This document shows, in pieces, positions 1 through 64,000 of a DNA stretch of 64,000 nt. Source of the stretch: a bacterium. GTDB taxonomy: Bacteria; Patescibacteriota; Minisyncoccia; Phycocordibacterales; UBA2100. Made by a program: the position numbers and the translations under genes. The stretch is taken from NCBI GenBank assembly GCA_016789445.1, contig JAEUQT010000001.1, positions 259,603 to 323,602 on the forward strand, read 5' to 3'. The notes beneath the pieces are model-generated. The model was not told the origin of the DNA and ran no database searches. It saw only the letters and a list, made by a program, of their open reading frames with translations. Numbering within the stretch: position 1 is the stretch's first letter; each line of letters starts with the position of its first letter.

Positions 1-12
1 AAGGAGGAGACC

Positions 13-381
13 ATGCTTGATATGGTACGAACGGCGCCCGTGGAGAATGCTAATGCGCTCGCGAGCGAGACACTCGTGCTGTCATTCGCAGAAGACAGTC
101 ATTTCGATAGCGCCAAGAACGCGGACGGCGAGAGACTGCGCACGATCTTCGGGTATGCAGATTGTCGCTTTATTGCCTGCATGCATGCAGAGTATCGCGG
201 CAATCAGTTCGTGAAGATCGTCATTCATACGCATACACGCGGCTTGCATAGCGCGTCGTATGAATGCTTCGGTACCACCGGTAACGATCGCAAACTGACC
301 CACGGCCCGCTGCTTCACATCGACGAGGTAAATTTCGCGGAGGAGTACGTTCAGGTCACGTTCATGCATCGCGAACACTGA
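13..381 (+). CDS. hypothetical protein (122 aa)
   Basis: ATG at 13 is preceded by a strong RBS (aaggaggaga). The ORF ends just before a terminator hairpin. No recognisable motif. Confidence 0.5.
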   Translation: MLDMVRTAPVENANALASETLVLSFAEDSHFDSAKNADGERLRTIFGYADCRFIACMHAEYRGNQFVKIVIHTHTRGLHSASYECFGTTGNDRKLTHGPLLHIDEVNFAEEYVQVTFMHREH

Positions 382-385
382 CTCA

Positions 386-418
386 AAGCCGCCCTCCTCG
401 GGCGGCTTCTTCTTTTAT
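386..418. terminator. bidirectional rho-independent terminator
   Basis: Hairpin aagccgccc-tcctc-gggcggctt followed by a T-run. It lies between convergent genes at 13..381 (+) and 415..2139 (-). Confidence 0.6.
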
Positions 419-2139
419 TCCGTGATCGCGCGCAGCACCTCTTCTATCGTCGTCACGCCTTGTGAAGCTTTAAAGATACCGTCTTCGCTCATGGTGAGCA
501 TCCCCTCTTTGCGTGCTTGGATATGAATGTCGTCCGCCGTCGCGCCTTTCATGACCAGATCCTTGATCGTCGGCGCGACGTCCAAGACTTCGTAGATACC
601 CATACGTCCCGAGAATCCTCCCTCGCCCTCCTTCGGCCGCCAGAACGGCACATTCTTCCAAGTCGCTTCGGGAGCTACGATCTTTTCATCCTTCAGCGCT
701 TTCAAGACGACACCCGCATCGACGACATGCTCGAGCTGCGCCTGCTCATCGCGATTGAGTTCGTATTTATCCTTCGCATTGGTAAGCTTTCGCACCAGGC
801 GTTGGCCGATGATCACCTTCAAGGTGGAGACCAGCAAGAACGGTTCCACCCCCATATCCAGAAGACGCGGTATGGCTCCCGCTGCGGAATTGGTGTGCAG
901 TGTCGAGAGCACGAGGTGACCGGTGAGTGCGGCATTGATCGCGAGCGAAGCAGTTTCCTTATCGCGGATCTCGCCTACCATGATGATGTCCGGATCCTGA
1001 CGAACGAGCGAGCGAAGACCATTGGCGAACGTGAATCCGATCTCCGGTCGGACCTGCGTCTGATTCACCCGCTTCATCTGATACTCGATCGGATCCTCGA
1101 CGGTCGAGATGTTCACATCCGGCGTATTCACGATATCCAAGAGCGTGTAGAGCGTGGTCGATTTACCGGCACCGGTCGGACCGGTCGTGAGGATGAGGCC
1201 CGTCGTTTTCTTCATCGCGTTATGCATCCGCTCGAGCGCGACGCCGTGGAAGCCGAGTGCTTCAAGTGAGAAGCCTGAAATATTGTCGCGCAGAAGACGC
1301 ATGACGATCTTCTCGCCGTAGTACGTGGGGAGAATGGAAACACGGAATGAGATCTTCTCACCGCCCGCTTCAACTCCGAAGCGGCCGTCTTGCGGAAGAC
1401 GCTTCTCATCGAGGCGCATATTCGCCAAGACCTTCACGCGCGCGGTAATTGCCGCAGCTGCATGCTTCGGTAACTCCATCGCGTCATGCAACATGCCGTC
1501 GATGCGGTAGCGGATGAGGAGCGCTTCCTCTAAAGGCTCGATATGGATGTCGGACGCACCCTGCGCATTCGCGTGACGCAAGAGCGTATCGACGATGCGC
1601 ACTGCCGGCACACCCTCGGCTATCTTGCGCTCATCCCCTTCTGAGCTTCCGCTTGCCGCAAGCGCATCAGTCTCGCGCTTGATGACATCGCCGAGATTAT
1701 CCTTCAATCCACGCTGGTATTGCTTGAGCGCCGCTTTGATGGACGGTCCGTCGGTAAGGCGCGGCAAAACCTTAAGCCGCGTCTTCTTCTTGATGAAATC
1801 GATCGCCGCGAGATCGTCGGTGTCCAACATTGCCACTTCGAGATCGTCGCCCTTATGGTTGTAGGCGACGATGTTGTTGCGTCGTGCGACCGGCTCCGGG
1901 ATGAGGGAGAGGGTCTCAAATGGAATCGTGGTACCGACCAGCGAAACGAATGGAATGCCGAGAATGTAGGCGTACGTGCGACGCAACTCGTCCTCGCCGA
2001 TAAGCGAGCGCGCGATCAGGATATCGCCGATCGGCTGATTGCGCTGTTTCGCCTCACTATCAGCGGCGTCGAAATCCTTCTGCGAAATGAGATTCGCATC
2101 CGAGAGGAAGGTTTTCAATTGCGTGTCGGAGATGTACAT
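415..2139 (-). CDS. pilB: GspE/PilB-family secretion ATPase (type IV pilus / type II secretion), paralog 1
   Basis: 574 aa with a GspE N-terminal domain and Walker A GPTGAGKSTT. Asp/His boxes typical of the PilB/GspE family are present. The C-terminal region contains no Cys residues, so the tetracysteine zinc motif is absent. Confidence 0.85.
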   Translation of the reverse strand: MYISDTQLKTFLSDANLISQKDFDAADSEAKQRNQPIGDILIARSLIGEDELRRTYAYILGIPFVSLVGTTIPFETLSLIPEPVARRNNIVAYNHKGDDLEVAMLDTDDLAAIDFIKKKTRLKVLPRLTDGPSIKAALKQYQRGLKDNLGDVIKRETDALAASGSSEGDERKIAEGVPAVRIVDTLLRHANAQGASDIHIEPLEEALLIRYRIDGMLHDAMELPKHAAAAITARVKVLANMRLDEKRLPQDGRFGVEAGGEKISFRVSILPTYYGEKIVMRLLRDNISGFSLEALGFHGVALERMHNAMKKTTGLILTTGPTGAGKSTTLYTLLDIVNTPDVNISTVEDPIEYQMKRVNQTQVRPEIGFTFANGLRSLVRQDPDIIMVGEIRDKETASLAINAALTGHLVLSTLHTNSAAGAIPRLLDMGVEPFLLVSTLKVIIGQRLVRKLTNAKDKYELNRDEQAQLEHVVDAGVVLKALKDEKIVAPEATWKNVPFWRPKEGEGGFSGRMGIYEVLDVAPTIKDLVMKGATADDIHIQARKEGMLTMSEDGIFKASQGVTTIEEVLRAITE

Positions 2140-2177
2140 ACGGTTTCCCTGCCGTTATCACGCGTAGTATACCAAGA

Positions 2178-2206
2178 GAAAACCCTCGGCAGTGCCGAGG
2201 GTTTTT
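2178..2206. terminator. rho-independent terminator hairpin
   Basis: Hairpin aaaaccctcggc-agtg-ccgagggtttt, downstream of the minus-strand small gene 2208..2435. Confidence 0.55.
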
Positions 2207-2207
2207 G

Positions 2208-2435
2208 TCAGGTCTGCCACTCCTTGTCGAAACCGCGCTTGAAATCTTCAAGGATGGTACGTCCTTTGAATTTCTTCAGGAGTACGGCCACCGCCTGCCC
2301 GAACGCTTCGGCCGTGATCAGGTACGGGTCGTGATCGTTTTTCACATAATCGGAGACGCGCTTCACGATGTCCCATGGCTGCGGGGCATGGACCGAGCCC
2401 CTGCGAGGCGGTATCTTCATATCGTCGGTGCTCAT
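2208..2435 (-). CDS. small hypothetical protein (75 aa)
   Basis: The minus-strand sequence upstream of the ATG reads cgtagggaggggtgcATG, giving an RBS of gggagggg. Amino-acid composition is protein-like. No family assigned. Confidence 0.5.
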   Translation of the reverse strand: MSTDDMKIPPRRGSVHAPQPWDIVKRVSDYVKNDHDPYLITAEAFGQAVAVLLKKFKGRTILEDFKRGFDKEWQT

Positions 2436-2560
2436 GCACCCCTCCCTACGTAGTCGCTACTAAGCCCACCCTACCCGCCGTCCATAGCGAGGTCAAACCC
2501 TTGACAGACCCTCTTGGACGGCCTACTATTCCCTTACAGCTGCATACAGCAATGTATTCA

Positions 2561-2587
2561 GTCCGGCCGGAAGCCGGACGTTTTTTA
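2561..2587 (+). terminator. rho-independent terminator upstream of nusA
   Basis: Hairpin gtccggc-cggaa-gccggac followed by tttttt. Confidence 0.5.
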
Positions 2588-2638
2588 TAAAAACGGCTGC
2601 CTTACACAAGGAAACCACTCATAATCATTCATTTATAT

Positions 2639-3913
2639 ATGGCATTGTTCGACCTCAAGATCCTCAACTCGGCGCTCGATGAGCTCCAGACTGAGAAAGG
2701 CATCTCGCGCGACAGCGTGATCGAGGCTATTGCGACCGCACTCGCTGCGGCATATCGCCGTGAGTACGGCAAGCGCGGCCAGATCATCCGTGCGACTTTC
2801 AACCCTGAAATGGGTGATTTGGAATTCCGCCAGGCGAAAATCGTCGTCGACGAGACACTCGTACGTAAGGAGGACGAGGAACCGACCTCTGACGAGGATC
2901 ATCGTTCCCGCTTCAATCCGGAACAACACATCATGATCGCCGACGCACAGCGCATCAAGAAGGATGCGCAGCTCGACGAGGAGATCTCCTTCCCGCTTGA
3001 GACCCGCGAGGAATTCGGCCGCATCGCCGCTCAGGCCGCGAAGCAGGTCATCATGCAGAAGATCCGCGAAGCAGAACGCGCTTCCATCATCTCTGAGTAC
3101 GGCGAACGCGAAGGCGAGATCGTCACCGGTCACGTCCAGCGTTTCGAACGCGGCAATCTCTACATCGACCTCGGTCGTGCGACTGCCGTCCTTCCGTATG
3201 ACGAGCAGATCCCGGGCGAGCGCTATCGTCAGGGCGAGCGCGTACGCGCACTCCTCCTCCGTGTCGACGAAGGTGTCCGCGGTACGTTCATCCGTCTTTC
3301 CCGCTCGCATCCACGTTTCCTCACCAAGCTTTTCGAAGCAGAAGTGCCGGAGATGGCGTCCGGCGTCGTCGAAGTGAAGGGCGTCGTCCGCGAGCCAGGC
3401 TCGCGTGCGAAGATCGCCGTCTTCTCGAACGACGAGCACATCGATCCGGTCGGCTCTCTCGTCGGCCAGCGCGGTGTTCGTGTTGCCGTCGTCACCTCTG
3501 AACTCGGTGGAGAAAAGATCGACGTCGTCGAATGGTCTGAGGCTGCGAACGAATTCGTGAAAGAAGCCCTCAAGCCGGCACAGGTCATGGATATCGAGCT
3601 CATAGAAGACGAGAACCGCGCGATCGTCACGGTTGCTGAAGACCAGCAGTCGCTCGCTATCGGTCGCGGCGGCCAGAACGTCCGTCTTGCAGCGCGCCTC
3701 ACTGGCTGGAAGATCGACATCCGCTCGACCGGCACTACGGAAACAGCAAAGGAAGAATCCCCTGCCGAAACCGTGGATGAACTCGCCGTTGATGCTGCAG
3801 TTGAAGAATCGACCGATGAAGAGAAGCAGTCCGAAGGTGAAGAGCTCGCGAATCCCGACGGAAACGAGGATCGTGATATCCCTTCAGTGCAGGTAGAAGA
3901 AGAGCAGAAGTAA
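2639..3913 (+). CDS. nusA: transcription termination/antitermination factor NusA
   Basis: 424 aa. An N-terminal NusA domain is followed by S1 and tandem KH regions (GQRGVRVAVV..., LAIGRGGQNVRLAARLTGW) and an acidic C-terminal tail. Confidence 0.9.
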   Translation: MALFDLKILNSALDELQTEKGISRDSVIEAIATALAAAYRREYGKRGQIIRATFNPEMGDLEFRQAKIVVDETLVRKEDEEPTSDEDHRSRFNPEQHIMIADAQRIKKDAQLDEEISFPLETREEFGRIAAQAAKQVIMQKIREAERASIISEYGEREGEIVTGHVQRFERGNLYIDLGRATAVLPYDEQIPGERYRQGERVRALLLRVDEGVRGTFIRLSRSHPRFLTKLFEAEVPEMASGVVEVKGVVREPGSRAKIAVFSNDEHIDPVGSLVGQRGVRVAVVTSELGGEKIDVVEWSEAANEFVKEALKPAQVMDIELIEDENRAIVTVAEDQQSLAIGRGGQNVRLAARLTGWKIDIRSTGTTETAKEESPAETVDELAVDAAVEESTDEEKQSEGEELANPDGNEDRDIPSVQVEEEQK

Positions 3914-3935
3914 TCTCTTCCCTATAAAAAATTTC

Positions 3936-3962
3936 AGCGGGACCGGCAATGCCGGTCCCGCT
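3936..3962. terminator. bidirectional terminator
   Basis: Perfect hairpin agcgggaccggc-aat-gccggtcccgct between convergent nusA (+) and 3974..4273 (-). Confidence 0.6.
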
Positions 3963-3973
3963 GTGTTAGCGAC

Positions 3974-4273
3974 CTACTGGCTGGAGCGATGACGCTGCTG
4001 ATGTTCACGCTCAGCATTGAGCATCCATATCAACACCCCTACACCGAGACCTACGAATGTCGAGAGGATTGAAAGCAGAAATCCCCCGACACCCGCCTCA
4101 GGCGTCCCGTATCGCACGATGAACCAGACGACGACACCCACGGCCGCAAGCATATATATGCCCACATAGACCATGACATGGAGAAAGCTGATTTTACCGA
4201 CGAACCTGACTGCAAGCGGTATTCCGACTGTGCCAATGCAGAAATTTGGGAGCAGGGCGATAAGCACTTCCAT
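3974..4273 (-). CDS. small hypothetical membrane protein (99 aa, 3 predicted TM segments)
   Basis: Hydrophobic stretches are visible by eye, and the ORF ends at a terminator hairpin. No motif recognised. Confidence 0.5.
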   Translation of the reverse strand: MEVLIALLPNFCIGTVGIPLAVRFVGKISFLHVMVYVGIYMLAAVGVVVWFIVRYGTPEAGVGGFLLSILSTFVGLGVGVLIWMLNAEREHQQRHRSSQ

Positions 4274-4393
4274 ATACCACCTCCTTTATGCGCATCTCGC
4301 GCAACTTAATCACCACCGTCCCGGCGCGTCAACGCGTGCAAAAAGCACAGCCTCTGCTACAGTGGCGGCAATTAGGTAATCATTCATCCATAT

Positions 4394-4930
4394 ATGAACC
4401 TCTGGCACGATATCCCGCTCGGAGAGAGCTCCCCCGATGAGATCAACGTCATCGTGGAGGTCCCGAAGGGCTCTCCCAATAAGTACGAGATCGACAAAGA
4501 TACCGGCATCATCAAGCTCGATCGTGCCAACTATTCTGCCGCGGCTTTCCCTTGTGATTACGGCTTCGCGCCGCAGACCCTTTGGGAGGACGGCGACGCG
4601 CTGGACGTCATCATCCTCGCGACCTTCCCTATCCCGAGCGGCATCCTCGTCAAAGTGCGCCCGGTAGGGCTCATGGAGATGATCGACTCCGGGGAAAGCG
4701 ATTACAAAGTCATCTCGGTCCCTGTCGACGACAAGCGCTGGGAAGATGTACAGGATCTGGCTGATGTGAACAAGCACTCACTCAAGGAGATCCAGCACTT
4801 CTTCGAGACCTACAAGGCCTTGAAAGGAAAGGCTGCGGTCGTCGAGATCAAGGGATTCAAAGGCAAGCAGGAAGCGCTCGAGGCGGTGAAGAAATCGGTC
4901 GAGCTCTACACGGCGAAGTTCGCGAAGTAA
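4394..4930 (+). CDS. ppa: inorganic pyrophosphatase
   Basis: 178 aa. Family I PPase signature regions are present (EVPKGS.NKYE, DGDALDV, HFFE.YK). Confidence 0.9.
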   Translation: MNLWHDIPLGESSPDEINVIVEVPKGSPNKYEIDKDTGIIKLDRANYSAAAFPCDYGFAPQTLWEDGDALDVIILATFPIPSGILVKVRPVGLMEMIDSGESDYKVISVPVDDKRWEDVQDLADVNKHSLKEIQHFFETYKALKGKAAVVEIKGFKGKQEALEAVKKSVELYTAKFAK

Positions 4931-4981
4931 TCCCCTTTGCACGAAACAAGCCGCAGGCATTACTGTCTGCGGCTTTCGTCA

Positions 4982-5299
4982 TTATGTTTTTTCCAAGCAG
5001 ATCGCCCATCGACCTACCGAATTCTCGAAATAGTTCCTGTAGCGGAGTCTGCCCTGGTATTCGGTGAATACCCAGGCACGCACGACGGTGGCAATATCGT
5101 CTTCGAGCAACCCATCTCGATGGAGCGGTTCATCGAATTCGATGGAAAACATCGGATGTGTCCGCGATGTCTTCAGCCATTTTGCCTCGATGAAAGCCTT
5201 CGAGCCTGCAAGCAATTGCCTGACAAGCTCCTTACGGAGACGCCTCAGCTTCATCGTCTCGTCCGTCGAAACAAATGCAACTACTGCTGCTTGCGTCAT
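4982..5299 (-). CDS. hypothetical protein (about 106 aa)
   Basis: The internal ATG (MTQAAVV...) is preceded by aaggagg on the minus strand. The longer ORF extending to 5377 has no RBS. Confidence 0.45.
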   Translation of the reverse strand: MTQAAVVAFVSTDETMKLRRLRKELVRQLLAGSKAFIEAKWLKTSRTHPMFSIEFDEPLHRDGLLEDDIATVVRAWVFTEYQGRLRYRNYFENSVGRWAICLEKT

Positions 5300-5443
5300 C
5301 GGATCCTCCTTTTCCGTACGCCTCTGCGGACGTTGTAACACAGACCATGAAGCATGACTATTGCCAAGGTTATACACATGGGTCGGAACCGGCCTTCATC
5401 TCCGAAGCGCTATGCTGTACCCATACTCCTTAATTCCTGCCGT

Positions 5444-6193
5444 ATGTTCAAATCCGGATCCAAGCACTTCCCCCTCATACTCGTCATCATCATCTCCTTC
5501 GCCTTCGTCGGCTTCGCTCTTGCACATGAAGGCCATGACCATACGCTCGCACAAGCCGATGTGAACGCCGAAGCAACGGTGACGGTAACCGCGCCGCCGG
5601 GTTCTGGCACACCGATTCGCCCGCTCGATCTTGCACGCCAGAAGGCCATGGAGCTCAAACAGGGCGCGAATGCTAAAGGCGATTGGCAGAATGCATCATC
5701 GGGCCCAGAAAAGCGTCCGATGCCAGCCAAGGATCGTCCGGCTTCTACCACCAACCTCATGCAGAAAGTGCGCGGGGCGCTCGCACAACATACGGGCGTC
5801 ATCAAGCAGCGTTTCGGTCTCGCACTTCGTCACTTCGAGCGGTTCGTCGATCGTATCGAGACCCGTATCGATAAGATGGCAGCTGCCGGCGTCGACACCG
5901 CATCCGTCGAAGCGCAGCTCGAAATCGCAAAGACGGCACAGGCGTCCGCAAAAGCTGACATTCAGGCGGTGAGCGATTTCGTCGAGAGCATCGATGAGGA
6001 TACCGACCGCGCACAGGTCCGTACCGAGCTCAAGGCGCTCGTGAAGACGGCGAACGAGAGCATCAAGGAAGCGCATCTCGAACTCCAAAAGACCATCAAG
6101 ACTCTTGTCGCATTAGCAAAAGAAAAGAAACCAGAAGCAGACGTTTCAGCCTCCGTCGAAGCTGAGGCAGAAGTAGAAGCATCTAATCAATAA
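5444..6193 (+). CDS. hypothetical membrane-anchored/secreted coiled-coil protein with an HEGHDH motif
   Basis: Start taken at MFKSGSKHFPLILVII (hydrophobic N-terminus). The alternative upstream start at 5354 lacks a signal sequence. The C-terminal half is Ala/Lys/Glu-rich and helical. Confidence 0.45.
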   Translation: MFKSGSKHFPLILVIIISFAFVGFALAHEGHDHTLAQADVNAEATVTVTAPPGSGTPIRPLDLARQKAMELKQGANAKGDWQNASSGPEKRPMPAKDRPASTTNLMQKVRGALAQHTGVIKQRFGLALRHFERFVDRIETRIDKMAAAGVDTASVEAQLEIAKTAQASAKADIQAVSDFVESIDEDTDRAQVRTELKALVKTANESIKEAHLELQKTIKTLVALAKEKKPEADVSASVEAEAEVEASNQ

Positions 6194-6197
6194 TCAT

Positions 6198-6566
6198 ATG
6201 GATCCTGTCGCTAATCAGAATCCCATCGCCAACGGTACCCAGATGCCGATGACTCCAGAGCGAAAGCCTATCGGTCCGATCGCGGGAGCAATCATCGTGA
6301 TCGTCCTCCTTATAGCCGGCGGTCTCTACTTCTGGGGAGCAAAGCTCAATTCACAGATGCAGCCGCAGGAGATGCCGTACATCCCTGACGATGGCTACAT
6401 GATGCCGGAGGCTTCGATGCCGGTGAGCGAGCCGCAGAGCGACACCTCGGCCGGCCTTCCTCCACAAGGCAGCTCCGACGAGGTCAGCTCAATAGAATCT
6501 GACTTCAACGCCATGAACATGCAGCAGATGGAGGCAGAGAACGAAGCCGAATTAAACAGCATATAA
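6198..6566 (+). CDS. small hypothetical single-TM protein (122 aa)
   Basis: ATG at 6198, with a TM segment IAGAIIVIVLLIAGGLYFW. Followed by a terminator hairpin at 6576..6612. Confidence 0.5.
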   Translation: MDPVANQNPIANGTQMPMTPERKPIGPIAGAIIVIVLLIAGGLYFWGAKLNSQMQPQEMPYIPDDGYMMPEASMPVSEPQSDTSAGLPPQGSSDEVSSIESDFNAMNMQQMEAENEAELNSI

Positions 6567-6627
6567 GCCACGCTTCAGCCGCCGTCCGCACTAGCGGACG
6601 GCGGCTTTTGCTTGTAAACTCCGCCCC

Positions 6628-7698
6628 ATGTCAAAAAATCCTGCAATTAGCCGCGATGAGAAACGCTGGGAGCTCATCGTTCAGGCCGAAGTCGCCCCGG
6701 AAGCTATTGCTGAGCACCGCTCGCACGTCCTTGCCGAACTTAAGAAGGACGCCCATCTCCCTGGCTTTCGACCGGGCAAAGCTCCCGAAGATCAGGTAAT
6801 GAAGGCCGTCGGCGAGGCTGAAGTCCTCCGTCGCACCATCGAGCACGCGATCCAGCACGAACTGCCGGAAATCCTCGCCAAAGAAGAGGTCAACATCGTG
6901 GCGGCCCCGCAGGTCACCGTCGAGAAGGCCCCCTCCTCCTTTCCTGCTACCGAACCTATCGTTTTCACTGCCCGCGCACCGATGGCACCGAAAGTCGAAC
7001 TCCCTGACTACGCAAAGATCGCAGCAAAGCACAATAAAGATAAGAAGGAAGTGGACGTCACCGACGACGAGCACAAGGAGACGCTCAATCATCTCAAGCG
7101 TGAGCGCGCCCGCATCACGAAGGTCGAACTCGGCCTTTCCCCGCAGGAAGCACTTGATCAGGCACGCGCAATGGAAGAAAAAGATCTTCCTGATCTCGAC
7201 GACGAATTCGTCAAATCCCTCGGCTATGAGAACAGTGAGAAATTCACTGAAGCAGTCAGGAACAACATCAAGAATGAGAAGGAGCTTCGTGAGGTCGAGA
7301 AGCGACGCGCAGCGATGCTCGACGAGCTCGTGAAAGAAGCGAAGATCTCCTACCCTGCCATCCTTCTCGATTACGAACTCGACGATATGGAGGGTCGCAT
7401 GAAGGATGACATCCAGCGCATGGGCCTCACGATGGAGAAATACCTCACCGAGACCAAGAAGACACTTCCGGAAATCCGCGAAAGCTGGCACGAAGCAGCA
7501 GACAACCGCGCGAAAATGCGCCTCGCCCTCTCGCAAATCGCCCAAGCGGAGAAGATTGATGTCGATCCGGAACGTTTCCAGAAGGAACTCGCGCACGCAA
7601 AGCAGCACTACCCGAATGCCGACGAATCCAATCTTTCAGCGCACATCATGCACGCGCTTCGCAACGAGGCAGTGATCACGTGGCTGGAACAGCAGTAA
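6628..7698 (+). CDS. tig: trigger factor, short form without a recognisable PPIase domain
   Basis: The N-terminal ribosome-binding signature GFRPGKAP is present. The gene lies upstream of clpP (conserved tig-clpP synteny). At 356 aa it is shorter than canonical (~430 aa) trigger factors. Confidence 0.8.
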   Translation: MSKNPAISRDEKRWELIVQAEVAPEAIAEHRSHVLAELKKDAHLPGFRPGKAPEDQVMKAVGEAEVLRRTIEHAIQHELPEILAKEEVNIVAAPQVTVEKAPSSFPATEPIVFTARAPMAPKVELPDYAKIAAKHNKDKKEVDVTDDEHKETLNHLKRERARITKVELGLSPQEALDQARAMEEKDLPDLDDEFVKSLGYENSEKFTEAVRNNIKNEKELREVEKRRAAMLDELVKEAKISYPAILLDYELDDMEGRMKDDIQRMGLTMEKYLTETKKTLPEIRESWHEAADNRAKMRLALSQIAQAEKIDVDPERFQKELAHAKQHYPNADESNLSAHIMHALRNEAVITWLEQQ

Positions 7699-7775
7699 GT
7701 AAGCAAAACTCCTGAATACCGCCGGTTACTCTGGCGGTTTTCTATTAGAAACCCGCTGTGATACCATCCGCTCAT

Positions 7776-8375
7776 ATGAAAATTGAACCAATCACCGCTC
7801 AGATGCTTGTCCCAATGGTCGTCGAAAAGACGAACATGGGCGAGCGCGCGTATGACATCTATAGCCGCCTTCTCAAGGAACGCATCGTCTTCCTTGGCGG
7901 CCCTATCGATGACACCGTCGCCAACCTCGTCATCGCCCAGCTGCTCTTCCTCGCCTCAGAGGATCCGAAGAAGGATATCTCCTTCTACATCAACTCCCCT
8001 GGCGGCCACGTCTCCGCGGGTCTCGCTATCATCGACACCATGAACCACATCCAGCCGGATGTCTCAACCGTCTGTGTCGGAATGGCAGCTTCCATGGGAG
8101 CGGTCCTCCTCTCGGCGGGCAAGAAGGGTAAGCGATTCGCTCTCACGAACGCGGAGGTCATGATCCATCAGCCGTCCGGTGGTGCTCAAGGCCAGGCTAC
8201 AGACATCGAGATCACCGCGAAACACATCCTCGCGACCCGCGACCGCCTCAACCGCATCCTCGCCAAGAACACCGGCCAGAGTATCAAGAAGATCGAAACC
8301 GACGTCGAGCGCGACTTCTTCATGAGCGCTGACGAGGCCAAAGCATACGGTGTCGTTGACAAGGTCCTTGAGTAG
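7776..8375 (+). CDS. clpP: ATP-dependent Clp protease proteolytic subunit
   Basis: Near-identical to canonical ClpP ([31 protein letters not shown]; catalytic Ser in GMAASMGA). The start codon is uncertain; candidates are GTG 7758, ATG 7776 and ATG 7803. Confidence 0.9.
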
Positions 8376-8614
8376 GGTTCCAGTCTTCATTACGTGCGTA
8401 AAAGGGCCCACAGTTGGGGCCCTTTTACGACATTTCATTTTTTTAGGGCGGTGCTATAGTGCATTCACACCTTACTATTATGTTGATCCAATCCCTCCCG
8501 CACGCCGCATACGCCCTCCCAACCGAATCGCTTAGGTTTTCCGTGCTATTTTCGATGCGATAATCGATTGACGACGCAGCTGGTGTACGGTCGGGACGGT
8601 CATAACCGACACGT

Positions 8615-10144
8615 ATGTCATTAAAATTAATCTTGGTACTCCTCGCCCTCTCGGGAGCGGCGGGAATCGGATTCGGATACTTTCTCCGATGGATTATCTC
8701 GCTCGGTAAGCGCGGCTCGATGGAGCTCGAGATCAAGCAGATGAAGCTCGATGCTCAGGAAAGCGCGAAGCGCATCATCGAAGAGGCTGAGAAAGAGGCT
8801 AAGGAGAAGACGGAGACCCTTACCAACGAATTCAAGGAGAAGGAACGCGAACTGAAAGCCACTGAAGATCGTCTCGTCCGCAAAGAAGAGATGGTCGATC
8901 AGCGCCAGCAGAACGTAGATGCAGAAAACGAGTCCCTTAAAGCAAAAGCTGAGGAACTTCAGCGTCTGAAGGAAAAGGCCGAAGAAGGCATCAAACAACA
9001 GGCGGAGAAACTTGAAAAAATTGCAGGGCTGAGCGCCGAAGAAGCAAAGGCAGAGCTTATCTCTACTATTGAGAAGCGCTACGAAGCGGACATTGAAGGC
9101 CGCATGCGCAAGCTTGAGATCTCAGGTAACGAGAAACTTGAAGAGCGTGCACGCGAAATCCTCGTCACCTCGATCCACCGTCTCGGGAATTCGGTGGTCT
9201 CCGATGTCATCGCGACCACCATTTCCCTACCGAATGATGAGATCAAGGGCAAGATAATCGGTAAGGAGGGTCGCAATATCCGCACCTTCGAGAAAGCGAC
9301 CGGCGTGGACGTCATCATCGACGACACTCCGGGCACCATTACCCTTTCCTGCTACGATCCTGTTCGTCGCCAGATTGCACGTATCGCACTCGAGAACCTC
9401 ATCCTCGATGGCCGCATCCAGCCAGCGAAAATCGAAGAGGCGGTCCAGAAAGCTGAAGGTGAGATCAATAACATCATCAAAAAGAAGGGTGCCGATGCTG
9501 CCTTCGCTGCAAAGGTCACCAACCTCGATCCGAAGCTCCTCCAGATCCTCGGACGCCTCTACTTCCGCACCAGCTATGGCCAGAACGTCCTCGACCACTC
9601 GGTGGAGATGGCGAATCTCGCTGCCATGCTCGCCGAAGAGCTTGGTGCTAACGTCCAGGTCGCTCGCGCGGGCGCCCTCCTCCACGATATCGGTAAGGCG
9701 CTCGACCATGAGGTCCCCGGCACCCATGTCGAGATCGGCCGCCGCATCCTCCAGAAGTTCGGCGTCGATGAGCTCGTGATCAAGGCGATGCAGGCGCATC
9801 ACGAGGAATATCCGTACGAGACACCGGAGAGCATGATCGTCCAGGTGGCCGATGCGGTCTCTGGCGGTCGCCCAGGAGCTCGCCGCGACTCGGTAGAGAA
9901 CTACATCAAGCGCCTCGAGGACCTCGAAGCCATCGCCAATAACCACGAAGGTGTCGAGAAGAGCTTCGCGATCTCCGCGGGCCGCGAGGTTCGCGTTATC
10001 GTGAAGCCTGACGTCGTCAATGATCTTGATGCGCGCAAGCTTGCACGCGACATCGCCGATCAGATCGAGAAGGAGATGCAGTATCCGGGAGAGATCAAAG
10101 TCTCCGTCATGCGCGAGACGCGCGTCATCGAGTACGCACGATAA
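8615..10144 (+). CDS. rny: ribonuclease Y
   Basis: 509 aa with an N-terminal TM anchor, coiled coil, KH domain (GKIIGKEGRNIRTFE) and HD domain (LLHDIGKA). Confidence 0.9.
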   Translation: MSLKLILVLLALSGAAGIGFGYFLRWIISLGKRGSMELEIKQMKLDAQESAKRIIEEAEKEAKEKTETLTNEFKEKERELKATEDRLVRKEEMVDQRQQNVDAENESLKAKAEELQRLKEKAEEGIKQQAEKLEKIAGLSAEEAKAELISTIEKRYEADIEGRMRKLEISGNEKLEERAREILVTSIHRLGNSVVSDVIATTISLPNDEIKGKIIGKEGRNIRTFEKATGVDVIIDDTPGTITLSCYDPVRRQIARIALENLILDGRIQPAKIEEAVQKAEGEINNIIKKKGADAAFAAKVTNLDPKLLQILGRLYFRTSYGQNVLDHSVEMANLAAMLAEELGANVQVARAGALLHDIGKALDHEVPGTHVEIGRRILQKFGVDELVIKAMQAHHEEYPYETPESMIVQVADAVSGGRPGARRDSVENYIKRLEDLEAIANNHEGVEKSFAISAGREVRVIVKPDVVNDLDARKLARDIADQIEKEMQYPGEIKVSVMRETRVIEYAR

Positions 10145-10162
10145 ATACCTCCCCTTTCGAGC

Positions 10163-10188
10163 AAAAACCCGCCTTCTGGCGGGTTTTT
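10163..10188. terminator. bidirectional terminator between rny and pheA
   Basis: Hairpin aaaaacccgcc-ttct-ggcgggttttt. Confidence 0.6.
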
Positions 10189-10192
10189 GTCA

Positions 10193-10756
10193 TTATGCGC
10201 GTTCTGCTGCGATGAACGTCGTGTAGTTGAATTTGAGGTCTTGTATGGACTCTTCGAGCACGTTGAGTTCGTGGAGCTGCGCAGCGTTCCTTGATGCGAT
10301 GACCGCCGTCGATTTCGGTAACTTCCCTTTCGCGAGATCCTCCGCAGCTTTTGCCGTATCCGCATATTCCCGCACTTTCACCTTCGGCCACAGACGACGC
10401 AGATACATGCGGCACTGCTTGATTGCCTGATCATGAGAGACGATCGTCTTTATGTCCCCCGCTTTGGTACCGTTTCTTACGATCAGACAGTGATGCACAT
10501 CGATCTCAAACATCTTCTTGATGTGGAAGTTATGTCTGGCCATAGCGTGCACCGCTTCGATGACAATGCCGCCGTTCGAGTTCTCAATCGGGAATATCGC
10601 AAGGTCAATGGTCCCCTTTTCAAGTTCTGAGAGCACATTCTCGGCAGATACGAGGTACTGAGGGTCATACCGACGCAGGTGGGCATGCTTTTTCGCATAA
10701 ACTCGGGCCGCCTCCTCTGAAAATGATCCTTTTGCCCCCATTACCCCGATTTTCAT
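10193..10756 (-). CDS. pheA: prephenate dehydratase, PDT catalytic domain only (no ACT domain)
   Basis: Start at MKIGVMGAKGSFSEEAA. The PDT-family pattern is present (periplasmic-binding-like fold with ESIQD...TRF near the C-terminus). Only 187 aa. Confidence 0.7.
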   Translation of the reverse strand: MKIGVMGAKGSFSEEAARVYAKKHAHLRRYDPQYLVSAENVLSELEKGTIDLAIFPIENSNGGIVIEAVHAMARHNFHIKKMFEIDVHHCLIVRNGTKAGDIKTIVSHDQAIKQCRMYLRRLWPKVKVREYADTAKAAEDLAKGKLPKSTAVIASRNAAQLHELNVLEESIQDLKFNYTTFIAAERA

Positions 10757-10874
10757 GAGGCTCAATCTACAACGATTCCCCCACCCCGACAACCATTGAC
10801 ATCGCCAAAATACGGCTCAAAATGGTGCTTGATTGGTCGGTTGTTTGATTTATTATCAATAACCAACGCAACCT

Positions 10875-11150
10875 ATGGCAAATAAAATGGATTTGGTGGA
10901 TAAGGTGCACGCCACGATCGGCTCTACAAAGGCTGACGCTGAGCGCGCTGTTGAAGCGATCATCAGCACCATCACCGATTGTCTGAAGCGTGGCGAGGAG
11001 GTTTCCATCGCTGGCTTGGGCATTTTCGAAGCAAAGACGCGTGCAGGCCGTACTGGCCGCAATCCGCGCACCGGCGCTACGATCCAGATCAAGGCTATGA
11101 AGGTCCCGAAGTTCCGCGCTTCGAAGACCCTCAAGGACGCAATCAAGTAA
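10875..11150 (+). CDS. hup: DNA-binding protein HU
   Basis: 91 aa with the classic HU signature GFGIFEAKTRAGRTGRNPRTG. Confidence 0.9.
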   Translation: MANKMDLVDKVHATIGSTKADAERAVEAIISTITDCLKRGEEVSIAGLGIFEAKTRAGRTGRNPRTGATIQIKAMKVPKFRASKTLKDAIK

Positions 11151-11238
11151 GGCATTTCACGTGAAAACCCGTCTTCCTTGGGTGGACGGGTTTTCGCATG
11201 CCCTGGTCTCGTGTAGAGTATGAAGACCTTCGGGTACT

Positions 11239-11309
11239 GCGGGATTCGTTTAATGGTAAGACATCAGTTTTCCAAACTGAGGACAGGAGTTCGATTCTCC
11301 TATCCCGCA
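11239..11309 (+). tRNA. tRNA-Gly (anticodon TCC)
   Basis: Hand-folded cloverleaf: acceptor gcgggat/atcccgc, D-stem gttt/agac, anticodon stem tcagt/actga with loop tttccaa, T-arm aggag-ttcgatt-ctcct. No encoded CCA. Confidence 0.8.
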
Positions 11310-11408
11310 CTAGGAGTGAATAACAAATAAGCGCCCGTTCTGGGCGCTTATTTGTTCTAACGACGCGCAGCCTATCGCGAAGCGAGTATTCGGCACCAGA
11401 CTTACTAC

Positions 11409-11438
11409 AAAGAGGACGGTTCACGTGAACCGTCCTCT
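11409..11438. terminator. perfect 30-bp palindromic hairpin (contains TTCACGTGAA) downstream of minus-strand tRNA-Pro
   Basis: aagaggacggTTCACGTGAAccgtcctctt. Confidence 0.5.
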
Positions 11439-11450
11439 TTGTTCATTGTT

Positions 11451-11521
11451 TCGGGGAGCCGAGAATCGAACTCGGACTACATGGTCCCAAACCATGCGTA
11501 CTACCACTATACGACTCCCCG
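11451..11521 (-). tRNA. tRNA-Pro (anticodon TGG)
   Basis: Reverse complement folds with acceptor cggggag/ctccccg, anticodon stem catgg/ccatg with loop tttggga (G37), and T-arm ccgag-ttcgatt-ctcgg. No encoded CCA. Confidence 0.8.
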
Positions 11522-11609
11522 CAATCTCCTTCCCTCTCGAAATCCTCAGGATTCTAGCACTATTCTATTAAGGACACCACAGGCTGCTCCACGTCTTATA
11601 AGACGTCCT

Positions 11610-11993
11610 TTACAGGATCTGTTCGAAAAGCCTGCATTTCGCCTTACGAAGCTTCATATCCATGAGCACCCCCACTGCGTCGATCTGATATTCTCGCCCA
11701 TCTCCCTTCTCAGCCATATACAGCTCAGCGGTCCGCGCGATCTTCCTCAGCTTGGCAGAATGAATCTGCTCCTCAGGCATAAGCTCGGAGCTTTCACGTG
11801 AAATGTTATCCCAACGTCCGGATATGGCCTTTACTTCAACAAACCGCACTACCCTCTCTTTTTCGGCAATGATGTCTATCTCTCCCCACGGCTTCCTGAA
11901 GTTGCTTTCGATAATCCGATACCCCTTCCTGACTAGGTAATTCCTAGCTATTTCTTCCCCAAGCGCCCCGATGCCTGAAGTGGTCTGATTCAT
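11610..11993 (-). CDS. yraN: YraN-family (UPF0102) predicted endonuclease
   Basis: 127 aa with the pattern GEEIARNYLVRKGYRIIESNFR..GEIDIIA....FVEVK, typical of UPF0102. Confidence 0.7.
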   Translation of the reverse strand: MNQTTSGIGALGEEIARNYLVRKGYRIIESNFRKPWGEIDIIAEKERVVRFVEVKAISGRWDNISRESSELMPEEQIHSAKLRKIARTAELYMAEKGDGREYQIDAVGVLMDMKLRKAKCRLFEQIL

Positions 11994-12111
11994 GGTTCAC
12001 GTGAAAGCTGCAAAAGTATGTAGCTTATGTAACATATTGCTTGTGTCTGATAAATTTGGCTCAAATCAACGATATTCTCTAGGTATAGTACCGCTTTCAG
12101 ACTGTCTTATA

Positions 12112-12133
12112 TCCACATATCCCCGTGGTTATC
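12112..12133 (+). promoter_or_regulatory. two tandem DnaA-box-like 9-mers (aTATCCACA and TTATCCACA) in a 440-bp non-coding region
   Basis: Sequence tatatccacatatccccgtggttatccacatc. The second box is a perfect match to the consensus TTATCCACA. Confidence 0.4.
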
Positions 12134-12387
12134 CACATCTTGGACATGTACTGATAAAATGTGGCTTAAAACAAGGGTTTTATACGTACACAGGGCAGGG
12201 GATATGTCCGAAGTCTTATTTCAGTGAGACACCGGTACGATAAAGATTGACAGGAGATACGTACCTTCAGATCGCTCAGCTTCTTAACGCTCGCTGGCGG
12301 ATACTCGCTACGCTCGTGACTGCACGTCGTAGGGAAGGGGACCCAGTGCGATAAGCCTTTCAGGCTTCTCCACACGTCGCCGCAGGA

Positions 12388-12417
12388 AAAAGAAAAACCC
12401 CTCTCGGGGCCTTTCTT
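12388..12417 (-). terminator. terminator downstream of tRNA-Gly(GCC)
   Basis: Hairpin aaaaacccctctc-gg-ggcctttcttttt. Confidence 0.5.
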
Positions 12418-12431
12418 TTTGCCTGCTCCAG

Positions 12432-12502
12432 TGCGGATAAGGAGAATCGAACTCCTATTTTCTCGTTGGCAACGAGGCGTTTTACCACTAAACTATATCC
12501 GC
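12432..12502 (-). tRNA. tRNA-Gly (anticodon GCC)
   Basis: Reverse complement gives gcggata-ta-gttt-agtggta-aaac-g-cctcg-ttgccaa-cgagg-aaaat-aggag-ttcgatt-ctcct-tatccgc-a. No encoded CCA. Confidence 0.8.
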
Positions 12503-12723
12503 TTCAGTACACCAGAAGTTCCCCCGATGTAACGCAGGGATTATACAGGAAGAATAGGGGAGGGCAATTTCACAAAGGGGTGGTTTTGTGGTCACAAATA
12601 GTCAATCTATCCTTATTTTAGGACGCTCTTAGTGGTCAGCCGTCGATTTCTGCTGAAAGCGCGCCGACCCCGTCTCGGCGCCGACGCGCCTCCGACGAGC
12701 ACAAACCGTGCTTCGCTCGTTTG

Positions 12724-12795
12724 TGCTCCCGCCAGGACTCGAACCTGGAACGTCAGTTCCGAAGACTGATGTGATATCCATTTCACCACAGGAGC
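12724..12795 (-). tRNA. tRNA-Arg (anticodon TCG)
   Basis: Reverse complement gives acceptor gctcctg/cgggagc, anticodon stem tcagt/actga with loop cttcgga (G37), and T-arm ccagg-ttcgagt-cctgg. No encoded CCA. Confidence 0.75.
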
Positions 12796-12843
12796 GTCTG
12801 CGCATCATACAGCCAAACCGCCCCTCAGTGCTAGAATGCCCGA

Positions 12844-14310
12844 ATGCAGCGGCTTTCAGTCCCTCAAGAGGTGTTGGATATTCATTCCAAGCTACGGGCC
12901 GCCGGATTTGAAGCGTATCTTGTCGGAGGATGTGTGCGTGACATGCTTTTAGGCCGCACTCCGAAGGATTGGGACATTACGACCAATGCCAATCCAGAGG
13001 AGATCCAGCCTCTCTATGAAGAAACCTTCTACGAGAACCAGTACGGTACCGTCGGCGTGGTGACACAATCTGAAAACCCTCGCTTAAAGGTGGTTGAGAT
13101 CACGCCATACCGCACCGAAGGGGAGTACACGAACGCACGTCATCCAGACCAGGTAGCTTGGAGCGATACGCTCTCGGATGACTTAAAACGACGCGATTTC
13201 ACGATTAACGCGATCGCATACGATCCCGCAACAGATACGCTGATCGATGAGCACGGCGGAGCAGGGGATCTTGAGAGAAAAATCGTGGTTACCGTCGGAA
13301 AAGCCGAGGATCGCTTTGCTGAAGATGCGCTTCGCATGCTTCGTGCGGTACGTATTGCGGCAGAACTCGATTTCGCACTCGATGGCACTACCATCGCAGG
13401 AATTGCCGCAAATGCCGCTAAACTCTCCCAGATATCACGCGAGCGCGTCCGCGACGAGTTCATACGCATCTTGGAGAGCGATCGCCCTATGCAGGCGATG
13501 TATGTCGCACAAAAGCTTGGTATTTTGAAGTACATCGTGCCGGAACTCGAAGAAGGGATCGGTTGCGCGCAGAATCAGGCACACTCTTTCGATGTGTTCG
13601 AGCATCTACTCCGCTCCATGCAGCATGCTGCTGATCAACACTGGCCCCTGGATGTGCGCCTCGCAGCTCTTTTACACGACGTCGGTAAGCCAGCAACGCG
13701 TCGATGGTCGGACGAAAAAGGGGATTGGACGTTCTATGGCCATGACGTCGTGAGCGCACGCATGGCAAAGAAGATTCTTGCCGATTTACGTTTTCCGAAG
13801 GACCTATCACATAAAGTAGAGCTTCTCATTCGATGGCACATGTTCTTCTCGGACCCCGATACCATTACGCTCTCGGCAGTGCGCCGTGTGATAACCCGTG
13901 TAGGGAAGGAGAGCATCCAAGACCTCTTGAATCTACGTGTATGTGACCGAATCGGCACCGGCAGACCTAAAGCGCACCCATTCAGGCTCCGTAAGTACAT
14001 GTCTATGGTTGACGAGGCGCTTCGCGACCCTATTTCCGTCAGCATGCTTAAGATCGATGGCAGGGGAATTATGGAAAAGATGTCGATTACCCCCGGCCCT
14101 CGCATTGGCTGGGTGCTGCACGCCCTTTTAGAGGAGGTTTTGGATGATCCATCAAAGAACACAGAAGAATACCTTGAAATTCGTACACGTGAGCTCCTGG
14201 AACTACCTGATGCAGAGCTGCGCATGCTTGGAGAAGAGGGAAAGGAGCGTAGGGAAGACGAGGAGAAGGAGGCTGTAGCCATGTTACGCAAGAAGCATCA
14301 CGTCAGCTGA
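12844..14310 (+). CDS. cca: CCA-adding tRNA nucleotidyltransferase with C-terminal HD domain
   Basis: 488 aa. The polymerase-beta nucleotidyltransferase head is present (GGCVRDMLLGRTPKDWDITT ... RRDFTINAIA), followed by an HD motif (LLHDVGKP). Confidence 0.85.
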   Translation: MQRLSVPQEVLDIHSKLRAAGFEAYLVGGCVRDMLLGRTPKDWDITTNANPEEIQPLYEETFYENQYGTVGVVTQSENPRLKVVEITPYRTEGEYTNARHPDQVAWSDTLSDDLKRRDFTINAIAYDPATDTLIDEHGGAGDLERKIVVTVGKAEDRFAEDALRMLRAVRIAAELDFALDGTTIAGIAANAAKLSQISRERVRDEFIRILESDRPMQAMYVAQKLGILKYIVPELEEGIGCAQNQAHSFDVFEHLLRSMQHAADQHWPLDVRLAALLHDVGKPATRRWSDEKGDWTFYGHDVVSARMAKKILADLRFPKDLSHKVELLIRWHMFFSDPDTITLSAVRRVITRVGKESIQDLLNLRVCDRIGTGRPKAHPFRLRKYMSMVDEALRDPISVSMLKIDGRGIMEKMSITPGPRIGWVLHALLEEVLDDPSKNTEEYLEIRTRELLELPDAELRMLGEEGKERREDEEKEAVAMLRKKHHVS

Positions 14311-14325
14311 CAATAAAAAAGCCGC

Positions 14326-14391
14326 CTTGGTGTCACGTTCGGACCCTTGTCCTCACGTCACATCAAGGCGGCTTTGTTTTCCCGCTCACGC
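14326..14391 (+). terminator. long hairpin terminator after cca
   Basis: aaaaagccgccttg ... caaggcggctttgtttt. Confidence 0.55.
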
Positions 14392-14719
14392 CATTTGGAT
14401 TTAGATGTTTGGCTTTATTGAAGCACTTTTTCCAATTTTTGGGACTTCTTTGAAGTCCCCACTTCAAAGGTAGTGCTCATCTAAGCTAAACTTATCCACT
14501 TAAAGAACACGGATACGGGTTTATGTCGAGTACGGTGTACCTGACATCGGTTTTCCCTCAGGCCAGCTTCCCTTATTACCTAGGGGAAGAACCTTTATAT
14601 GATCCAATGAAGGATCACTGAGATGAAGGATACTGCACTATCGGACACTGTAAAGGACGTCGTGTGGATAACTTCATGAGTGCCAGCATTCTCCTTTGTC
14701 CTTTATAAAGGACACCGAT

Positions 14720-15517
14720 TTAGAGCCCTATTTCAATGGATACCGGGCAGTGGTCTGACCCCATAATATCAGCGTGTATAGCGGCACCGTGTGCTTTTGA
14801 TGACAGTTTCTTGCTCACGAAGAAGTAATCGATGCGCCAGCCCACATTCCGTGCACGGGCATTGCCGAAATTACTCCACCAGCTGTAATGACCGTTACCT
14901 TCAGTGAAGAGGCGGAATGAATCGACGTACCCCGACGCGATGATCTTATCGACCCCCTCACGTTCCTCCTGGGTAAAGCCGTGCTCGCCTTCATTTGCCT
15001 TGGGGTTAGCCAGATCGTCAGGTGTATGGGCGACATTGAGATCTCCACAGAAAATAACAGGCTTCTTGCTCTCGAGGTGCTGGCAGTAGGCCAAGAAGGC
15101 CGGGTCCCACTGCTTATGACGCAAGGTGAGCCGACTGAGGTCGGGTTTGGCATTGGGTGTATAGACGTTTACCAAGAAGAACTTCGAATACTCAGCCGCT
15201 ATGACGCGCCCTTCGGCGTTCGGGTCACCGTAACTGTCTACGAGCTTGTATTTCTTGAGTATTTCGGGCGGAAAATCTAAAAAAACACTCTGGGGTTTCT
15301 CTTTAGTGAAAATGGCGGTACCACTATATCCTTTCTTAGTGGTGGAAGAATTCCAGTACTCCTCGAATTCGGGAAGATCGATCTCGGCCTGACCCTGTTC
15401 AGCCTTGGTTTCCTGAAGGCAGAGAATGTCCGGATCAAGCTTTCTCACCGCGGGGAGAAAGAGGCCCTTTCTATGCACTGCGCGGATGCCGTTGACGTTC
15501 CATGAGACCAGTTTCAT
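14720..15517 (-). CDS. xth: exodeoxyribonuclease III (AP endonuclease, Xth/APE1 family)
   Basis: 265 aa. N-terminal MKLVSWNVNGIRA...LCLQETK, plus conserved catalytic Asp/His motifs (GDLNVAHT, SDHCPV). Confidence 0.9.
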   Translation of the reverse strand: MKLVSWNVNGIRAVHRKGLFLPAVRKLDPDILCLQETKAEQGQAEIDLPEFEEYWNSSTTKKGYSGTAIFTKEKPQSVFLDFPPEILKKYKLVDSYGDPNAEGRVIAAEYSKFFLVNVYTPNAKPDLSRLTLRHKQWDPAFLAYCQHLESKKPVIFCGDLNVAHTPDDLANPKANEGEHGFTQEEREGVDKIIASGYVDSFRLFTEGNGHYSWWSNFGNARARNVGWRIDYFFVSKKLSSKAHGAAIHADIMGSDHCPVSIEIGL

Positions 15518-15825
15518 GGGGAAATGATACCAAAAAGCTTCACCGTGACCTCATACCCCCCCCTCGTATGCTAGAGCACATGAAGAACTTAATGCCAGAC
15601 ATGTTCGGCGAGCCCCGTGAGAAGGGACAGTCTGAATGGCAGACTTTCAACGCGGTGCAGAGGGATACCGGTGCATATACGGTTTCAACGTTCCGTACAC
15701 CGGCCCCATCTACACCCAAGATTGTCCGCTTCGGCACCAATAATGCCCGTTTCCTTATCCTTAAACGCGCATAGGCTACATGGAATACGAGACCCGTCTC
15801 ACGCACGAACTGCGGCGAGAGAAGA

Positions 15826-16743
15826 TTAACGACGCCGTTTACCGTGGAATGTTCGATGAACCTCACGAAGATGCGTATCTGTAACGTGGGTGTATACCTG
15901 TGTGGTCGCGATGTTCGCATGACCAAGAAGTGCCTGCACGCTGCGTAGATCAGCTCCATTTCCCAAGAGGTCCGTCGCAAAGGCGTGCCGAATCACGTGC
16001 GGTGTAACCTTGCGGGTAATCCCGCCTTTCACGGCATAGTGCTTCACGATGCGTTCCACTGAACGGGTCGTGAGCCTGCCGGCATCTTTACCTTTACCGC
16101 TCTTACCTCCTCGGCCGTAGCCAACGAAGAGCGCCTCTCCCATGTCGCCCCGCTTCTTGAGGTACTCAGCAATAGTCTTCTTGGCTTGAGAGGAGAGGAA
16201 AACGACCCGCACCTTATCTCCCTTGCCGCGCACCGAGAATTCGTCGCGCGTAAGATCGATATCTGCATTAAGGGAACAGAGCTCCGAAACACGAAGTCCG
16301 GTAGAGAAAAGAAGTTCGAGGATGGCGCGATCGCGCAAAGCCTGAAGACTCTCTCCCGTCGGGCCTTTCATTAATCGATTCAGCTCGTCCGCCGTGATGA
16401 GATCCAGATCGCGACCGCCCACTTTCGCTAATTCAATTCTCTCGGGATTAAGAGACTCGATACCTTGTCGACGTAGATATTTAAGGAATGCACGTAGTGC
16501 GATGAGATAGTAGTTCTGCGTCTTTTTCTTCATGTCGCCGGAAACACCCGGCTGACGATTGAGCCAGATGCGGAATTCCCGCACAACGGGCTCGGTTAGT
16601 TTAGAAGGGGAGTTGACCTTCGTGTGATCAAGGAACCGCGTGAGGTAGCGATCGTAATTCTCGACCGTCTTAACTGAGCGGCCTTTTTCGATCTCGCAGT
16701 ATTCGAGGAACTGGGTCTTGAGGGATTTCAGATCCTGTGCCAT
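15826..16743 (-). CDS. xerD: tyrosine site-specific recombinase, XerC/XerD-like
   Basis: An N-terminal SAM-like domain is followed by a catalytic domain with R...HxxR...Y motifs (HVIRHAFATDLL, LLGHANIATTQVYTHV). ATG at 16743; the ORF track extends to a TTG at 16752. Confidence 0.8.
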   Translation of the reverse strand: MAQDLKSLKTQFLEYCEIEKGRSVKTVENYDRYLTRFLDHTKVNSPSKLTEPVVREFRIWLNRQPGVSGDMKKKTQNYYLIALRAFLKYLRRQGIESLNPERIELAKVGGRDLDLITADELNRLMKGPTGESLQALRDRAILELLFSTGLRVSELCSLNADIDLTRDEFSVRGKGDKVRVVFLSSQAKKTIAEYLKKRGDMGEALFVGYGRGGKSGKGKDAGRLTTRSVERIVKHYAVKGGITRKVTPHVIRHAFATDLLGNGADLRSVQALLGHANIATTQVYTHVTDTHLREVHRTFHGKRRR

Positions 16744-16809
16744 GTCGCACAATATTGTACCGCACCAAAAAGAAAGGGCCGCGCATGGCGCGACCCAGTT
16801 GGAAGAATC

Positions 16810-17391
16810 TTATCCCGACGCAAGCCGGAGATGCGGTGTCTCCGCGTCCGCCGAATCAGGAACCTTCTTCAGATTCGCGAGCGCCTTCTCGGCGACTTCG
16901 CGCAGGTGACGGTGCTCCGCGGAGACGTACACCTCGATCATCGTGTTCGCAATCTTGCGGATATCGAACTCAGACCCCAAGTCAGCCGCGATGCGCTCGA
17001 GCATCAGCTCGAAACCACGGTCATAGACGACGAACTTGTCGCGATCGTGTTCGAGCATAAACTCGATACACACCTCCTTGAAGACAGCCGTCTCCGTCTT
17101 CACGATGGAGCCCGTGAGCTGGGTCAGAGCGATGCTCGGCGCCGGTTCTCCGAGAGCCGCGCATGCCGCACGACACTGAATCGAACCCATCGTCCGGACG
17201 ATCTGCGCGAACGCGCTCGTCACGAACTTGAAATCGACGTCGGACTCGTCCTTGATCGTCTGCATCCTGTTCCGGAATGCCTCCGAATCCAGCATGACCC
17301 TGCCTTTTTCATGTTCGGCATACACATATGCCGCCATCAGCATGCATACCGCATGATCATGGCGCATCTGTGCCTGTACATCATCAGACAT
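16810..17391 (-). CDS. hypothetical protein (193 aa)
   Basis: aggagg RBS 6 nt upstream of the ATG on the minus strand. Protein-like composition. The longer opposite-strand ORF 16831..17520 looks like an antisense artefact. Confidence 0.55.
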   Translation of the reverse strand: MSDDVQAQMRHDHAVCMLMAAYVYAEHEKGRVMLDSEAFRNRMQTIKDESDVDFKFVTSAFAQIVRTMGSIQCRAACAALGEPAPSIALTQLTGSIVKTETAVFKEVCIEFMLEHDRDKFVVYDRGFELMLERIAADLGSEFDIRKIANTMIEVYVSAEHRHLREVAEKALANLKKVPDSADAETPHLRLASG

Positions 17392-17477
17392 TACGTCCTC
17401 CTATACATGGCCCTCTTAGAACAAAACGGCCAGCACATGGTGTACCACTTTCCAGACAGAGCTTCAAGCCGGACTGC

Positions 17478-18614
17478 TTATTTCAGGTACTTCTTTTTCT
17501 TCAGTTTTTCGGGAAGATAACTCGTCTCGTCGTACTTCTCATACCCCTTGCCGTACCCAAGTTCTTTCATGAGTTTTGTCGGTGCGTTGCGGATATGCAG
17601 GGGAATAGGGAGGTTGCCGAATTCGCGCACATCATCCATCGCGGCGAAGATCGCATCGTAGGCACTTCGACCCTTCTTACACGTCGCAAGATACGCCACG
17701 CCATGGGCGAGATTAATCGTAGCTTCTGGATATCCGATCTTGGAGACCGCCTCAAAGACAGCATTCGCAACAACAAGCGCAGTCGGTTGTGCGAGTCCGA
17801 TATCTTCCGACGCGAAGATAACCATGCGACGAGCGATAAATTTCGGGTCCTCTCCCGCCTCCACCATGCGAGCGAGATAGTAGATCGCTGCATCAGGTTG
17901 CCCGGCCCGCATTGATTTAATGAATGCACTGATGGTGTTGTAGTGCTCTTCGCCTTTCTTGTCATAGCGCAGGTGTCGCGACTGTATCGCTTCCTGCAAC
18001 GTCTCGACCGAAATCTTCCCATACAGCTTATCTGCGGTCTCGAGAACCGTTAGCGCCTGACGCGCGTCACCTTGCGCCATACGGATGAGCCACTCGCGCG
18101 CATCCTTCGGAATCTTAAGCTTCGTGCGGGAAAAAACCTTCTCCATCTCTTTCTCTGAAAGCGGCTCGAGCACGAATACGCGACAGCGGGAAAGCAGTGG
18201 TGCAATCACTTCAAATGACGGATTCTCCGTTGTGGCACCGACAAGCGTGATGTCTCCGCGCTCGACAAAGGGAAGGAGATAATCTTGCTGCGCCTTATTG
18301 AAGCGGTGGATTTCATCCACGAAAAGCACTCGCGGCTTCTTCTGTAACAGCGATCCGCCTTTATTCAAGACGCGTCGGATATCATCTTTACCCGCCTCAA
18401 CAGCCGAAAGTTCGAAGAAATCCGCGCCCACTGCGTTCGCATAGATACGAGCCAACGTAGTCTTTCCGCTTCCCGGAGGTCCCCAGAGAAGAAATGAGAA
18501 GAGCTCGTGCTTCTCAATGGCGACCCGGAGCGGCTTTCCAGGTCCTACCAAGTGTTCTTGACCTACGTATTCATGAAGTTCTGACGGTCGGATACGTGAC
18601 GCAAGAGGCTCCAT
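17478..18614 (-). CDS. rarA: replication-associated recombination protein A (AAA+ ATPase, MgsA/RarA)
   Basis: 378 aa. Walker A GPPGSGKTT, Walker B VLFVDEIHRFNKAQQD, sensor 2, and a C-terminal MgsA domain. Confidence 0.9.
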   Translation of the reverse strand: MEPLASRIRPSELHEYVGQEHLVGPGKPLRVAIEKHELFSFLLWGPPGSGKTTLARIYANAVGADFFELSAVEAGKDDIRRVLNKGGSLLQKKPRVLFVDEIHRFNKAQQDYLLPFVERGDITLVGATTENPSFEVIAPLLSRCRVFVLEPLSEKEMEKVFSRTKLKIPKDAREWLIRMAQGDARQALTVLETADKLYGKISVETLQEAIQSRHLRYDKKGEEHYNTISAFIKSMRAGQPDAAIYYLARMVEAGEDPKFIARRMVIFASEDIGLAQPTALVVANAVFEAVSKIGYPEATINLAHGVAYLATCKKGRSAYDAIFAAMDDVREFGNLPIPLHIRNAPTKLMKELGYGKGYEKYDETSYLPEKLKKKKYLK

Positions 18615-18692
18615 TGTCTAAGTATGCATTTTCCACGCTCGAGAGCGAGCGAATGAAGTTGCACGAAAAATCTGACAGGTTATCGTTATCCG

Positions 18693-19214
18693 ATGAACGG
18701 AAAAACCATCTCGATCGTAGCAATCATTATCTTAGTTCTTATCGGCGGCGGAATTCTCTATTGGCAGTTCGGTGCGACCCCCTCTTCAGAGCCTGCTCCA
18801 TCTGATACGCAGCAGACCGCGAGCACGACGCAACAGGTCGCCGGCCAAGACGTCACCGTGGGTACCGGCAAGGAAGCAGCGCCAGGCTCTATTGTCTCGG
18901 TCCTCTACGTCGGCCGCCTCCAGGACGGGACGGTCTTCGACAGCTCTGAAGCGAACGGCAACCAACCACTCCGCTTCCAGCTGGGCGCTGAGGGCCTTAT
19001 CCCTGGCTTCCAGATCGGTGTTAATGGCATGAAAGAAGGGGGTGAGCGCCGCATCGCAATCCCACCGGAGTTTGCCTATGGCAACCAGGACGTGAAAGAT
19101 GCTGCGGGCAAGGTCATCATCCCGGCGAATTCGACCATCATCTTCGATATCCGCCTCGTGAAGGTAGAAGCAGGCTCCACAACACCTCAAACTTCGACCA
19201 CAACGGCACAATAA
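18693..19214 (+). CDS. FKBP-type peptidyl-prolyl cis-trans isomerase, membrane-anchored
   Basis: N-terminal TM, Thr/Gln-rich linker, and FKBP domain (VSVLYVGRLQDGTVFDSS ... LIPGFQIGVNGMKEGGERRIAIPPEFAYG). Confidence 0.85.
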   Translation: MNGKTISIVAIIILVLIGGGILYWQFGATPSSEPAPSDTQQTASTTQQVAGQDVTVGTGKEAAPGSIVSVLYVGRLQDGTVFDSSEANGNQPLRFQLGAEGLIPGFQIGVNGMKEGGERRIAIPPEFAYGNQDVKDAAGKVIIPANSTIIFDIRLVKVEAGSTTPQTSTTTAQ

Positions 19215-19266
19215 GTCTAGGTCAGGAGACCTTGCAAAAGGTGGGGGAATGTGCTATCGTTCCCCC

Positions 19267-19533
19267 ATGCTGACAAAGCGAAAGAAGCAGAATGAAATCT
19301 CGAAAGCCGCTCGCCACGACACCGATACGGGGTCGCCGGAGGTGCAGGTTGCGATTTTGACGCGCCGCATCGAAGAGCTTTCTCAACATTTGGATAAGAA
19401 TCGTAAGGATAAGAGCTCGCGCCGCGGACTCCTTGGCCTCGTTGCCGACCGCCGCAAGCATTTGAAGTACCTCGAAGAGACCAACAAGCGCGCATACAGC
19501 GCCTTGACCAAGAAGCTCGGCCTCAAGAAGTAG
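19267..19533 (+). CDS. rpsO: 30S ribosomal protein S15
   Basis: C-terminal S15 signature (HLDKNRKDKSSRRGLLGLVADRRKHLKYL). The start codon is uncertain; candidates are ATG 19249 and ATG 19267. Confidence 0.85.
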   Translation: MLTKRKKQNEISKAARHDTDTGSPEVQVAILTRRIEELSQHLDKNRKDKSSRRGLLGLVADRRKHLKYLEETNKRAYSALTKKLGLKK

Positions 19534-19572
19534 GCTCTGGCAGGGTTCTGCCTCCTCGTCCGTCAGCTATAC

Positions 19573-19596
19573 TAGGGATAGTCGATCCCTCTTTTT
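19573..19596 (+). terminator. terminator after rpsO
   Basis: Hairpin agggatagtcgatccct followed by cttttt. Confidence 0.5.
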
Positions 19597-19617
19597 AAAC
19601 GTTGTTAGTATTTTTAT

Positions 19618-20208
19618 ATGTCTATTATCAAACATCAGGAGCAGCGTGTCGGCGTTTTCATCGACACCCAGAACGTCTATCACAGTGCAAAGAACATCTA
19701 TCACGCACGCGCCAACTTCGGGAACATCCTGAAGGAATCAGTGGCTGGTCGCCGCCTTATCCGTGCCCGTGCGTACTCCGTCACGACGGAAAGCGGGGAA
19801 GAGAAGGGCTTCTTCGAGGCCCTGGGGAAAATCGGCATCGAGATGCGCACCAAGGACCTTCAGGTCTTCTATGGCGGTGCAAAGAAAGCCGATTGGGACG
19901 TCGGTCTCGCCGTGGATGCCATTACGGCTTCCCCTAAGCTCGATACCGTCATTCTCGTCACCGGAGACGGTGACTTCATCCCGCTGGTTGAATACTTGCA
20001 GACCCATGGAGGCTGTCAGGTAGAAGTGGTCTCCTTCGGACGCTCAACTTCCGCAAAATTGAAGGAGGCGGCAGACGATTTCCTCGATCTCGATGAGGAT
20101 CCACGTCGCTATCTCCTCAATTACCGTCCTGCGCGTCGTCCACGCAATGGACGATCGCCGCAGCAAGAGGCCGCGCCTCAAGATCCGGTGGAAAATCCGG
20201 GCGAATAA
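19618..20208 (+). CDS. NYN-domain (LabA-like, PIN-like nuclease fold) protein
   Basis: 196 aa. N-terminal VGVFIDTQNVYHSA and the pattern ...VTGDGDFIPLVEYLQTHGGCQVEVVSF, characteristic of the NYN/LabA (DUF88) family. Confidence 0.65.
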   Translation: MSIIKHQEQRVGVFIDTQNVYHSAKNIYHARANFGNILKESVAGRRLIRARAYSVTTESGEEKGFFEALGKIGIEMRTKDLQVFYGGAKKADWDVGLAVDAITASPKLDTVILVTGDGDFIPLVEYLQTHGGCQVEVVSFGRSTSAKLKEAADDFLDLDEDPRRYLLNYRPARRPRNGRSPQQEAAPQDPVENPGE

Positions 20209-20210
20209 GC

Positions 20211-20242
20211 TTCAAAGCGCGGACAAAGTCCGCGCTTTGAAA
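20211..20242 (+). terminator. hairpin between the NYN gene and pnp (terminator or pnp leader structure)
   Basis: ttcaaagcgcggac-aaa-gtccgcgctttgaa. Confidence 0.45.
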
Positions 20243-20351
20243 TTAGGGAAGGGGGTATATACTCAAAACATTATCCAAGACCCCCGGATAGGTAGGCTTC
20301 AAACGCGGAGTTTGAAACCTAAAATCCGAGGGTCGGTAAGACCTTAACAAC

Positions 20352-22553
20352 ATGCAGAAAAAAGAATATTCCGTCGAGATCGATGGAAAGAAGATGACCG
20401 CCGAGTTCAATGACTGGGCGGATCAGGCAAATGGTTCGGTGCTCGTTCGCTACGGCAATAGCGCCATCTTGGCTACCGCCGTCATGGGTTCGAAAGAATC
20501 GAACCTCGATTATTTTCCGCTCTCCGTCGAATACGAGGAGAAATTCTACGCAGCAGGCGCGATTCTTGGATCGCGCTTCATGCGCCGTGAAGGTCGCCCG
20601 TCTGACGAAGCGGTCCTCTCAGGTCGCATCGTCGACCGCACCATCCGCCCACTCTTTCCGAAGGGCTTGAAGCGCGACGTGCAGGTCATCCTCAGCGTTC
20701 TTGCGATCGATGAATACGATCCGGACGTTCTTGGAGTCATCGCGGCATCGCTCGCGCTCGGCACTTCCAATATTCCATGGAATGGTCCCGCATCAGCGGT
20801 GCGTATCGGCATGGAAGAAGAGAAAGAGGAATTCGTGGTGAATCCTACATACCTCCAGCGTCAGGAAGAACTTCCGCCGAAGGCGAAGCTCGACCTCTTG
20901 GCATGCGGTAAAGACGGCCTCATCAACATGATCGAAGTCGGCGCGCGCGAAGTAGACGAAGTTGTCCTCGAGAAGGCAATGAAGAGGGCGAGCGAGGAAA
21001 TCGAGAAGATCCAGGCATGGCAGCATTCGATCATCAAGGAACGCGGCGTCGAGAAATTCAACTTTATCCCGCCGTTCGAAGACGACACGAAATTCGCTCC
21101 CGCATTCGATGAGGTCGTCACGAAGGCATTCGATGCGAAGAGCGGCATCCTCACGAAGAAGGACCTCGGTAAGGCGAAGTCTGACTGGATCGCGCATGCC
21201 GCACAGATGTTCCCTGATGCGACCCCGAGCGCAATCGACACCTACTACGAACATCGTGTCGATCAGTATGTGCACGACCTTGCAATCAAGCAGGGAAAGC
21301 GTGTCGACGGCCGTAAGTTTGATGAGATCCGCCCCCTCTACGCACAGGCAGGTGGCGTCTCTCCGATGATCCACGGTACCGGTATCTTCTACCGCGGAGA
21401 AACACACGTACTCGCAGCACTCACACTCGGCGGCCCCGGCGATGCACAGCTCATCGACACCATCGAGTATCAGGAAGCGAAGAAGCGCTTCATGCTCCAC
21501 TACAACTTCCCGCCATTCTCCGTCGGGGAAACCGGTCGTGTCGGTAGCGCGAATCGTCGCATGATCGGTCACGGCGCACTTGCTGAGAAGGCACTTCGCG
21601 CAGTGCTTCCGGACAAAGATGTATTCCCCTACACGATCCGCATCGTTTCCGAGTGTCTTGCATCGAACGGATCGACCTCACAGGCAACCGTCTGCGCAGG
21701 CACGCTCGCGCTTATGGATGCAGGAGTTCCCATCACGAAGCCGGTCGCGGGTATCGCGATGGGCATGATGTCGGATTCCAAAGCAGGTGTGTACAAAGTA
21801 TTGACCGACATCCAGGGTCCGGAAGATCATCATGGTGACATGGACTTCAAGGTCGCCGGCACCCGCGATGGCGTCACCGCAGTCCAGATGGATGTGAAGG
21901 TAGACGGTGTACCGCTGAAGACACTGGCTGAAGCATTCGTGCAGGCAAAGAAGGCGCGCCTTGAGATTCTTGATGTGATCACCAAGGAAATCGCAGCGCC
22001 ACGCGCTGACATCTCTGCGCGCGCTCCGAAAATCCTTACGCTCAAGGTGAAGACCGACCAGATCGGTCTCGTCATCGGCCCAGGCGGCAAGATGATCAAC
22101 GGCATCCGTGAGCGCACGCTTGCGGAAGATATCACCATCGAGGAGGACGGCACCATCTTCATCACCGGCAAGAACGGTGCAGCAGAAGCCGCATTCAAGG
22201 AGATCTCAGACCTTACGCGCGAATACATGCCCGGCGAGAAGTTCGACGGGGAAGTCACTCGTCTTATGGACTTCGGCGCATTCGTGAAGATCGGTCCTAA
22301 TACCGAAGGCTTGGTTCACGTCTCGGAAGTGGCCCCGTTCCGTATCGGCAACGTCTCCGAAGCGGTACAGGTCGGTGATGTTGTTCCGGTCCTCTTGAAG
22401 GAAATCGACGACAAGGGAAGGTATAATCTCTCAATCAAGGCAGCTGATCCGGAGTGGGCAGCCCGAAAGGGACTCGTGCCAAGCGAAGGAGGAGGTAGCC
22501 GAGAAGATCATGGGGGACGACGCCACCAAGGAGAACGCCGCCGACGCATCTAA
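20352..22553 (+). CDS. pnp: polyribonucleotide nucleotidyltransferase (PNPase)
   Basis: 733 aa with two RNase PH domains, a KH domain and an S1 domain. An Arg-rich C-terminal tail overlaps the next ORF by 44 nt. Confidence 0.9.
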   Translation: MQKKEYSVEIDGKKMTAEFNDWADQANGSVLVRYGNSAILATAVMGSKESNLDYFPLSVEYEEKFYAAGAILGSRFMRREGRPSDEAVLSGRIVDRTIRPLFPKGLKRDVQVILSVLAIDEYDPDVLGVIAASLALGTSNIPWNGPASAVRIGMEEEKEEFVVNPTYLQRQEELPPKAKLDLLACGKDGLINMIEVGAREVDEVVLEKAMKRASEEIEKIQAWQHSIIKERGVEKFNFIPPFEDDTKFAPAFDEVVTKAFDAKSGILTKKDLGKAKSDWIAHAAQMFPDATPSAIDTYYEHRVDQYVHDLAIKQGKRVDGRKFDEIRPLYAQAGGVSPMIHGTGIFYRGETHVLAALTLGGPGDAQLIDTIEYQEAKKRFMLHYNFPPFSVGETGRVGSANRRMIGHGALAEKALRAVLPDKDVFPYTIRIVSECLASNGSTSQATVCAGTLALMDAGVPITKPVAGIAMGMMSDSKAGVYKVLTDIQGPEDHHGDMDFKVAGTRDGVTAVQMDVKVDGVPLKTLAEAFVQAKKARLEILDVITKEIAAPRADISARAPKILTLKVKTDQIGLVIGPGGKMINGIRERTLAEDITIEEDGTIFITGKNGAAEAAFKEISDLTREYMPGEKFDGEVTRLMDFGAFVKIGPNTEGLVHVSEVAPFRIGNVSEAVQVGDVVPVLLKEIDDKGRYNLSIKAADPEWAARKGLVPSEGGGSREDHGGRRHQGERRRRI

Positions 22554-23877
22554 GAATCCGCAAACCGGGGCTCCTTCCGCACAACCCGCAGGTTCCGCAC
22601 CTGCGGGTTCTGCATTGCCGCCCGGCGTTCCGGAACCGATTATCACGGAGGATCCCATCCCTGTGCCCGCTCCGAAACCGGTGCCGCCTCCTGTTGCAGC
22701 GCCGGTTGCTCCTCCTGCTCCAATGCCTCCAGTTACCGTTACATCGCCCGTAACGCCTCCTCCAGCAGCTACGCCGGTTACATCGTCTGCACCGCCATCG
22801 GATGCATCAATGCAGAATGATATCTCGAAGATCTTAGGCGGCATCAAACTTCCTGAACGACACAATCAGATCAAGGAGGAACCTGCTCCACAACAGAAAT
22901 ACGACACGACGCTCGCGGATCCGACACGCGAGATGCCGCGCGCCGTTCCCGGATTCACGCCGCCCGAACAACCTGCAGGAGCACCTCAGCCGGCGAAAAC
23001 CGATGGCATCGGTTCGTTACATACACTCAAAGACGATCTCCAACACGTCGTGCAAGAGAACAAGATCTCGTACGTGCGAGCAGTAGCCTTGGAGGAAGAG
23101 AAGCGCCATCGCATTGAGGAGCGTTCCCCCGTACCGAAGGTGAATAAACGCTCGATGTTCACGCTTTTCATCGTGATACTTCTTATCGGTACCGGTCTTC
23201 TCGCGCTCGGGGCCGTGTTCATGGTGATGCAGCAGCGCACCGGAGAATCGAACGCCGCGCTTCGCTCAAGCATCCTCTTTGCAGAGCAGAGCGTGCCGTT
23301 CCCGATCGATAACGAAGCGCCGGGAGACATCAAGCGCACCCTCGCATCCGCCCGAACCTCAAGCGCACTGACCCTCGGCGCCATCCTCCAGATCATGCCG
23401 GTGAAAACAGTGACCGATCCTCAGACAGGGCAGATCTCCGGCACTCCGGTCTCATTCGGGGAGTTCCTCGCCGCAATTGGCACTCGCGCCCCTGCCGAGC
23501 TTGCTCGCGCTCTCGGTGATGAATTCTTCCTCGGCATCCATACCGTCGATGAGAATGCACCCATCATGATCGTCCCTGTGACTTCATACGAACGCGCATT
23601 CGCTGCCATGCTCGAATGGGAGCCACGTATGAACGCCGACCTTGAGCCGCTTTTCACCGTACTCTCGCCGCAAGCAGTTGGACCGGACGGCACGCTCGTG
23701 GAAAGGAAGTTCGAGGACACCGTTATGCGCAACTACGACGTGCGCGCGCTCAAGGACGACAGCGGCATGATCCAGCTCTATTACTCGTTCCCGACGCGAA
23801 ATGTTCTCATAATCGCGGAGAGCCCCTACTCGTTCAATGAGATCCTGAGTCGCTTACGGGCCGATCGTCGTCTCTAG
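22510..23877 (+). CDS. hypothetical proline-rich single-TM protein (455 aa)
   Basis: ggaggagg RBS 13 nt upstream of the ATG. N-terminal Pro/Ala-rich low-complexity region, TM segment FTLFIVILLIGTGLLALGAVFMV, and a C-terminal globular region. No family recognised. Confidence 0.55.
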   Translation: MGDDATKENAADASKNPQTGAPSAQPAGSAPAGSALPPGVPEPIITEDPIPVPAPKPVPPPVAAPVAPPAPMPPVTVTSPVTPPPAATPVTSSAPPSDASMQNDISKILGGIKLPERHNQIKEEPAPQQKYDTTLADPTREMPRAVPGFTPPEQPAGAPQPAKTDGIGSLHTLKDDLQHVVQENKISYVRAVALEEEKRHRIEERSPVPKVNKRSMFTLFIVILLIGTGLLALGAVFMVMQQRTGESNAALRSSILFAEQSVPFPIDNEAPGDIKRTLASARTSSALTLGAILQIMPVKTVTDPQTGQISGTPVSFGEFLAAIGTRAPAELARALGDEFFLGIHTVDENAPIMIVPVTSYERAFAAMLEWEPRMNADLEPLFTVLSPQAVGPDGTLVERKFEDTVMRNYDVRALKDDSGMIQLYYSFPTRNVLIIAESPYSFNEILSRLRADRRL

Positions 23878-23912
23878 GTTGCACACCAAAAGGTGGTTGG
23901 TATCATTGCGGT

Positions 23913-24263
23913 ATGGAACACCTCACACCAGACGAATTAGAAGAATTGAAAGCACTGCTGGGCGCCGAGAAAGACTCTCTGGAGGAGGAGCTTGCCGAGC
24001 ACGGCCGCAAGGTAGGAGACGATTGGCAGGGAACTTCCGGCGGCGTCTCGTCAGACGAAGCAGATGCAACCGATGCCGCTGATTCGATGGAAGAACTCGC
24101 CGTAAACATCCCGCTGGTGGAAGAATTGGAGAGTCGCTACAAGGAGGTCGTTGCAGCCATGAATCGCATCAAGGAAGGGAAGTATGGCCTCGACGAGAAC
24201 ACCGGCGAGCCGATCGACATCGAACGCTTGCAGGCAAACCCCGCTGCACGCACCAACATCTAA
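23913..24263 (+). CDS. DksA/TraR-family-like protein lacking the C4 zinc finger
   Basis: 116 aa. Coiled-coil N-terminus and a C-terminal KYGLDENTGEPIDIERLQANPAARTNI. The usual Cys pairs are replaced. Confidence 0.5.
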   Translation: MEHLTPDELEELKALLGAEKDSLEEELAEHGRKVGDDWQGTSGGVSSDEADATDAADSMEELAVNIPLVEELESRYKEVVAAMNRIKEGKYGLDENTGEPIDIERLQANPAARTNI

Positions 24264-24297
24264 CGCGCTCGCGTAAAACCGTCGTACAATTGCGGCG

Positions 24298-25824
24298 ATG
24301 AAGCAGAAGATCGCGTCCGGTTTCGCACGCGTATTCAGCGCCCAGCCCGCGTTGCCGAATGCAGCGCCGGTCTCCGTCGAATGCGATATCGTGAAAGGCC
24401 TGCACGCCTTCACCATCGTCGGTCTTCCTGATAAATCCGTCGAGGAAGCGAAGGATCGTCTTGCCTCGGCGATCAAGAACAGCGGTCTCGAATCCCCGAA
24501 ACGCAGCAACAAGAAGATCGTACTTTCCCTTGCCCCCGCCGGACTCAAGAAGGAGGGCGCGGTCTTCGACTTGCCGATGGCGCTCTCGTTCCTGCTGGCG
24601 TCCGAACAAGTGAAGTTCGATCCAGCAGGCAGATTGTTTGCAGGGGAACTGGCGCTTGATGGCGAGATCCGACCGATCCGCGGCACGCTTTCCATCGCCT
24701 CTATCGCACAGAAAGAAGGATTCACTGATGTGTACGTGCCGCGCACTAACGCCGATGAAGCAGCACTCATCTCAGGATTGAATATCCATCCACTCGATGA
24801 CCTCTCACAGACACTCGAGGTTCTGCGATCGAAGGGGACGCCGCATCGGCGACGCGTCATTGCAGCAACTCACGATGACAATGCGCTCGATGATGTGCGC
24901 GGACAGGAAAGCGCGAAACGCGCACTCGTCATCGCTATGGCCGGAGGACACAATATCGCCCTCTACGGCCCGCCCGGCACCGGAAAGACCATGCTCGCGC
25001 GCGCCGCTGTTTCAATTCTGCCCGACCTCTCAGAAGAAGAGATGATCGAGGTGACGACTATTCATTCTTTGTCGGGCACTCTTCAGGGCGATGTGGTCCG
25101 ACGCCCGCCCCTGCGTACACCACATCACACGTCATCCTATGCATCGCTCATCGGCGGCGGCTCTTCCAGTCCGCGACCTGGCGAAGTCACGCTCGCACAC
25201 CGCGGCGTCCTGTTTCTCGATGAATTTCCTGAATTCCACCGTGATGTGATCCAAGCGCTCCGCGAACCTCTCGAGGACAGCGTGGTGAGCGTCGCACGTT
25301 CCAAAGGATCGTCGGTTTTTCCCGCGAATTTCATGCTGATCGCCGCACTCAATCCCTGCCCGTGCGGATACTGGGGATCGAATAGGTGCGAATGCATGCC
25401 GCATGCGGTCGAAAAATACCGACGGAAGATCAGTGGCCCTATCGCTGATCGTATTGATATGTGGGTGACGGTCCCTGAAATACCGCTCGAAAATCTCACG
25501 CGCAAAAGCAAGGCGGGACATTCAGAATCGAAAGCGGCTCGTGAGGCAGTGCTCCATGCTCGTGAACGGCAACATGCGCGTTTCCTCGGGACAAAGTTAC
25601 GGATGAACGCCGACATGCGAGCTCGAGACATCGAAACTCATGCCGCACTCAGCGATAGCGCCGAGAAAGCCCTCGTACAAGCGGCAGAGCGCATGAAGTT
25701 ATCCGCACGAGGCTTTCATCGCACCATCAAGCTTGCCCGCACCATCGCCGACCTTGCCTCATCCGAAAGCATCGAGACCCCTCACATGCTCGAAGCGCTC
25801 CAATATCGTGCACGCGAGCTCTAA
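24298..25824 (+). CDS. comM: YifB/ComM-family Mg-chelatase-like AAA+ ATPase
   Basis: 508 aa. N-terminal Lon-like domain, Walker A GPPGTGKTM, Walker B VLFLDEFPEF, and a C-terminal ChlI-type domain. Confidence 0.85.
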   Translation: MKQKIASGFARVFSAQPALPNAAPVSVECDIVKGLHAFTIVGLPDKSVEEAKDRLASAIKNSGLESPKRSNKKIVLSLAPAGLKKEGAVFDLPMALSFLLASEQVKFDPAGRLFAGELALDGEIRPIRGTLSIASIAQKEGFTDVYVPRTNADEAALISGLNIHPLDDLSQTLEVLRSKGTPHRRRVIAATHDDNALDDVRGQESAKRALVIAMAGGHNIALYGPPGTGKTMLARAAVSILPDLSEEEMIEVTTIHSLSGTLQGDVVRRPPLRTPHHTSSYASLIGGGSSSPRPGEVTLAHRGVLFLDEFPEFHRDVIQALREPLEDSVVSVARSKGSSVFPANFMLIAALNPCPCGYWGSNRCECMPHAVEKYRRKISGPIADRIDMWVTVPEIPLENLTRKSKAGHSESKAAREAVLHARERQHARFLGTKLRMNADMRARDIETHAALSDSAEKALVQAAERMKLSARGFHRTIKLARTIADLASSESIETPHMLEALQYRAREL

Positions 25825-25826
25825 CT

Positions 25827-25849
25827 AAAAAGCCCCACGGGGGGCTTTT
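25827..25849 (+). terminator. terminator after comM
   Basis: aaaagcccc-acgg-ggggctttt. Confidence 0.6.
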
Positions 25850-25904
25850 AGATAAAGAAACGGATCATCAAAAGTATCTGGGTGAGGAGTTGGGTATTCA
25901 TAGA

Positions 25905-26972
25905 CTAGAACGGATTCCGTGGGCCACCGCGGATCTCGAAGTGCAGGTGGGCGCCGGTCGAACGACCCGTGTTGCCGACATATCCGATGACCTGACCTGC
26001 ATTCACGCGCTGCCCCTTACCAGCAGCGACCGATGACATGTGTGCGTAGAGCGACTGGGTTCCGTTGTCGTGACGGATGACAACATAGGAGCCGTACCCG
26101 CCGTTCCAGCCACCTTCGAGGGCGATGATGACGTCTCCACCGGCTGCTGCGACGATCGGGGTACCGACTGGGGCAGCGAGGTCGACGCCGTTCGTGCCGT
26201 GGATGCCCTGCGTGCGGCGGCCGCCCGGAAGCGGATTGGTGTAGTAGCCGGAATATGACGAACTCTGCGATGTCGCGGCGACCTTCGAGCCGCTCTTGGC
26301 CGGATCGGGCTCATACGTCTCCTGGCCGTTCGGGATGATGATGACATCGCCGGCAGCGAGGGGGCCGGTGAGGCCGTTGAACTGGGAGATCTCGCCCTTA
26401 TCTCCCTTGTACTTCTTCGCGATGCTCTCGAGCGTATCACCCTTCTTTACGGTGTATTTGAGGCCGGAGACCGGGAGGATCGTGAGCATCTGACCCGGCT
26501 TGATGGGGCCGGTGATGTTGTTCGCCCACTTGATGGTATTGACCGAGACCTCGAACATGTCGGCGATCTGGGAGAGGGTGTCTCCCTCGCGGACGATATA
26601 GATGCTGATCGCGTCCTTGGATGGAATGACGGTCTCTCCAGCAAAACCGCCAGCCGCACGGACTGCCATGCCGTCTTCAATGACGACTTCTGCACCGCCA
26701 CGAGCCGGATTCGGGCTCATGCTCGCCTCAAGGATGGGCATGGTCTGGACCGACTGCTTGCTATCGGAGAGGGCCTGGGCCTTCGGACGGAAGAAAGATT
26801 GCATCTCGCCAAGCGTCAGAGCATGAGTGGGGGCAGGGAGGGCCGTAAGGACCGCCACTGAAAGCATGGAAACCGCAAAAGCCTTGTGCCAAGAAGGAGT
26901 TAAGCGGATGGTCTCTGAAAACGCTGTGAAGCGGGTCAAAGAAGCCTTTGTCTTTCCTTGCTGAGATGCCAA
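25905..26972 (-). CDS. LysM-domain M23 family metallopeptidase (peptidoglycan hydrolase)
   Basis: Signal peptide and two LysM repeats (YIVREGDTLSQIA, YTVKKGDTLESIA). M23 motifs HGTNGVDLAAPVGTP and GNTGRSTGAHLHFE are present. Confidence 0.85.
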   Translation of the reverse strand: MASQQGKTKASLTRFTAFSETIRLTPSWHKAFAVSMLSVAVLTALPAPTHALTLGEMQSFFRPKAQALSDSKQSVQTMPILEASMSPNPARGGAEVVIEDGMAVRAAGGFAGETVIPSKDAISIYIVREGDTLSQIADMFEVSVNTIKWANNITGPIKPGQMLTILPVSGLKYTVKKGDTLESIAKKYKGDKGEISQFNGLTGPLAAGDVIIIPNGQETYEPDPAKSGSKVAATSQSSSYSGYYTNPLPGGRRTQGIHGTNGVDLAAPVGTPIVAAAGGDVIIALEGGWNGGYGSYVVIRHDNGTQSLYAHMSSVAAGKGQRVNAGQVIGYVGNTGRSTGAHLHFEIRGGPRNPF

Positions 26973-27288
26973 TTCAGCGCGGAAATCCTGATTTTTACGT
27001 ACGATAAGCCAAATTTAGATGACTTTCTCCCATTGCCGCCCTCGAAATCCGGGGTTAGCCAGGATTCGAGCTTACGGCTAGGTTTCAAGCCATTTTTTGA
27101 GCAACACTGCAGGAAGTTTCGGTAAAATATGGCTCTAAGTCTCGATATTTTGAGAAGGGAGAGCCGGGGAAGAACAGAGGTGTTGCTACGGGATTCACTG
27201 TATCCTCATGGGGGTGGAGGGTCAATAATATATAAATTACACGGGTGGATAGTATTTTTGTCAATATTTTGAGCTCACATGCTATAGT

Positions 27289-29193
27289 TTGCCGGTGGAA
27301 TATCTTGCAGGACTCAACGAACGGCAGAAAGAGGCAGTCCTGCACATCCAAGGCCCCCTTCTTATCGTCGCCGGCGCAGGTGCCGGAAAGACCAAGACCA
27401 TCACCAACCGGGCCGCCTACATGATCAAGAGCGGCATTCCCGCTCACAAGATCCTCGCCGTCACCTTTACCAACAAGGCGGCAGCCGAAATGCGTAATCG
27501 CATCTCCAGCCTGCTGCTGCCGGGCGAGAAGACCGGGGCGCCGTTTACGACCACCTTCCACTCTCTGGGCGTCCGCCTCCTCAGGGAATTCTCGGATGCT
27601 GCCGGCATCCCGCGAGCGTTCGTGATCTGGGATCGCGACGACAGCATACGCGCCCTCAAACGTGTCTTGGTAGCGGCCGGTCTCGAGAACCGCTTCCCAC
27701 CCCGTCAGGTCCTCAGTCGCATCTCAAAGGAGAAGGGGAACGGAATGAACGCAGAAACCTTCCTCAACCAGGCATCTTCCCATTACGCACAATCCATTGC
27801 AGAGGCGTGGCTTGGCTATGAGAAAGCCCTTAAAGAAGAAGGGGCTTTGGATTTCGATGACCTTCTTCTGCGCACACTCTCCCTGTTAAGGAACAGTCCG
27901 GAGACCCTGGCCAAAATCCAGCATCGCTGGCAGCATCTCACGATCGACGAGTACCAGGATACGAATGCGGCTCAGTATGAGATCGCTCGTCTTATCGCGG
28001 GAGATAGGCACAACATCTGTGCCGTGGGGGATATCGACCAGAATATCTACAGCTGGCGCGGCGCAGACATCTCGCACCTGCTCTCGTTCGAGAAAACCTT
28101 CCCGGGAACCAAAGTCGTCCTCCTTGAGGAGAATTACCGCTCGACGCAGACCATTCTCACCGCGGCGAATGCCGTCATCTCGAAAAATACACGCCGCTTC
28201 GACAAGCGACTCATCACGGGGAACCCGACCGGTGAAGCAATCACCCTCTTCGCAGGGGACACTGATCGCGATGAAGCATTCTTTGTCGCCCGATCGGTGC
28301 GCGAACTGCTTGGCTCAGGAGTGAAAGCATCGGAAATCGCGGTCCTCTTCAGGGAAAACTTCCAGTCACGATCCCTCGAAGAAGCCTTCATCTCCGTGGG
28401 ACTTCCGTACCGCGTCCTCGGCGTGCGATTCTTCGATCGCGCTGAAGTGAAGGACGCGCTCGCGTATCTGCGCGGCGCCCTCAATCCTGCCAGCTTCACC
28501 GACTTCTCTCGTGCTGCGGGCGTTCCTTCACGAGGCATCGGCAAGACGACTCTTGAGAAGATCGCGGCAGGAAAGGAGGACACCCTCGCCGCTGCCGCGC
28601 GAACCAAAATCGCGAACTTCCGATCAGTGCTCGAGAGTATCCGCAATGACATTCACACCCTGCGGGCATCAGAAGCAGTCCGATCCATGCTGACAAGGAG
28701 CGGACTCGAGGCCATGCTTGCCAATGGATCAGAAGAGGAGCGCGAGCGCCTCAATAACGTATTCGAACTCGTCGCACACTCGACACGCTATGACACGCTT
28801 CCTGCGCCCGAAGGTATCGAGCGCCTTTTGGAAGATGCCGCACTCATGGGGGAACAGGACGCACTTCAAGACCGACAGGAAGCTGTCTCCCTCATGACCG
28901 TCCACGCCTCGAAAGGGCTCGAATTCGATGCCGTCTTCGTCACCGGCATGGAACATGGCCTTTTCCCGTCAGAGAGAGAAAGTGATGGGGAGCGGGACAA
29001 CGAAGAGGAGCGCCGATTGTTTTATGTCGCCCTCACACGAGCGAGGAAATTCTTGTACCTCACGCTCGCCGGCAGCCGTCTCAGGTACGGCTCACGGGAG
29101 ATGACCATCCCTTCGACATTCCTAGAGGATATCGATTCCCGTCTCATCACCTACGCACACGACCATCTGGGAGGAGACCGTATCATCCGGTGA
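27289..29193 (+). CDS. pcrA: UvrD/PcrA/Rep-family ATP-dependent DNA helicase
   Basis: 634 aa. Motif I AGAGAGKT, motif II DEYQDTN, and motifs III-VI are recognisable. The apparent start is TTG at 27289. Confidence 0.85.
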   Translation: MPVEYLAGLNERQKEAVLHIQGPLLIVAGAGAGKTKTITNRAAYMIKSGIPAHKILAVTFTNKAAAEMRNRISSLLLPGEKTGAPFTTTFHSLGVRLLREFSDAAGIPRAFVIWDRDDSIRALKRVLVAAGLENRFPPRQVLSRISKEKGNGMNAETFLNQASSHYAQSIAEAWLGYEKALKEEGALDFDDLLLRTLSLLRNSPETLAKIQHRWQHLTIDEYQDTNAAQYEIARLIAGDRHNICAVGDIDQNIYSWRGADISHLLSFEKTFPGTKVVLLEENYRSTQTILTAANAVISKNTRRFDKRLITGNPTGEAITLFAGDTDRDEAFFVARSVRELLGSGVKASEIAVLFRENFQSRSLEEAFISVGLPYRVLGVRFFDRAEVKDALAYLRGALNPASFTDFSRAAGVPSRGIGKTTLEKIAAGKEDTLAAAARTKIANFRSVLESIRNDIHTLRASEAVRSMLTRSGLEAMLANGSEEERERLNNVFELVAHSTRYDTLPAPEGIERLLEDAALMGEQDALQDRQEAVSLMTVHASKGLEFDAVFVTGMEHGLFPSERESDGERDNEEERRLFYVALTRARKFLYLTLAGSRLRYGSREMTIPSTFLEDIDSRLITYAHDHLGGDRIIR

Positions 29194-29194
29194 T

Positions 29195-29971
29195 ATGCGC
29201 GGCGCCAAACTCGGGCAACATTTTCTCAATGCACAATGGGTCGCACGAGATCTCGTGCGAAGTGTTGGGATTCGAGAGAAGGAAACAATCATCGAAGTCG
29301 GTCCGGGAAGGGGAGCCCTGACGAAAGAATTACTTGCGCAGGGCGCTACGGTAATTGCGATCGAGAAGGATCCGACGCTTATTCCTGTCTTACGCGAAGC
29401 ATTTGCGCAGGAACTCAGCAGCGGGCAATTAAAGCTTATCGAGGGGGATATCCGCGACACGACACCAGCAACGCTCGATATCGAGAGCTACTCAGTAGCG
29501 GCGAATATCCCGTACTACATAACCGGGGAGATCATCCGCCATTTCCTTACGGCACCCGAACAGCCGCGCGCCATGTCGCTCCTCATTCAGAAGGAAGTGG
29601 CCGAGCGTATCGTCGCGCGGGATGGGAAAGAAAGCATCCTTTCGCTCTCGGTAAAGGCATATGGAAACCCTTCCATCGTGGCCAAAGTACCCGCTGGCTG
29701 TTTCAATCCTCCTCCAAAAGTCGACTCTGCGATCCTTCTCGTTGAAGACATATCAAGAGAATTCTTCGATACTATTTCTGAGGAGAATTTCTTCAAAGTA
29801 GTAAGAACGGGATTCGCATCAAAGCGAAAAATGCTCGCGGGGAATTTGAAGGGGTTGTTTGAAAATTCTGCCCAAATACTGCAAGAGTGCGGCATAGATG
29901 TGAAGGTGCGGGCGGAGGATGTGCAGCTTAGCCAGTGGAAGAAGATTGCGAGCACGCTGCGTCACGGATAA
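29195..29971 (+). CDS. rsmA: 16S rRNA (adenine1518/1519-N6)-dimethyltransferase
   Basis: 258 aa. N-terminal GQHFL, SAM motif VIEVGPGRGALT, and ANIPYYIT. Confidence 0.85.
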   Translation: MRGAKLGQHFLNAQWVARDLVRSVGIREKETIIEVGPGRGALTKELLAQGATVIAIEKDPTLIPVLREAFAQELSSGQLKLIEGDIRDTTPATLDIESYSVAANIPYYITGEIIRHFLTAPEQPRAMSLLIQKEVAERIVARDGKESILSLSVKAYGNPSIVAKVPAGCFNPPPKVDSAILLVEDISREFFDTISEENFFKVVRTGFASKRKMLAGNLKGLFENSAQILQECGIDVKVRAEDVQLSQWKKIASTLRHG

Positions 29972-30000
29972 TTTCTTCGCTGTTCTGCTCGGTCACACAT

Positions 30001-30026
30001 AAAATCCACGCCGACGCGTGGATTTT
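30001..30026 (+). terminator. terminator after rsmA
   Basis: aaaatccacgc-cgac-gcgtggattttt. Confidence 0.55.
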
Positions 30027-30117
30027 TGCGCGACCCCGACTCGGCCGTTTCGCCTTCTGGCGAAACATGCCTCCGTCTCAGTAGCTCCGTATCAAAGAGC
30101 GCGCAGGCGCTCTTTGA

Positions 30118-30444
30118 TTACTGGCTACTGCCCATCATGTCGATGTTGGTGCCTGGCCAGACAATAAGAGGGAAGATTGAAACAACACAGTAATACGGAG
30201 CGCTCGCGAGACCGAGAAGCCATTGGCCCGTATGTCGCGGCGGGCCGAACTGATACGTCTTCGTCGCCGGTGTCCAGATGAACGGACCACCACGAGGAGG
30301 GGAGAGGAACGCGTAGATCGCATTGTTGTAGCACGGACGGATCGTCGTGATCTGCCCACCAAAAGGAAACGCGTACGTCGTGAAGGGAACCGCAAGCAGG
30401 ATGACCCCGACGATGGAAGATACGCTAAGCGCGCGCATGTGCAC
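30118..30444 (-). CDS. small secreted hypothetical protein (108 aa)
   Basis: Signal peptide MHMRALSVSSIVGVILLAVPFTTYA, rich in Pro/Tyr/Trp. Its own terminator hairpin lies at 30091..30118. Confidence 0.45.
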   Translation of the reverse strand: MHMRALSVSSIVGVILLAVPFTTYAFPFGGQITTIRPCYNNAIYAFLSPPRGGPFIWTPATKTYQFGPPRHTGQWLLGLASAPYYCVVSIFPLIVWPGTNIDMMGSSQ

Positions 30445-30491
30445 ATTCTAACATCGCGCAGTGATGCACCAGCTATACTGTGTGTACGAAT

Positions 30492-31478
30492 ATGGTGATC
30501 AACGAAGGCGGGAACTATCAAGACATGATCGCCGGCATCGAAGCCGAGAAAAAAAGCGTTGTCATCACCGATGACGCAGACACGAAGAAGGAAGGGTGGA
30601 TCCATCGCCATCCGTTTCTTGCAACCATCCTCGGCATCGTCGGACTTTTGTTTCTCGGCATTGCCCTGGTCGCTAATCGCATCGATGTAAATCCTGCGAG
30701 TTCCAGTGGCGCATGGGGCGGTGCAGGCGGTGCGTTCTTTGGAACAATTAAGAACGCCATTCCTACAGGGGTTAATACAAGCGACGTCGTGGTACGGCTT
30801 CAGTCACCTGATGATGCGTATGCCGCGGTGCCGATTTACAAGCCAACGGAACAAACCGACGTGCCAGCCGGCGTCGACGACATCGCGTCGCTCCTTGCGC
30901 AATTAGTGCAACACACGCCGGTTACCCCAGCCTCCACTCAAGAACCGGCAACACCCGATAGTTATTCATTCATCCCACAAGGATTGGTGAGCACCGAACC
31001 AACCACCAAGAAATTAAGCGCTGAACAAGAGAGGCTCAAAAGCTACGGAAACGCCGTCGGTACCCACATAAAAGGATATGAGGATACGCACGCTGGCTCC
31101 GCACAGATCCTCAAGGACCACGTGGAGGACCGCACGAATCCGGATAAGATACGTGCGCTCAAGATCCTCGGGACCGACATGCAGCAATTGGGGAATGACC
31201 TTAAAGACTTAGCAGAAGTGCCGGCTGATATTGCTGGCATGCACCGCACCTACGCAAATGCATACTTCGCTGCGGGTGCGAATCTCATTTTGATAGCGGA
31301 CACCTCCAGCGACGAACAGTTCGTCGACGCAATAACCAAGTACAACGCGGTCGTCGAGAAGCTCTCAGTGCAATTCCAGCTTCTTGTCGCACTCTTCGGC
31401 ACCAATGAGGTGTCATTCTCCCAGTCGGAACCGGGAAGTATCTTCATGTTTAGTCCGAATCTCTCGCTCGCGCAGTGA
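30492..31478 (+). CDS. hypothetical membrane-anchored protein; first gene of the T4SS-like cluster
   Basis: TM segment FLATILGIVGLLFLGIALVA. A TATACT -10-like element lies immediately upstream. Start alternatives are GTG 30480, ATG 30492 and ATG 30525. Confidence 0.5.
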   Translation: MVINEGGNYQDMIAGIEAEKKSVVITDDADTKKEGWIHRHPFLATILGIVGLLFLGIALVANRIDVNPASSSGAWGGAGGAFFGTIKNAIPTGVNTSDVVVRLQSPDDAYAAVPIYKPTEQTDVPAGVDDIASLLAQLVQHTPVTPASTQEPATPDSYSFIPQGLVSTEPTTKKLSAEQERLKSYGNAVGTHIKGYEDTHAGSAQILKDHVEDRTNPDKIRALKILGTDMQQLGNDLKDLAEVPADIAGMHRTYANAYFAAGANLILIADTSSDEQFVDAITKYNAVVEKLSVQFQLLVALFGTNEVSFSQSEPGSIFMFSPNLSLAQ

Positions 31479-31490
31479 TATAATTTTCGC

Positions 31491-32351
31491 GTGAACTCGG
31501 GACGCTCTCGTGGGGTTTCTCCCATTGCCACTGCAGCCGCACTTTCCGTTGCGCTTCTTCTCGCGGCAATCGGGTCATATATCGGTGATCACGTTCGTCG
31601 ACCTTCTACTCAAGCGCCCAAAGCGGCTCCGACAGCGGCACAAGAACAGCGATATGCATCAGTAGAAGATGCGGACAAGAATGGCCTGCCGGATTGGCAG
31701 GACGAATTGATGCGCGGTGGCGTCTCGTTCAGTACGACCAGCGCCTCAACGACCGAATCACGCGACCCCGTAACTGCTCTCGGCACTTCCTTAATCAACT
31801 CCCTCGCAAGCGGTTACTCCTCGCTTAAGGAGTTCAATATGTATTCAGACGAACAGGCAGAGAAGCTGGCTACGACCTTGGCCGCAAACTTCAAAGCACC
31901 CGACACCACGGTGGCCCATACGATTGATGAACTCACGGTCGATCCCGATACCTCATCTGGCGCCATCCTAGAGTACCGCAGCGACATGCGTGTGGCGCTT
32001 GCAGGCCTCGTCGATCTCGAAGCGGAACCGGAATTCTCTTTGTTTGCGCGCTACATCCAGACCAATGACCCTAAGTGGCTTACGGAACTCGGTAAAGCCG
32101 CTGAACGTTATCGCACCGCCGAGACAAATCTCATGAAAGTTACGGTCCCGGACACCGCCGCATATCTTCACCTCCGTGCAACGAACGCGACCGGTACCTA
32201 TGCCCAGACACTGGAGCGACTTGTCCGATTTGCGAAAGACCCACTCGCAACCATGGCGCTTTTGAGAACGTATAATGAGTCTGAGCGAGAATACCTTCTC
32301 GCGTTTGATGCATTGGCGAAATTCTATGCTGAGAATACTAGCGGGAACTAG
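31491..32351 (+). CDS. hypothetical membrane-anchored protein (286 aa)
   Basis: GTG start, N-terminal hydrophobic segment IATAAALSVALLLAAIGSYI. No family recognised. Confidence 0.45.
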   Translation: MNSGRSRGVSPIATAAALSVALLLAAIGSYIGDHVRRPSTQAPKAAPTAAQEQRYASVEDADKNGLPDWQDELMRGGVSFSTTSASTTESRDPVTALGTSLINSLASGYSSLKEFNMYSDEQAEKLATTLAANFKAPDTTVAHTIDELTVDPDTSSGAILEYRSDMRVALAGLVDLEAEPEFSLFARYIQTNDPKWLTELGKAAERYRTAETNLMKVTVPDTAAYLHLRATNATGTYAQTLERLVRFAKDPLATMALLRTYNESEREYLLAFDALAKFYAENTSGN

Positions 32352-32364
32352 GGAAGATCGTGTC

Positions 32365-33924
32365 GTGCGGGCGATACTTTGCGCAGCGCTCGTGCTGTTT
32401 CTCCTCTCTATCGTTCCGGTCTTCGCACAAGAGGCAGAAGAGCCGGCCCCTACACCAACCCCGACTCCGAGCCCGACGCTCTCAAATGACGGTATCTTCG
32501 GATGCCGCGGCCAAGGAGCTAATATCGCAAACGTCGGTACGCTTTCCGCGATCGGCGGAGTGTATGTTCCCGTCAACGACGCAGCGGTAACGCTCAATAC
32601 CGGCTATCTCGTATATAAGGAATGCGTTCTCGATGCGGTTGCGCGCAAGATCGCTGAAAATTCCACATCCGAACAAGCGCGTCAGGTTATTAACGCAATC
32701 GGAAACGGTCGCGGCGGTAACCCTCAATACGTCGTGAATGAGCGCAACGAGATCAAGCAACAGAACAACATTCTCGTCGTGAACATGCTCCAGAACGCCG
32801 ATAACACCAATGCGGTCTGCTCGGCATTCCGTGGTTCCGTAAGAAGCACTATTGCACGCCAGTATGTCCTGAACACAAACCAGGCTGCTTCTCCGTTTAC
32901 CTGCACCATGCCGGGAGAGGGAAGCAGCTACTGGGAACGCCTCGCGGCACTGCGCGATCCGCGCAATAACGAATACGGCGCATATCGAATCGTCGACGAA
33001 TTGCGACGACGAACGCTTTCATATAACGAATTCAACCAACGCGAACGCTGGCAACGATCGGGAGGTTTCTACGACACGACGAGCAGCAACGAGGACCCGA
33101 TGAACTCGAACATCATCACGCCCGGCTCTATCGTGCAACGCTCGCTTGATCAGATGCTCGGCTCCGGTTTCCGTCAACTTGAAAGCGCAGATGAGATCGA
33201 TCAGGTGGTAGGTAATCTCTGGGGAGGTCTTACGACCCAGCTCGTCGCCGATACTCGAGGCCTTTCGGGCCTTACACAGTCGGTCAATGGACAGCCGTCA
33301 TACATCGATCGCATGACGGCACAGACCGCCGCAAGCGTCCGCCAACAGGCGGCCAACACCGCCCTCAGCGTTATCGGGGCCGCTCGCCAGATCGAGACGA
33401 CCTATCGCCAAGCGAAAGAGGGAATCGCGACCGCGCTCTCTAATTCCATCGAGCAGCTCCGTGCAGCGGAGAATCAATGCTGGGGACTCATTATCCCGAA
33501 AGTACAGGAAGCTGCAGGAACAGGAACACAACTCAATATCGCAACCTCGACCCGTTTCTCGCAGCCGATCATCGATGCGCAGATCGCACCGCTCGCCACC
33601 AGCACCATTCGCGATATCCGCAATTCCGACGCAGCTATCGCGCTTCTCAACGAGCTCATCTCAAGCGTATCGAACAGCGCTTCGCAAGCGAACCAGCAGC
33701 AGGCACTCCTTCGTCTCGACACCATGGTTGCAAACCGCCAGCTTCATACCGCTACGGATGCAACAAACGCGTCGACGCAGCGCGACAACGTGGCGAGCGC
33801 GCTTACGAAGCTTGTCGAGGACACGGTCAAAGCCTGGGGGGATAGCACCGATCCGAACGTCGGATGGTGCAACGTCAATAATCAGGAGGTGGTTACGAAG
33901 TGGCTTAACGAGTGGAGGATATGA
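32365..33924 (+). CDS. large secreted hypothetical protein (about 520 aa)
   Basis: Signal peptide RAILCAALVLFLLSIVPVFA followed by a Pro/Thr linker. Start ambiguous between ATG 32326 (26-nt overlap with the previous gene) and GTG 32365. The stop overlaps the next start (ATGA). Confidence 0.5.
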   Translation: MRAILCAALVLFLLSIVPVFAQEAEEPAPTPTPTPSPTLSNDGIFGCRGQGANIANVGTLSAIGGVYVPVNDAAVTLNTGYLVYKECVLDAVARKIAENSTSEQARQVINAIGNGRGGNPQYVVNERNEIKQQNNILVVNMLQNADNTNAVCSAFRGSVRSTIARQYVLNTNQAASPFTCTMPGEGSSYWERLAALRDPRNNEYGAYRIVDELRRRTLSYNEFNQRERWQRSGGFYDTTSSNEDPMNSNIITPGSIVQRSLDQMLGSGFRQLESADEIDQVVGNLWGGLTTQLVADTRGLSGLTQSVNGQPSYIDRMTAQTAASVRQQAANTALSVIGAARQIETTYRQAKEGIATALSNSIEQLRAAENQCWGLIIPKVQEAAGTGTQLNIATSTRFSQPIIDAQIAPLATSTIRDIRNSDAAIALLNELISSVSNSASQANQQQALLRLDTMVANRQLHTATDATNASTQRDNVASALTKLVEDTVKAWGDSTDPNVGWCNVNNQEVVTKWLNEWRI

Positions 33925-36032
33925 TCGCATCCCGAACATTCCGCCTCGCCCTCGTCTTTCTCGTCTCGGCACTTTTCATTGCTGCCATAATTACGCCGCA
34001 TATTGCCCTCGGCCAGGAAGCGGCAGCACAGGCAACCATCGAGCCTAATGATTCTTGCAGTATCTGGAACGGAACCTGGGGATTCAACTGTGGCATCTGG
34101 TACCCATTCATGAGCGCGTTGGGAACCTTACTCCTTTCGTTCAGTATCAGTGTACTCGTGGTGCTGGGAGCAATCTTCGATCAATTCCTCTCGGCGCTGG
34201 TCGTCTCTTTTCAGGACACACTCGTCTCACTCAACATACTCGGTGGCATTCAGATCGCTTGGCAGCTTTTCCGCGATATCACCAACGTCGTCATTATCGG
34301 CGTCTTCGTCTTCGTCGCCATCATGACCATCCTCGGCAGCACAGAGTATGGGACCAAACGGCTTGTCTCTCGCGTTCTCATCGTAGCGATCCTGATCAAT
34401 TTCAGCCTCCTTTTCACACGCGTCGTCATTGAAAGCACCAATTTCGTATCAGCTCAATTCGCGCGGTCTATGCCGAACAATGCGCTCACCGCTGGGGTTG
34501 CGCAGAGCTTCTTGCAGGCATTTGGTATCGACGGCACGATCAGCGGCACCTACGAGCTTACGCGCCGCGTCGCAACGGAAACGGATAGCGGCTGGGCGGC
34601 ACTCATCTATGGAGTCGTCGCGGGCAGCGTGCTCTTAGTCATCGCACTCGTCTTTCTCTATGGGATAGTCATCATCAGCGCTCGCGCGCTGCTTCTGGTG
34701 TTCATGATGATTACTGCACCGATCGCGTTCGCATCATTCTTAATCCCCACATGGTCAAACCAGGCATATATCGGTTGGAACAATTGGTGGTCAAACCTCC
34801 TCAAGGCGGCGATGTTCGGCCCGATATTCATGGTGTTCCTCTGGATCGCGATGCAGATAATCGCCCGGGGGAGCGTGGCAAACGCAGGAGCGGCTCTCGG
34901 CAAACTCGCGAATGACCCATCCAAGATGGATGTGAACGCGTGGCAGCAGCTGATCTTCCTCATGATCGGTACCGGCGTTCTCTTTATCGGCATACGCGCA
35001 TCAAGTTCATTCGCAGCGTCCATCGGCGGCTTCAACTGGGCGACTGTAGCATCACTACTGCCGGTCACTCTCGGTTCTCGCTTCGCAGCAGCTCCTGCAC
35101 TTCGTCGCTTCGTCGGCCAGCCTGCGCTTGAACGACAACTTCAGTACGAAGATGACATCAAGCGAGCGAAAGCGCGAGGCGACTGGTCTCAAGCAGCACT
35201 TCTTCAGAAAGACTATTCGAAGGCTGCGAAAATGGCATCTCGTGACTTTAATGCGATGAATTCCAATGTTTCGAAGCTTCTCACGAAATCACTTGGCGTT
35301 CCCAGCATGCTGGGCGGAGAAAAGAAATTGGGCGGAGCTGCTGGTATCGCGACTGCCGCGGCAAAAGAAACAGCGAAGGAGCTCAAGAACCTTCAGCCTT
35401 CGGCTCAAGATCTCGCTTCTGCAAGCAAAGCGGCGGCAAGCGAGGTTCGAGAGGGGAATAAGGCGCTCGCAGAATCTCTCAAGGGTGATCGTGATGCGGC
35501 TGTCGCACGACGAGAAGCCGCGGGCGGATCAGGTTCGGGTACGAGGACTGAACAGAAACAGATTACCGACACCATCCGCAAGGCGGTTGAAGATGGCAGC
35601 TCTTCGGGCGCTAACGCTGCGCAGCGCCAGATCGAACACAAACGCGAAGTGGATGCCGAACGAAAAGCTGAGATCGGTCAGGTTACTAACAAGATTGCCG
35701 AAGTTAAGACCGACGTGAACCGAAATATCGCACAGGAAATCAATGACGCGCAGGCCGCCCTAGGTCCGCTCTCTATGCTCGATGCAGACGTAACAAATGC
35801 CACTAACCGGATGACAATGAATCAGTTCGAGACAAATCAAAAGGCGATTGAAGCTAGTCAGAATGCGCAGTTAGGTGCCATTGATATGCTACAGAGCGCA
35901 ATTCAAGACTCTCTTTCCCGAAGCGGGAATGATAATGCAGCAACAGCGAAAATTGCTATGAAGCTGGTTGAAAAACAGAATCCGAACGTTGGGCGAGTTA
36001 TGAGCATTGCAAGACAAAATGGTCTTAAATAA
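33921..36032 (+). CDS. VirB6/TrbL-like polytopic membrane protein with a long hydrophilic coiled-coil C-terminal extension
   Basis: N-terminal signal/TM, a Cys-containing loop, then about 6 TM helices over residues ~60-380, followed by ~320 aa of Ala/Lys/Glu-rich hydrophilic sequence. This topology is typical of T4SS VirB6/TrbL. ATGA start-stop overlap with the upstream gene. Confidence 0.55.
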   Translation: MIASRTFRLALVFLVSALFIAAIITPHIALGQEAAAQATIEPNDSCSIWNGTWGFNCGIWYPFMSALGTLLLSFSISVLVVLGAIFDQFLSALVVSFQDTLVSLNILGGIQIAWQLFRDITNVVIIGVFVFVAIMTILGSTEYGTKRLVSRVLIVAILINFSLLFTRVVIESTNFVSAQFARSMPNNALTAGVAQSFLQAFGIDGTISGTYELTRRVATETDSGWAALIYGVVAGSVLLVIALVFLYGIVIISARALLLVFMMITAPIAFASFLIPTWSNQAYIGWNNWWSNLLKAAMFGPIFMVFLWIAMQIIARGSVANAGAALGKLANDPSKMDVNAWQQLIFLMIGTGVLFIGIRASSSFAASIGGFNWATVASLLPVTLGSRFAAAPALRRFVGQPALERQLQYEDDIKRAKARGDWSQAALLQKDYSKAAKMASRDFNAMNSNVSKLLTKSLGVPSMLGGEKKLGGAAGIATAAAKETAKELKNLQPSAQDLASASKAAASEVREGNKALAESLKGDRDAAVARREAAGGSGSGTRTEQKQITDTIRKAVEDGSSSGANAAQRQIEHKREVDAERKAEIGQVTNKIAEVKTDVNRNIAQEINDAQAALGPLSMLDADVTNATNRMTMNQFETNQKAIEASQNAQLGAIDMLQSAIQDSLSRSGNDNAATAKIAMKLVEKQNPNVGRVMSIARQNGLK

Positions 36033-36037
36033 TCATT

Positions 36038-36586
36038 ATGCCCGGGCAAGATCCTGAACTAAATAAACACATTGCCGAACGATTCAAGGCATTGCCGCCG
36101 GTCGTCCAGAAAGCGATTACCTCTTCAGATATTGAGAAGAATCTCCGCACCATGGCAGATGGTCAAAAATTACATGTGGACCAATGGCAGGCACTCGAAA
36201 ACGAGGTCATGTTCTCCTTACTGGGCTTCAAGCCCGTAGCAGAGTTGGAAAAAAACCTCGTAAAGTCGGTTGGAGTTACCGCCGAAGTAGCTCATGTGCT
36301 TGCGGTAGATGTAAATCGCATCGTCTTTGAACCAATTCGACAAGAACTAGAGAGAGAACTACAACACCCGGCGGCCCAGGAAGCTGCCGTAAGCGGCACC
36401 GAAGCCGCACGAGCACAGGCGATTTCACAAGAAGCGGCGGCGGCAGCTCCCGCACCGACTCCACCCACTCCAAAACCTGACGCCACTGCTGCGCGAGCGC
36501 CTGCTTCGGGGGCATATAAACCGGGGGAGACCTCTGCACAACGAAAATCGGTTACCGACGATCCATATCGTGAAGTGCCACTCTGA
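36038..36586 (+). CDS. hypothetical protein (182 aa), Ala/Pro-rich C-terminus
   Basis: ATG 6 nt after the VirB6-like stop. No motif recognised. Confidence 0.45.
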   Translation: MPGQDPELNKHIAERFKALPPVVQKAITSSDIEKNLRTMADGQKLHVDQWQALENEVMFSLLGFKPVAELEKNLVKSVGVTAEVAHVLAVDVNRIVFEPIRQELERELQHPAAQEAAVSGTEAARAQAISQEAAAAAPAPTPPTPKPDATAARAPASGAYKPGETSAQRKSVTDDPYREVPL

Positions 36587-36629
36587 AAGATGAAGTAGTG
36601 GCGCACAAATACTTGGTATACTGCTGGGG

Positions 36630-37127
36630 ATGCAGTTCCAGGTTCCTCAATTCATCGAGGTGGAGGACAAGATCTTCGGTCCGCTGACGTTCAAGCAGTT
36701 CGTCTATATCACGGGCGGAGCCGGTATTTCCTACATGCTCTGGCGATCGCTTCCGATCTACGTCGCCGTCCCATTCATCGCACTCTTCGGCGGCCTCGGG
36801 ATCTCACTGGCCTTTTTCCAATACAACGGCCAACCGTTCATCCAATCCCTTGAGCATGCCTTTTTCTACTTCACCCGCAACAAGCTCTACCTTTGGAGCA
36901 ACGAAGAAGCTATCAATACCCGTAAGAAGGCGGCAACTATCACCACCGCCTCGGCAACTCCCTACGTACCGCACCTCTCTGACAGCAAACTGCACGACCT
37001 TTCGTGGAGCTTGGATATCCAGGAGCGCATCAACGCCGGCACCGCCGACGCGGAGGATAGGGAACAGGTCTCGCCTCTGAAGGACTTGGTCGCTCCGGTA
37101 CGCACCGCGAAGGACGCTCTCATTTGA
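36630..37127 (+). CDS. PrgI-family/VirB3-like small membrane protein of Gram-positive-type T4SS
   Basis: 165 aa. Motif FKQFVYITGGAGISYMLW plus a second TM (VPFIALFGGLGISLAFF). Sits immediately upstream of the VirB4 ATPase, as PrgI/VirB3 does. Confidence 0.5.
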   Translation: MQFQVPQFIEVEDKIFGPLTFKQFVYITGGAGISYMLWRSLPIYVAVPFIALFGGLGISLAFFQYNGQPFIQSLEHAFFYFTRNKLYLWSNEEAINTRKKAATITTASATPYVPHLSDSKLHDLSWSLDIQERINAGTADAEDREQVSPLKDLVAPVRTAKDALI

Positions 37128-37128
37128 T

Positions 37129-37818
37129 ATGCCACAAGACACCGCACAATCTGCCTCCTCGAAGGTCAGCAGCCGTTCGACACAGGAGTTCGTCCCGATC
37201 AGCGAGGTCCGTGACGGCATCGTGGTCCTCAAGGATGGGAGCCTGCGTGCAATCCTTCTCGCTTCATCCATCAACTTCGCCCTCAAATCGGAGGACGAAC
37301 AGACCGCCTTCATCGTCCAGTTCCAGAATTTCCTTAACTCATTGGACTTTTCGTGCCAGATCTTCGTCCAGTCCCGCATGTTGGACATCCGTCCGTACAT
37401 CGCGACCTTGGAAGTAGCGTACAAGAAACAGATGGACGACCTCATGCGTATCCAGATCCGTGAATACATCGAGTTCATCAAGAGTTTCACGGAGGCAGCG
37501 AATATCATGACGAAGAACTTCTTCGTGGTCGTGCCATACGCTCCCGCAGCGCTCCAATCGCTCAATAGCGGCGGTATCGCGAGCAAGCTCCCGTTCGGAC
37601 AGAAGACCTCTCCCAGCGCCGCCGAAGCCAATCGCACCTTTGAAGAGAAGGTCTCGCAGCTCGAACAGCGCGTCGGTATCGTGCAGCAGGGATTGGTGCG
37701 TTGCGGCGTCCGCACCGTACAATTAGGCACCGAGGAGGCGATCGAGCTCTTCTACAAGCTCTTCAACCCGGGCGAAGAAGGGAAGCCGATGCCAGTGGAT
37801 AACATCACGCCGCAGTGA
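37129..37818 (+). CDS. VirB4/TrbE N-terminal fragment, encoded as a separate ORF
   Basis: The segment VPISEVRDGIVVLKDGSLRAILLASSINFALKSEDEQTAFIVQFQNFLNSL matches the remembered VirB4 N-terminus pattern (lvdD-tialrnGdlmrvfrvqGvafe-a-ddaein-w-erlN-llrni). It ends at TGA 37816-37818. Confidence 0.55.
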   Translation: MPQDTAQSASSKVSSRSTQEFVPISEVRDGIVVLKDGSLRAILLASSINFALKSEDEQTAFIVQFQNFLNSLDFSCQIFVQSRMLDIRPYIATLEVAYKKQMDDLMRIQIREYIEFIKSFTEAANIMTKNFFVVVPYAPAALQSLNSGGIASKLPFGQKTSPSAAEANRTFEEKVSQLEQRVGIVQQGLVRCGVRTVQLGTEEAIELFYKLFNPGEEGKPMPVDNITPQ

Positions 37819-37819
37819 T

Positions 37820-39769
37820 ATGGGACTTTTTGATTTCCTTACGAAAAAGAGCGACGAGCCGGCAGCGGTCTTACCGGTCTTGCCGGAAGAAATCTATCGC
37901 ACCGGCGTCCTTGGCCTGCAGGACGTCATCGCTCCGCACGCACTGAAGATCTCTCCGCGCGAACTCGATCTGGGGGAGAAGATCGCCCGCACCTTTTTCG
38001 TCATCTCGTACCCTCGCTTCCTCACGACCGGCTGGTTTGCGCCGATCATCAACATGGACAAGGTGATCGACGTCTCGATTTACGTCCATCCGATGGATAC
38101 GAACGACATGCTTCGTAAGTTCCAGAAGAAAGTCGCGGAGGTACAGAGCCAGATCAGCGCTCGCGAGGAGAAGGGGATGGTGCGTGATCCGGTGCTGGAC
38201 ACCGCCTATTCAGACCTCGAAAAGCTCCGCGACAGCCTTCAGCAGGCACAAGAGCGCATCTTCGAAGTCGGGCTCTATCTCACCATCTACGGGTCCACCC
38301 GTGAGGAGATCGATAAGACGGAGAGCGAGATCCGCAGCATCTTGGAGTCACGCCTCGTGTACATCCGCCCCGCACTCTTCCAGCAGGAACAGGGCTTCCG
38401 CTCGGTCATCCCGCTCGCGGGCGACGAGCTGGGCGTGCACACCAAGCTTAATTCCGCACCGCTTTCCTCGATCTTCCCGTTCATTTCCTTCGACCTTACG
38501 TCGGATAGGGGAATCCTCTATGGCATCAATCGTCACAACTCGTCCCTCATCCTCTTCGATCGGTTCTCGCTCGAAAACTACAACTCGGTGACCTTTGCGA
38601 AGTCCGGCTCCGGTAAGTCGTATACGACGAAGCTGGAGATCCTGCGAAGCCTCATGTTCGATACCGAAGTCATCGTCATCGACCCGGAACGAGAATACGA
38701 ATACCTTGCGGAAACCGTCGGCGGCCGCTACTTCAATATCTCACTCTCGTCTGAGCACCATATCAACCCGTTCGACCTTCCGATCCCACGCGAAGACGAA
38801 GCTCCGTCGGATGTGCTCCGTAACAACATCATTACGCTCGTGGGTCTTTTCCGCATCATGCTCGGCGGACTTACTCCGGAAGAGGACGCGATCATCGACA
38901 AGGCGATCACGGAGACCTACGCCCTCAAGGACATCACCGCCGATGCGAACTTCGCCTCGATCGAACCACCGCTTCTTTCTGACTTCGAGCTCGTCCTCAG
39001 CGGCATGGAGGGTTCGGAATCGCTCGTGCAACGACTCTCGAAATACACGAAGGGAACATGGTCGGGATTCATGAACCGCCCGACGAACGTGGACATGAAC
39101 AAGAAGCTTGTCGTCTTTTCCGTACGCGACATGGAAGACGATCTGAAGCCGGTCGCGATGTACATCATCACCCACCACATCTGGAATACCGTCCGCAAGG
39201 AACTCCGCAAAAGATTGCTCGTCATCGATGAAGCGTGGTGGATGATGAAATCCCAAGACACCGCCTCCTTCCTCTTCGGTATCGCAAAGCGCGGCCGTAA
39301 GTACTATCTCGGCCTCTCGACGATCACCCAGGACGTGAACGACTTCCTCACTTCGCCCTATGGAACGGCCATGATCACCAACTCGTCGATCCAGATCCTC
39401 CTGCGCCAGTCACCGACATCAGTCGATCTCGTCCAGCAGACCTTCAAACTCTCCGATGAAGAGAAGTATCTCCTCCTCGAGTCGGATGTGGGGGAAGGAA
39501 TCTTCTTCGCCGGTCTCAAACATGTCGCGATCAAGGTGATCGCCTCGTATACCGAGGACCAGATCATCACGTCAGACCCGTCCCAGATCCTTGCAATCAA
39601 GAAAGCGAAGCAGGAACTGGCTGCATCGAATGAAATCCCCGGTGGCCCTGCCGCACCGGCGGCCCGCGCAAGCGCCGCTGAAGCACTGAAGGCGATGGCT
39701 CTCAAGGAAGCGAGCGGCACTGCGCAACAGGCATCACAGGAACCGCTTCCACCGACCAGCGTCCAGTAG
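37820..39769 (+). CDS. VirB4/TrbE/PrgJ-type T4SS ATPase (main body)
   Basis: 649 aa with Walker A FAKSGSGKSYTT and Walker B LLVIDEAWWMM. The arrangement follows VirB4 family order. It starts 1 nt after the preceding stop (TGA-T-ATG), in a different frame. Confidence 0.75.
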   Translation: MGLFDFLTKKSDEPAAVLPVLPEEIYRTGVLGLQDVIAPHALKISPRELDLGEKIARTFFVISYPRFLTTGWFAPIINMDKVIDVSIYVHPMDTNDMLRKFQKKVAEVQSQISAREEKGMVRDPVLDTAYSDLEKLRDSLQQAQERIFEVGLYLTIYGSTREEIDKTESEIRSILESRLVYIRPALFQQEQGFRSVIPLAGDELGVHTKLNSAPLSSIFPFISFDLTSDRGILYGINRHNSSLILFDRFSLENYNSVTFAKSGSGKSYTTKLEILRSLMFDTEVIVIDPEREYEYLAETVGGRYFNISLSSEHHINPFDLPIPREDEAPSDVLRNNIITLVGLFRIMLGGLTPEEDAIIDKAITETYALKDITADANFASIEPPLLSDFELVLSGMEGSESLVQRLSKYTKGTWSGFMNRPTNVDMNKKLVVFSVRDMEDDLKPVAMYIITHHIWNTVRKELRKRLLVIDEAWWMMKSQDTASFLFGIAKRGRKYYLGLSTITQDVNDFLTSPYGTAMITNSSIQILLRQSPTSVDLVQQTFKLSDEEKYLLLESDVGEGIFFAGLKHVAIKVIASYTEDQIITSDPSQILAIKKAKQELAASNEIPGGPAAPAARASAAEALKAMALKEASGTAQQASQEPLPPTSVQ

Positions 39770-39770
39770 T

Positions 39771-40079
39771 GTGAAGTACATCGACCGACACACCGCCATT
39801 AAGATGATCGCGACGGCAGCGGCAGTCGACGCAGCGCAGGGTGCCCTCACCGCATCGTATGTGGGCATCCTTTTTGCACCACTCCTCAGCGCCGGCGCCG
39901 CCTATGGATTCTGGAAATGGTTTGCCCGCCACGAAGGAGAGAGCCCGGATCCACGTAAGAACCCCCGCCTCATGACCATCGCGCTTGAATTCATTCCCGG
40001 CCTCGACGCATTACCGCTCTGGACCATCACCATCATTCTTGCGGTCATCGCGCATAACCGCGCTTCTCGGGAGGTATAA
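39771..40079 (+). CDS. small two-TM membrane protein (102 aa)
   Basis: GTG start 1 nt after the VirB4 stop (TAG-T-GTG). Hydrophobic helices are visible. Confidence 0.45.
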   Translation: MKYIDRHTAIKMIATAAAVDAAQGALTASYVGILFAPLLSAGAAYGFWKWFARHEGESPDPRKNPRLMTIALEFIPGLDALPLWTITIILAVIAHNRASREV

Positions 40080-40087
40080 TATCCGGG

Positions 40088-41122
40088 ATGGTCTCTCTCC
40101 GGAGGAGCACATGGGGTCTTCTCGTACTTCTGATTGTCCCGTTTTTTACGCACGCACAACTTCTTACCGGACTCGAGCGACCGCTTGATGTCTCAATGAC
40201 TCCGCAATATCCCGCAGCAGGGGAAGAAGTGCGGCTGAGTGTCTCAAGCTACGGACTGGATCTCGATCGCAGCGCCATCATCTGGTACGCGGACGGGAAA
40301 GAGATCGCCCGGAATACCACAGAAACAAAGGTAACCGCCGGCAAATTGGGCTCTCTCATAAATATCACCGTCGTCGCAGAAGAAACGGATGGACTCATCG
40401 GCAGCGGTAGCGCTCGGATCCGCCCGACCGAAGTCGATCTTATATGGAGCTCGGATTCCTACGCGCCGCCGTATTTCAAAGGAAGGAAGCTCGCGGGAAG
40501 CAGCGCTCGGATCCGCGCGGAAGCACTGGTACGCTTCACGCGCGCCGATGGTACGATGATACCTTCAAACGAAATCATCTATACCTGGCATCGCGGCACG
40601 ACACGCATCCTGCAGGGAAGGGGCCGTTCAAGTGTGGAATTCGCCGGTCCTGCATTATTCAGCAGCGAGGAGGTCACGGTATCCGCACAATCTACTGACG
40701 GTGCGTATGTGGGCAGAGCATCGGTGCGCATCTCAGGGGTCGATCCGACGCTTGAGCTCTACGAGAACCATCCGCTTTTCGGCGTCCTCTATCATCGCGC
40801 GCTTACCGGCAGCGTGGTTACCGCCGAGAAAGAGCAGCGCGTCACCGCAGTCCCGTATTTCGCGCACGTCAGTACCCCTGAAGAGAAAGCCCTTTCATAC
40901 TCGTGGTCCGTCGCCGGAGGACCGGTTCGACCAAATCCGGATGAACCGCAAAACCTCACCGTCACTTCCAATGGCTACGCCGGACCCGCACGCATCGAAC
41001 TTGATCTCACGAGCGCGAGCGATCTTTTCTTGAAAGCGCGAGGAAGCTGGGAATTGGTATTCAGCGAATCAGCATTGTTCTCGGGATCAGGAAGTGATGA
41101 TCCGTTTGCGCGACCCGAATAG
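40088..41122 (+). CDS. secreted hypothetical protein (344 aa)
   Basis: Signal peptide MVSLRRSTWGLLVLLIVPFFTHA. Composition suggests a beta-rich protein. Confidence 0.5.
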   Translation: MVSLRRSTWGLLVLLIVPFFTHAQLLTGLERPLDVSMTPQYPAAGEEVRLSVSSYGLDLDRSAIIWYADGKEIARNTTETKVTAGKLGSLINITVVAEETDGLIGSGSARIRPTEVDLIWSSDSYAPPYFKGRKLAGSSARIRAEALVRFTRADGTMIPSNEIIYTWHRGTTRILQGRGRSSVEFAGPALFSSEEVTVSAQSTDGAYVGRASVRISGVDPTLELYENHPLFGVLYHRALTGSVVTAEKEQRVTAVPYFAHVSTPEEKALSYSWSVAGGPVRPNPDEPQNLTVTSNGYAGPARIELDLTSASDLFLKARGSWELVFSESALFSGSGSDDPFARPE

Positions 41123-41124
41123 AT

Positions 41125-42366
41125 ATGAAAAAACACGAGACCACGTTCATGTATATCGGCTTTGCGGCCATCGGGCTTCTTCTCGTCGGCCTCGCAGGTT
41201 GGTACTTCTTTATCTCCCGTCAGACCGCAGATCTCGAGACCCTGAGAGAGTCCCGCGGTTTCGACATCGGCGTACCGTCATTCGGCGGCACTCGTGGTTC
41301 AACCGCAGAAAATATCGAGGGAGGTTTCGGACTCGCTCCGTCTTCTGAACAACCCTCTGCCCAAGAAGGGGAAGAACCTCGTGCGCCACGTTTCTGGCGC
41401 GTAAGCACCAGTCCTATTGCAGGCGCTGGTTTCGTAATGATCGATTCCGTTCCGGTGCTGCGCTACGTAGAACGCTCAACCGGACATGTATTTGATGTGA
41501 ATCCGATGACCGGCACGATCACCCGCAGAACCAATCGTCTGATTCCTAAAGTATACGAGGCGATCGTGGGGCCGCACGATGCCGTGATTCATCGTACGAT
41601 TACCGCAGACGGGGAACGCGAGACTTTCGTAGGACAACTCGCGACGACGACCGTCGACGGATTCACTCCGCTCACCGGCACCGATCTCGGACCTGATGTG
41701 CGCGACATCGGATTCACCAAATCCGGCATCGTCTTCCTCTCGGCAACTGAGAGCGGCGCCACGCAATTGATAGAAGCAGCGATCGATGGATCCAAGCCGG
41801 TCGAAAAACGACTATTATCCGCGGGTGATTTCAAGCTTGAGAGCCTCGTCGATGGCCGCACCATCCTCACTGAACGTCCGGCAAGCGGCATTCCGGGATA
41901 TGCGTATGAAGCAGGCACCACACTCATCCCGCTCGCCCGCGCAGTACCGGGACTTACGCTCGCAGCACGAGCAAGTTCAACGGCAGTCATCATAGGTGCG
42001 GATGACGGATCCAAGCTCTCCCTCGCGGTGCGCCCGACTCGGGACGCTTCACTCGTACCGCTCGATCTCGCGACCGTCGCCGATAAGTGTGTCTGGATGC
42101 CGGGAACCAGTCTCACCGCATACTGCGCCGTACCGCGCACGCTGCAACCGCTTGGATATCTCACCAACTGGCATCGCGGGACGATACACACCAGCGATTC
42201 GTGGCACCTTGTCGATGTCGGAGCAGGGAAGACGGAGAAATTCTTCGAGATCCGCGAGGATGATGCTATCGATGTGGAGCGCCCGATCACCGACGAAGGA
42301 GGGAATTACATCGCATTCATAAATGCCCGCGATAAATCGCTCTGGTTACTGCGTATAATTGAATAG
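41125..42366 (+). CDS. membrane-anchored hypothetical protein (413 aa)
   Basis: N-terminal TM FMYIGFAAIGLLLVGLAGWYFFI, then a large extracytoplasmic domain. Confidence 0.5.
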   Translation: MKKHETTFMYIGFAAIGLLLVGLAGWYFFISRQTADLETLRESRGFDIGVPSFGGTRGSTAENIEGGFGLAPSSEQPSAQEGEEPRAPRFWRVSTSPIAGAGFVMIDSVPVLRYVERSTGHVFDVNPMTGTITRRTNRLIPKVYEAIVGPHDAVIHRTITADGERETFVGQLATTTVDGFTPLTGTDLGPDVRDIGFTKSGIVFLSATESGATQLIEAAIDGSKPVEKRLLSAGDFKLESLVDGRTILTERPASGIPGYAYEAGTTLIPLARAVPGLTLAARASSTAVIIGADDGSKLSLAVRPTRDASLVPLDLATVADKCVWMPGTSLTAYCAVPRTLQPLGYLTNWHRGTIHTSDSWHLVDVGAGKTEKFFEIREDDAIDVERPITDEGGNYIAFINARDKSLWLLRIIE

Positions 42367-42368
42367 GT

Positions 42369-42722
42369 ATGCCTTGTCAGGAAACATCACCCGGGAATTC
42401 AGGTTGCGGGACCGTCGCAGAAAGCCGCACCGTATATATGTCGAACCTGTTCAATCCGAACAATACGGACCTGCAGGCATTCTTCAATATCCTCTTTACG
42501 GTCGCCATATCTATCGGTGCCATCCTTGCGGTTCTCCGGCTCGCATATGCAGGCGTCGTCTATATGACGACCGACCTCGTGACCAGCAAGCAGAATGCGC
42601 GTCAGATGATCGCCGATGTCGTCTTGGGACTCATCGTCCTCTTGGCGATCTGGGTTATCCTCTTCCAGATCAATCCCGACCTTCTTAACCTCGATATCCT
42701 CCGCAGCGTACGGACTTCGTAG
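42369..42722 (+). CDS. candidate T4SS pilin (VirB2/TrbC-like small hydrophobic protein)
   Basis: A charged leader is followed by two hydrophobic helices (FFNILFTVAISIGAILAVLRLAYAGVVYM ... VVLGLIVLLAIWVILFQI). Size and topology are typical of a VirB2 propilin. Alternative start ATG 42438. Confidence 0.45.
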   Translation: MPCQETSPGNSGCGTVAESRTVYMSNLFNPNNTDLQAFFNILFTVAISIGAILAVLRLAYAGVVYMTTDLVTSKQNARQMIADVVLGLIVLLAIWVILFQINPDLLNLDILRSVRTS

Positions 42723-42725
42723 AAT

Positions 42726-43190
42726 CTAGGCGGCCGGAGCGTAGCGGATAACGACACGTCGGTTGCGTCCTTCTCCTTGGGATTCGGTCTTTACGTTCGG
42801 CGCGTCCTGAAGCGTCGTGTGCACGATGAGCCGCTCGTAGGCACTCATGGGATTCAATTCAACATCATATTGAAACGAGCGAGCGCGCTCCGCCATCATA
42901 AGGGCCTTCGCTTGAAGATCACGGATCTGTCGGGAGCGATACTCATTCACATCGACGAGGAACATCGGTTCTTCGCCACTCTCGGTTTTCGAGTGACGCT
43001 GTTCAACGATCTTCTTGAGAAGGAGATCGATGGCATGCACCGTATCCCCATGCGCACCGATCAGAGCTTTCGGATCCTGCACGCTGATGTTGTAGACGAT
43101 CTGTCCTGCAACATCGATGCGAGAGACGCTGTCATAGGCGACGCCAGTCGCATCAAGGAGTTCAGTGAGCGTCTTCTCAACGTCTTCCAT
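42726..43190 (-). CDS. jag: Jag/R3H-domain RNA-binding protein (SpoIIIJ-associated)
   Basis: 154 aa with KH-like and R3H regions. Conserved position next to yidC. Confidence 0.75.
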   Translation of the reverse strand: MEDVEKTLTELLDATGVAYDSVSRIDVAGQIVYNISVQDPKALIGAHGDTVHAIDLLLKKIVEQRHSKTESGEEPMFLVDVNEYRSRQIRDLQAKALMMAERARSFQYDVELNPMSAYERLIVHTTLQDAPNVKTESQGEGRNRRVVIRYAPAA

Positions 43191-43254
43191 AGGAAAGACT
43201 GTATCACTATCGCGGGAGCGCGGCTAGTTTCCTTCAAAACGGCTTTATTGCTTA

Positions 43255-44013
43255 CTATTTCGCTGTTTCGGAAGCCGTTTCCTTCGCAGGTTCGCGGAAC
43301 CGGCGACCCATCACGAACTCCTGGGCGATCATGAAGACGTTGCTCGTAGTCCAGTAGAGCGGGAGCGCCGCCGCAAGTGTCGATGAGATGCCGGCAAAAA
43401 GAAGAGGAAGGACATAACGTGCCTGCAGATCGAAACTGTGGGCCATGTCCGACGAGAACGTCGGGTTCTCCTCCTTTACACGTGGCTTACGCTTGCCCAT
43501 GGAAAGACGGGTATAGAGATACTGGGTGAGGCCCGTAAGCGCCGCCAAGAAGAAACTGCGCTCAGACATGTCGAACATGCCCAGGAACTCCATGTTCACA
43601 CGCTCCGGCGCAGGAACGAAGGCATAGAGCGTATCCGCATTGATGGCAGGGAAACCGCCTTTCCAGAAGACCCAGTAGAGACCGAACAGGATCGGGAGCT
43701 GGAGGAAAATAAGGAAGAACGTCGCAAACGGACGGATGTTACGTTCGCGATAGAGCGCGAAGATGGCACGAGCCTGCTCTTCAGGCTTGTCTTTGAATTT
43801 CTCCTTGAGTCGTTCTACCTCGGGAGCAATCTCGCGCATCAGGGCCTGGGTACGGATTGCCTGTCGAGAGAGGGGGAGGAGGATCAATTTGACGAAAATA
43901 GTAAGAATGACGACCGCGATGCCGATGTCGTGCGCCGGCACGATATCCACCAGAAACACGAGTCCGTTATAGAGCGGCTCGTAGATGAAATTGAAGAAAG
44001 CAGCTTTGAACAT
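43255..44013 (-). CDS. yidC: membrane protein insertase YidC (short Gram-positive/CPR type)
   Basis: 252 aa with multiple TMs. The conserved YidC/Oxa1 core region is present. Confidence 0.85.
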   Translation of the reverse strand: MFKAAFFNFIYEPLYNGLVFLVDIVPAHDIGIAVVILTIFVKLILLPLSRQAIRTQALMREIAPEVERLKEKFKDKPEEQARAIFALYRERNIRPFATFFLIFLQLPILFGLYWVFWKGGFPAINADTLYAFVPAPERVNMEFLGMFDMSERSFFLAALTGLTQYLYTRLSMGKRKPRVKEENPTFSSDMAHSFDLQARYVLPLLFAGISSTLAAALPLYWTTSNVFMIAQEFVMGRRFREPAKETASETAK

Positions 44014-44038
44014 TGTGGCATTCTACCCCAGGCTGGCC

Positions 44039-44377
44039 TCAATCGATACTATTGCCGCTCTTACGTGCCAGAGCGAAGATTTCACTCCGGATCCGAGCTG
44101 CGTCAGCCTCAGTTGCCGGCTTTTTTGCATAGAAAACAAGAGCTACCCCGGGAGAGAGGCGAGGGAGTGCCCGCTGCACAGCAGCTCGCGCACGTCGCTT
44201 GATGAGATTGCGCGTATTCGCTCGGGGAGCGATCTTGGCCGAGACCACGCAGGCAAATCCAGGACTACTCCTGTCCGGCAAGGTACCGAACGACAGCGAG
44301 AAAAGGGTGCCATGCACCCTTTTGAAGCCCCGCATCCGCGTGAAATCGGCTCGGGAAAGTCGATAGTGTGCCGGCAT
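44039..44377 (-). CDS. rnpA: ribonuclease P protein component
   Basis: 112 aa, basic protein. Start overlaps the rpmH stop (TAATG). Confidence 0.85.
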   Translation of the reverse strand: MPAHYRLSRADFTRMRGFKRVHGTLFSLSFGTLPDRSSPGFACVVSAKIAPRANTRNLIKRRARAAVQRALPRLSPGVALVFYAKKPATEADAARIRSEIFALARKSGNSID

Positions 44378-44511
44378 TAGAGTGCCAAGCGGGCGCGACC
44401 CTTACGCATACGGCGCTGGATGACGCGCTTACCCGTCTTGGTCTTGAGGCGTGCACGGAAACCGTGCGTGCGGACACGCTTGATCTTCTTCGGCTGGTAG
44501 TTTCGCTTCAT
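44377..44511 (-). CDS. rpmH: 50S ribosomal protein L34
   Basis: Translates to [44 protein letters not shown], almost the universal L34 sequence. Missed by the ORF track because it is under 60 aa. Confidence 0.95.
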
Positions 44512-44700
44512 GGCGGAAAAATAGCACGTATTTCCTTGCCTTTCAAGCGGCAAAGTGGGGGAGAAGTGAGTTATCCACAGGTTATAAACATGTGGATGAA
44601 TACCCCCTACCGCTTCCCGACAGACACCGAGAGCGTATAATGCTTCTATATATGCGTGCGTGCGTCTCGATAGAGGGAGGTTGTTTGGATATCCACACCT
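44512..44700. other. oriC part 1 (rpmH-dnaA intergenic) with DnaA boxes and the dnaA promoter
   Basis: TTATCCACA at 44571-44579 (perfect), TGTGGATGA at 44591-44599 (reverse orientation), aTATCCACA at 44689-44697, and a TATAAT element near 44634. Confidence 0.7.
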
Positions 44701-46050
44701 ATGATGACTAATCGAGAATTGTGGCAGAACGCCCTCGTCCAGATAGAGCTTGGCACCTCCGAAGCCTCATTCCGTACCTGGTTCCGTAATACGGACATCG
44801 TCTCGAGAGACGCCAATATCGTCCAGATCGCCGTTCCCTCCAAGATCGTCAAAGAGTGGCTCATGGATAAGCACCATAAGCTCATCTTAGGGACCCTTCG
44901 CTCGCTCGATAACACCATCCGCTCCGTCGAATACGTAGTCCATCGCTCAGCAGGGGAGCCTCGCCGCCAAGAGAAGCCACAACCACAACAGCAGAATGCT
45001 GCCTTAGATCTGGGAACCCTCTACATCGACAAGCGGGATAACCTCAACCCGCGATATACCTTCGATACGTTTGTCGTCGGCCCCTTCAATCAGCTCGCGC
45101 ACGCGGCGGCAAAGGCGGTTATCGAGCGCCCGGGCCTCGCGTATAACCCGTTCTTCGTCTACGGCTCAAGCGGCCACGGCAAGACTCACCTCATCCAGGC
45201 GATCGGGAACCATTTCAAGAAGATGCACACCAACAAGAAGGTCTTCTACGTCTCTTCGGAACGTTTCGCGGTGGACTTCATCAATGCGGTCTCTCGTGGT
45301 CGCGCAAATGAGTTCAAGGATCAATACCGTCAATATGACGTCCTCATCATGGATGACGTGCAATTCATGGCGGAGAAGGAGCGCACCCAGGAAGAGCTCT
45401 TCCACCTCTTCAATGCGATGCACGACAATAACAAGCAGATCATCTTCTCGTCTGATAAGCACCCTATGCTGCTCCCGGGCTTCGAAGATCGAATCCGCGG
45501 CCGCCTCTCGGCAGGTGTCATCATGGAAATTCCTGAACCGGATGTGGAAAGTCGTACCGCGATCATCAAAGCGAAAGTCGAACAGCTCGGCTTCAGCCTT
45601 GCCGATGACATCGTAGGCCACATCGCCGAGAGCGTTCGTGGCAATATCCGCGAACTCGAGGGTATCCTCAACATGATCGTCTGCAAGTCCCAGCTTAAAG
45701 GGAAGGCGATTTCGCTTCCGGATGTCCGTGCACTCATCAAGCACAATGTCCGACCGAACAAGGGAGTCTCCGTCGAAGAGGTGGTGCGTCGCATTGCCCA
45801 GTACTACGAAGTCGCCGAGAAAAGCATCTACGAAAAGACTCGGAAGAAGGAAGTGGTCAAACCACGCCAGATCATCATGTACGTCTTGCGGGAAGAGTTC
45901 AGCGTGTCGTATCCTTCGATAGGGGAGAAACTGGGTGGCCGCGACCACACGACGGTCATCCACTCGTGCGAAAAGATCAAAGAAGAGATCAAGCGGAACA
46001 ACTCGCTTGAACAGGAGCTCGAGCATATCCGCACGCTTGTCCACGCCTAG
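44701..46050 (+). CDS. dnaA: chromosomal replication initiator protein DnaA
   Basis: 449 aa. AAA+ motifs [10 protein letters not shown] and DDVQF, and a C-terminal DNA-binding domain. Confidence 0.95.
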
Positions 46051-46385
46051 CAGTATGAACTCCACCGACCTTCAGCAGGCTCACCATTCCAGGGCCGCTG
46101 AGGTGGAAGACATGGCGCATACCGGTGTGGGTAACCTGTGGACAGGTGAAGGATCGGTAATGGGGATAAGCGATGCGCGAAAGAAGGACAGACGCGGGGA
46201 TATCGTTATTACAGACTTTTCCGCAGTAATCCCCACCGCCTATCCCGGGCAATCGACAGGGTATTCCACAGGAGGTATGTACGAAAAAACGGCACGAGAT
46301 ATGGATATTTCAGGCTTATCCACCTATCCACGCTGCTAATAGTAATAATAAGTATTTATTTAGAAAGAATTATAAAAATACCCGT
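46051..46385. other. oriC part 2 (dnaA-dnaN intergenic) with DnaA boxes and an AT-rich DNA-unwinding element
   Basis: TTATCCACC at 46316-46324, TATCCACGC at 46325-46333 and tATTCCACA at 46262-46270. A 44-bp AT-rich run (taatagtaataataagtatttatttagaaagaattataaaaata) lies at 46337-46380. Confidence 0.65.
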
Positions 46386-47486
46386 ATGCAATTCACGACA
46401 CCGAAAGAAAGGATCCTGAATGCCGTGTTGGTTGCGGAGAGGATCGTGGGGAAGAAAGAATCTCTCCCGGTTCTTTCCTGCATCCTTCTCGATGTCGGAC
46501 GTGATCTTGCGATGCGCTCCACAAACCTTGAGGCGGGTGTCGACATCCAGGTTCCGGGTGAGGTAGTGGAAACAGGGACTATCGCCGTACCTGCGGCGAT
46601 CCTTTCGCAAACCCTGCGAGCCGTTTCGGGGGATAAGGTGACGCTGAAGGCAGAGGGTGGAAATCTGCTCATCGAGTCGCGTGGTTCCAAGACCCTCATA
46701 AAAGCAGTGCCGCATGACGAGTTTCCTGCTATTCCTGCGACCAAGGAGACGACCCGTAGTCTTTCACTCTCTCGAGAGACCTTGGTGCAGGCACTGCATT
46801 CTGTTGCCTACGCCGCATCGACTTCCATGATCCGTCCGGAATTAGGAAGCGTGTATCTGAAGGTGGAAGAAGGGAAGCTCACTGCGGTTGCAACCGATTC
46901 GTTCAGATTGGCCGAAAAAACGGTCTCAGACGCATCAGGAAAAGGAAATGACGAAGTCCTCATTCCGCTCAAGCACGTGCAGGAGATCGTACATTTGCTC
47001 GAAAAAACGGCATCCGAAGAAGTTTCTCTATCCATCGATGATTCACAACTGCTTCTTGTAGCTGATTCGATCCGTTTCGTCTCGCGTGTAGTGGATGGGA
47101 ATTTCCCGAACTATAAGGAGATCATTCCCAAAAGCTTCGCGACCGAAGCGACGATCCTTAAGAGTGATTTTACCGAAGCCCTTCGCAAGGCCCGTGTGTT
47201 TTCTGGTGCCGACCAGCATGTCGGTTTCCATGTATATCCGAAGAAAAAGGTGTTCGATATCACTGCGCAGAGTGCAGCCATTGGTGAGATGTCGGATTCG
47301 TTGGAGGCAGCGACCTCAGGGGATGATATCGACGTCAATTTCCATATCGGCTACATCGCTGATTGTCTTCAGTCGATCCAATCCGATTCGATCGTGCTGG
47401 GGTTTGCCGGCCCGGGGAAGCCGGTCGTCGTGAAGGGGGTGTCTGACGCGTCATTCACGTATCTCGCGATGCCCCTCAATCGGTAG
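46386..47486 (+). CDS. dnaN: DNA polymerase III beta sliding clamp
   Basis: 366 aa with the three-domain beta-clamp pattern. Conserved position after dnaA. Confidence 0.9.
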   Translation: MQFTTPKERILNAVLVAERIVGKKESLPVLSCILLDVGRDLAMRSTNLEAGVDIQVPGEVVETGTIAVPAAILSQTLRAVSGDKVTLKAEGGNLLIESRGSKTLIKAVPHDEFPAIPATKETTRSLSLSRETLVQALHSVAYAASTSMIRPELGSVYLKVEEGKLTAVATDSFRLAEKTVSDASGKGNDEVLIPLKHVQEIVHLLEKTASEEVSLSIDDSQLLLVADSIRFVSRVVDGNFPNYKEIIPKSFATEATILKSDFTEALRKARVFSGADQHVGFHVYPKKKVFDITAQSAAIGEMSDSLEAATSGDDIDVNFHIGYIADCLQSIQSDSIVLGFAGPGKPVVVKGVSDASFTYLAMPLNR

Positions 47487-47488
47487 TT

Positions 47489-49897
47489 TTAGTTCGCGGT
47501 GAACGTGATCTGTGTCTGGATCTCTCCGTTATTGGTTTCTGCTACTGCACGTAGTGTCTGTGCGCCGCTACCGCGTGGCTGAATGGCAATGACATACGGT
47601 GGAAGCGCGGAGACGCCCACGAACTGTCCGTTGAGGTAATAGGTGACGCTGCGGAATCCGAGCGAAGCATCGAAGCTTACCGACGCATCGAAAGGTTGTG
47701 AGCTGGAGACTTGTGATCCTGCCTGAGGAGAAGTTATCGTGAATCCATTGCCTCCGCTTGAGGTCGATGAGCCAACCGCCTGTTGTGCCCATATCGAGAC
47801 GGCATAGTCCCAGTTATTCAGCTGCGAGTCGCTGAAGTTCGGGCGACCGTTGCGCGGATCATCCTTGTTCACCCAGAAGAGGATGTCGTGGAGTCCTTGC
47901 GACGGGTTCGTGTTCCATTCACCACGCAGCACCGGAGGGAGGTTGTCGCGTTCAGGGTCAGGAGATGGGGCAGGGAACTCGTCCGGCGGGTACTTTTCAA
48001 GAGCGATATCCATGAATTCTCGCCACATCGGCGTCACGATGAGGCCTGAGATCTGGTTCATTGATCTCGGAGTGTTGTTTCCTGCCCATGCGCCGGTCAC
48101 GACGGAGGTCGAATAACCCAAGACCCATGCGTCCTTGTTGTCGTTAGTGGTACCGGTCTTTGCTGCGACATCCTTGCCAGGGAAATTCAAAGGGGAGTTT
48201 GCTCCGTAGAGCGGGGTGCGTGCGACGTTGTCGGAAAGGATGTCAGTAATCTGACGTGCTACCTGCGGATCGAGCGCGCGCGATTCAGACTTTTCATACT
48301 GTTCGAGCACGTTGCCACGGTTATCTTCGACGCTGAGGATTCCGGTCGGTGCGTTGCGTAGGCCGTCGTTCGCGAAGACGCTGTATGCGCCCGTCATGTC
48401 GAGTAAGGTCACTTCACCGCCTCCGAGGACGAGCGTGAGGCCGTAACGATCAGGATCAGTCAGTGTTGAGATGCCCATGTCATGCGCGGTCTCAAGCGAA
48501 TCAGGAATGCCCGCGAGATAGAGTGTCTTCACTGCAGGGATGTTGAGCGATTGTGCGAGGGCGTTCCGGATACTCACCGGTCCACGGAACGTGTGATCGT
48601 AGTTGCCTGGGCTGTAACAGGGAGGATTCGAGTTCGCCACATCGGTCGGGGAGCAGGCGGTCGAGAACTGCGTCTGCACATCGAAGAGCATGGTCTCCGG
48701 TGTGTAGCCCTTCTCGAACGCGGTCGCGTACACGAACGGCTTGAATGACGAACCCGGTTGGCGCTCGGATGTAGTGACGTTCACCTTGCCGTCGATGTCC
48801 TCATCGAAGTAACCACGAGAGCCGACCATTGCCAGGATCTGTCCCGTCTTTGGATCGATCGAGACGAGACCGGCGTTTTCAGCGTTGAACTGCTTCTCAT
48901 TCGCGAGTGCTCGTCGTCGGACGATCTCTTCTGCTTTCTGTTGGAGGTCCCAGTCGAGCGTCGTGATGACTTTAAGGCCCTCATTCGCGACTACGTCAGC
49001 ACCGTATTTCTCTTCGAGATATTCGCGGATATAGAACACGAAGTGCGGTGCTTTAATACCGGCCTCCAGCTCTTCGCGGAACTGCACGTGTTCGGCGAGA
49101 GCGCCATCGTATTCTGATTCGTTGATGTATCCCGCGTTCTTCATGCGGGCGAGAACAAGATTCTTACGCTCTTCGAGTTCGTCAGTGTGGTTTCCGTACG
49201 GGGAATAACGTGTCGGGGCCTGGGGAAGCGCAGCAAGATACGCTGCTTCAGCCAGAGTGACTTCCTTGGCGGCTTTGCCGAAGAAGTAGCGCGATGCCTC
49301 TTCGACACCGTAGACGGTGCCGCCGTAACTGGTCTCATTAAGGTAAATGTTCAGAATCTCCTCCTTGGTCGCGATCCTCTCAAGCTTCATGGCGAGGATG
49401 ATCTCCTTCGCCTTACGGATCGGCGTCTTGTCAGCGGTGAGAAGGGTGTTCTTCACAACCTGCTGGGTAATCGTGGAACCGCCTTGGCCGCGGAAGCCTT
49501 CCTTGAGACCGAGATTTACGAGAATCGCGCGCAAGAACGCCATCGGACGAAAACCGTTGTGTTCATAAAATGTCGCGTCTTCAATAGCGACGGTTGCGTT
49601 GCGGATGTAGGGAGAAATATCTTCAAAAGGTATCTCGGTGCGGCGCATCGATCCGTGAACATCATAGAGAAGGACTTCGCCGGTACGGTCGTAAATCTTC
49701 GTGCTCTCCCCGACGATACGATTTTCGATCGTATCCACAGCTGGGATGGAAGCGAAGATAGCCCATGCGGTAAATACTCCCGCACAGGCGATACCGGCAA
49801 GTACCATGAAGCGCATGGTGGGATGCGTCCACGAGGGAAGGGGGCCGCTACGGGCTTTCCGTTGCGCACGTTTGTGCAATTGCTGTTCTTCGTCCAT
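47489..49897 (-). CDS. class A penicillin-binding protein (bifunctional transglycosylase/transpeptidase) with C-terminal extension
   Basis: 802 aa. GT51 motifs (EDATFYEHNG, GGSTITQQ) and transpeptidase SxxK/SxN/KTG motifs are present. Confidence 0.9.
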   Translation of the reverse strand: MDEEQQLHKRAQRKARSGPLPSWTHPTMRFMVLAGIACAGVFTAWAIFASIPAVDTIENRIVGESTKIYDRTGEVLLYDVHGSMRRTEIPFEDISPYIRNATVAIEDATFYEHNGFRPMAFLRAILVNLGLKEGFRGQGGSTITQQVVKNTLLTADKTPIRKAKEIILAMKLERIATKEEILNIYLNETSYGGTVYGVEEASRYFFGKAAKEVTLAEAAYLAALPQAPTRYSPYGNHTDELEERKNLVLARMKNAGYINESEYDGALAEHVQFREELEAGIKAPHFVFYIREYLEEKYGADVVANEGLKVITTLDWDLQQKAEEIVRRRALANEKQFNAENAGLVSIDPKTGQILAMVGSRGYFDEDIDGKVNVTTSERQPGSSFKPFVYATAFEKGYTPETMLFDVQTQFSTACSPTDVANSNPPCYSPGNYDHTFRGPVSIRNALAQSLNIPAVKTLYLAGIPDSLETAHDMGISTLTDPDRYGLTLVLGGGEVTLLDMTGAYSVFANDGLRNAPTGILSVEDNRGNVLEQYEKSESRALDPQVARQITDILSDNVARTPLYGANSPLNFPGKDVAAKTGTTNDNKDAWVLGYSTSVVTGAWAGNNTPRSMNQISGLIVTPMWREFMDIALEKYPPDEFPAPSPDPERDNLPPVLRGEWNTNPSQGLHDILFWVNKDDPRNGRPNFSDSQLNNWDYAVSIWAQQAVGSSTSSGGNGFTITSPQAGSQVSSSQPFDASVSFDASLGFRSVTYYLNGQFVGVSALPPYVIAIQPRGSGAQTLRAVAETNNGEIQTQITFTAN

Positions 49898-50003
49898 GGA
49901 AAAGCCGACCTGAGTCGGATATCTCGTGAATTGTATCGTGCTCGTTCGGTGGGAGCAATCGAAAGCGTTGCCCCACCTCTACAGACGTCTTCATGAAATT
50001 TGC

Positions 50004-50474
50004 TTACCGAATGTGAGCGAGATGGGTTATGCCGACTGCAATCGCGTCGTATTCGTCATCGTGCTTTACGGCTTTGTCGATTTTAACGAGCATGTGCAGC
50101 ATCGAGATGATCTGTTTCTTATCTGCCTTACCGAAGCCGGTCGTCGCGCTCTTTACTTGGCTTGGCGTGTATTCGAAAGTAGGGAGGCCGGCAACTGCAG
50201 CGGCGTTAAGGAGCGCGCCGCGTACTTCAGCCACCTGCATGGCAGTCGTGCGGTTGGTGTTGAAAAAGAGTCGCTCCATGACGAGCGCATCGGGTTTGTG
50301 TTCGGCAATCAATCGCTCGCATTCGGCGACGATCTGAGCGAGGCGCTCGACGAAACCGTCTTTTGGATATGTCTCGATGCAATCCGAATAGATCCACGTC
50401 TCTTTGCCGCTGTTCTTCTCGATGATTGCGATGCCACAGCGGCCGTATCCGGGATCAATGGCAATGACGCGCAT
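50004..50474 (-). CDS. ruvC: Holliday junction resolvase RuvC
   Basis: Start at MRVIAIDPGY. The pattern is RuvC-like, with conserved acidic catalytic residues. Confidence 0.85.
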   Translation of the reverse strand: MRVIAIDPGYGRCGIAIIEKNSGKETWIYSDCIETYPKDGFVERLAQIVAECERLIAEHKPDALVMERLFFNTNRTTAMQVAEVRGALLNAAAVAGLPTFEYTPSQVKSATTGFGKADKKQIISMLHMLVKIDKAVKHDDEYDAIAVGITHLAHIR

Positions 50475-50535
50475 ATCTTCAGTGTAGGACGGAAGGTATA
50501 AAAAAGAAATTGGCCGCATGAGAGCGGCCAATCCA

Positions 50536-51141
50536 TTACTTGCTCGTGATCCAGCGAGTAGTCTGAAAGTCAGGATCACGTTTGGTCAGTGACACCCATC
50601 GATGGGGGTCTTCCTTCGATTGCTGAGCGATGTATTCATACGGCATCTCGTACCAGCGTCGTATGCGGTCGGAGCCGTGTGTGGTTTTATCGAGTAGGAA
50701 ATCGCCACTCGCGGTATGAGCTATCAGGATCGCATGCATTGTTTTTTCAGGCGTGCGAACGACCGTTACGAGCAACGTGCTCGCCGGCCACCCGAGTGCG
50801 ATAAGTCGCTTTCGCTTCACGAACGCAAAACCCTCGCAGTCGTCTGCGGTCTCATTGAGCGTCCATTTCTCATCGACACCAAAAAGCTCTTGGTCACTAC
50901 CGTATCGCATCTGTGCATTCACGGTATCGTTCACCGTCTTGAGTTCGGCAAACCGCACTGAATTCACCGGCATATACGTCACCGGAGAAGCGATGCATTC
51001 GGTGGGGAATTCCTCACAGAACTCGATCGCTGCAGCTGCCGGCAGCACCTCGTGATATGTCCGCAATACCGGCGATGTCGTCTCCTGCAGCGTGCTGCAG
51101 AGTCCTACTACAGCAAGGAGTATCGCTCCAGTTTTAATCAT
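50536..51141 (-). CDS. transglutaminase-like cysteine peptidase (BTLCP-like), secreted
   Basis: Signal peptide. Motif DCEGFAFVKRKRLIALGWP (catalytic Cys) is followed by a downstream His (LIAH). Confidence 0.6.
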   Translation of the reverse strand: MIKTGAILLAVVGLCSTLQETTSPVLRTYHEVLPAAAAIEFCEEFPTECIASPVTYMPVNSVRFAELKTVNDTVNAQMRYGSDQELFGVDEKWTLNETADDCEGFAFVKRKRLIALGWPASTLLVTVVRTPEKTMHAILIAHTASGDFLLDKTTHGSDRIRRWYEMPYEYIAQQSKEDPHRWVSLTKRDPDFQTTRWITSK

Positions 51142-51217
51142 CGCGAACCTCCTTTCGGTCTCGCGTCTGTGCCACTATTGGCTATCGATACTATAAACCC
51201 GCCGGCGCCAAGCCGCA

Positions 51218-51748
51218 CTATTCGGCGTTTGTGTATACCTCTTCGACATCATCCAGGGCATCGATGAGTTCCATGATCTTCATGAGCGCTGCGTCTTCCG
51301 TTTCGGGGAGGGGAATGGTTGTCTTGGGGATATAGCCCTCATCGGTCTTATCAAATGCCCAAAGCGCTGAGCCTGGTGCGGCGAGCGCGATCTCATGCTT
51401 CGCAAAGATGGTCTTCAGTTCCTGAAGGGTACGGTTGGTGTTGTCGGTCACCGCTTGAATGATGACTGCCGCACCGCCCGGACCGTACGCTTCGTACACG
51501 ACCTGTTCAAGCGAGGCGGCATCCGCAGAGGTTCCTTTGGCGATTGCGCGTTCGATGGTGTCCTTCGGCATGTTCGCTTTCTTCGCGGTCTCGATGATGG
51601 AGCGCAGGTTCGCGGAATTCACATCGCCGTTCGCCTTCTTGCTCTCGACGGCGATTCGTTTGCCGAGCTTGCCCCAGAGATTGCTCTTCGCCGCATCAGC
51701 CGCGCCTTTCTGTCGTTTGATCTGTGCCCATTTGTTATGACCTGCCAT
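51218..51748 (-). CDS. YebC/PmpR-family protein, short form (176 aa)
   Basis: N-terminal MAGHNKWAQIKRQKGAADAAKSN matches the YebC signature. About 70 aa shorter than typical. Confidence 0.75.
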   Translation of the reverse strand: MAGHNKWAQIKRQKGAADAAKSNLWGKLGKRIAVESKKANGDVNSANLRSIIETAKKANMPKDTIERAIAKGTSADAASLEQVVYEAYGPGGAAVIIQAVTDNTNRTLQELKTIFAKHEIALAAPGSALWAFDKTDEGYIPKTTIPLPETEDAALMKIMELIDALDDVEEVYTNAE

Positions 51749-51776
51749 AGGAAGATGTTGTACCTCACGGGATTCG

Positions 51777-52793
51777 CTAAATCAATTTCGGCTGTTCCGC
51801 CTGGGGGAACTCTTCACCGAGGTGCGCATAGCCTTTTTCGGTAACGACGCGACCGCGCGGCGTCCTCTCGAGGAGGCCGAGCTGCATGAGATACGGCTCG
51901 TGGACTTCCTCGACGGTCGCCTCTTCTTCGGAAAGTGCGGCAGCGATGGTCTTGAGTCCGACCGGACCGCCCCTGAATTTATCGATGAGAATGGAGAGGA
52001 TGTCGCGGTCGATCTGATTGAGACCGAGTTCATCGATTTCAAGAAGCGCGAGGGCCTTTTTCACGGTCTTGAGATCCAATTTCTCGTTGCTCACCTCCGC
52101 GAAGTCGCGACATCTCTTCAAGAGATAGTTCGCCGTGCGTGGTGTTGCGCGCGAGCGGCGTGCGATCTCGGTCACAGAATCATTGTCTATCTCGATGTTC
52201 AATATCTTCGCTGAGCGCTTGAGTACGGTCGCGATCTCGCTTTCGGTGTAGTAGGTGAGACGGAAGGTTCCACCCGAGAAGCGTGATCGTAGTGGGGAAG
52301 AGAGCATTGAGATGCGGGTTGTCGCCGCAATCAGCGTGAAAGGAGGGAGCTCAAGCTGCACGGTGCGCGCCGAAGGGCCCTTTCCGATGACGATATCCAA
52401 GACGCCGGATTCCATTGCTGGATAGAGGATCTCTTCGATGGTTCGGTTTAATCGATGGATTTCGTCGATGAAGAGGACATCCCCGGGTGAGAGGTTGGTG
52501 AGAATGGACGCAAGGTCGCCGACGCGCTCGATAGCGGGGCCGGATGTGGAGCGCAGCGACGAACCGATCTCTTTGGTGATGAGATGCGCGAGAGTAGTCT
52601 TCCCGAGACCCGGTGGTCCATACAAGAGAACGTGTTCCGGCTGTTGCTGACGACCCTTCGCAGCGCTGAGGAGGATGCGAAGGTTTTCCTTGATGGTTTG
52701 CTGGCCGACATACTCGTCCCACAGCCCTGGTCGGAGGGCCTGATCGAGGGAACGGGCTGATTTACCCAGCGTTTCTGCGGTTTTTTCAGACAT
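51777..52793 (-). CDS. ruvB: Holliday junction branch-migration helicase RuvB
   Basis: Walker [12 protein letters not shown] and Walker [11 protein letters not shown], with a C-terminal winged helix. Confidence 0.95.
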
Positions 52794-53086
52794 ATTGACA
52801 ACGGCACTCTGGCATGCTAGAGTAGCTGGCAGAAGTGGCGTCCTGACGCCATTTTTCTTTTGTCAGGGACGCACATCTCCAAGCGATACCAGGACTCTTC
52901 CAAGGACGGTGGTGGTGGCCACCTCCGGGTAGTTTTACTGTCCCTATCCTTAGGCCTTGTCCGACTTTCGATGATCCATTGAAAGCATCGCTTGGGGATG
53001 TGCTGCTCCGACAAAAATTTCCTACACTCACGATAGCATTCGGAAACGAATCGACAACTTTTTTTCGTGTCCTGATTCACCCAACG

Positions 53087-53118
53087 AAGAAAACTCTCGC
53101 GCAAGCGAGAGTTTTCTT
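53087..53118 (-). terminator. terminator downstream of the second pilB-like gene
   Basis: aagaaaactctcgcg-caa-gcgagagttttctt. Confidence 0.6.
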
Positions 53119-53150
53119 GTCTATTGCGAAGAGTAATTCTAAATTTTTGA

Positions 53151-54845
53151 CTACAAAAGTGTTTCCAACATCACTTCGTCGTGCAGATCGACGACGCGAC
53201 CGAGCTCATCAAGGGAAGTGACGCCCTGCAACACCTTCACGGCGCCATCTTGTGCCATGCGACGGATCTGCTGCGGCTTCGCTGCTCTCCAGATCTCGCG
53301 TTCGCTGGTCGTCTTACGGATCGTTTCTTCGACGGCCTTATCCATGAGGATGACTTCGACGACGCCCATGCGTCCCTTGTAGCCGATACCGCCGCACTTA
53401 TCACATCCCTTCGCGATCCACATACGTTCGCGATTCTCCGGGACTCCTTCAGGGTGCGGAATGTTCGCAAGAAGGGCCTGCATGGTCTTCAGATCATCGC
53501 CTTCAATCTTCGCTTCGACGCGGCAGTGTTCGCACAATCTTCGTACGAGACGTTGTGCCATCGAGACCGTGAGTGCAGCTCCTAGGATGTCGGCATTCAC
53601 ACCCATGTCGATGAGGCGAGGGAAGGTGCCGGCAGCATCGTTGGTGTGAAGCGTCGAGAAGACCAAGTGACCGGTAAGCGATGCGTTAACCGCCGTCGAG
53701 GCGACTTCGGCATCGCGGATTTCACCGACCATGATGATGTCCGGATCCTGACGGAGTGTTGAGCGCAGTCCCGATGCGAAGGTGTAGTCCTTCGAGACCT
53801 GTGTCTGCACGACGCCGTCGAGATGATATTCGATCGGGTCTTCGATGGTGACGACTTTATTTTCGGAGTTCGATACCTTTCGTAGGAACGCGTAGAGCGT
53901 GGTCGTCTTACCGGAACCGGTCGGGCCCGTGTTGAGGATCATGCCGTTCGGCTTCTCGATCTCCTTATCGAAGATATCCATCAAGTACTTATCAAAGCCG
54001 AGTTTCTCCATCGGGAGTGCGATGGTCGATGGATCGAGAATACGCATGACGATCGTTTCCGCGTACGCGCCCGGCAATACCGAAGTGCGGATCTCGATCT
54101 CTTTCTCATTCACCACGATTGAGAAGCGCCCGTCTTGCGCGGCGTTCTTGATGTTGAGTTTCAATCCCGAGAGAAGCTTGAGGCGAGACGAGAGGAGGCC
54201 GTAGGTCGTTGCATCGAACATGACGACTTCAAGGAGAACGCCGTCCAAGCGATAGCGCATGCGGACACCTTTCTCCTCAGGTTCAAGGTGGACGTCGGAT
54301 GCGCCAAGCGAGAGCGCTCCGGCCATGGTGACTTCGAGCGCGCGCGAGATGCGATGCGTATCCTTCGAGCCCATGTGCTCGTTGATATGTGTTTTTACGT
54401 CTTCGAGCGTCTTGATCTCGACCAGCATGCGCTGGATGGTCTCGTTCGAGAGAGTGAGGACGCCGGCTTCGGTTTCCGTCGCGAACGAGATGTCGTGGTA
54501 GCGATCCCATGCGTGATCAAGGGATGCGCGCGAGACGATGAATCGGCGGACCTCGTAACCGAGGCGTGCAAGATTCTCGACGGCGCGGACAGAATTATCT
54601 CTTTCGGGTGCGCGCATGGCGACGAAGAGTTTCTTATTTACCTTACGGAAGGGGGCAACCTCTGCCTCGCGAGCCTCTTTTTCAGGAACCAAACGCAGGG
54701 CGTCGGTGTCTATGGATTTCGACGTGAGATCGACGTATTCGACGCCGTATCTGCCGGCGAGCATCTCCGCGAGCTGCTCTTCTTCGCGTCGATGCAGTTC
54801 ATCGAGGCGTTCCTCCTGCTTCTTCTCATTGAATTGCGAAGGCAT
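53151..54845 (-). CDS. pilB: GspE/PilB-family secretion ATPase, paralog 2 (with tetracysteine zinc motif)
   Basis: 564 aa. GspE N-domain, Walker A GPTGSGKTTT, and a CxxC...CxxC motif (CEHC...CDKC). Confidence 0.85.
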   Translation of the reverse strand: MPSQFNEKKQEERLDELHRREEEQLAEMLAGRYGVEYVDLTSKSIDTDALRLVPEKEAREAEVAPFRKVNKKLFVAMRAPERDNSVRAVENLARLGYEVRRFIVSRASLDHAWDRYHDISFATETEAGVLTLSNETIQRMLVEIKTLEDVKTHINEHMGSKDTHRISRALEVTMAGALSLGASDVHLEPEEKGVRMRYRLDGVLLEVVMFDATTYGLLSSRLKLLSGLKLNIKNAAQDGRFSIVVNEKEIEIRTSVLPGAYAETIVMRILDPSTIALPMEKLGFDKYLMDIFDKEIEKPNGMILNTGPTGSGKTTTLYAFLRKVSNSENKVVTIEDPIEYHLDGVVQTQVSKDYTFASGLRSTLRQDPDIIMVGEIRDAEVASTAVNASLTGHLVFSTLHTNDAAGTFPRLIDMGVNADILGAALTVSMAQRLVRRLCEHCRVEAKIEGDDLKTMQALLANIPHPEGVPENRERMWIAKGCDKCGGIGYKGRMGVVEVILMDKAVEETIRKTTSEREIWRAAKPQQIRRMAQDGAVKVLQGVTSLDELGRVVDLHDEVMLETLL

Positions 54846-54884
54846 GTCTATCTATTGTAGCGCACTGCACGTACAATGCGGTCC

Positions 54885-55313
54885 ATGCAGAAGAGGCTGG
54901 TGGTAGGAGAAATGGCAACGGAAGCGACGGCGTTCGTCGAGGGGCTTTTGCCATCAGATTCGGCGACGCTTGTCGCCCTTTCGGGGGATTTAGGGGCGGG
55001 AAAGACGACGTTCGTCCAAGGCGTAGCAGCGGCGCTTGGGGTGACGGAGCATGTAACCAGTCCGACCTTCGTCATCATGAAAATCTACGACCTCGCGGGT
55101 CAGAAATTTGATCGGCTCGTGCATATGGACGCGTATCGCCTGAAAGGGGACCAGCACCTGAGGGCGCTCGGCTGGAATGAGCTGCTGCGTGATCCGAAAA
55201 ATCTCATCATCGTCGAGTGGCCGGAGAAGATCGAGGGAGGAATTCCGGCAAGCGCGCGACCCATCACCTTTCGGTATAGTGGAGATGACTCCCGCGAAAT
55301 AGTGTATGGCTAA
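54885..55313 (+). CDS. tsaE: tRNA threonylcarbamoyladenosine biosynthesis protein TsaE
   Basis: P-loop GDLGAGKTTFVQG and a downstream SPTF motif. Start candidates are ATG 54876 and ATG 54885. Confidence 0.8.
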   Translation: MQKRLVVGEMATEATAFVEGLLPSDSATLVALSGDLGAGKTTFVQGVAAALGVTEHVTSPTFVIMKIYDLAGQKFDRLVHMDAYRLKGDQHLRALGWNELLRDPKNLIIVEWPEKIEGGIPASARPITFRYSGDDSREIVYG

Positions 55314-57711
55314 GAAAACGAAAGGCACGAAACGGCTTATTCTCTTGGACTCGCATGCGATCCTGCATCGAGCGTTCCATGCGATACCGGATTTTGCGAC
55401 GTCCAAAGGCGAACCGACCGGTGCGCTCTACGGACTCGCGACGATGCTGTTGAAGACGATCGACCAATTTTCCCCCGATTACCTCATCGCTGCGCGGGAT
55501 CTTCCAGGGGGAACCTTCCGTCATTCGTTGTTCGAAGAATACAAAGGCGCTCGCGTCGAGGCAGATGATGCGCTCGTCTCCCAACTGAAGGCAGCTCCGG
55601 AGATATTCGAGGCGTTCGGCATCCCGGTCTACTCTGAACCGGGCTTCGAGGCGGATGACATGATCGGCACGATCGTAAAGAAGCTTGAGACCAATAATGA
55701 CATCGAGATCATTATCGCGACGGGAGATCTCGATACGCTACAGCTCGTCTCAGGAAAGAAGGTGCAGGTGTTCACCCTGCGTCAGGGGATTACGGACACT
55801 ATCATTTACGACGAGGACCGGGTGCGCGAACGATACGGATTCGGGCCGGAACACGTCGCTGACTATAAAGGACTGCGCGGCGATCCGTCGGACAATATCA
55901 AGGGTATCAAAGGTATCGGAGAGAAGACTGCAGAAGCGCTCATCACTGAATTCGGTTCGATCGAGGATATCTATAATGTGCTCAAATCAGATCCGGAAGA
56001 GTTCGAGAAGGCGGGCATCAAGAAGAGGGTCGTGGAACTGCTTAAGGGCGGGGAACAGGATGCGTTTTTCTCAAAACAGCTGGCGACCATCCACTGTGAT
56101 GCGCCGATCGTGTTCTCCCTTCCTGAAAAGGAGTGGCGCATCACTGATCATCTGGCTTCTATCGAGGCGATGTGCGATCGCTACGAATTCCGTTCTATCA
56201 AGGAGCGCATTCGTCGCGTCGGTGCCGGCGCGAGTGTCGTCGAAGAAGGGGAAGGGGAAGTGATCGAGCCGGCACCGAATGAGGCAGATGTTGATGCCGA
56301 ATCGTTGCGGGAGACTTCGCTCGCGCTGTGGCTGCTTAATTCAGATATACCGAACCCGTCACTTGAAGACATCGTGCAGTACGCCCAGACCAATGATTTC
56401 GAGAAGGCACGTGAATTCATCTTTACGAAACTGAACGAGACCGGGCGATTACGTGAGGTGTTCGATACCATCGAGAAGCCATTGCTTCCCGTCGTCCAGA
56501 AGATGAATGCGACCGGTGTCTGCATCGACAAAGCAGCGCTCGAGAAGCTCGCAAAGGAATACCGGAAGGAACTCGGAGAGATCGCCGGGCGCATCTTCCA
56601 GCATGCGGGGCGCGAATTCAATATCAATTCTCCCCGACAACTCGCCGTCGTCCTCTTCGACGAGCTGAAGATACCCGTAGCTAAGCAGAAGAAGACCGCG
56701 ACCGGCGCGCGCACGACGAAAGAAGAGGAATTGGCCAAGCTGAAAGACGCACATCCGATCATCGAAGATATCCTTTCGTACCGCGAATTGGCGAAACTGC
56801 TTTCAACGTACGTGGAGAAGATCATCGAGATCGTGGAGAAGGATGGGCGTCTACGCGCGGAATTCCTGCAGGCGAGTACGACGACGGGGCGCATGGGCTG
56901 CAAGGACCCGAATCTCCAGAACATCCCGATCCGTACCGAATACGGGCGACGCATCCGTAGTGCGTTTATTGCACCGGAAGGGAAGGTGTTGATCGCGCTC
57001 GATTATTCGCAGATCGAGCTTCGTCTCGCGGCAGGGCTCTCGGGCGATGAGAAGCTGCTCAGCGTATTCAAGAGCGGCGGAGACATCCATGCGGCGGTTG
57101 CTGCGCAGGTGTTTGCCGTTCCTCCGGAGCATGTCGACCGCGAGATGCGACGCAGGGCGAAGATCATCAACTTCGGTATCCTCTACGGCATGGGAGTGAA
57201 TGCACTCCGCACGTCGCTCGGCGAGAGTGTCTCTCGTGATGAGGCGTCGAGTTTCTTGGATAGTTACTTTGCGAATTATCCGCAACTTGCCAAGTGGGTG
57301 GAGTTCACGAAACGAGATGCGGCGCTCAAGGGATACACCGAGACCGTATTCGGTCGTCGTCGATACCTCCTCGGCTTCAAATCAGTGCTCCCACACCTGC
57401 GTGCGCAGGCAGAACGCTTTGCCGTGAACGCGCCGATACAGGGAACACAAGCAGACATCATCAAGCTCGCGATGGTAAGGGCGGATGAGCTTATTGCGGA
57501 AAAAGGCTGGGATGAGGTGAAGCTGCTCCTGCAGGTGCATGACGAACTCGTCTACGAAGTGCCGAAACGGCTTGCAGAAGAAGCGGCGGCAGAGATTCGG
57601 GAGGTTATGGAATCCGTCGCACCAACGAATGAGCTTGCGGGCGTGCCTATTCTCGCAGAATCAGCAATCGGGAATGACTGGGGTAGTATGGAGAAGATCA
57701 AACGCGCATGA
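55306..57711 (+). CDS. polA: DNA polymerase I (5'-3' exonuclease plus polymerase domains)
   Basis: 801 aa. An N-terminal FEN-like 5'-nuclease is present, and the C-terminal family A polymerase motifs A/B/C are recognisable (DYSQIELR, RRAKIINFG, QVHDELV). Confidence 0.9.
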   Translation: MAKKTKGTKRLILLDSHAILHRAFHAIPDFATSKGEPTGALYGLATMLLKTIDQFSPDYLIAARDLPGGTFRHSLFEEYKGARVEADDALVSQLKAAPEIFEAFGIPVYSEPGFEADDMIGTIVKKLETNNDIEIIIATGDLDTLQLVSGKKVQVFTLRQGITDTIIYDEDRVRERYGFGPEHVADYKGLRGDPSDNIKGIKGIGEKTAEALITEFGSIEDIYNVLKSDPEEFEKAGIKKRVVELLKGGEQDAFFSKQLATIHCDAPIVFSLPEKEWRITDHLASIEAMCDRYEFRSIKERIRRVGAGASVVEEGEGEVIEPAPNEADVDAESLRETSLALWLLNSDIPNPSLEDIVQYAQTNDFEKAREFIFTKLNETGRLREVFDTIEKPLLPVVQKMNATGVCIDKAALEKLAKEYRKELGEIAGRIFQHAGREFNINSPRQLAVVLFDELKIPVAKQKKTATGARTTKEEELAKLKDAHPIIEDILSYRELAKLLSTYVEKIIEIVEKDGRLRAEFLQASTTTGRMGCKDPNLQNIPIRTEYGRRIRSAFIAPEGKVLIALDYSQIELRLAAGLSGDEKLLSVFKSGGDIHAAVAAQVFAVPPEHVDREMRRRAKIINFGILYGMGVNALRTSLGESVSRDEASSFLDSYFANYPQLAKWVEFTKRDAALKGYTETVFGRRRYLLGFKSVLPHLRAQAERFAVNAPIQGTQADIIKLAMVRADELIAEKGWDEVKLLLQVHDELVYEVPKRLAEEAAAEIREVMESVAPTNELAGVPILAESAIGNDWGSMEKIKRA

Positions 57712-58334
57712 TGCACCTCTATATAGGCGGCGACAGGGAAAAGGCGAGAGCTAAGATGCAATCCGACATTGCGAAGGCTGCGAAGGGGGCTGACGTGGTG
57801 CGCATCACCGACGCGCATTCGAGAGAGGATCTGGTAAGTGCGTTGCGCGGTGGTGGTATGTTCGCGACGAAGCGCGTGCTTGTCTTCGAAAACCTGAATT
57901 CGAATGCCGAGATGCGCGAGATACTGCTTGAGGCGCTCGGGCGAGGCATCGAAGATCCTGTTTTCCTGTTCGAGGAGAAGCTGCTTGCGGCAGATAAGAA
58001 GAAGTACGAGAAATTTGCAGACAAGGTAGAGGTTTTTGAGGCGCCGAAGAAGGAGCGTGATTCATCGATCTTCGCTATCGCCAATGCGCTGCGTGCGGGA
58101 GATAAGAAGGAGCTCTGGGTTTCGTATATGCGGGAGATCGGCAAGGGCGGAGCGCCGGAAGCAATCCATGGAGTTCTTTTCTGGGGAGCAAAAGATGCAT
58201 TCACGAAATCAGGAGGAAAGGATATGCGTGCAGGGAAACTAGTAGCAGCTCTGGCAGAACTTCCTCATGAAGCCCGTCGCAGGGGAGAGGATCTCGAATA
58301 TGCACTCGAGCGGTTTGTGCTTTCAGTGAAGTAA
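57708..58334 (+). CDS. hypothetical protein, possibly a truncated DNA polymerase III delta (HolA-like N-terminal domain)
   Basis: ATGA overlap with the polA stop. The pattern LYIGGD..., GMFATKRVLVFENL resembles the HolA N-terminal domain, but at 208 aa it is short. Assignment is weak. Confidence 0.35.
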   Translation: MMHLYIGGDREKARAKMQSDIAKAAKGADVVRITDAHSREDLVSALRGGGMFATKRVLVFENLNSNAEMREILLEALGRGIEDPVFLFEEKLLAADKKKYEKFADKVEVFEAPKKERDSSIFAIANALRAGDKKELWVSYMREIGKGGAPEAIHGVLFWGAKDAFTKSGGKDMRAGKLVAALAELPHEARRRGEDLEYALERFVLSVK

Positions 58335-59638
58335 TGCATCATTACGACATGCAAATGAGCAACAAGGGAATCTCATTGACCCTCCTTTTTATCGGTGTCG
58401 GTATTTTGGTGGCGTTAAGCGTGCCGATGTTCGTGACTGCGGCGCCGGGGGATGCGAATGCTATGTGTACACCAGTTTTTAAACAGTGTCCGTGTGGAAG
58501 GGTTCCTAGCGACGGCAAGTGTGTGGGTGGAGCAAATATGCATCTCTGTCCGTGTTCTGAGACGGTAAATGGCGGAAAAATTGCCGGAACGTGTGGTGCG
58601 CAATTTAAATGTGAAGGTATGACCTTCCAGAGCGATGTTGCGAGCGGCGGCATGGGTGCCGAAAGCCTTGGAATGCTCAAGGGAATTGTCGATCAGCTCA
58701 TGGGGGCAATGAAAGGTGGCGGAGGCGGCGGGGGTGGTATGCCACCAACTGATTCAGGCGCGACAGGCTGCACGACCTACTATCAGGTGACGGTTCCGTC
58801 GAGTGATCCGTGCGCTATCTACAATCCGAGCGGCGTTCTTGACGCTGCTGGCGGATCCGGTGGTTCATCGGGCGTCGCTGACGGACTTCTCGATGCGCTC
58901 GGCGGAAGCGGATCGCAGAATCCATCGAACGTGAGCGACAAGCTGCTCGATACGACTAAGAACACCACCGGCGGGACGCAGACGAATACCGCGACGAAGA
59001 CTCCGGCAGCCACGACTAATGCATCTTCAAGCGTGAAGGCGGCGGCTCCGGGGCTTTCGGGTGATGTGCGCATCGGTTCCGCAGGAGCAACCATCATCGC
59101 GAACTTGCGTCAGGGTATGAGTGAAGTGGCCGGCTTCTTCGGGGGTTCCACCGGCGGTGCATCGCAGGCGCTCTCTGCTGCGGGAAAGTTGTGTGCCTCG
59201 CGTCCGTGGGCAGGGTCATTCGTCTCCAATGTGATCCCGACCTCGTTCTTCGATGGTCTCTGCGAATGGCGTGGGTATCAGGCGGGTGTCGCAATGCCGA
59301 CCAATACGTCGAAAACCTCGACCATCACGCCGACATCCGGAAGCACTGCATCGCAGCAGCAGGGAATCTCGCTGCAACCGAGTGCATCGAACGTTCCTCC
59401 TGAGGTTGATATCTGGGCTGAGCCGGCATCGGTACGCCTCGGTACGCGTACCTACATCTTCTGGAACGCTCGCGGTGTCGCGTCCTGCAAGGGATCGGGT
59501 CCGAGCTTCTCGCAGAATACGCTCTCGGGCGGTGCGTCGACGGTTCCGATCACCGGCCCGACCACGTTCACTATCGAGTGTCTTTCGACGGCGAGCACGA
59601 CCATCAAGGACAGTGTGACTGTGCAGATAGCGATTTAA
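58334..59638 (+). CDS. secreted Gly/Cys/Thr-rich hypothetical protein (434 aa)
   Basis: TAATG overlap with the upstream gene. Signal/TM segment ISLTLLFIGVGILVALSVPMFVTA, a Cys-rich N-domain, and poly-Gly and Thr/Ser-rich linkers. Confidence 0.5.
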   Translation: MHHYDMQMSNKGISLTLLFIGVGILVALSVPMFVTAAPGDANAMCTPVFKQCPCGRVPSDGKCVGGANMHLCPCSETVNGGKIAGTCGAQFKCEGMTFQSDVASGGMGAESLGMLKGIVDQLMGAMKGGGGGGGGMPPTDSGATGCTTYYQVTVPSSDPCAIYNPSGVLDAAGGSGGSSGVADGLLDALGGSGSQNPSNVSDKLLDTTKNTTGGTQTNTATKTPAATTNASSSVKAAAPGLSGDVRIGSAGATIIANLRQGMSEVAGFFGGSTGGASQALSAAGKLCASRPWAGSFVSNVIPTSFFDGLCEWRGYQAGVAMPTNTSKTSTITPTSGSTASQQQGISLQPSASNVPPEVDIWAEPASVRLGTRTYIFWNARGVASCKGSGPSFSQNTLSGGASTVPITGPTTFTIECLSTASTTIKDSVTVQIAI

Positions 59639-59660
59639 CCTTACAAAAGCGCATACAGGA

Positions 59661-59687
59661 AAACGGTGCCGTTTGGCACCGTTTTTC
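59661..59687. terminator. bidirectional terminator
   Basis: aaacggtgcc-gttt-ggcaccgttttt. Confidence 0.6.
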
Positions 59688-59695
59688 TTTACATG

Positions 59696-59768
59696 TCCGC
59701 CCAGTTGGATTCGAACCAACGACCCTCTCCTTAAAAGGGAGCTGCTCTACCGACTGAGCTATGGGCGG
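59696..59768 (-). tRNA. tRNA-Lys (anticodon TTT)
   Basis: Reverse complement gives ccgccca-ta-gctc-agtcggtaga-gagc... with anticodon loop cttttaa and T-arm gttgg-ttcgaat-ccaac. No encoded CCA. Confidence 0.8.
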
Positions 59769-59865
59769 AAACGAGGGGCGACGTGGAGCTTCTCTACACG
59801 TCCCCCGACTGACCCGTCCATATGGAATATGGGCGGATATTCCGCGCACTATAGCATCGTCGTTT

Positions 59866-60210
59866 CTAGAGCGGCAAATCGAACGCAAATGGGCCCGCTC
59901 CCGTGAGCACGAGCGAAAGGCACATCACGATGAGGAGTGCGAGTGTACTACGCGGCAGCGCGCGGTACGCGGGAATGCTGAGAATGATCGCGAGCACGAT
60001 CGCTCCTATAAGCGCAGCTGGCTGCGTGTAGGCGCCGGCGATGAGCAAGACCGCGATGACTCCTTCGACGATTCCTATCATTCGGAACGAGTTTTGGGGC
60101 ACGAAGACGTGACGATATGCGATGAGTCCGAGTGCGGAGCCGGCGGCAATGCGGAGGATGAATGCGGCCATCGGAGCGAGGAAGAGAATCTCGCGAAAAA
60201 AGGATGACAT
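59866..60210 (-). CDS. DoxX-family small membrane protein
   Basis: 114 aa, 3-4 TM helices, DoxX-like composition. Confidence 0.5.
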   Translation of the reverse strand: MSSFFREILFLAPMAAFILRIAAGSALGLIAYRHVFVPQNSFRMIGIVEGVIAVLLIAGAYTQPAALIGAIVLAIILSIPAYRALPRSTLALLIVMCLSLVLTGAGPFAFDLPL

Positions 60211-60228
60211 GGCGCAGAGTATATCAAG

Positions 60229-60705
60229 GTGGTAGCCTCACTGCACATGAGGGCTGTGCTTTTACATAACGTCCGGAGTTCGCATAACGTGGGCTCCATC
60301 TTCCGCACCTCCGATGCTGCGGGAGTCTCGCAGGTATATCTCACAGGATATACACCCACGCCACTCGATCGGTTCAAGCGACCGAATAAAGAGATCGCGA
60401 AGACCGCACTTGGTGCTGAAAGTTTTATTCCGTGGGAACAACACACATCTCCGATGCGACTCATTCGTCGATTGCGCAGCGAGGGTTGGCATATCGTTGG
60501 TGTCGAACAGGATGCCCGTGCTGTTGATTTTCGTACATTTAAAGCAGTGGAGAAGACGCTCTACATCTTCGGCAATGAGGTGCGCGGGGTATCCAAATCG
60601 CTGCGCGATGCGTGCGATTCTCTTATTGAGATACCGATGCGAGGGAAGAAGGAGTCCCTTAATGTTGCCGTGACTGCCGGGATCGTGCTTTTCGGGACTA
60701 ATTAG
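60229..60705 (+). CDS. SpoU/TrmH-family RNA 2'-O-methyltransferase
   Basis: SPOUT motifs are present (NVGSIFRTSDAAG, IFGNEVRGVS, LNVAVTAGIVLF). Alternative start ATG 60247. Confidence 0.8.
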   Translation: MVASLHMRAVLLHNVRSSHNVGSIFRTSDAAGVSQVYLTGYTPTPLDRFKRPNKEIAKTALGAESFIPWEQHTSPMRLIRRLRSEGWHIVGVEQDARAVDFRTFKAVEKTLYIFGNEVRGVSKSLRDACDSLIEIPMRGKKESLNVAVTAGIVLFGTN

Positions 60706-61694
60706 TACACGTACACGTCGACCGTGCGTCCTTCTCGGTCAAGGAGACGGATGGCGTCATGTGAGTTGCGCCAGATTTCAGCCTGCCCGCCGAGGAAGAG
60801 TCTCCAGCGGTTCGTCTCGAATCCGCGGTTCGTGCGATTGCGGTTCACGCACCCGTTGTGGGAGAGGGCATCGGTAATGAATGCGCGACACGCGTAATTC
60901 ACGGTATCGGGGATGTCTTGTGGGAAGCGGCACGATGAAAGATTCTGGATGACGTCAAAGCATGCATCGCCGTACTGTACGAGATTCTCCTGTGTGAGTG
61001 GCAATACCGTCGAAGGAGAAGGGCATTCGTTACCGAGTTGCGGCTGGAACTGCTGGAATTGGTCCAGGTATCCGCTGCACATGTTTTCGCGGAATGACGC
61101 GCCGACAGGTGATGCGCCGGTCGTCACGATTGCCAGACCCCCTGGTGCGACGAGGGTATTGCTCGATACGTTTGCTGCACCCATATAGAATGGCGATGCG
61201 ATCGCAGGAAGGTATGCGCGCGAGCCTGAAAGCGCGCTCTCCAACACCCAGCCGGTCATATCCACGGATTCTTTAGCCTCGTAGCTCACGGCGATCTGCA
61301 CGTATTCATCATTGGCGCTCTCTCCGCGGACGCCGGAGACATCCGAGACGATGGACACGCTTCCGCGATACGGTGATGGCGTACCGATGGTGCGCGACGT
61401 GGCTGCTTCGCGGCTCAGGCGTTCGTACTCTGCTTCAAGTTCTGCAAGTTCGTATTCAGAACTCGAGTAATCACCCTCGGTGACCTGGAATGCGCCGGTG
61501 ATGTCGATCGTGGGGAATAGCTGGGCTGGCTGCCAGGGGAGGCGGAAACCAGTTGCGGTGTCGTGGGAGAAGGGGAAGAATTCGACCGAGGTCACGTCCT
61601 CGTACGCACGGCGCGGACCCCCACCGATGATCCACATGACGAGAAGCACGATCACGATGAACGCGACGAGCGCGAGGATCACCTGACGAAACAT
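60702..61694 (-). CDS. membrane-anchored hypothetical protein (330 aa)
   Basis: N-terminal TM ILALVAFIVIVLLVMWII, then an extracytoplasmic domain with several Cys residues. No confident family. Confidence 0.5.
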   Translation of the reverse strand: MFRQVILALVAFIVIVLLVMWIIGGGPRRAYEDVTSVEFFPFSHDTATGFRLPWQPAQLFPTIDITGAFQVTEGDYSSSEYELAELEAEYERLSREAATSRTIGTPSPYRGSVSIVSDVSGVRGESANDEYVQIAVSYEAKESVDMTGWVLESALSGSRAYLPAIASPFYMGAANVSSNTLVAPGGLAIVTTGASPVGASFRENMCSGYLDQFQQFQPQLGNECPSPSTVLPLTQENLVQYGDACFDVIQNLSSCRFPQDIPDTVNYACRAFITDALSHNGCVNRNRTNRGFETNRWRLFLGGQAEIWRNSHDAIRLLDREGRTVDVYVY

Positions 61695-61729
61695 GCTTGG
61701 ATTATAGTATCTTTTTCGCGCTCAGCGTC

Positions 61730-62974
61730 TTACTTTCCGAGCAACGTGCGGATTTCTTCGCGAGTGACTTGTGCGTCATTCCACTTCACGCTCGTGCCGC
61801 GCGGCCCCTGCATGGTGGGATCGGTGCCTTTCCCGGTAATGAGCACGACATCGCTTGCGCGGGCGAGGGAGAGCGCGCGATTGATCGCATCGCGACGATT
61901 CATGATGATCTCGGGCGTCTTCGCCTTGATGCCGCTCGCGATCATATTCACGATCGATTGCGGATCCTCGTCATACGGGTCTTCATTGGTGAGGATGATT
62001 GCGTCGCATTTCTCTTCGGCGACAGAGCCCATGACCGCGCGCTTCCAGGTGTCGCGACCGCCACCGGTCGAACCGAGGACGCATACTTTGCGGCGTGTCG
62101 GATAGGCGTCATAAATCGCGCGCAACGAGTCCGGCGTGTGCGCATAATCGACGACGACCGTGAATGATTGGCCTTCATCGATCTCTTCCGCGCGGCCGGC
62201 AATGGTTGTAAGTGCCGAGAGCCCGCGAGCGATCGATTGCGTGGGTATTTCCATTGCGTGCGCGAGCATCGCGGCAGCGAGTGCATTCTTCAGGGAGAAT
62301 TCTCCGGGCAGATTGATCTGCATCGTCAGATTGTCGAAGGTGAATGTGCCGCCATCTTCTCCGGCCTTCCATGGCTGCGCATGTGCGAGCGAGAAGGGGA
62401 GAAGGTGTTCGACGGCGAGCGTAAGATAGCGACCGCTCTCTGGATCATCGGCGTTGGCGACCATGTAGCGCGGACGCTTCTTTGAGCGTGCCAATTGTTT
62501 GCCGAGTTCGAATTTCGCATCCGAATATGCGGCAAAAGAGCCGTGAGATTCGACGTGTTCAGGGGCGAGGTTGATGAAAAGAAGCGCGTCGAGCTCGATG
62601 AATCGATGGCGATACTGGCGTGCCCCTTCGGACGTCATCTCGATGAATGCGATGCGGCATCCGTTGTCGGCTGCGTTCTTGAGGAAATTCTGGATCGCGA
62701 ATCGGCCCGGCATCGTCATGCGAGAGCGGTTTGGTTTTGATTTGTCGCCAATCTTGGTGCGAATGGTGCCAAGAAGTGCCGTCTTCCATCCCGCGGCTTC
62801 ATAAATGGCGTTGAGGTATTCGAGCGTTGAAGATTTTCCCTTGGTGCCGGTGACTCCAACAACGATGATGCGACGAGAAGGGAAGCCACTCAGAAGCGCG
62901 GAGAGAAACGACATCACGAAGTGATACGCCGTGCGTATCGGAGCGGGTACTGAGTTCTTGAGAGAAGTGAGCAT
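61730..62974 (-). CDS. Mur ligase family protein (MurE/MurF-like central and C-terminal domains)
   Basis: P-loop GVTGTKGKSST and a Mur ligase middle-domain pattern. At 414 aa it lacks the usual N-terminal domain. Confidence 0.65.
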   Translation of the reverse strand: MLTSLKNSVPAPIRTAYHFVMSFLSALLSGFPSRRIIVVGVTGTKGKSSTLEYLNAIYEAAGWKTALLGTIRTKIGDKSKPNRSRMTMPGRFAIQNFLKNAADNGCRIAFIEMTSEGARQYRHRFIELDALLFINLAPEHVESHGSFAAYSDAKFELGKQLARSKKRPRYMVANADDPESGRYLTLAVEHLLPFSLAHAQPWKAGEDGGTFTFDNLTMQINLPGEFSLKNALAAAMLAHAMEIPTQSIARGLSALTTIAGRAEEIDEGQSFTVVVDYAHTPDSLRAIYDAYPTRRKVCVLGSTGGGRDTWKRAVMGSVAEEKCDAIILTNEDPYDEDPQSIVNMIASGIKAKTPEIIMNRRDAINRALSLARASDVVLITGKGTDPTMQGPRGTSVKWNDAQVTREEIRTLLGK

Positions 62975-62975
62975 A

Positions 62976-63548
62976 TCAAGCGCCGCCGAGGATCTTTAAC
63001 GCTTCGCGCAGTCGCGCGGTGCCCCCCGTTATCTCGTGGGAAACTTTGCGCAACGCATCGCGCGCTTCGTTCTGAGAATAGCCGAGCGCACGCATCGCTT
63101 CGAGCGCTTCCTCATCACCCTTCAGGGCCTGCGAACTTTCTTCGCTGGATGCGCCGACTTTCTCGCGCAGTTCGATGACGATCTTCTCGGCGGTCTTGCG
63201 GCCGATGCCGGAGACTTTCGTGAGGTACTCGGAATTTCCTCGTGCGATCGCCGTGCGCAGCGTTTCCGTCGACGCGATGTCGAGGATGGCAAGTGCGGAC
63301 TTCGGGCCGACGCCGGAAACCGTGAGGAGCATCTCGAAGAAGCGTAGTTCGTCGCTCGTCTCGAAGCCATAGAGATCGAGCGCTTCCTCGCGGACGACCG
63401 TGTGGACGAAGAGGGCTGCCTCCTTGCCGGGGGAGTACTTAAGGAGGGCTTCCTTGGTGACGGCCACCTTATAACCGACTCCATTAATAAGGAGGATAAG
63501 GCTGCCCAAGTGATGCGCCCGGACAACCCCTTCGAGAAAGCCGATCAT
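62976..63548 (-). CDS. ruvA: Holliday junction DNA helicase RuvA
   Basis: Start at MIGFLEGVV. OB fold, two HhH motifs (GVGPKSALAIL, GIGRKTAEKIV), and a C-terminal domain. Confidence 0.85.
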   Translation of the reverse strand: MIGFLEGVVRAHHLGSLILLINGVGYKVAVTKEALLKYSPGKEAALFVHTVVREEALDLYGFETSDELRFFEMLLTVSGVGPKSALAILDIASTETLRTAIARGNSEYLTKVSGIGRKTAEKIVIELREKVGASSEESSQALKGDEEALEAMRALGYSQNEARDALRKVSHEITGGTARLREALKILGGA

Positions 63549-63628
63549 TGGGTAAGTATGGAGGCCGACCGCCCATCCAGCAAGGGAATACTTGCCAGAT
63601 TGCGGCATTTACAGTAGTATCCGTCGCG

Positions 63629-63868
63629 ATGGCAAACACATCGTCAGCTAAGAAAGCCCACCGCGTCGAGCTCCGCCGCCGCGTGTTCAACGCGCGCCGC
63701 GCGAAGGCTATGAAGGATGCAGTGAAGGAGCTGATGAAGTCCAAGGACGTCAAAGTCCTCTCCAAGGCGCAGCAGGCGATCGATAAGGCAGCAAAGCGCG
63801 GCCTGATCAAGAAGAACACCGCCTCGCGTATGAAGGCTCGCCTCGCACGCCAGGTGGCGACGAAATAG
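63629..63868 (+). CDS. rpsT: 30S ribosomal protein S20
   Basis: MANTSSAKKAHRVELRRRVFNARRAKAMKDAVK is the S20 signature. The ORF-track start at 63548 is an upstream in-frame artefact that overlaps ruvA. Confidence 0.9.
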   Translation: MANTSSAKKAHRVELRRRVFNARRAKAMKDAVKELMKSKDVKVLSKAQQAIDKAAKRGLIKKNTASRMKARLARQVATK

Positions 63869-63892
63869 TTTTCCGGTTATCGTGAGTCGCAC

Positions 63893-63964
63893 GCTCTCGT
63901 CGTTCAACGGATAGGACGCATCCTTGCGGAGGATGTAATGTAGGTTCGATTCCTGCCGAGAGCA
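63893..63964 (+). tRNA. tRNA-Arg (anticodon GCG)
   Basis: Folds as gctctcg-tc-gttc-aacggata-ggac-g-catcc-ttgcgga-ggatg-taat-gtagg-ttcgatt-cctgc-cgagagc-a, with a perfect 5-bp anticodon stem and G37. Followed by a terminator hairpin at 63975-64000. Confidence 0.7.
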
Positions 63965-64000
63965 CAGAGACGGTAAAAACCAGCCCTGCGGCTGGTTTTT

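Follow-up and report, generated by a model that had tools for sequence, protein, structure and literature searches.

The four copies of the palindromic 10-mer TTCACGTGAA clustered at the hup–tRNA–yraN locus very probably form an origin-proximal parS cluster, at which ParB would be loaded for chromosome segregation and SMC recruitment. The window, the whole 64-kb stretch of DNA analyzed, derives from a Kaiserbacteria-like member of the Patescibacteria, also referred to as CPR, a huge uncultured group. parS is the textbook chromosomal 'centromere', the loading site for ParB next to the bacterial replication origin. The assignment is based on (i) the identity of the core with that of known parS sites, (ii) the proximity to oriC, (iii) the restriction of the motif to a single locus of the DNA examined, and (iv) its conservation at the nucleotide level, including within coding sequence. 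From these sequence features, we infer that the genome encodes a ParB that would bind these sites despite their non-canonical outer positions.

The exact 10-mer is found at positions 11156, 11420, 11793, and 11996, the four copies spanning 850 bp, and is absent from the rest of the 64-kb window, a local restriction already proposed in the first-pass annotation of this DNA and upheld by the recount, with dinucleotide-preserving shuffles yielding a mean of 0.11 copies and none of 100 shuffles reaching four. That annotation also considered that the motif might be common everywhere; no further copy occurs in ~18 kb of flanking DNA of the same organism, taken from public-assembly contigs (~8 kb added on the left and ~10 kb on the right, ~82 kb in total), and within these ~82 kb, of a genome that probably comprises a further ~0.6-0.9 Mb, the motif does not behave as a genome-wide repeat. 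Neither the 1- and 2-mismatch variants of the 10-mer (25 in the window vs 28 expected) nor the bare CACGTG hexamer (12 vs 15 expected) are enriched, and the signal therefore resides in the exact 10-mer. The elements of the cluster are as follows:

11153-11168, no strand assigned: site 1, CATTTCACGTGAAAAC, 12/16 positions of canonical parS, containing the 12-bp core TTTCACGTGAAA
11407-11442, no strand assigned: perfect 36-bp palindrome, directly downstream of tRNA-Pro (minus strand)
11417-11432, no strand assigned: site 2, CGGTTCACGTGAACCG, 12/16 positions of canonical parS, at the centre of the 36-bp palindrome
11610-11993, minus strand: yraN, UPF0102 family (PF02021), 127 aa, hosting site 3
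11790-11805, no strand assigned: site 3, GCTTTCACGTGAAATG, 12/16 positions of canonical parS, within yraN
11993-12008, no strand assigned: site 4, TGGTTCACGTGAAAGC, 13/16 positions of canonical parS, upstream of yraN

The 10-mer of site 1 starts 6 nt past the hup stop codon, ahead of the hup terminator hairpin into which the site runs (-30.5 kcal/mol), site 3 codes for I-S-R-E in the variable loop that follows the EVKA motif of YraN, and the 10-mer core of site 4 stops 2 nt short of the yraN ATG. The placements described earlier, after the hup stop, inside yraN, and upstream of the yraN start, thus match the sequence and the tRNA and ORF calls. A perfect palindrome around the second copy had likewise been described; it exists, but its length is 36 bp and not 30 bp. 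This palindrome scores as a terminator, with a 16-bp stem and a folding energy of -28 to -33 kcal/mol, and resembles a hairpin that terminates transcription from both directions, downstream of tRNA-Pro. All independent Logan assemblies of this organism (L002-L006 and L091-L093) stop within it, and the hairpin centred on this candidate parS site is a systematic breakpoint in short-read assemblies, which calls for caution among assemblers. Copies 1 and 3 extend to the full 12-bp TTTCACGTGAAA and copy 4 does so on one side only; in terms of the core (T)TTCACGTGAA(A), the exact 10-mer is present in all four sites and 11-12 bp of the core in three of them.

A full-text literature search with TTCACGTGAA returned many ParB/parS papers, PMC4368675 among the matches. 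This 10-mer forms the unchanging centre of chromosomal parS sites established by experiment, including (i) TGTTNCACGTGAAACA in Bacillus subtilis and Corynebacterium glutamicum, (ii) AGTTTCACGTGAAACT in Streptococcus pneumoniae, (iii) GTTTCACGTGAAAC in Mycobacterium smegmatis, and (iv) TGTTTCACGTGAAACA in Hyphomonas (PMC7022226, Table 1). The mismatches of sites 1-4 to the canonical 16-mer, which they match at 12, 12, 12, and 13 positions, respectively, all fall in the outer 2-3 bases of each arm; only one site of the window lies within three mismatches of canonical parS when the full 16 bp are tested, and the G at position 2, canonical in parS, is present in three of the eight half-sites. With the outer arms non-canonical, the central 12 bp would have to provide most of the recognition for any ParB that binds these sites. 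The CACGTG core initially put forward is too narrow a definition, since the conserved unit measures 12 bp and reaches 16 bp in the more distant relatives.

Compared with the parS sites of the B. subtilis Spo0J and Caulobacter crescentus ParB systems, the palindromes of the window share the central 10-12 bp of TGTTNCACGTGAAACA, the low copy number as far as the ~82 kb examined show, the location near oriC, and the occurrence in both coding and non-coding DNA, but differ in the arms, which deviate at the outer 2-3 positions (12-13/16). The presence of several sites near the origin is also shared with Pseudomonas aeruginosa (parS1-4), S. pneumoniae (four sites), and C. glutamicum (10 sites); in those clusters as in the present one, the total number is kept while individual sites vary (PMC7022226, Table 1). 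Unlike those clusters, the four sites occupy only 850 bp, in and around yraN throughout the clade, and are not next to parAB. In B. subtilis, a parS site lies inside spo0J, a DNA site within an ORF. The site within yraN resembles it in being kept within an ORF and constraining codon choice, but differs in its host gene and in being often duplicated in frame (8 codons, 24 bp), with a repeated [I/V]SRE. The Noc-binding site (NBS) of Firmicutes, TATTTCCCGGGAAATA, displays the same overall architecture and is bound by a ParB paralogue; identity with NBS was rejected, since the NBS core is CCCGGG and all four sites carry CACGTG. Noc is, to our knowledge, restricted to Firmicutes. The eukaryotic E-box/G-box shares the CACGTG hexamer, a resemblance only, as the conserved unit here comprises 12-16 bp; the bHLH and bZIP families that recognize it are unrelated and, as far as we know, absent from bacteria.

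The comparison with relatives relies on 80 loci from different species (L007-L086), labelled Candidatus Kaiserbacteria, Paceibacterota, Parcubacteria, or Patescibacteria, which were retrieved with RNase Y (8615-10144) as the probe (62-81% identity) and comprise ±10 kb around that gene. In their 1.21 Mb, TTCACGTGAA occurs 75 times where 1.15 copies would be expected, and almost every copy falls in the syntenic hup–tRNA-Gly–tRNA-Pro–yraN–tRNA-Gly–tRNA-Arg–CCA locus; a search for the motif near yraN and the tRNA genes of relatives had been suggested in the annotation. The usual arrangement comprises one or two copies within yraN and one copy 0-100 bp upstream of its start, the upstream site being present in most relatives, and yraN is the anchor of the conserved palindrome cluster. 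The yraN loci devoid of an exact copy mostly display 1- or 2-mismatch versions at the same positions, such as the four sites of the form TTTCACGTGTAA in L063 and the several TTTCATGTGAA(A) and TTTCACATGAAA variants in L038. The extended consensus in relatives is TTTCACGTGAAA, with the flanking T or A found in 93% of half-sites. Among the more distant relatives, L060, L067, L068, L070, and L074 carry copies within the gene of the CCA-adding enzyme, and L051, L052, and L065 contain the perfect canonical 16-mer TGTTTCACGTGAAACA together with extra copies that retain the arms TGTTTC/GAAACA around a variable centre, which is the pattern of ParB half-sites.

The individual positions differ in their histories. 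The orthologous position of site 3 is kept in ~40 species, often with a second copy at a spacing of 24 bp; the species of the window has lost one member of this yraN-internal pair. The site after hup occurs in the window species only, no relative having an exact copy there, and site 1 is therefore a lineage-specific gain; the site after tRNA-Pro was also gained in the window species, a similar one being found only in L008. Exact sites typically number 2-4 per locus, with a maximum of six, and more when near-matches are included. The sites thus turn over while their number is kept, which fits selection on the cluster and not on single positions. Two genes of this locus in relatives are missing from the window: a serine protease gene, which relatives have between tRNA-Gly(tcc) and tRNA-Pro, and a gene for a membrane protein, located in relatives between yraN and tRNA-Gly(gcc). 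No remnants of either gene were found in the window. Across L007-L086, the tRNA genes Gly(tcc), Pro(tgg), Gly(gcc), and Arg(tcg) follow a constant order, on either strand, an arrangement suggesting that single tRNA genes of the hup–CCA locus were inverted in place again and again.

Inside yraN, the site is kept at the DNA level. Across 46 aligned YraN sequences, the sites map to the variable loop after the EVKA motif, which typically reads EVKA-[I/V]SRE-x3-5-[D/G][I/V/F]SRE; the two internal copies share the reading frame, are usually 24 bp apart, and look like an in-frame duplication of an 8-codon unit. The codons TCA-CGT-GAA encode 41 of the 48 SRE tripeptides of the loop, against ~1.4% expected from the usage of TCA, CGT, and GAA in the rest of the same genes (0.22×0.14×0.47). 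Since YraN identity among these species is only ~35-64%, the uniformity of the codons shows that the nucleotides are constrained rather than the peptide; common descent raises the raw count of 41/48, yet cannot explain the missing synonymous change.

The replication origin is placed at ~44.5-46.4 kb because the GC-skew minimum and DnaA boxes coincide there. The cumulative GC skew declines steadily, reaches its lowest value at 44-46 kb, and increases thereafter, DnaA boxes are found on both sides of dnaA, before dnaN, and jag and yidC precede dnaA on the opposite strand. The corresponding features are as follows:

44571-46324, no strand assigned: probable oriC region, from the GC-skew minimum and the DnaA boxes
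44701-46050, plus strand: dnaA
46386-47486, plus strand: dnaN

The palindrome cluster lies ~33 kb from dnaA/dnaN and the GC-skew minimum, an origin-proximal location such as that of parS, and in the relative L044 dnaA is just ~5.5 kb from the cluster. Two additional observations concern the surroundings of the origin. A type IV secretion-like gene cluster (~30000-42700, plus strand), comprising PrgI, a TraC-like protein, a VirB4/TraG-type ATPase, a T4SS pilin, and several unannotated proteins, abuts jag/yidC and the origin. In a single strain, L088, an IS1595-family transposase gene (8974-9819 of L088) separates yidC from dnaA, within or beside the presumed oriC; the insertion is found neither in the window, where the spot corresponds to ~44.0-44.7 kb, nor in L087.

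DnaA boxes also occur in the vicinity of the palindromes:

12109-12137, plus strand: tandem DnaA boxes ATATCCACA and TTATCCACA, 20 bp apart, 115-140 bp upstream of yraN
14663-14671, minus strand: perfect DnaA box, conserved between the genes of the CCA-adding enzyme and ExoIII

The tandem module, with the consensus gtccTTTATCCACAtatccCCAgagTT(A/T)TCCACAg, accompanies the cluster in ~40 species, 70-330 bp upstream of yraN, and perfect DnaA boxes number 76 in the 1.21 Mb of the relatives, against 9.2 expected. The module was considered as a true origin and rejected: the GC skew shows no sign change there, either in the window or in the average of 26 relatives, and in L044 it is positive on both sides of the module. 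Given the missing switch in skew sign, the module is probably not an origin; it may instead be a DnaA-regulated promoter or a DnaA-titrating site. The module falls in a 425-bp non-coding stretch (12006-12430) located where relatives have a gene for a 345-aa membrane protein; this stretch, in which the DnaA-box/promoter-like region is retained (TCCACA-17-TAAAAT, plus a TG motif), has at its end a long hairpin of terminator type adjoining tRNA-Gly(gcc) and may yield a short transcript. An Rfam scan of 11.1-12.9 kb at a relaxed threshold recovered only the tRNAs and noise. Elsewhere in the window, a tRNA with the anticodon UUA (59695-59768, minus strand; clean ARAGORN cloverleaf, 70 bits in Rfam) would read the UAA stop codon; the lengths of the ORFs in the window do not point to stop-codon recoding across the genome, and this tRNA may be a suppressor or phage-related.

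The search for ParB and ParA included (i) motif regular expressions, (ii) tblastn with B. subtilis Spo0J, the query being 100% identical to a database entry, and Soj, (iii) a small ParB HMM run on six-frame segments, and (iv) Pfam annotation of the genes from -8 to +74 kb, and retrieved neither protein in the window and its flanks nor within ±10 kb of RNase Y in the 80 relatives. Searches of a protein database with a Spo0J/Thermus ParB profile and a synthetic ParB consensus returned only Bacillus- and Clostridia-type proteins. It is conceivable, though improbable, that the lineage has no canonical ParB and that the parS-like palindromes and tandem DnaA boxes form a different chromosome-maintenance element, which could be a centromere or a DnaA-control locus read by another protein, possibly one linked to YraN; in Escherichia coli, yraN adjoins diaA, which encodes the DnaA-initiator-associating factor. 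Under the preferred assignment of the palindromes as parS, and by analogy with the established knowledge of ParB/Spo0J, ParB dimers would recognize each palindrome via their helix-turn-helix domains, and the bound ParB would then bind CTP, close into clamps, and slide to the flanking DNA. A partition complex would thereby assemble around the hup–tRNA–yraN locus and recruit the SMC condensin and, where ParA is present, would drive apart the newly replicated origin regions.

The annotation had proposed an operator for a dimeric regulator, and the part of that proposal that describes a specific, clustered, dimer-type site holds, although the match of the 10-mer to the parS core went unrecognized there. 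An operator array through which a dimeric transcription factor controls yraN and the neighbouring tRNA and hup units is nevertheless very unlikely: perfect palindromes are suited to binding by a homodimer, site 4 covers the ribosome-binding region of yraN, stopping 2 nt ahead of the ATG, and relatives keep a site in the ~100 bp that precede yraN, but the distance to the yraN start ranges from 0 to ~100 bp, two to three of the four sites lie off promoters (in an ORF, in a terminator stem, after a stop codon), and the sites of distant relatives shift into the gene of the CCA-adding enzyme. The operator role fits poorly because the sites also occupy ORFs and terminators, move between genes, and have no regulator gene adjacent or elsewhere in the locus, and the core, like the 16-bp consensus of the relatives, is that of parS. 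The description of the copies as a locus-specific repeat family is accurate as a description, but only as that. An origin as miniature mobile repeat remnants spread locally, or as an RNA-level or structural module of small hairpins or terminators, is highly improbable. Site 2 does form the tip of a terminator-like hairpin with a 16-bp stem and site 1 abuts the hup terminator; an extended palindrome surrounds site 2 only, however, the flanks of the four copies share nothing beyond the 12 bp, a 12-mer alone cannot form a stable hairpin, the 5' region of yraN folds at only -7.1 kcal/mol and makes no use of the 12-mer, Rfam gives no family besides the tRNAs, and conservation at fixed in-codon positions in multiple species is unlike a mobile repeat.

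The remaining alternative takes the palindromes as sites recognized by YraN itself, which belongs to a family predicted to be PD-(D/E)xK-type nucleases, or by another nuclease or methylase of the CACGTG type. Dimeric type II enzymes typically act on palindromes with a CACGTG centre, and the sites lie in and directly upstream of yraN in ~40 species, but a restriction or modification site would be distributed genome-wide or avoided, whereas CACGTG is about as frequent in the window as expected and the 10-mer occurs in a single locus of 850 bp, and more distant relatives have their sites in the CCA gene. YraN is, as far as we know, near-universal in bacteria, including species in which ParB has been shown to bind the same sequence; the parS sites of such species are compiled in PMC7022226. 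Recognition by YraN or such an enzyme is scarcely credible.

The palindromes therefore remain best described as a candidate parS cluster, of which the tight, clade-wide tie to yraN lies outside what the parS model explains. parS itself is already known; new here is a candidate cluster in a Kaiserbacteria-like member of the Patescibacteria, for which a literature search on ParB/parS in Patescibacteria, CPR, or Saccharibacteria retrieved no relevant paper, nor did it find published work on chromosome segregation in this group. Apart from the embedding in yraN and the conserved DnaA-box module, such a cluster is an expected feature of a bacterial chromosome, and the in-frame embedding and the adjacent module are its more unusual details. 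The one or two in-frame copies of the putative parS in yraN illustrate cleanly how a DNA-binding site can dictate which codons are used. For the organism, the cluster represents a concrete candidate centromere and, in combination with dnaA/dnaN and the DnaA boxes, identifies the origin domain, which is useful for orienting and closing genomes of this kind.

Follow-up and report, generated by a model that had tools for sequence, protein, structure and literature searches.

The stretch of DNA analysed here (the window, 64,000 nucleotides) carries a set of type IV secretion system (T4SS) genes at 36630-42722, and within it two adjacent ORFs on the forward strand that together correspond to a VirB4 ATPase. 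The first, a TrsD-like gene (ORF1, 37129..37818), encodes 229 aa and ends at a TGA codon (37816-37818), while the second, virB4 (ORF2, 37820..39769), encodes 649 aa from an ATG start in the +1 frame with respect to ORF1. The junction (37816..37822, forward strand) reads TGA-T-ATG, with a single T at 37819 between stop and start. The reading frame of ORF2 is shut upstream by a TAG codon that was read directly from the sequence (37724-37726). These observations confirm the coordinates of the first-pass annotation, which had placed the ATG of ORF2 1 nt past the stop of ORF1 and a frame 2 stop at 37724. It had also reported the same TGA-T-ATG arrangement elsewhere, and both cases were found: between prgI and the trsD-like gene (37125..37131, forward strand, read from the sequence) and between pcrA and rsmA (29191-29197). 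In addition, two minus-strand genes of the window are joined by TGATATG (62972-62978). The window contains 12 copies of the motif, compared with 5.6 +/- 2.8 in shuffled sequences, and the enrichment is only mild because 3 of 100 shuffles reached at least that number. Gaps of 1-8 nt are common within the operon, and the 1-nt gaps reflect the generally tight gene packing in the window. The two products add up to 878 aa, a total that had been taken as normal for VirB4; the sum was confirmed, but it is somewhat larger than the typical size.

The pair is preceded by prgI (36630..37127, forward strand), whose product is a small membrane protein of 165 aa of the PrgI family (VirB3-like; Pfam PF12666, E 3e-9, 37.7 bits for a cut-off of 27), an annotation that is also present at the locus in independent assemblies. 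The gene cluster ends with a candidate for a VirB2-like T4SS pilin (42369..42722, forward strand), which matched the Pfam T4SS_pilin family with an E value of 1.1e-5 and a score of 25.9 bits that narrowly misses the cut-off (26.6), a match that is likewise marked as weak in the annotation of an independent assembly. Next to these genes lie rnpA/yidC/jag on the minus strand (42726-44377), and dnaA (44701-46050) and dnaN (46386-47486) complete the chromosomal neighbourhood. Pfam searches of the cluster yielded no match for a VirB6-like protein, and several of its ORFs (in 30480-36032 and 40088-42366) had no Pfam match.

Two complementary parts of VirB4

ORF2 contains both nucleotide-binding motifs, Walker A (KSGSGKSY, residues 261-268, at 38600..38623 of the forward strand) and Walker B (LLVIDEAW, residues 466-473, at 39215..39238 of the same strand). 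It matched positions 186-733 of the 752 in the NCBIfam model for CD1110-family VirB4 (NF045971) with 360.1 bits, above the cut-off of 325, and fell under the cut-offs of TIGR00929 and other VirB4 models. Further matches were obtained with Pfam P-loop_TraG (E 4.9e-26) and, among PDB entries, with the VirB4 C-terminal domain (4ag5, E 3e-42) and TrwK (E 2e-7). The protein ends in an Ala/Pro/Gln-rich tail of about 50 aa. ORF2 is a VirB4-family ATPase that lacks the first N-terminal subdomain and keeps the rest of the N-terminal domain plus the C-terminal P-loop ATPase, and the earlier assignment of the Walker A/B ATPase body to this ORF is borne out by the two motifs and by the profile match above cut-off.

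Against models of full-length VirB4, ORF1 aligned only to the initial ~180 positions. It matched VirB4_plasma (97-233 of 894, E 3.2e-10), the CD1110 model (2-118 of 752, E 2.2e-6) and TIGR00929 (4-179 of 792, E 3.4e-4), as well as the NCBIfam TrsD model (NF041427, 12-142 of 201, E 1.6e-8). Since the score for the latter (34.6 bits) is far under its cut-off of 200, the TrsD assignment rests on the VirB4 N-terminal profiles, on the fold, and on the Pfam family PF26593 ('TraC-like'), which is a precomputed match for the exact ORF1 protein and for all of its close homologues; a search of our local Pfam copy returned no significant ORF1 match, PF26593 included. An AlphaFold2 model of ORF1 had a pLDDT of 85.9, with reduced confidence in the tail. 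When this model was compared with the PDB by Foldseek, the best 14 hits were all R388 TrwK/VirB4 (probability 1.00, TM 0.46-0.56) and the next one had an E value of 0.28; the placement of ORF1 within the VirB4 N-terminal domain derives from the profile coordinates, as the Foldseek output carried no target coordinates for a structural alignment. In sequence searches of the PDB, neither the single ORF1 sequence nor a 64-sequence profile found VirB4, which was detected by fold comparison alone. Of 7999 ORF1 homologues scored, the 120 listed were all 205-240 aa long; 2372 representatives had E values of 1e-3 or lower and, among the best 150 of them, one was 797 aa long and the others were shorter than 450 aa. 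Some homologues bear C-terminal extensions of 100-200 aa. ORF1 is thus a free-standing protein homologous to the VirB4 N-terminus and within the size class of about 200-350 aa, and it lies directly upstream of an N-terminally shortened VirB4 ATPase, as do its counterparts in three Firmicutes plasmids and in 77 relatives. As a TrsD-like / Pfam 'TraC-like' protein, it constitutes the first VirB4 N-terminal subdomain in the form of a separate polypeptide. The view that the 229-aa ORF carries the N-terminal segment of VirB4 therefore held, on the N-terminal profile matches and on a fold match to TrwK/VirB4 only.

On the CD1110 model the two products are complementary and do not overlap, and comparing both with VirB4 models, a check proposed at the outset, showed that they match complementary parts of the protein. 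The N-terminal domain of VirB4 is present but divided, with TIGR00929 positions 4-179 in ORF1 and CD1110 positions from 186 onward in ORF2. Instead of the single VirB4 polypeptide of about 750-830 aa, the locus has two ORFs. One Patescibacteria assembly encodes a fused VirB4 of 797 aa that is colinear with both: ORF1 residues 18-215 align to its residues 8-210 (39% identity), and ORF2 residues 29-598 to its residues 226-796 (56% identity). The fused gene is found in a context similar to that of the window (prgI ... jag-yidC-rnpA-dnaA). The ends of ORF1 and ORF2 at the break, including the first 28 residues of ORF2, remained unaligned, and in the fused homologue some 15 residues span the break, which falls within a linker joining folded units.

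Origin of the break

We consider it highly probable that the two ORFs represent a genuine two-gene VirB4 of type IV secretion, as in the chromosomal T4SS of Patescibacteria. The ORF1 protein and the junction were identical in four independent SRA assemblies from different runs. Among these assemblies, nine nucleotide differences were found within 60 nt of the junction, all at third codon positions and synonymous, five of them in frame 1 before it and four in frame 2 after it. Comparison of orthologous loci for a single versus a split gene, which had also been suggested as a check, gave a uniform picture: the trsD-like gene and virB4 were separate in all 77 loci (a count that covers the related species loci in which both genes were present), and the prgI-trsD-virB4 adjacency was kept in every one of them. 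The details of the junction varied: the trsD-virB4 gap measured 1-411 nt, each of the three frame offsets occurred (37, 22 and 18 loci, in-frame stops included), and trsD ended in TAA, TAG or TGA. In three species a complete 117-aa gene was located between the two, and in the relatives virB4 always had its own conserved ATG. The closest homologues among the matches listed were all from Patescibacteria MAGs, and the relatives belong to Kaiserbacteria/Paceibacterota, as does the window itself.

A single virB4 broken by a sequencing or assembly indel, or by a recent pseudogenising frameshift, would account for ORFs that are 1 nt apart in adjacent frames, and the fused 797-aa homologue shows that the undivided form exists. 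Against this, the same junction recurs in assemblies built from different SRA runs, the 9/9 substitutions near it are synonymous in the frame used on each side, two genes are present in 77/77 relatives, at variable spacing and frame offset and with a proper ATG, and the same split is found in complete plasmids of cultured Firmicutes. Moreover, with a TAG at 37724 closing the ORF2 frame and the TGA terminating frame 1, no single indel would recreate a colinear protein unless conserved residues were lost. We rejected a sequencing frameshift, an extremely improbable explanation, on the basis of the independent assemblies, the synonymous-substitution pattern and the clade-wide conservation, and on the same grounds the preference of the first-pass annotation for a truly split gene was upheld. 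A fused full-length VirB4 could also arise by programmed +1 frameshifting of ribosomes at the TGA, as in prfB, and this would fit both the +1 frame of ORF2 and the stop codon at the shift site. However, there is no conserved slippery site in the relatives, where gaps of 1-411 nt, all frame offsets and any stop codon are found; an entire gene separates the two in three species, and ORF2 invariably starts with its own ATG. With such variable spacing and frame relation, programmed frameshifting was rejected for the clade, and we attach practically no likelihood to it. An alternative genetic code, a possibility raised by an ARAGORN 'tRNA-Stop (tta)' call at 59695-59768, was rejected as well: read from the sequence, that tRNA has the anticodon loop CUUUUAA, which is canonical for tRNA-Lys(UUU), and its 5-nt variable loop is normal. 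Among 44 hand-picked genes, TAA was used as stop more often than any other codon (20 genes), and there is thus no recoding.

Expression and assembly of the two products

An extended -10-like box, TGGTATACT, is a putative promoter on the forward strand at 36614..36622 and ends 7 nt before the ATG of prgI. Most of the 77 relatives carry this TGnTATAAT/TATACT box, equally far from their prgI ATG. A consensus scan of 36000-43300 for promoters and terminators, in which a promoter call needed a -35 hexamer, gave no site upstream of prgI, the box included, and none at the junction; promoter-like sites were less numerous than in shuffled sequences. The box would give rise to a leaderless or near-leaderless prgI-trsD-virB4 transcript. 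Among the 56 gene starts crudely called in the window, Shine-Dalgarno (SD)-like motifs were seen at only 6, and the anti-SD motif has been described as missing in a Parcubacteria subgroup (PMC9297842). In so SD-poor a genome, the genes after prgI would most likely be started by re-initiation, with termination at the TGA and restart at the ATG one base on.

A 1-nt stop-start gap was the most common state among the relatives (16/77), and the trsD stop was located 1-13 nt before the virB4 ATG in 44 of them and in the window. In 30 relatives, however, the spacer was 69-411 nt long, in some cases with -10-like boxes of its own, so that the clade as a whole does not require re-initiation from TrsD. 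Of the 27 relatives whose spacers measured 69-175 nt, 23 had a mini-ORF ending 0-20 nt before the virB4 ATG (3.9 expected). Heptad repeats seen in relatives did not appear in the window by tandem-repeat and pattern scans. The pair had been described as translationally coupled; tight stop-start coupling is plausible in the window, where the spacing is also the commonest one, but it is not conserved as such, given the long-spacer loci. We regard as rather doubtful the broader proposal that translation of the VirB4 body depends on ribosomes just off an upstream ORF and that the stop-start juxtaposition is a conserved, selected signal. If it were true, the split would let the efficiency of re-initiation set the output of TrsD and ATPase.

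As to the proteins, the TrsD-like subunit would bind the ATPase body and the VirB3-like PrgI without covalent linkage, and the three would reconstitute the VirB4 motor in its membrane-proximal part. Alternatively, the 229-aa protein could have become an independent accessory factor derived from the VirB4 N-terminal domain, for example a regulator or a PrgI adaptor. The C-terminal extensions of some homologues would agree with this, as would the probable ability of many relatives to express trsD and virB4 separately and the published observation (PMC12102498) that Gracilibacteria TrsD homologues do not adjoin virB4. Nevertheless, we judge an accessory role unlikely, since the segment missing from ORF2 is exactly that of ORF1, with complementary and non-overlapping profile coverage, both ORFs are colinear with the fused orthologue, whose genomic context is similar, and the gene order is kept in 77/77 loci. 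A motor formed by two chains is our preferred reading, and would be relevant to structural or genetic work on the T4SS of Patescibacteria.

Comparison with known systems

The split VirB4 is real, very widespread in Patescibacteria and already known. The finding is therefore correct but ordinary, because the TrsD-plus-VirB4 arrangement was published in 2025 (PMC12102498, Quinonero-Coronel et al., Microb Genom). According to that article, TrsD has remote homology to the VirB4 N-terminus and is the most abundant T4SS component of Patescibacteria (2,272 homologues, 1,664 of them adjoining virB4); it is listed as essential in Southlakia epibionticum ML1, and the T4SS is reported, with reference to Wang et al. 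2023, to be essential to epibiotic life. The article presents TrsD as a separate component and lacks the words 'split' and 'two genes', and searches of its text gave no breakpoint or spacing data. Nothing is new in kind here, as the association is published and both Pfam and NCBIfam model the small protein. For annotation, the pair should not be flagged as a frameshifted pseudogene or 'repaired' to one gene, and the name of the small gene should identify it as the TrsD-like N-terminal VirB4 module.

The locus shares with the chromosomal T4SS of Patescibacteria the PrgI/VirB3-like protein, the TrsD-like protein, VirB4 and the VirB2-like pilin candidate, together with the chromosomal location next to jag-yidC-rnpA and dnaA-dnaN and the lineage; nothing substantive differs, and the window is a typical case. 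The Firmicutes plasmids with TrsD/TraD and TrsE/TraE also have a small homologue of the VirB4 N-terminus directly upstream of an ATPase of about 620-640 aa. In a Geobacillus plasmid and a C. perfringens plasmid, PrgI is followed by a small N-terminal protein (CD1110 2-174 and VirB4_plasma 86-284 of 894, respectively) and by an ATPase that starts at CD1110 172-183, whereas in a Halobacillus plasmid the ATPase, which starts at CD1110 162, lies beside a protein annotated as TrsD (matched by the TrsD model only), and PrgI is not annotated. Hence PrgI precedes the pair in two of the three plasmids checked, as in the window, and an ATPase start at CD1110 ~162-186 is common to all of them and the window. 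In contrast, the small proteins of the plasmids are longer (312-345 aa) and belong to conjugative/plasmid systems, while the window locus is chromosomal. The link to the pGO1-type subclass of MPF_FATA, and to the plasmids pGO1, pSK41 and pIP501, rests on the NCBIfam name of NF041427 and on PMC12102498.

Single-chain VirB4 proteins (R388 TrwK, PDB 7O41/8RTB; the CD1110 family; F TraC) have the same Walker A/B ATPase and N-terminal fold, the likeness to TrwK being by fold for ORF1 and by sequence for ORF2. The two products jointly span the CD1110 model, but the window makes two polypeptides in place of one. Fusions of VirB3 and VirB4, which PMC12102498 mentions for some conjugative systems, resemble the split in showing evolutionary plasticity of module boundaries around the N-terminus of VirB4. 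They are opposite in direction, with fusion there and fission here, where PrgI is a separate protein.

The two genes and their products

Both the list of ORFs and the nucleotide sequence itself show that the TrsD-like gene (trsD, here ORF1; 37129-37818, plus strand, 229 aa) ends in TGA and that, after a lone T at 37819, the 649-aa virB4 ATPase gene (ORF2; 37820-39769, plus strand) begins with ATG in the +1 frame. This is the arrangement reported in the first-pass annotation, and the stop said to close the ORF2 frame upstream was also read in the sequence, as a TAG at 37724-37726. The stop-start word TGATATG was confirmed at the two other junctions for which it had been claimed, namely those joining the PrgI-like gene (36630-37127, plus strand) to ORF1 and pcrA (27289-29193) to rsmA (29195-29971), and a further copy lies between two minus-strand genes at 62972. 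The word itself is only slightly enriched, occurring 12 times versus 5.6 +/- 2.8 in shuffles, with 12 reached by 3 of 100 shuffles. Because the operon with ORF1 and ORF2 typically has just 1-8 nt between its genes, the ORF1-ORF2 junction is a product of dense gene packing and not a special device.

ORF2 is a VirB4-family ATPase. It scored 360.1 bits (cut-off 325) against the NCBIfam CD1110-family VirB4 profile, over model positions 186-733 of 752, and matched Pfam P-loop_TraG (E 4.9e-26) and, in the PDB, the crystal structure 4ag5 of the VirB4 C-terminal domain (E 3e-42) and R388 TrwK (E 2e-7). With this profile match above the cut-off and both Walker A (KSGSGKSY, residues 261-268) and Walker B (LLVIDEAW, residues 466-473) in place, the ATPase body attributed to this ORF is borne out. 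The profile matches of ORF1 were limited to N-terminal segments of VirB4 models (CD1110, positions 2-118 of 752; the Mbov_0397 family, VirB4_plasma, 97-233 of 894; TIGR00929, 4-179 of 792) and to the 201-position TrsD/TraD model (E 1.6e-8), and public precomputed annotation places the protein in the Pfam family PF26593 'TraC-like'. Sequence-only PDB searches with ORF1 gave no match. A confident AlphaFold2 model built with 64 homologues (mean pLDDT 85.9, pTM 0.74) was compared with the PDB by Foldseek, and the best 14 matches were all R388 TrwK/VirB4 chains (probability 1.00, TM 0.46-0.56), the first match after them having an E value of only 0.28. The profile and fold matches together substantiate the VirB4 N-terminal signature that had been assigned to the 229-aa ORF.

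The coverage of VirB4 profiles by the two products is complementary and without overlap, which shows that ORF1 corresponds to the first VirB4 N-terminal subdomain and ORF2 to the remainder. A fused homologue of 797 aa (P0264, TraC-like plus VirB4) is encoded at L088:544-2937 in the Patescibacteria MAG GCA_964615945.1, downstream of prgI and beside jag-yidC-rnpA-dnaA, a context similar to that of the window. This protein covers TIGR00929 positions 18-725 and is colinear with both ORFs, its residues 8-210 aligning with ORF1 residues 18-215 (39% identity) and its residues 226-796 with ORF2 residues 29-598 (56% identity). These alignments locate the break within a linker of about 15 residues, a position in keeping with the ORF1 tail being modelled less confidently and with the first 28 residues of ORF2 remaining unaligned. 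The fusion in this one MAG assembly, which may be a re-fusion or an assembly artefact, suggests that fused and split states both exist within the phylum. In the R388 structures 7O41 and 8RTB, the VirB4 N-terminal domain is bound by VirB3 and by the VirB8 tails. We infer that the ORF1 and ORF2 chains, together with the VirB3-like PrgI, would assemble non-covalently into the usual VirB4 motor.

Evidence for a genuine split

The exact 229-aa ORF1 protein was present in independent Logan assemblies from four different SRA runs; two long contigs carry the full 649-aa gene after it and the other two its cut-off start, with an identical junction sequence in all four. Two of these assemblies represent a slightly different strain, with nine substitutions at most 60 nt to either side of the junction. 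A codon-phase count placed the five upstream ones at third positions of the ORF1 frame and the four downstream ones at third positions of the ORF2 frame, a pattern indicating that purifying selection changes frame exactly at the junction. In a collection holding one genome per species, from which the best 80 related loci were taken, both genes were found in 77 loci and were separate in every one (77/77). The gap between them was 1-13 nt in 44 loci (1 nt in 16), 16-21 nt in three and 69-411 nt in 30; virB4 lay in the +1 frame relative to trsD in 37, in the +2 frame in 22 and in the same frame in 18; and trsD ended in TAA, TAG or TGA. With such variation in gap, frame and stop codon, neither a sequencing error nor a programmed frameshift can account for the interrupted reading frame. 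A stand-alone ORF1 is also widely distributed: a word-indexed search scored 7999 homologues, with lengths of 205-240 aa for all 120 matches listed, and an exhaustive search of cluster representatives yielded 2372, the best 150 of which comprised one protein of 797 aa and others below 450 aa. The assemblies, the substitution phase, the related loci and this distribution all support a genuine split VirB4, as the first-pass annotation had favoured.

In a set of 44 window genes picked by hand, TAA ends 20, more than any other stop codon, and nothing therefore points to reassigned stop codons. ARAGORN called a 'tRNA-Stop, anticodon tta' at 59695-59768 (minus strand); inspection by hand revealed an anticodon loop CUUUUAA and a normal 5-nt variable loop, and the call was rejected in favour of tRNA-Lys(UUU).

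Inserts at the boundary and expression of the cluster

Many of the long trsD-virB4 spacers in relatives have a common design. Those of 69-175 nt consist of two inverted arms, each with three to four tandem 7-nt units, and occur in L001, L010, L027, L042, L048, L063 and about 20 other loci (e.g. L063:1110-1203 and L001:6663-6764). The units carry CTA or CTG every 7 nt, with a species-specific sequence and a conserved period (mean autocorrelation of 0.50 at lag 7 versus 0.22-0.28 at other lags), and the arms form hairpins of 20-30 bp (z-scores -3.0 to -6.7). Between the arms lies a centre of about 35 nt, with a -10-like box in several spacers and an ATG nearly always. In the 411-nt spacers the centre is a gene for a PF05635 '23S rRNA-intervening sequence protein', seen directly in L039 and, judging only by the identical spacer length, presumably present in L049 and L062. 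Complete PF05635 genes (117-123 aa; E 1.9e-14 and 2.6e-39) were located at L039:6673-7026, between trsD and virB4, and at L018:5076-5447, upstream of prgI; the latter sits between heptad arrays, and its ORF end (...KKLEARS*) is inside the right-hand array. Internal deletion of such inserts may have given rise to the short spacers. Of the 27 spacers of 69-175 nt, 23 have an ATG mini-ORF, five or more codons long, whose end lies 0-20 nt before the virB4 ATG (expectation from shuffles 3.9 +/- 1.8; 23 reached by 0/1000), this and the spacer counts coming from phylogenetically related loci. An upstream ORF, whichever is present, thus usually ends close to the virB4 ATG. About one fifth of the relatives have, instead of a -10 box, a heptad array directly upstream of prgI (e.g. 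CTAGAAG CTAGCAG CTAGTCC CTAGCAG CTAAnnn ATG), and in related loci the CTR-N4 x4 pattern is concentrated at the prgI and virB4 starts. Neither this pattern nor heptad spacers occur in the window, and a literature search found no description of these spacer elements. The heptad and PF05635 elements show that insertions are tolerated between trsD and virB4, whose boundary is a true intergenic site.

Upstream of prgI the window has TGGTATACT, with 7 nt between its end and the prgI ATG (36614-36632), and most of the relatives (L001-L080) have an extended -10 box (TGnTATAAT/TATACT) whose end lies 6-8 nt from that ATG. Such a box, so near the start and kept in most relatives, suggests a leaderless or near-leaderless prgI transcript. 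Shine-Dalgarno (SD)-like motifs are rare at window gene starts (6/56 in a crude ORF set), consistent with the Parcubacteria subgroup in which the anti-SD motif is absent (PMC9297842), and T is favoured at position -1 (26/55). A TAnAAT-like box was seen some 5-10 nt before the ATG at several starts (40088, 12844 and, on the minus strand, 53151-54845 and 60702-61694). On the basis of the 1-nt stop-start gaps and the lack of SD motifs, termination followed by re-initiation is most likely how trsD and virB4 would be translated in the window. The translational coupling proposed earlier is therefore favoured here, but direct coupling of trsD to virB4 is not universal, because 30 of the 77 relatives have long spacers.

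Comparison with known TrsD-VirB4 pairs

TrsD is remotely homologous to the VirB4 N-terminus, occurs in the pGO1 subclass of MPF_FATA, is the most abundant component of Patescibacteria T4SS (2,272 homologues, 1,664 of them VirB4-associated) and figures among the essential genes of S. epibionticum ML1; these T4SS are often near dnaA, and VirB6 is widespread in their clusters (Quinonero-Coronel et al. 2025, PMC12102498). In the window, rnpA, yidC and jag (R3H) (42726-44377, minus strand), dnaA (44701-46050, plus strand) and dnaN (46386-47486, plus strand) lie immediately downstream of the T4SS cluster, and the gene order at 42726-47486 is typical of a replication origin region. By these features the window is a typical member of the described arrangement. 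The cluster ORFs of 332, 286, 549, 706, 344 and 413 aa (30480-36032 and 40088-42366) had no Pfam match; given how widespread VirB6 is, the missing VirB6/VirB8-like components may be found among the 706-aa ORF and the three ORFs that precede it.

When plasmids were searched with tblastn, comparable pairs emerged in cultured Firmicutes, on complete plasmids. Geobacillus subterraneus pGspE55-1 and Clostridium perfringens pJFP838A have the same layout, in which a PrgI family protein is followed by a 312-318-aa hypothetical protein and a 636-641-aa 'DUF87' ATPase, and on a Halobacillus plasmid a protein annotated as 'TrsD' precedes a DUF87 ATPase. In Geobacillus the small protein spans CD1110 positions 2-174, in C. 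perfringens it spans VirB4_plasma 86-284 of 894, and in Halobacillus it matches only the TrsD model; the three ATPases begin at CD1110 positions 162-183, close to the 186 of ORF2. The split is thus already known, as the TrsD plus VirB4 pair of Patescibacteria T4SS and pGO1-type Firmicutes plasmids, and the small TrsD-like protein is modelled in both Pfam and NCBIfam. To this our results add, modestly, the explicit complementarity of the halves and the similar place of the break in Firmicutes plasmids, a Patescibacteria assembly that encodes a fused orthologue, trsD-virB4 spacing statistics for 77 species, and the inserts with heptad repeats or an intervening-sequence protein that relatives carry at the junction.
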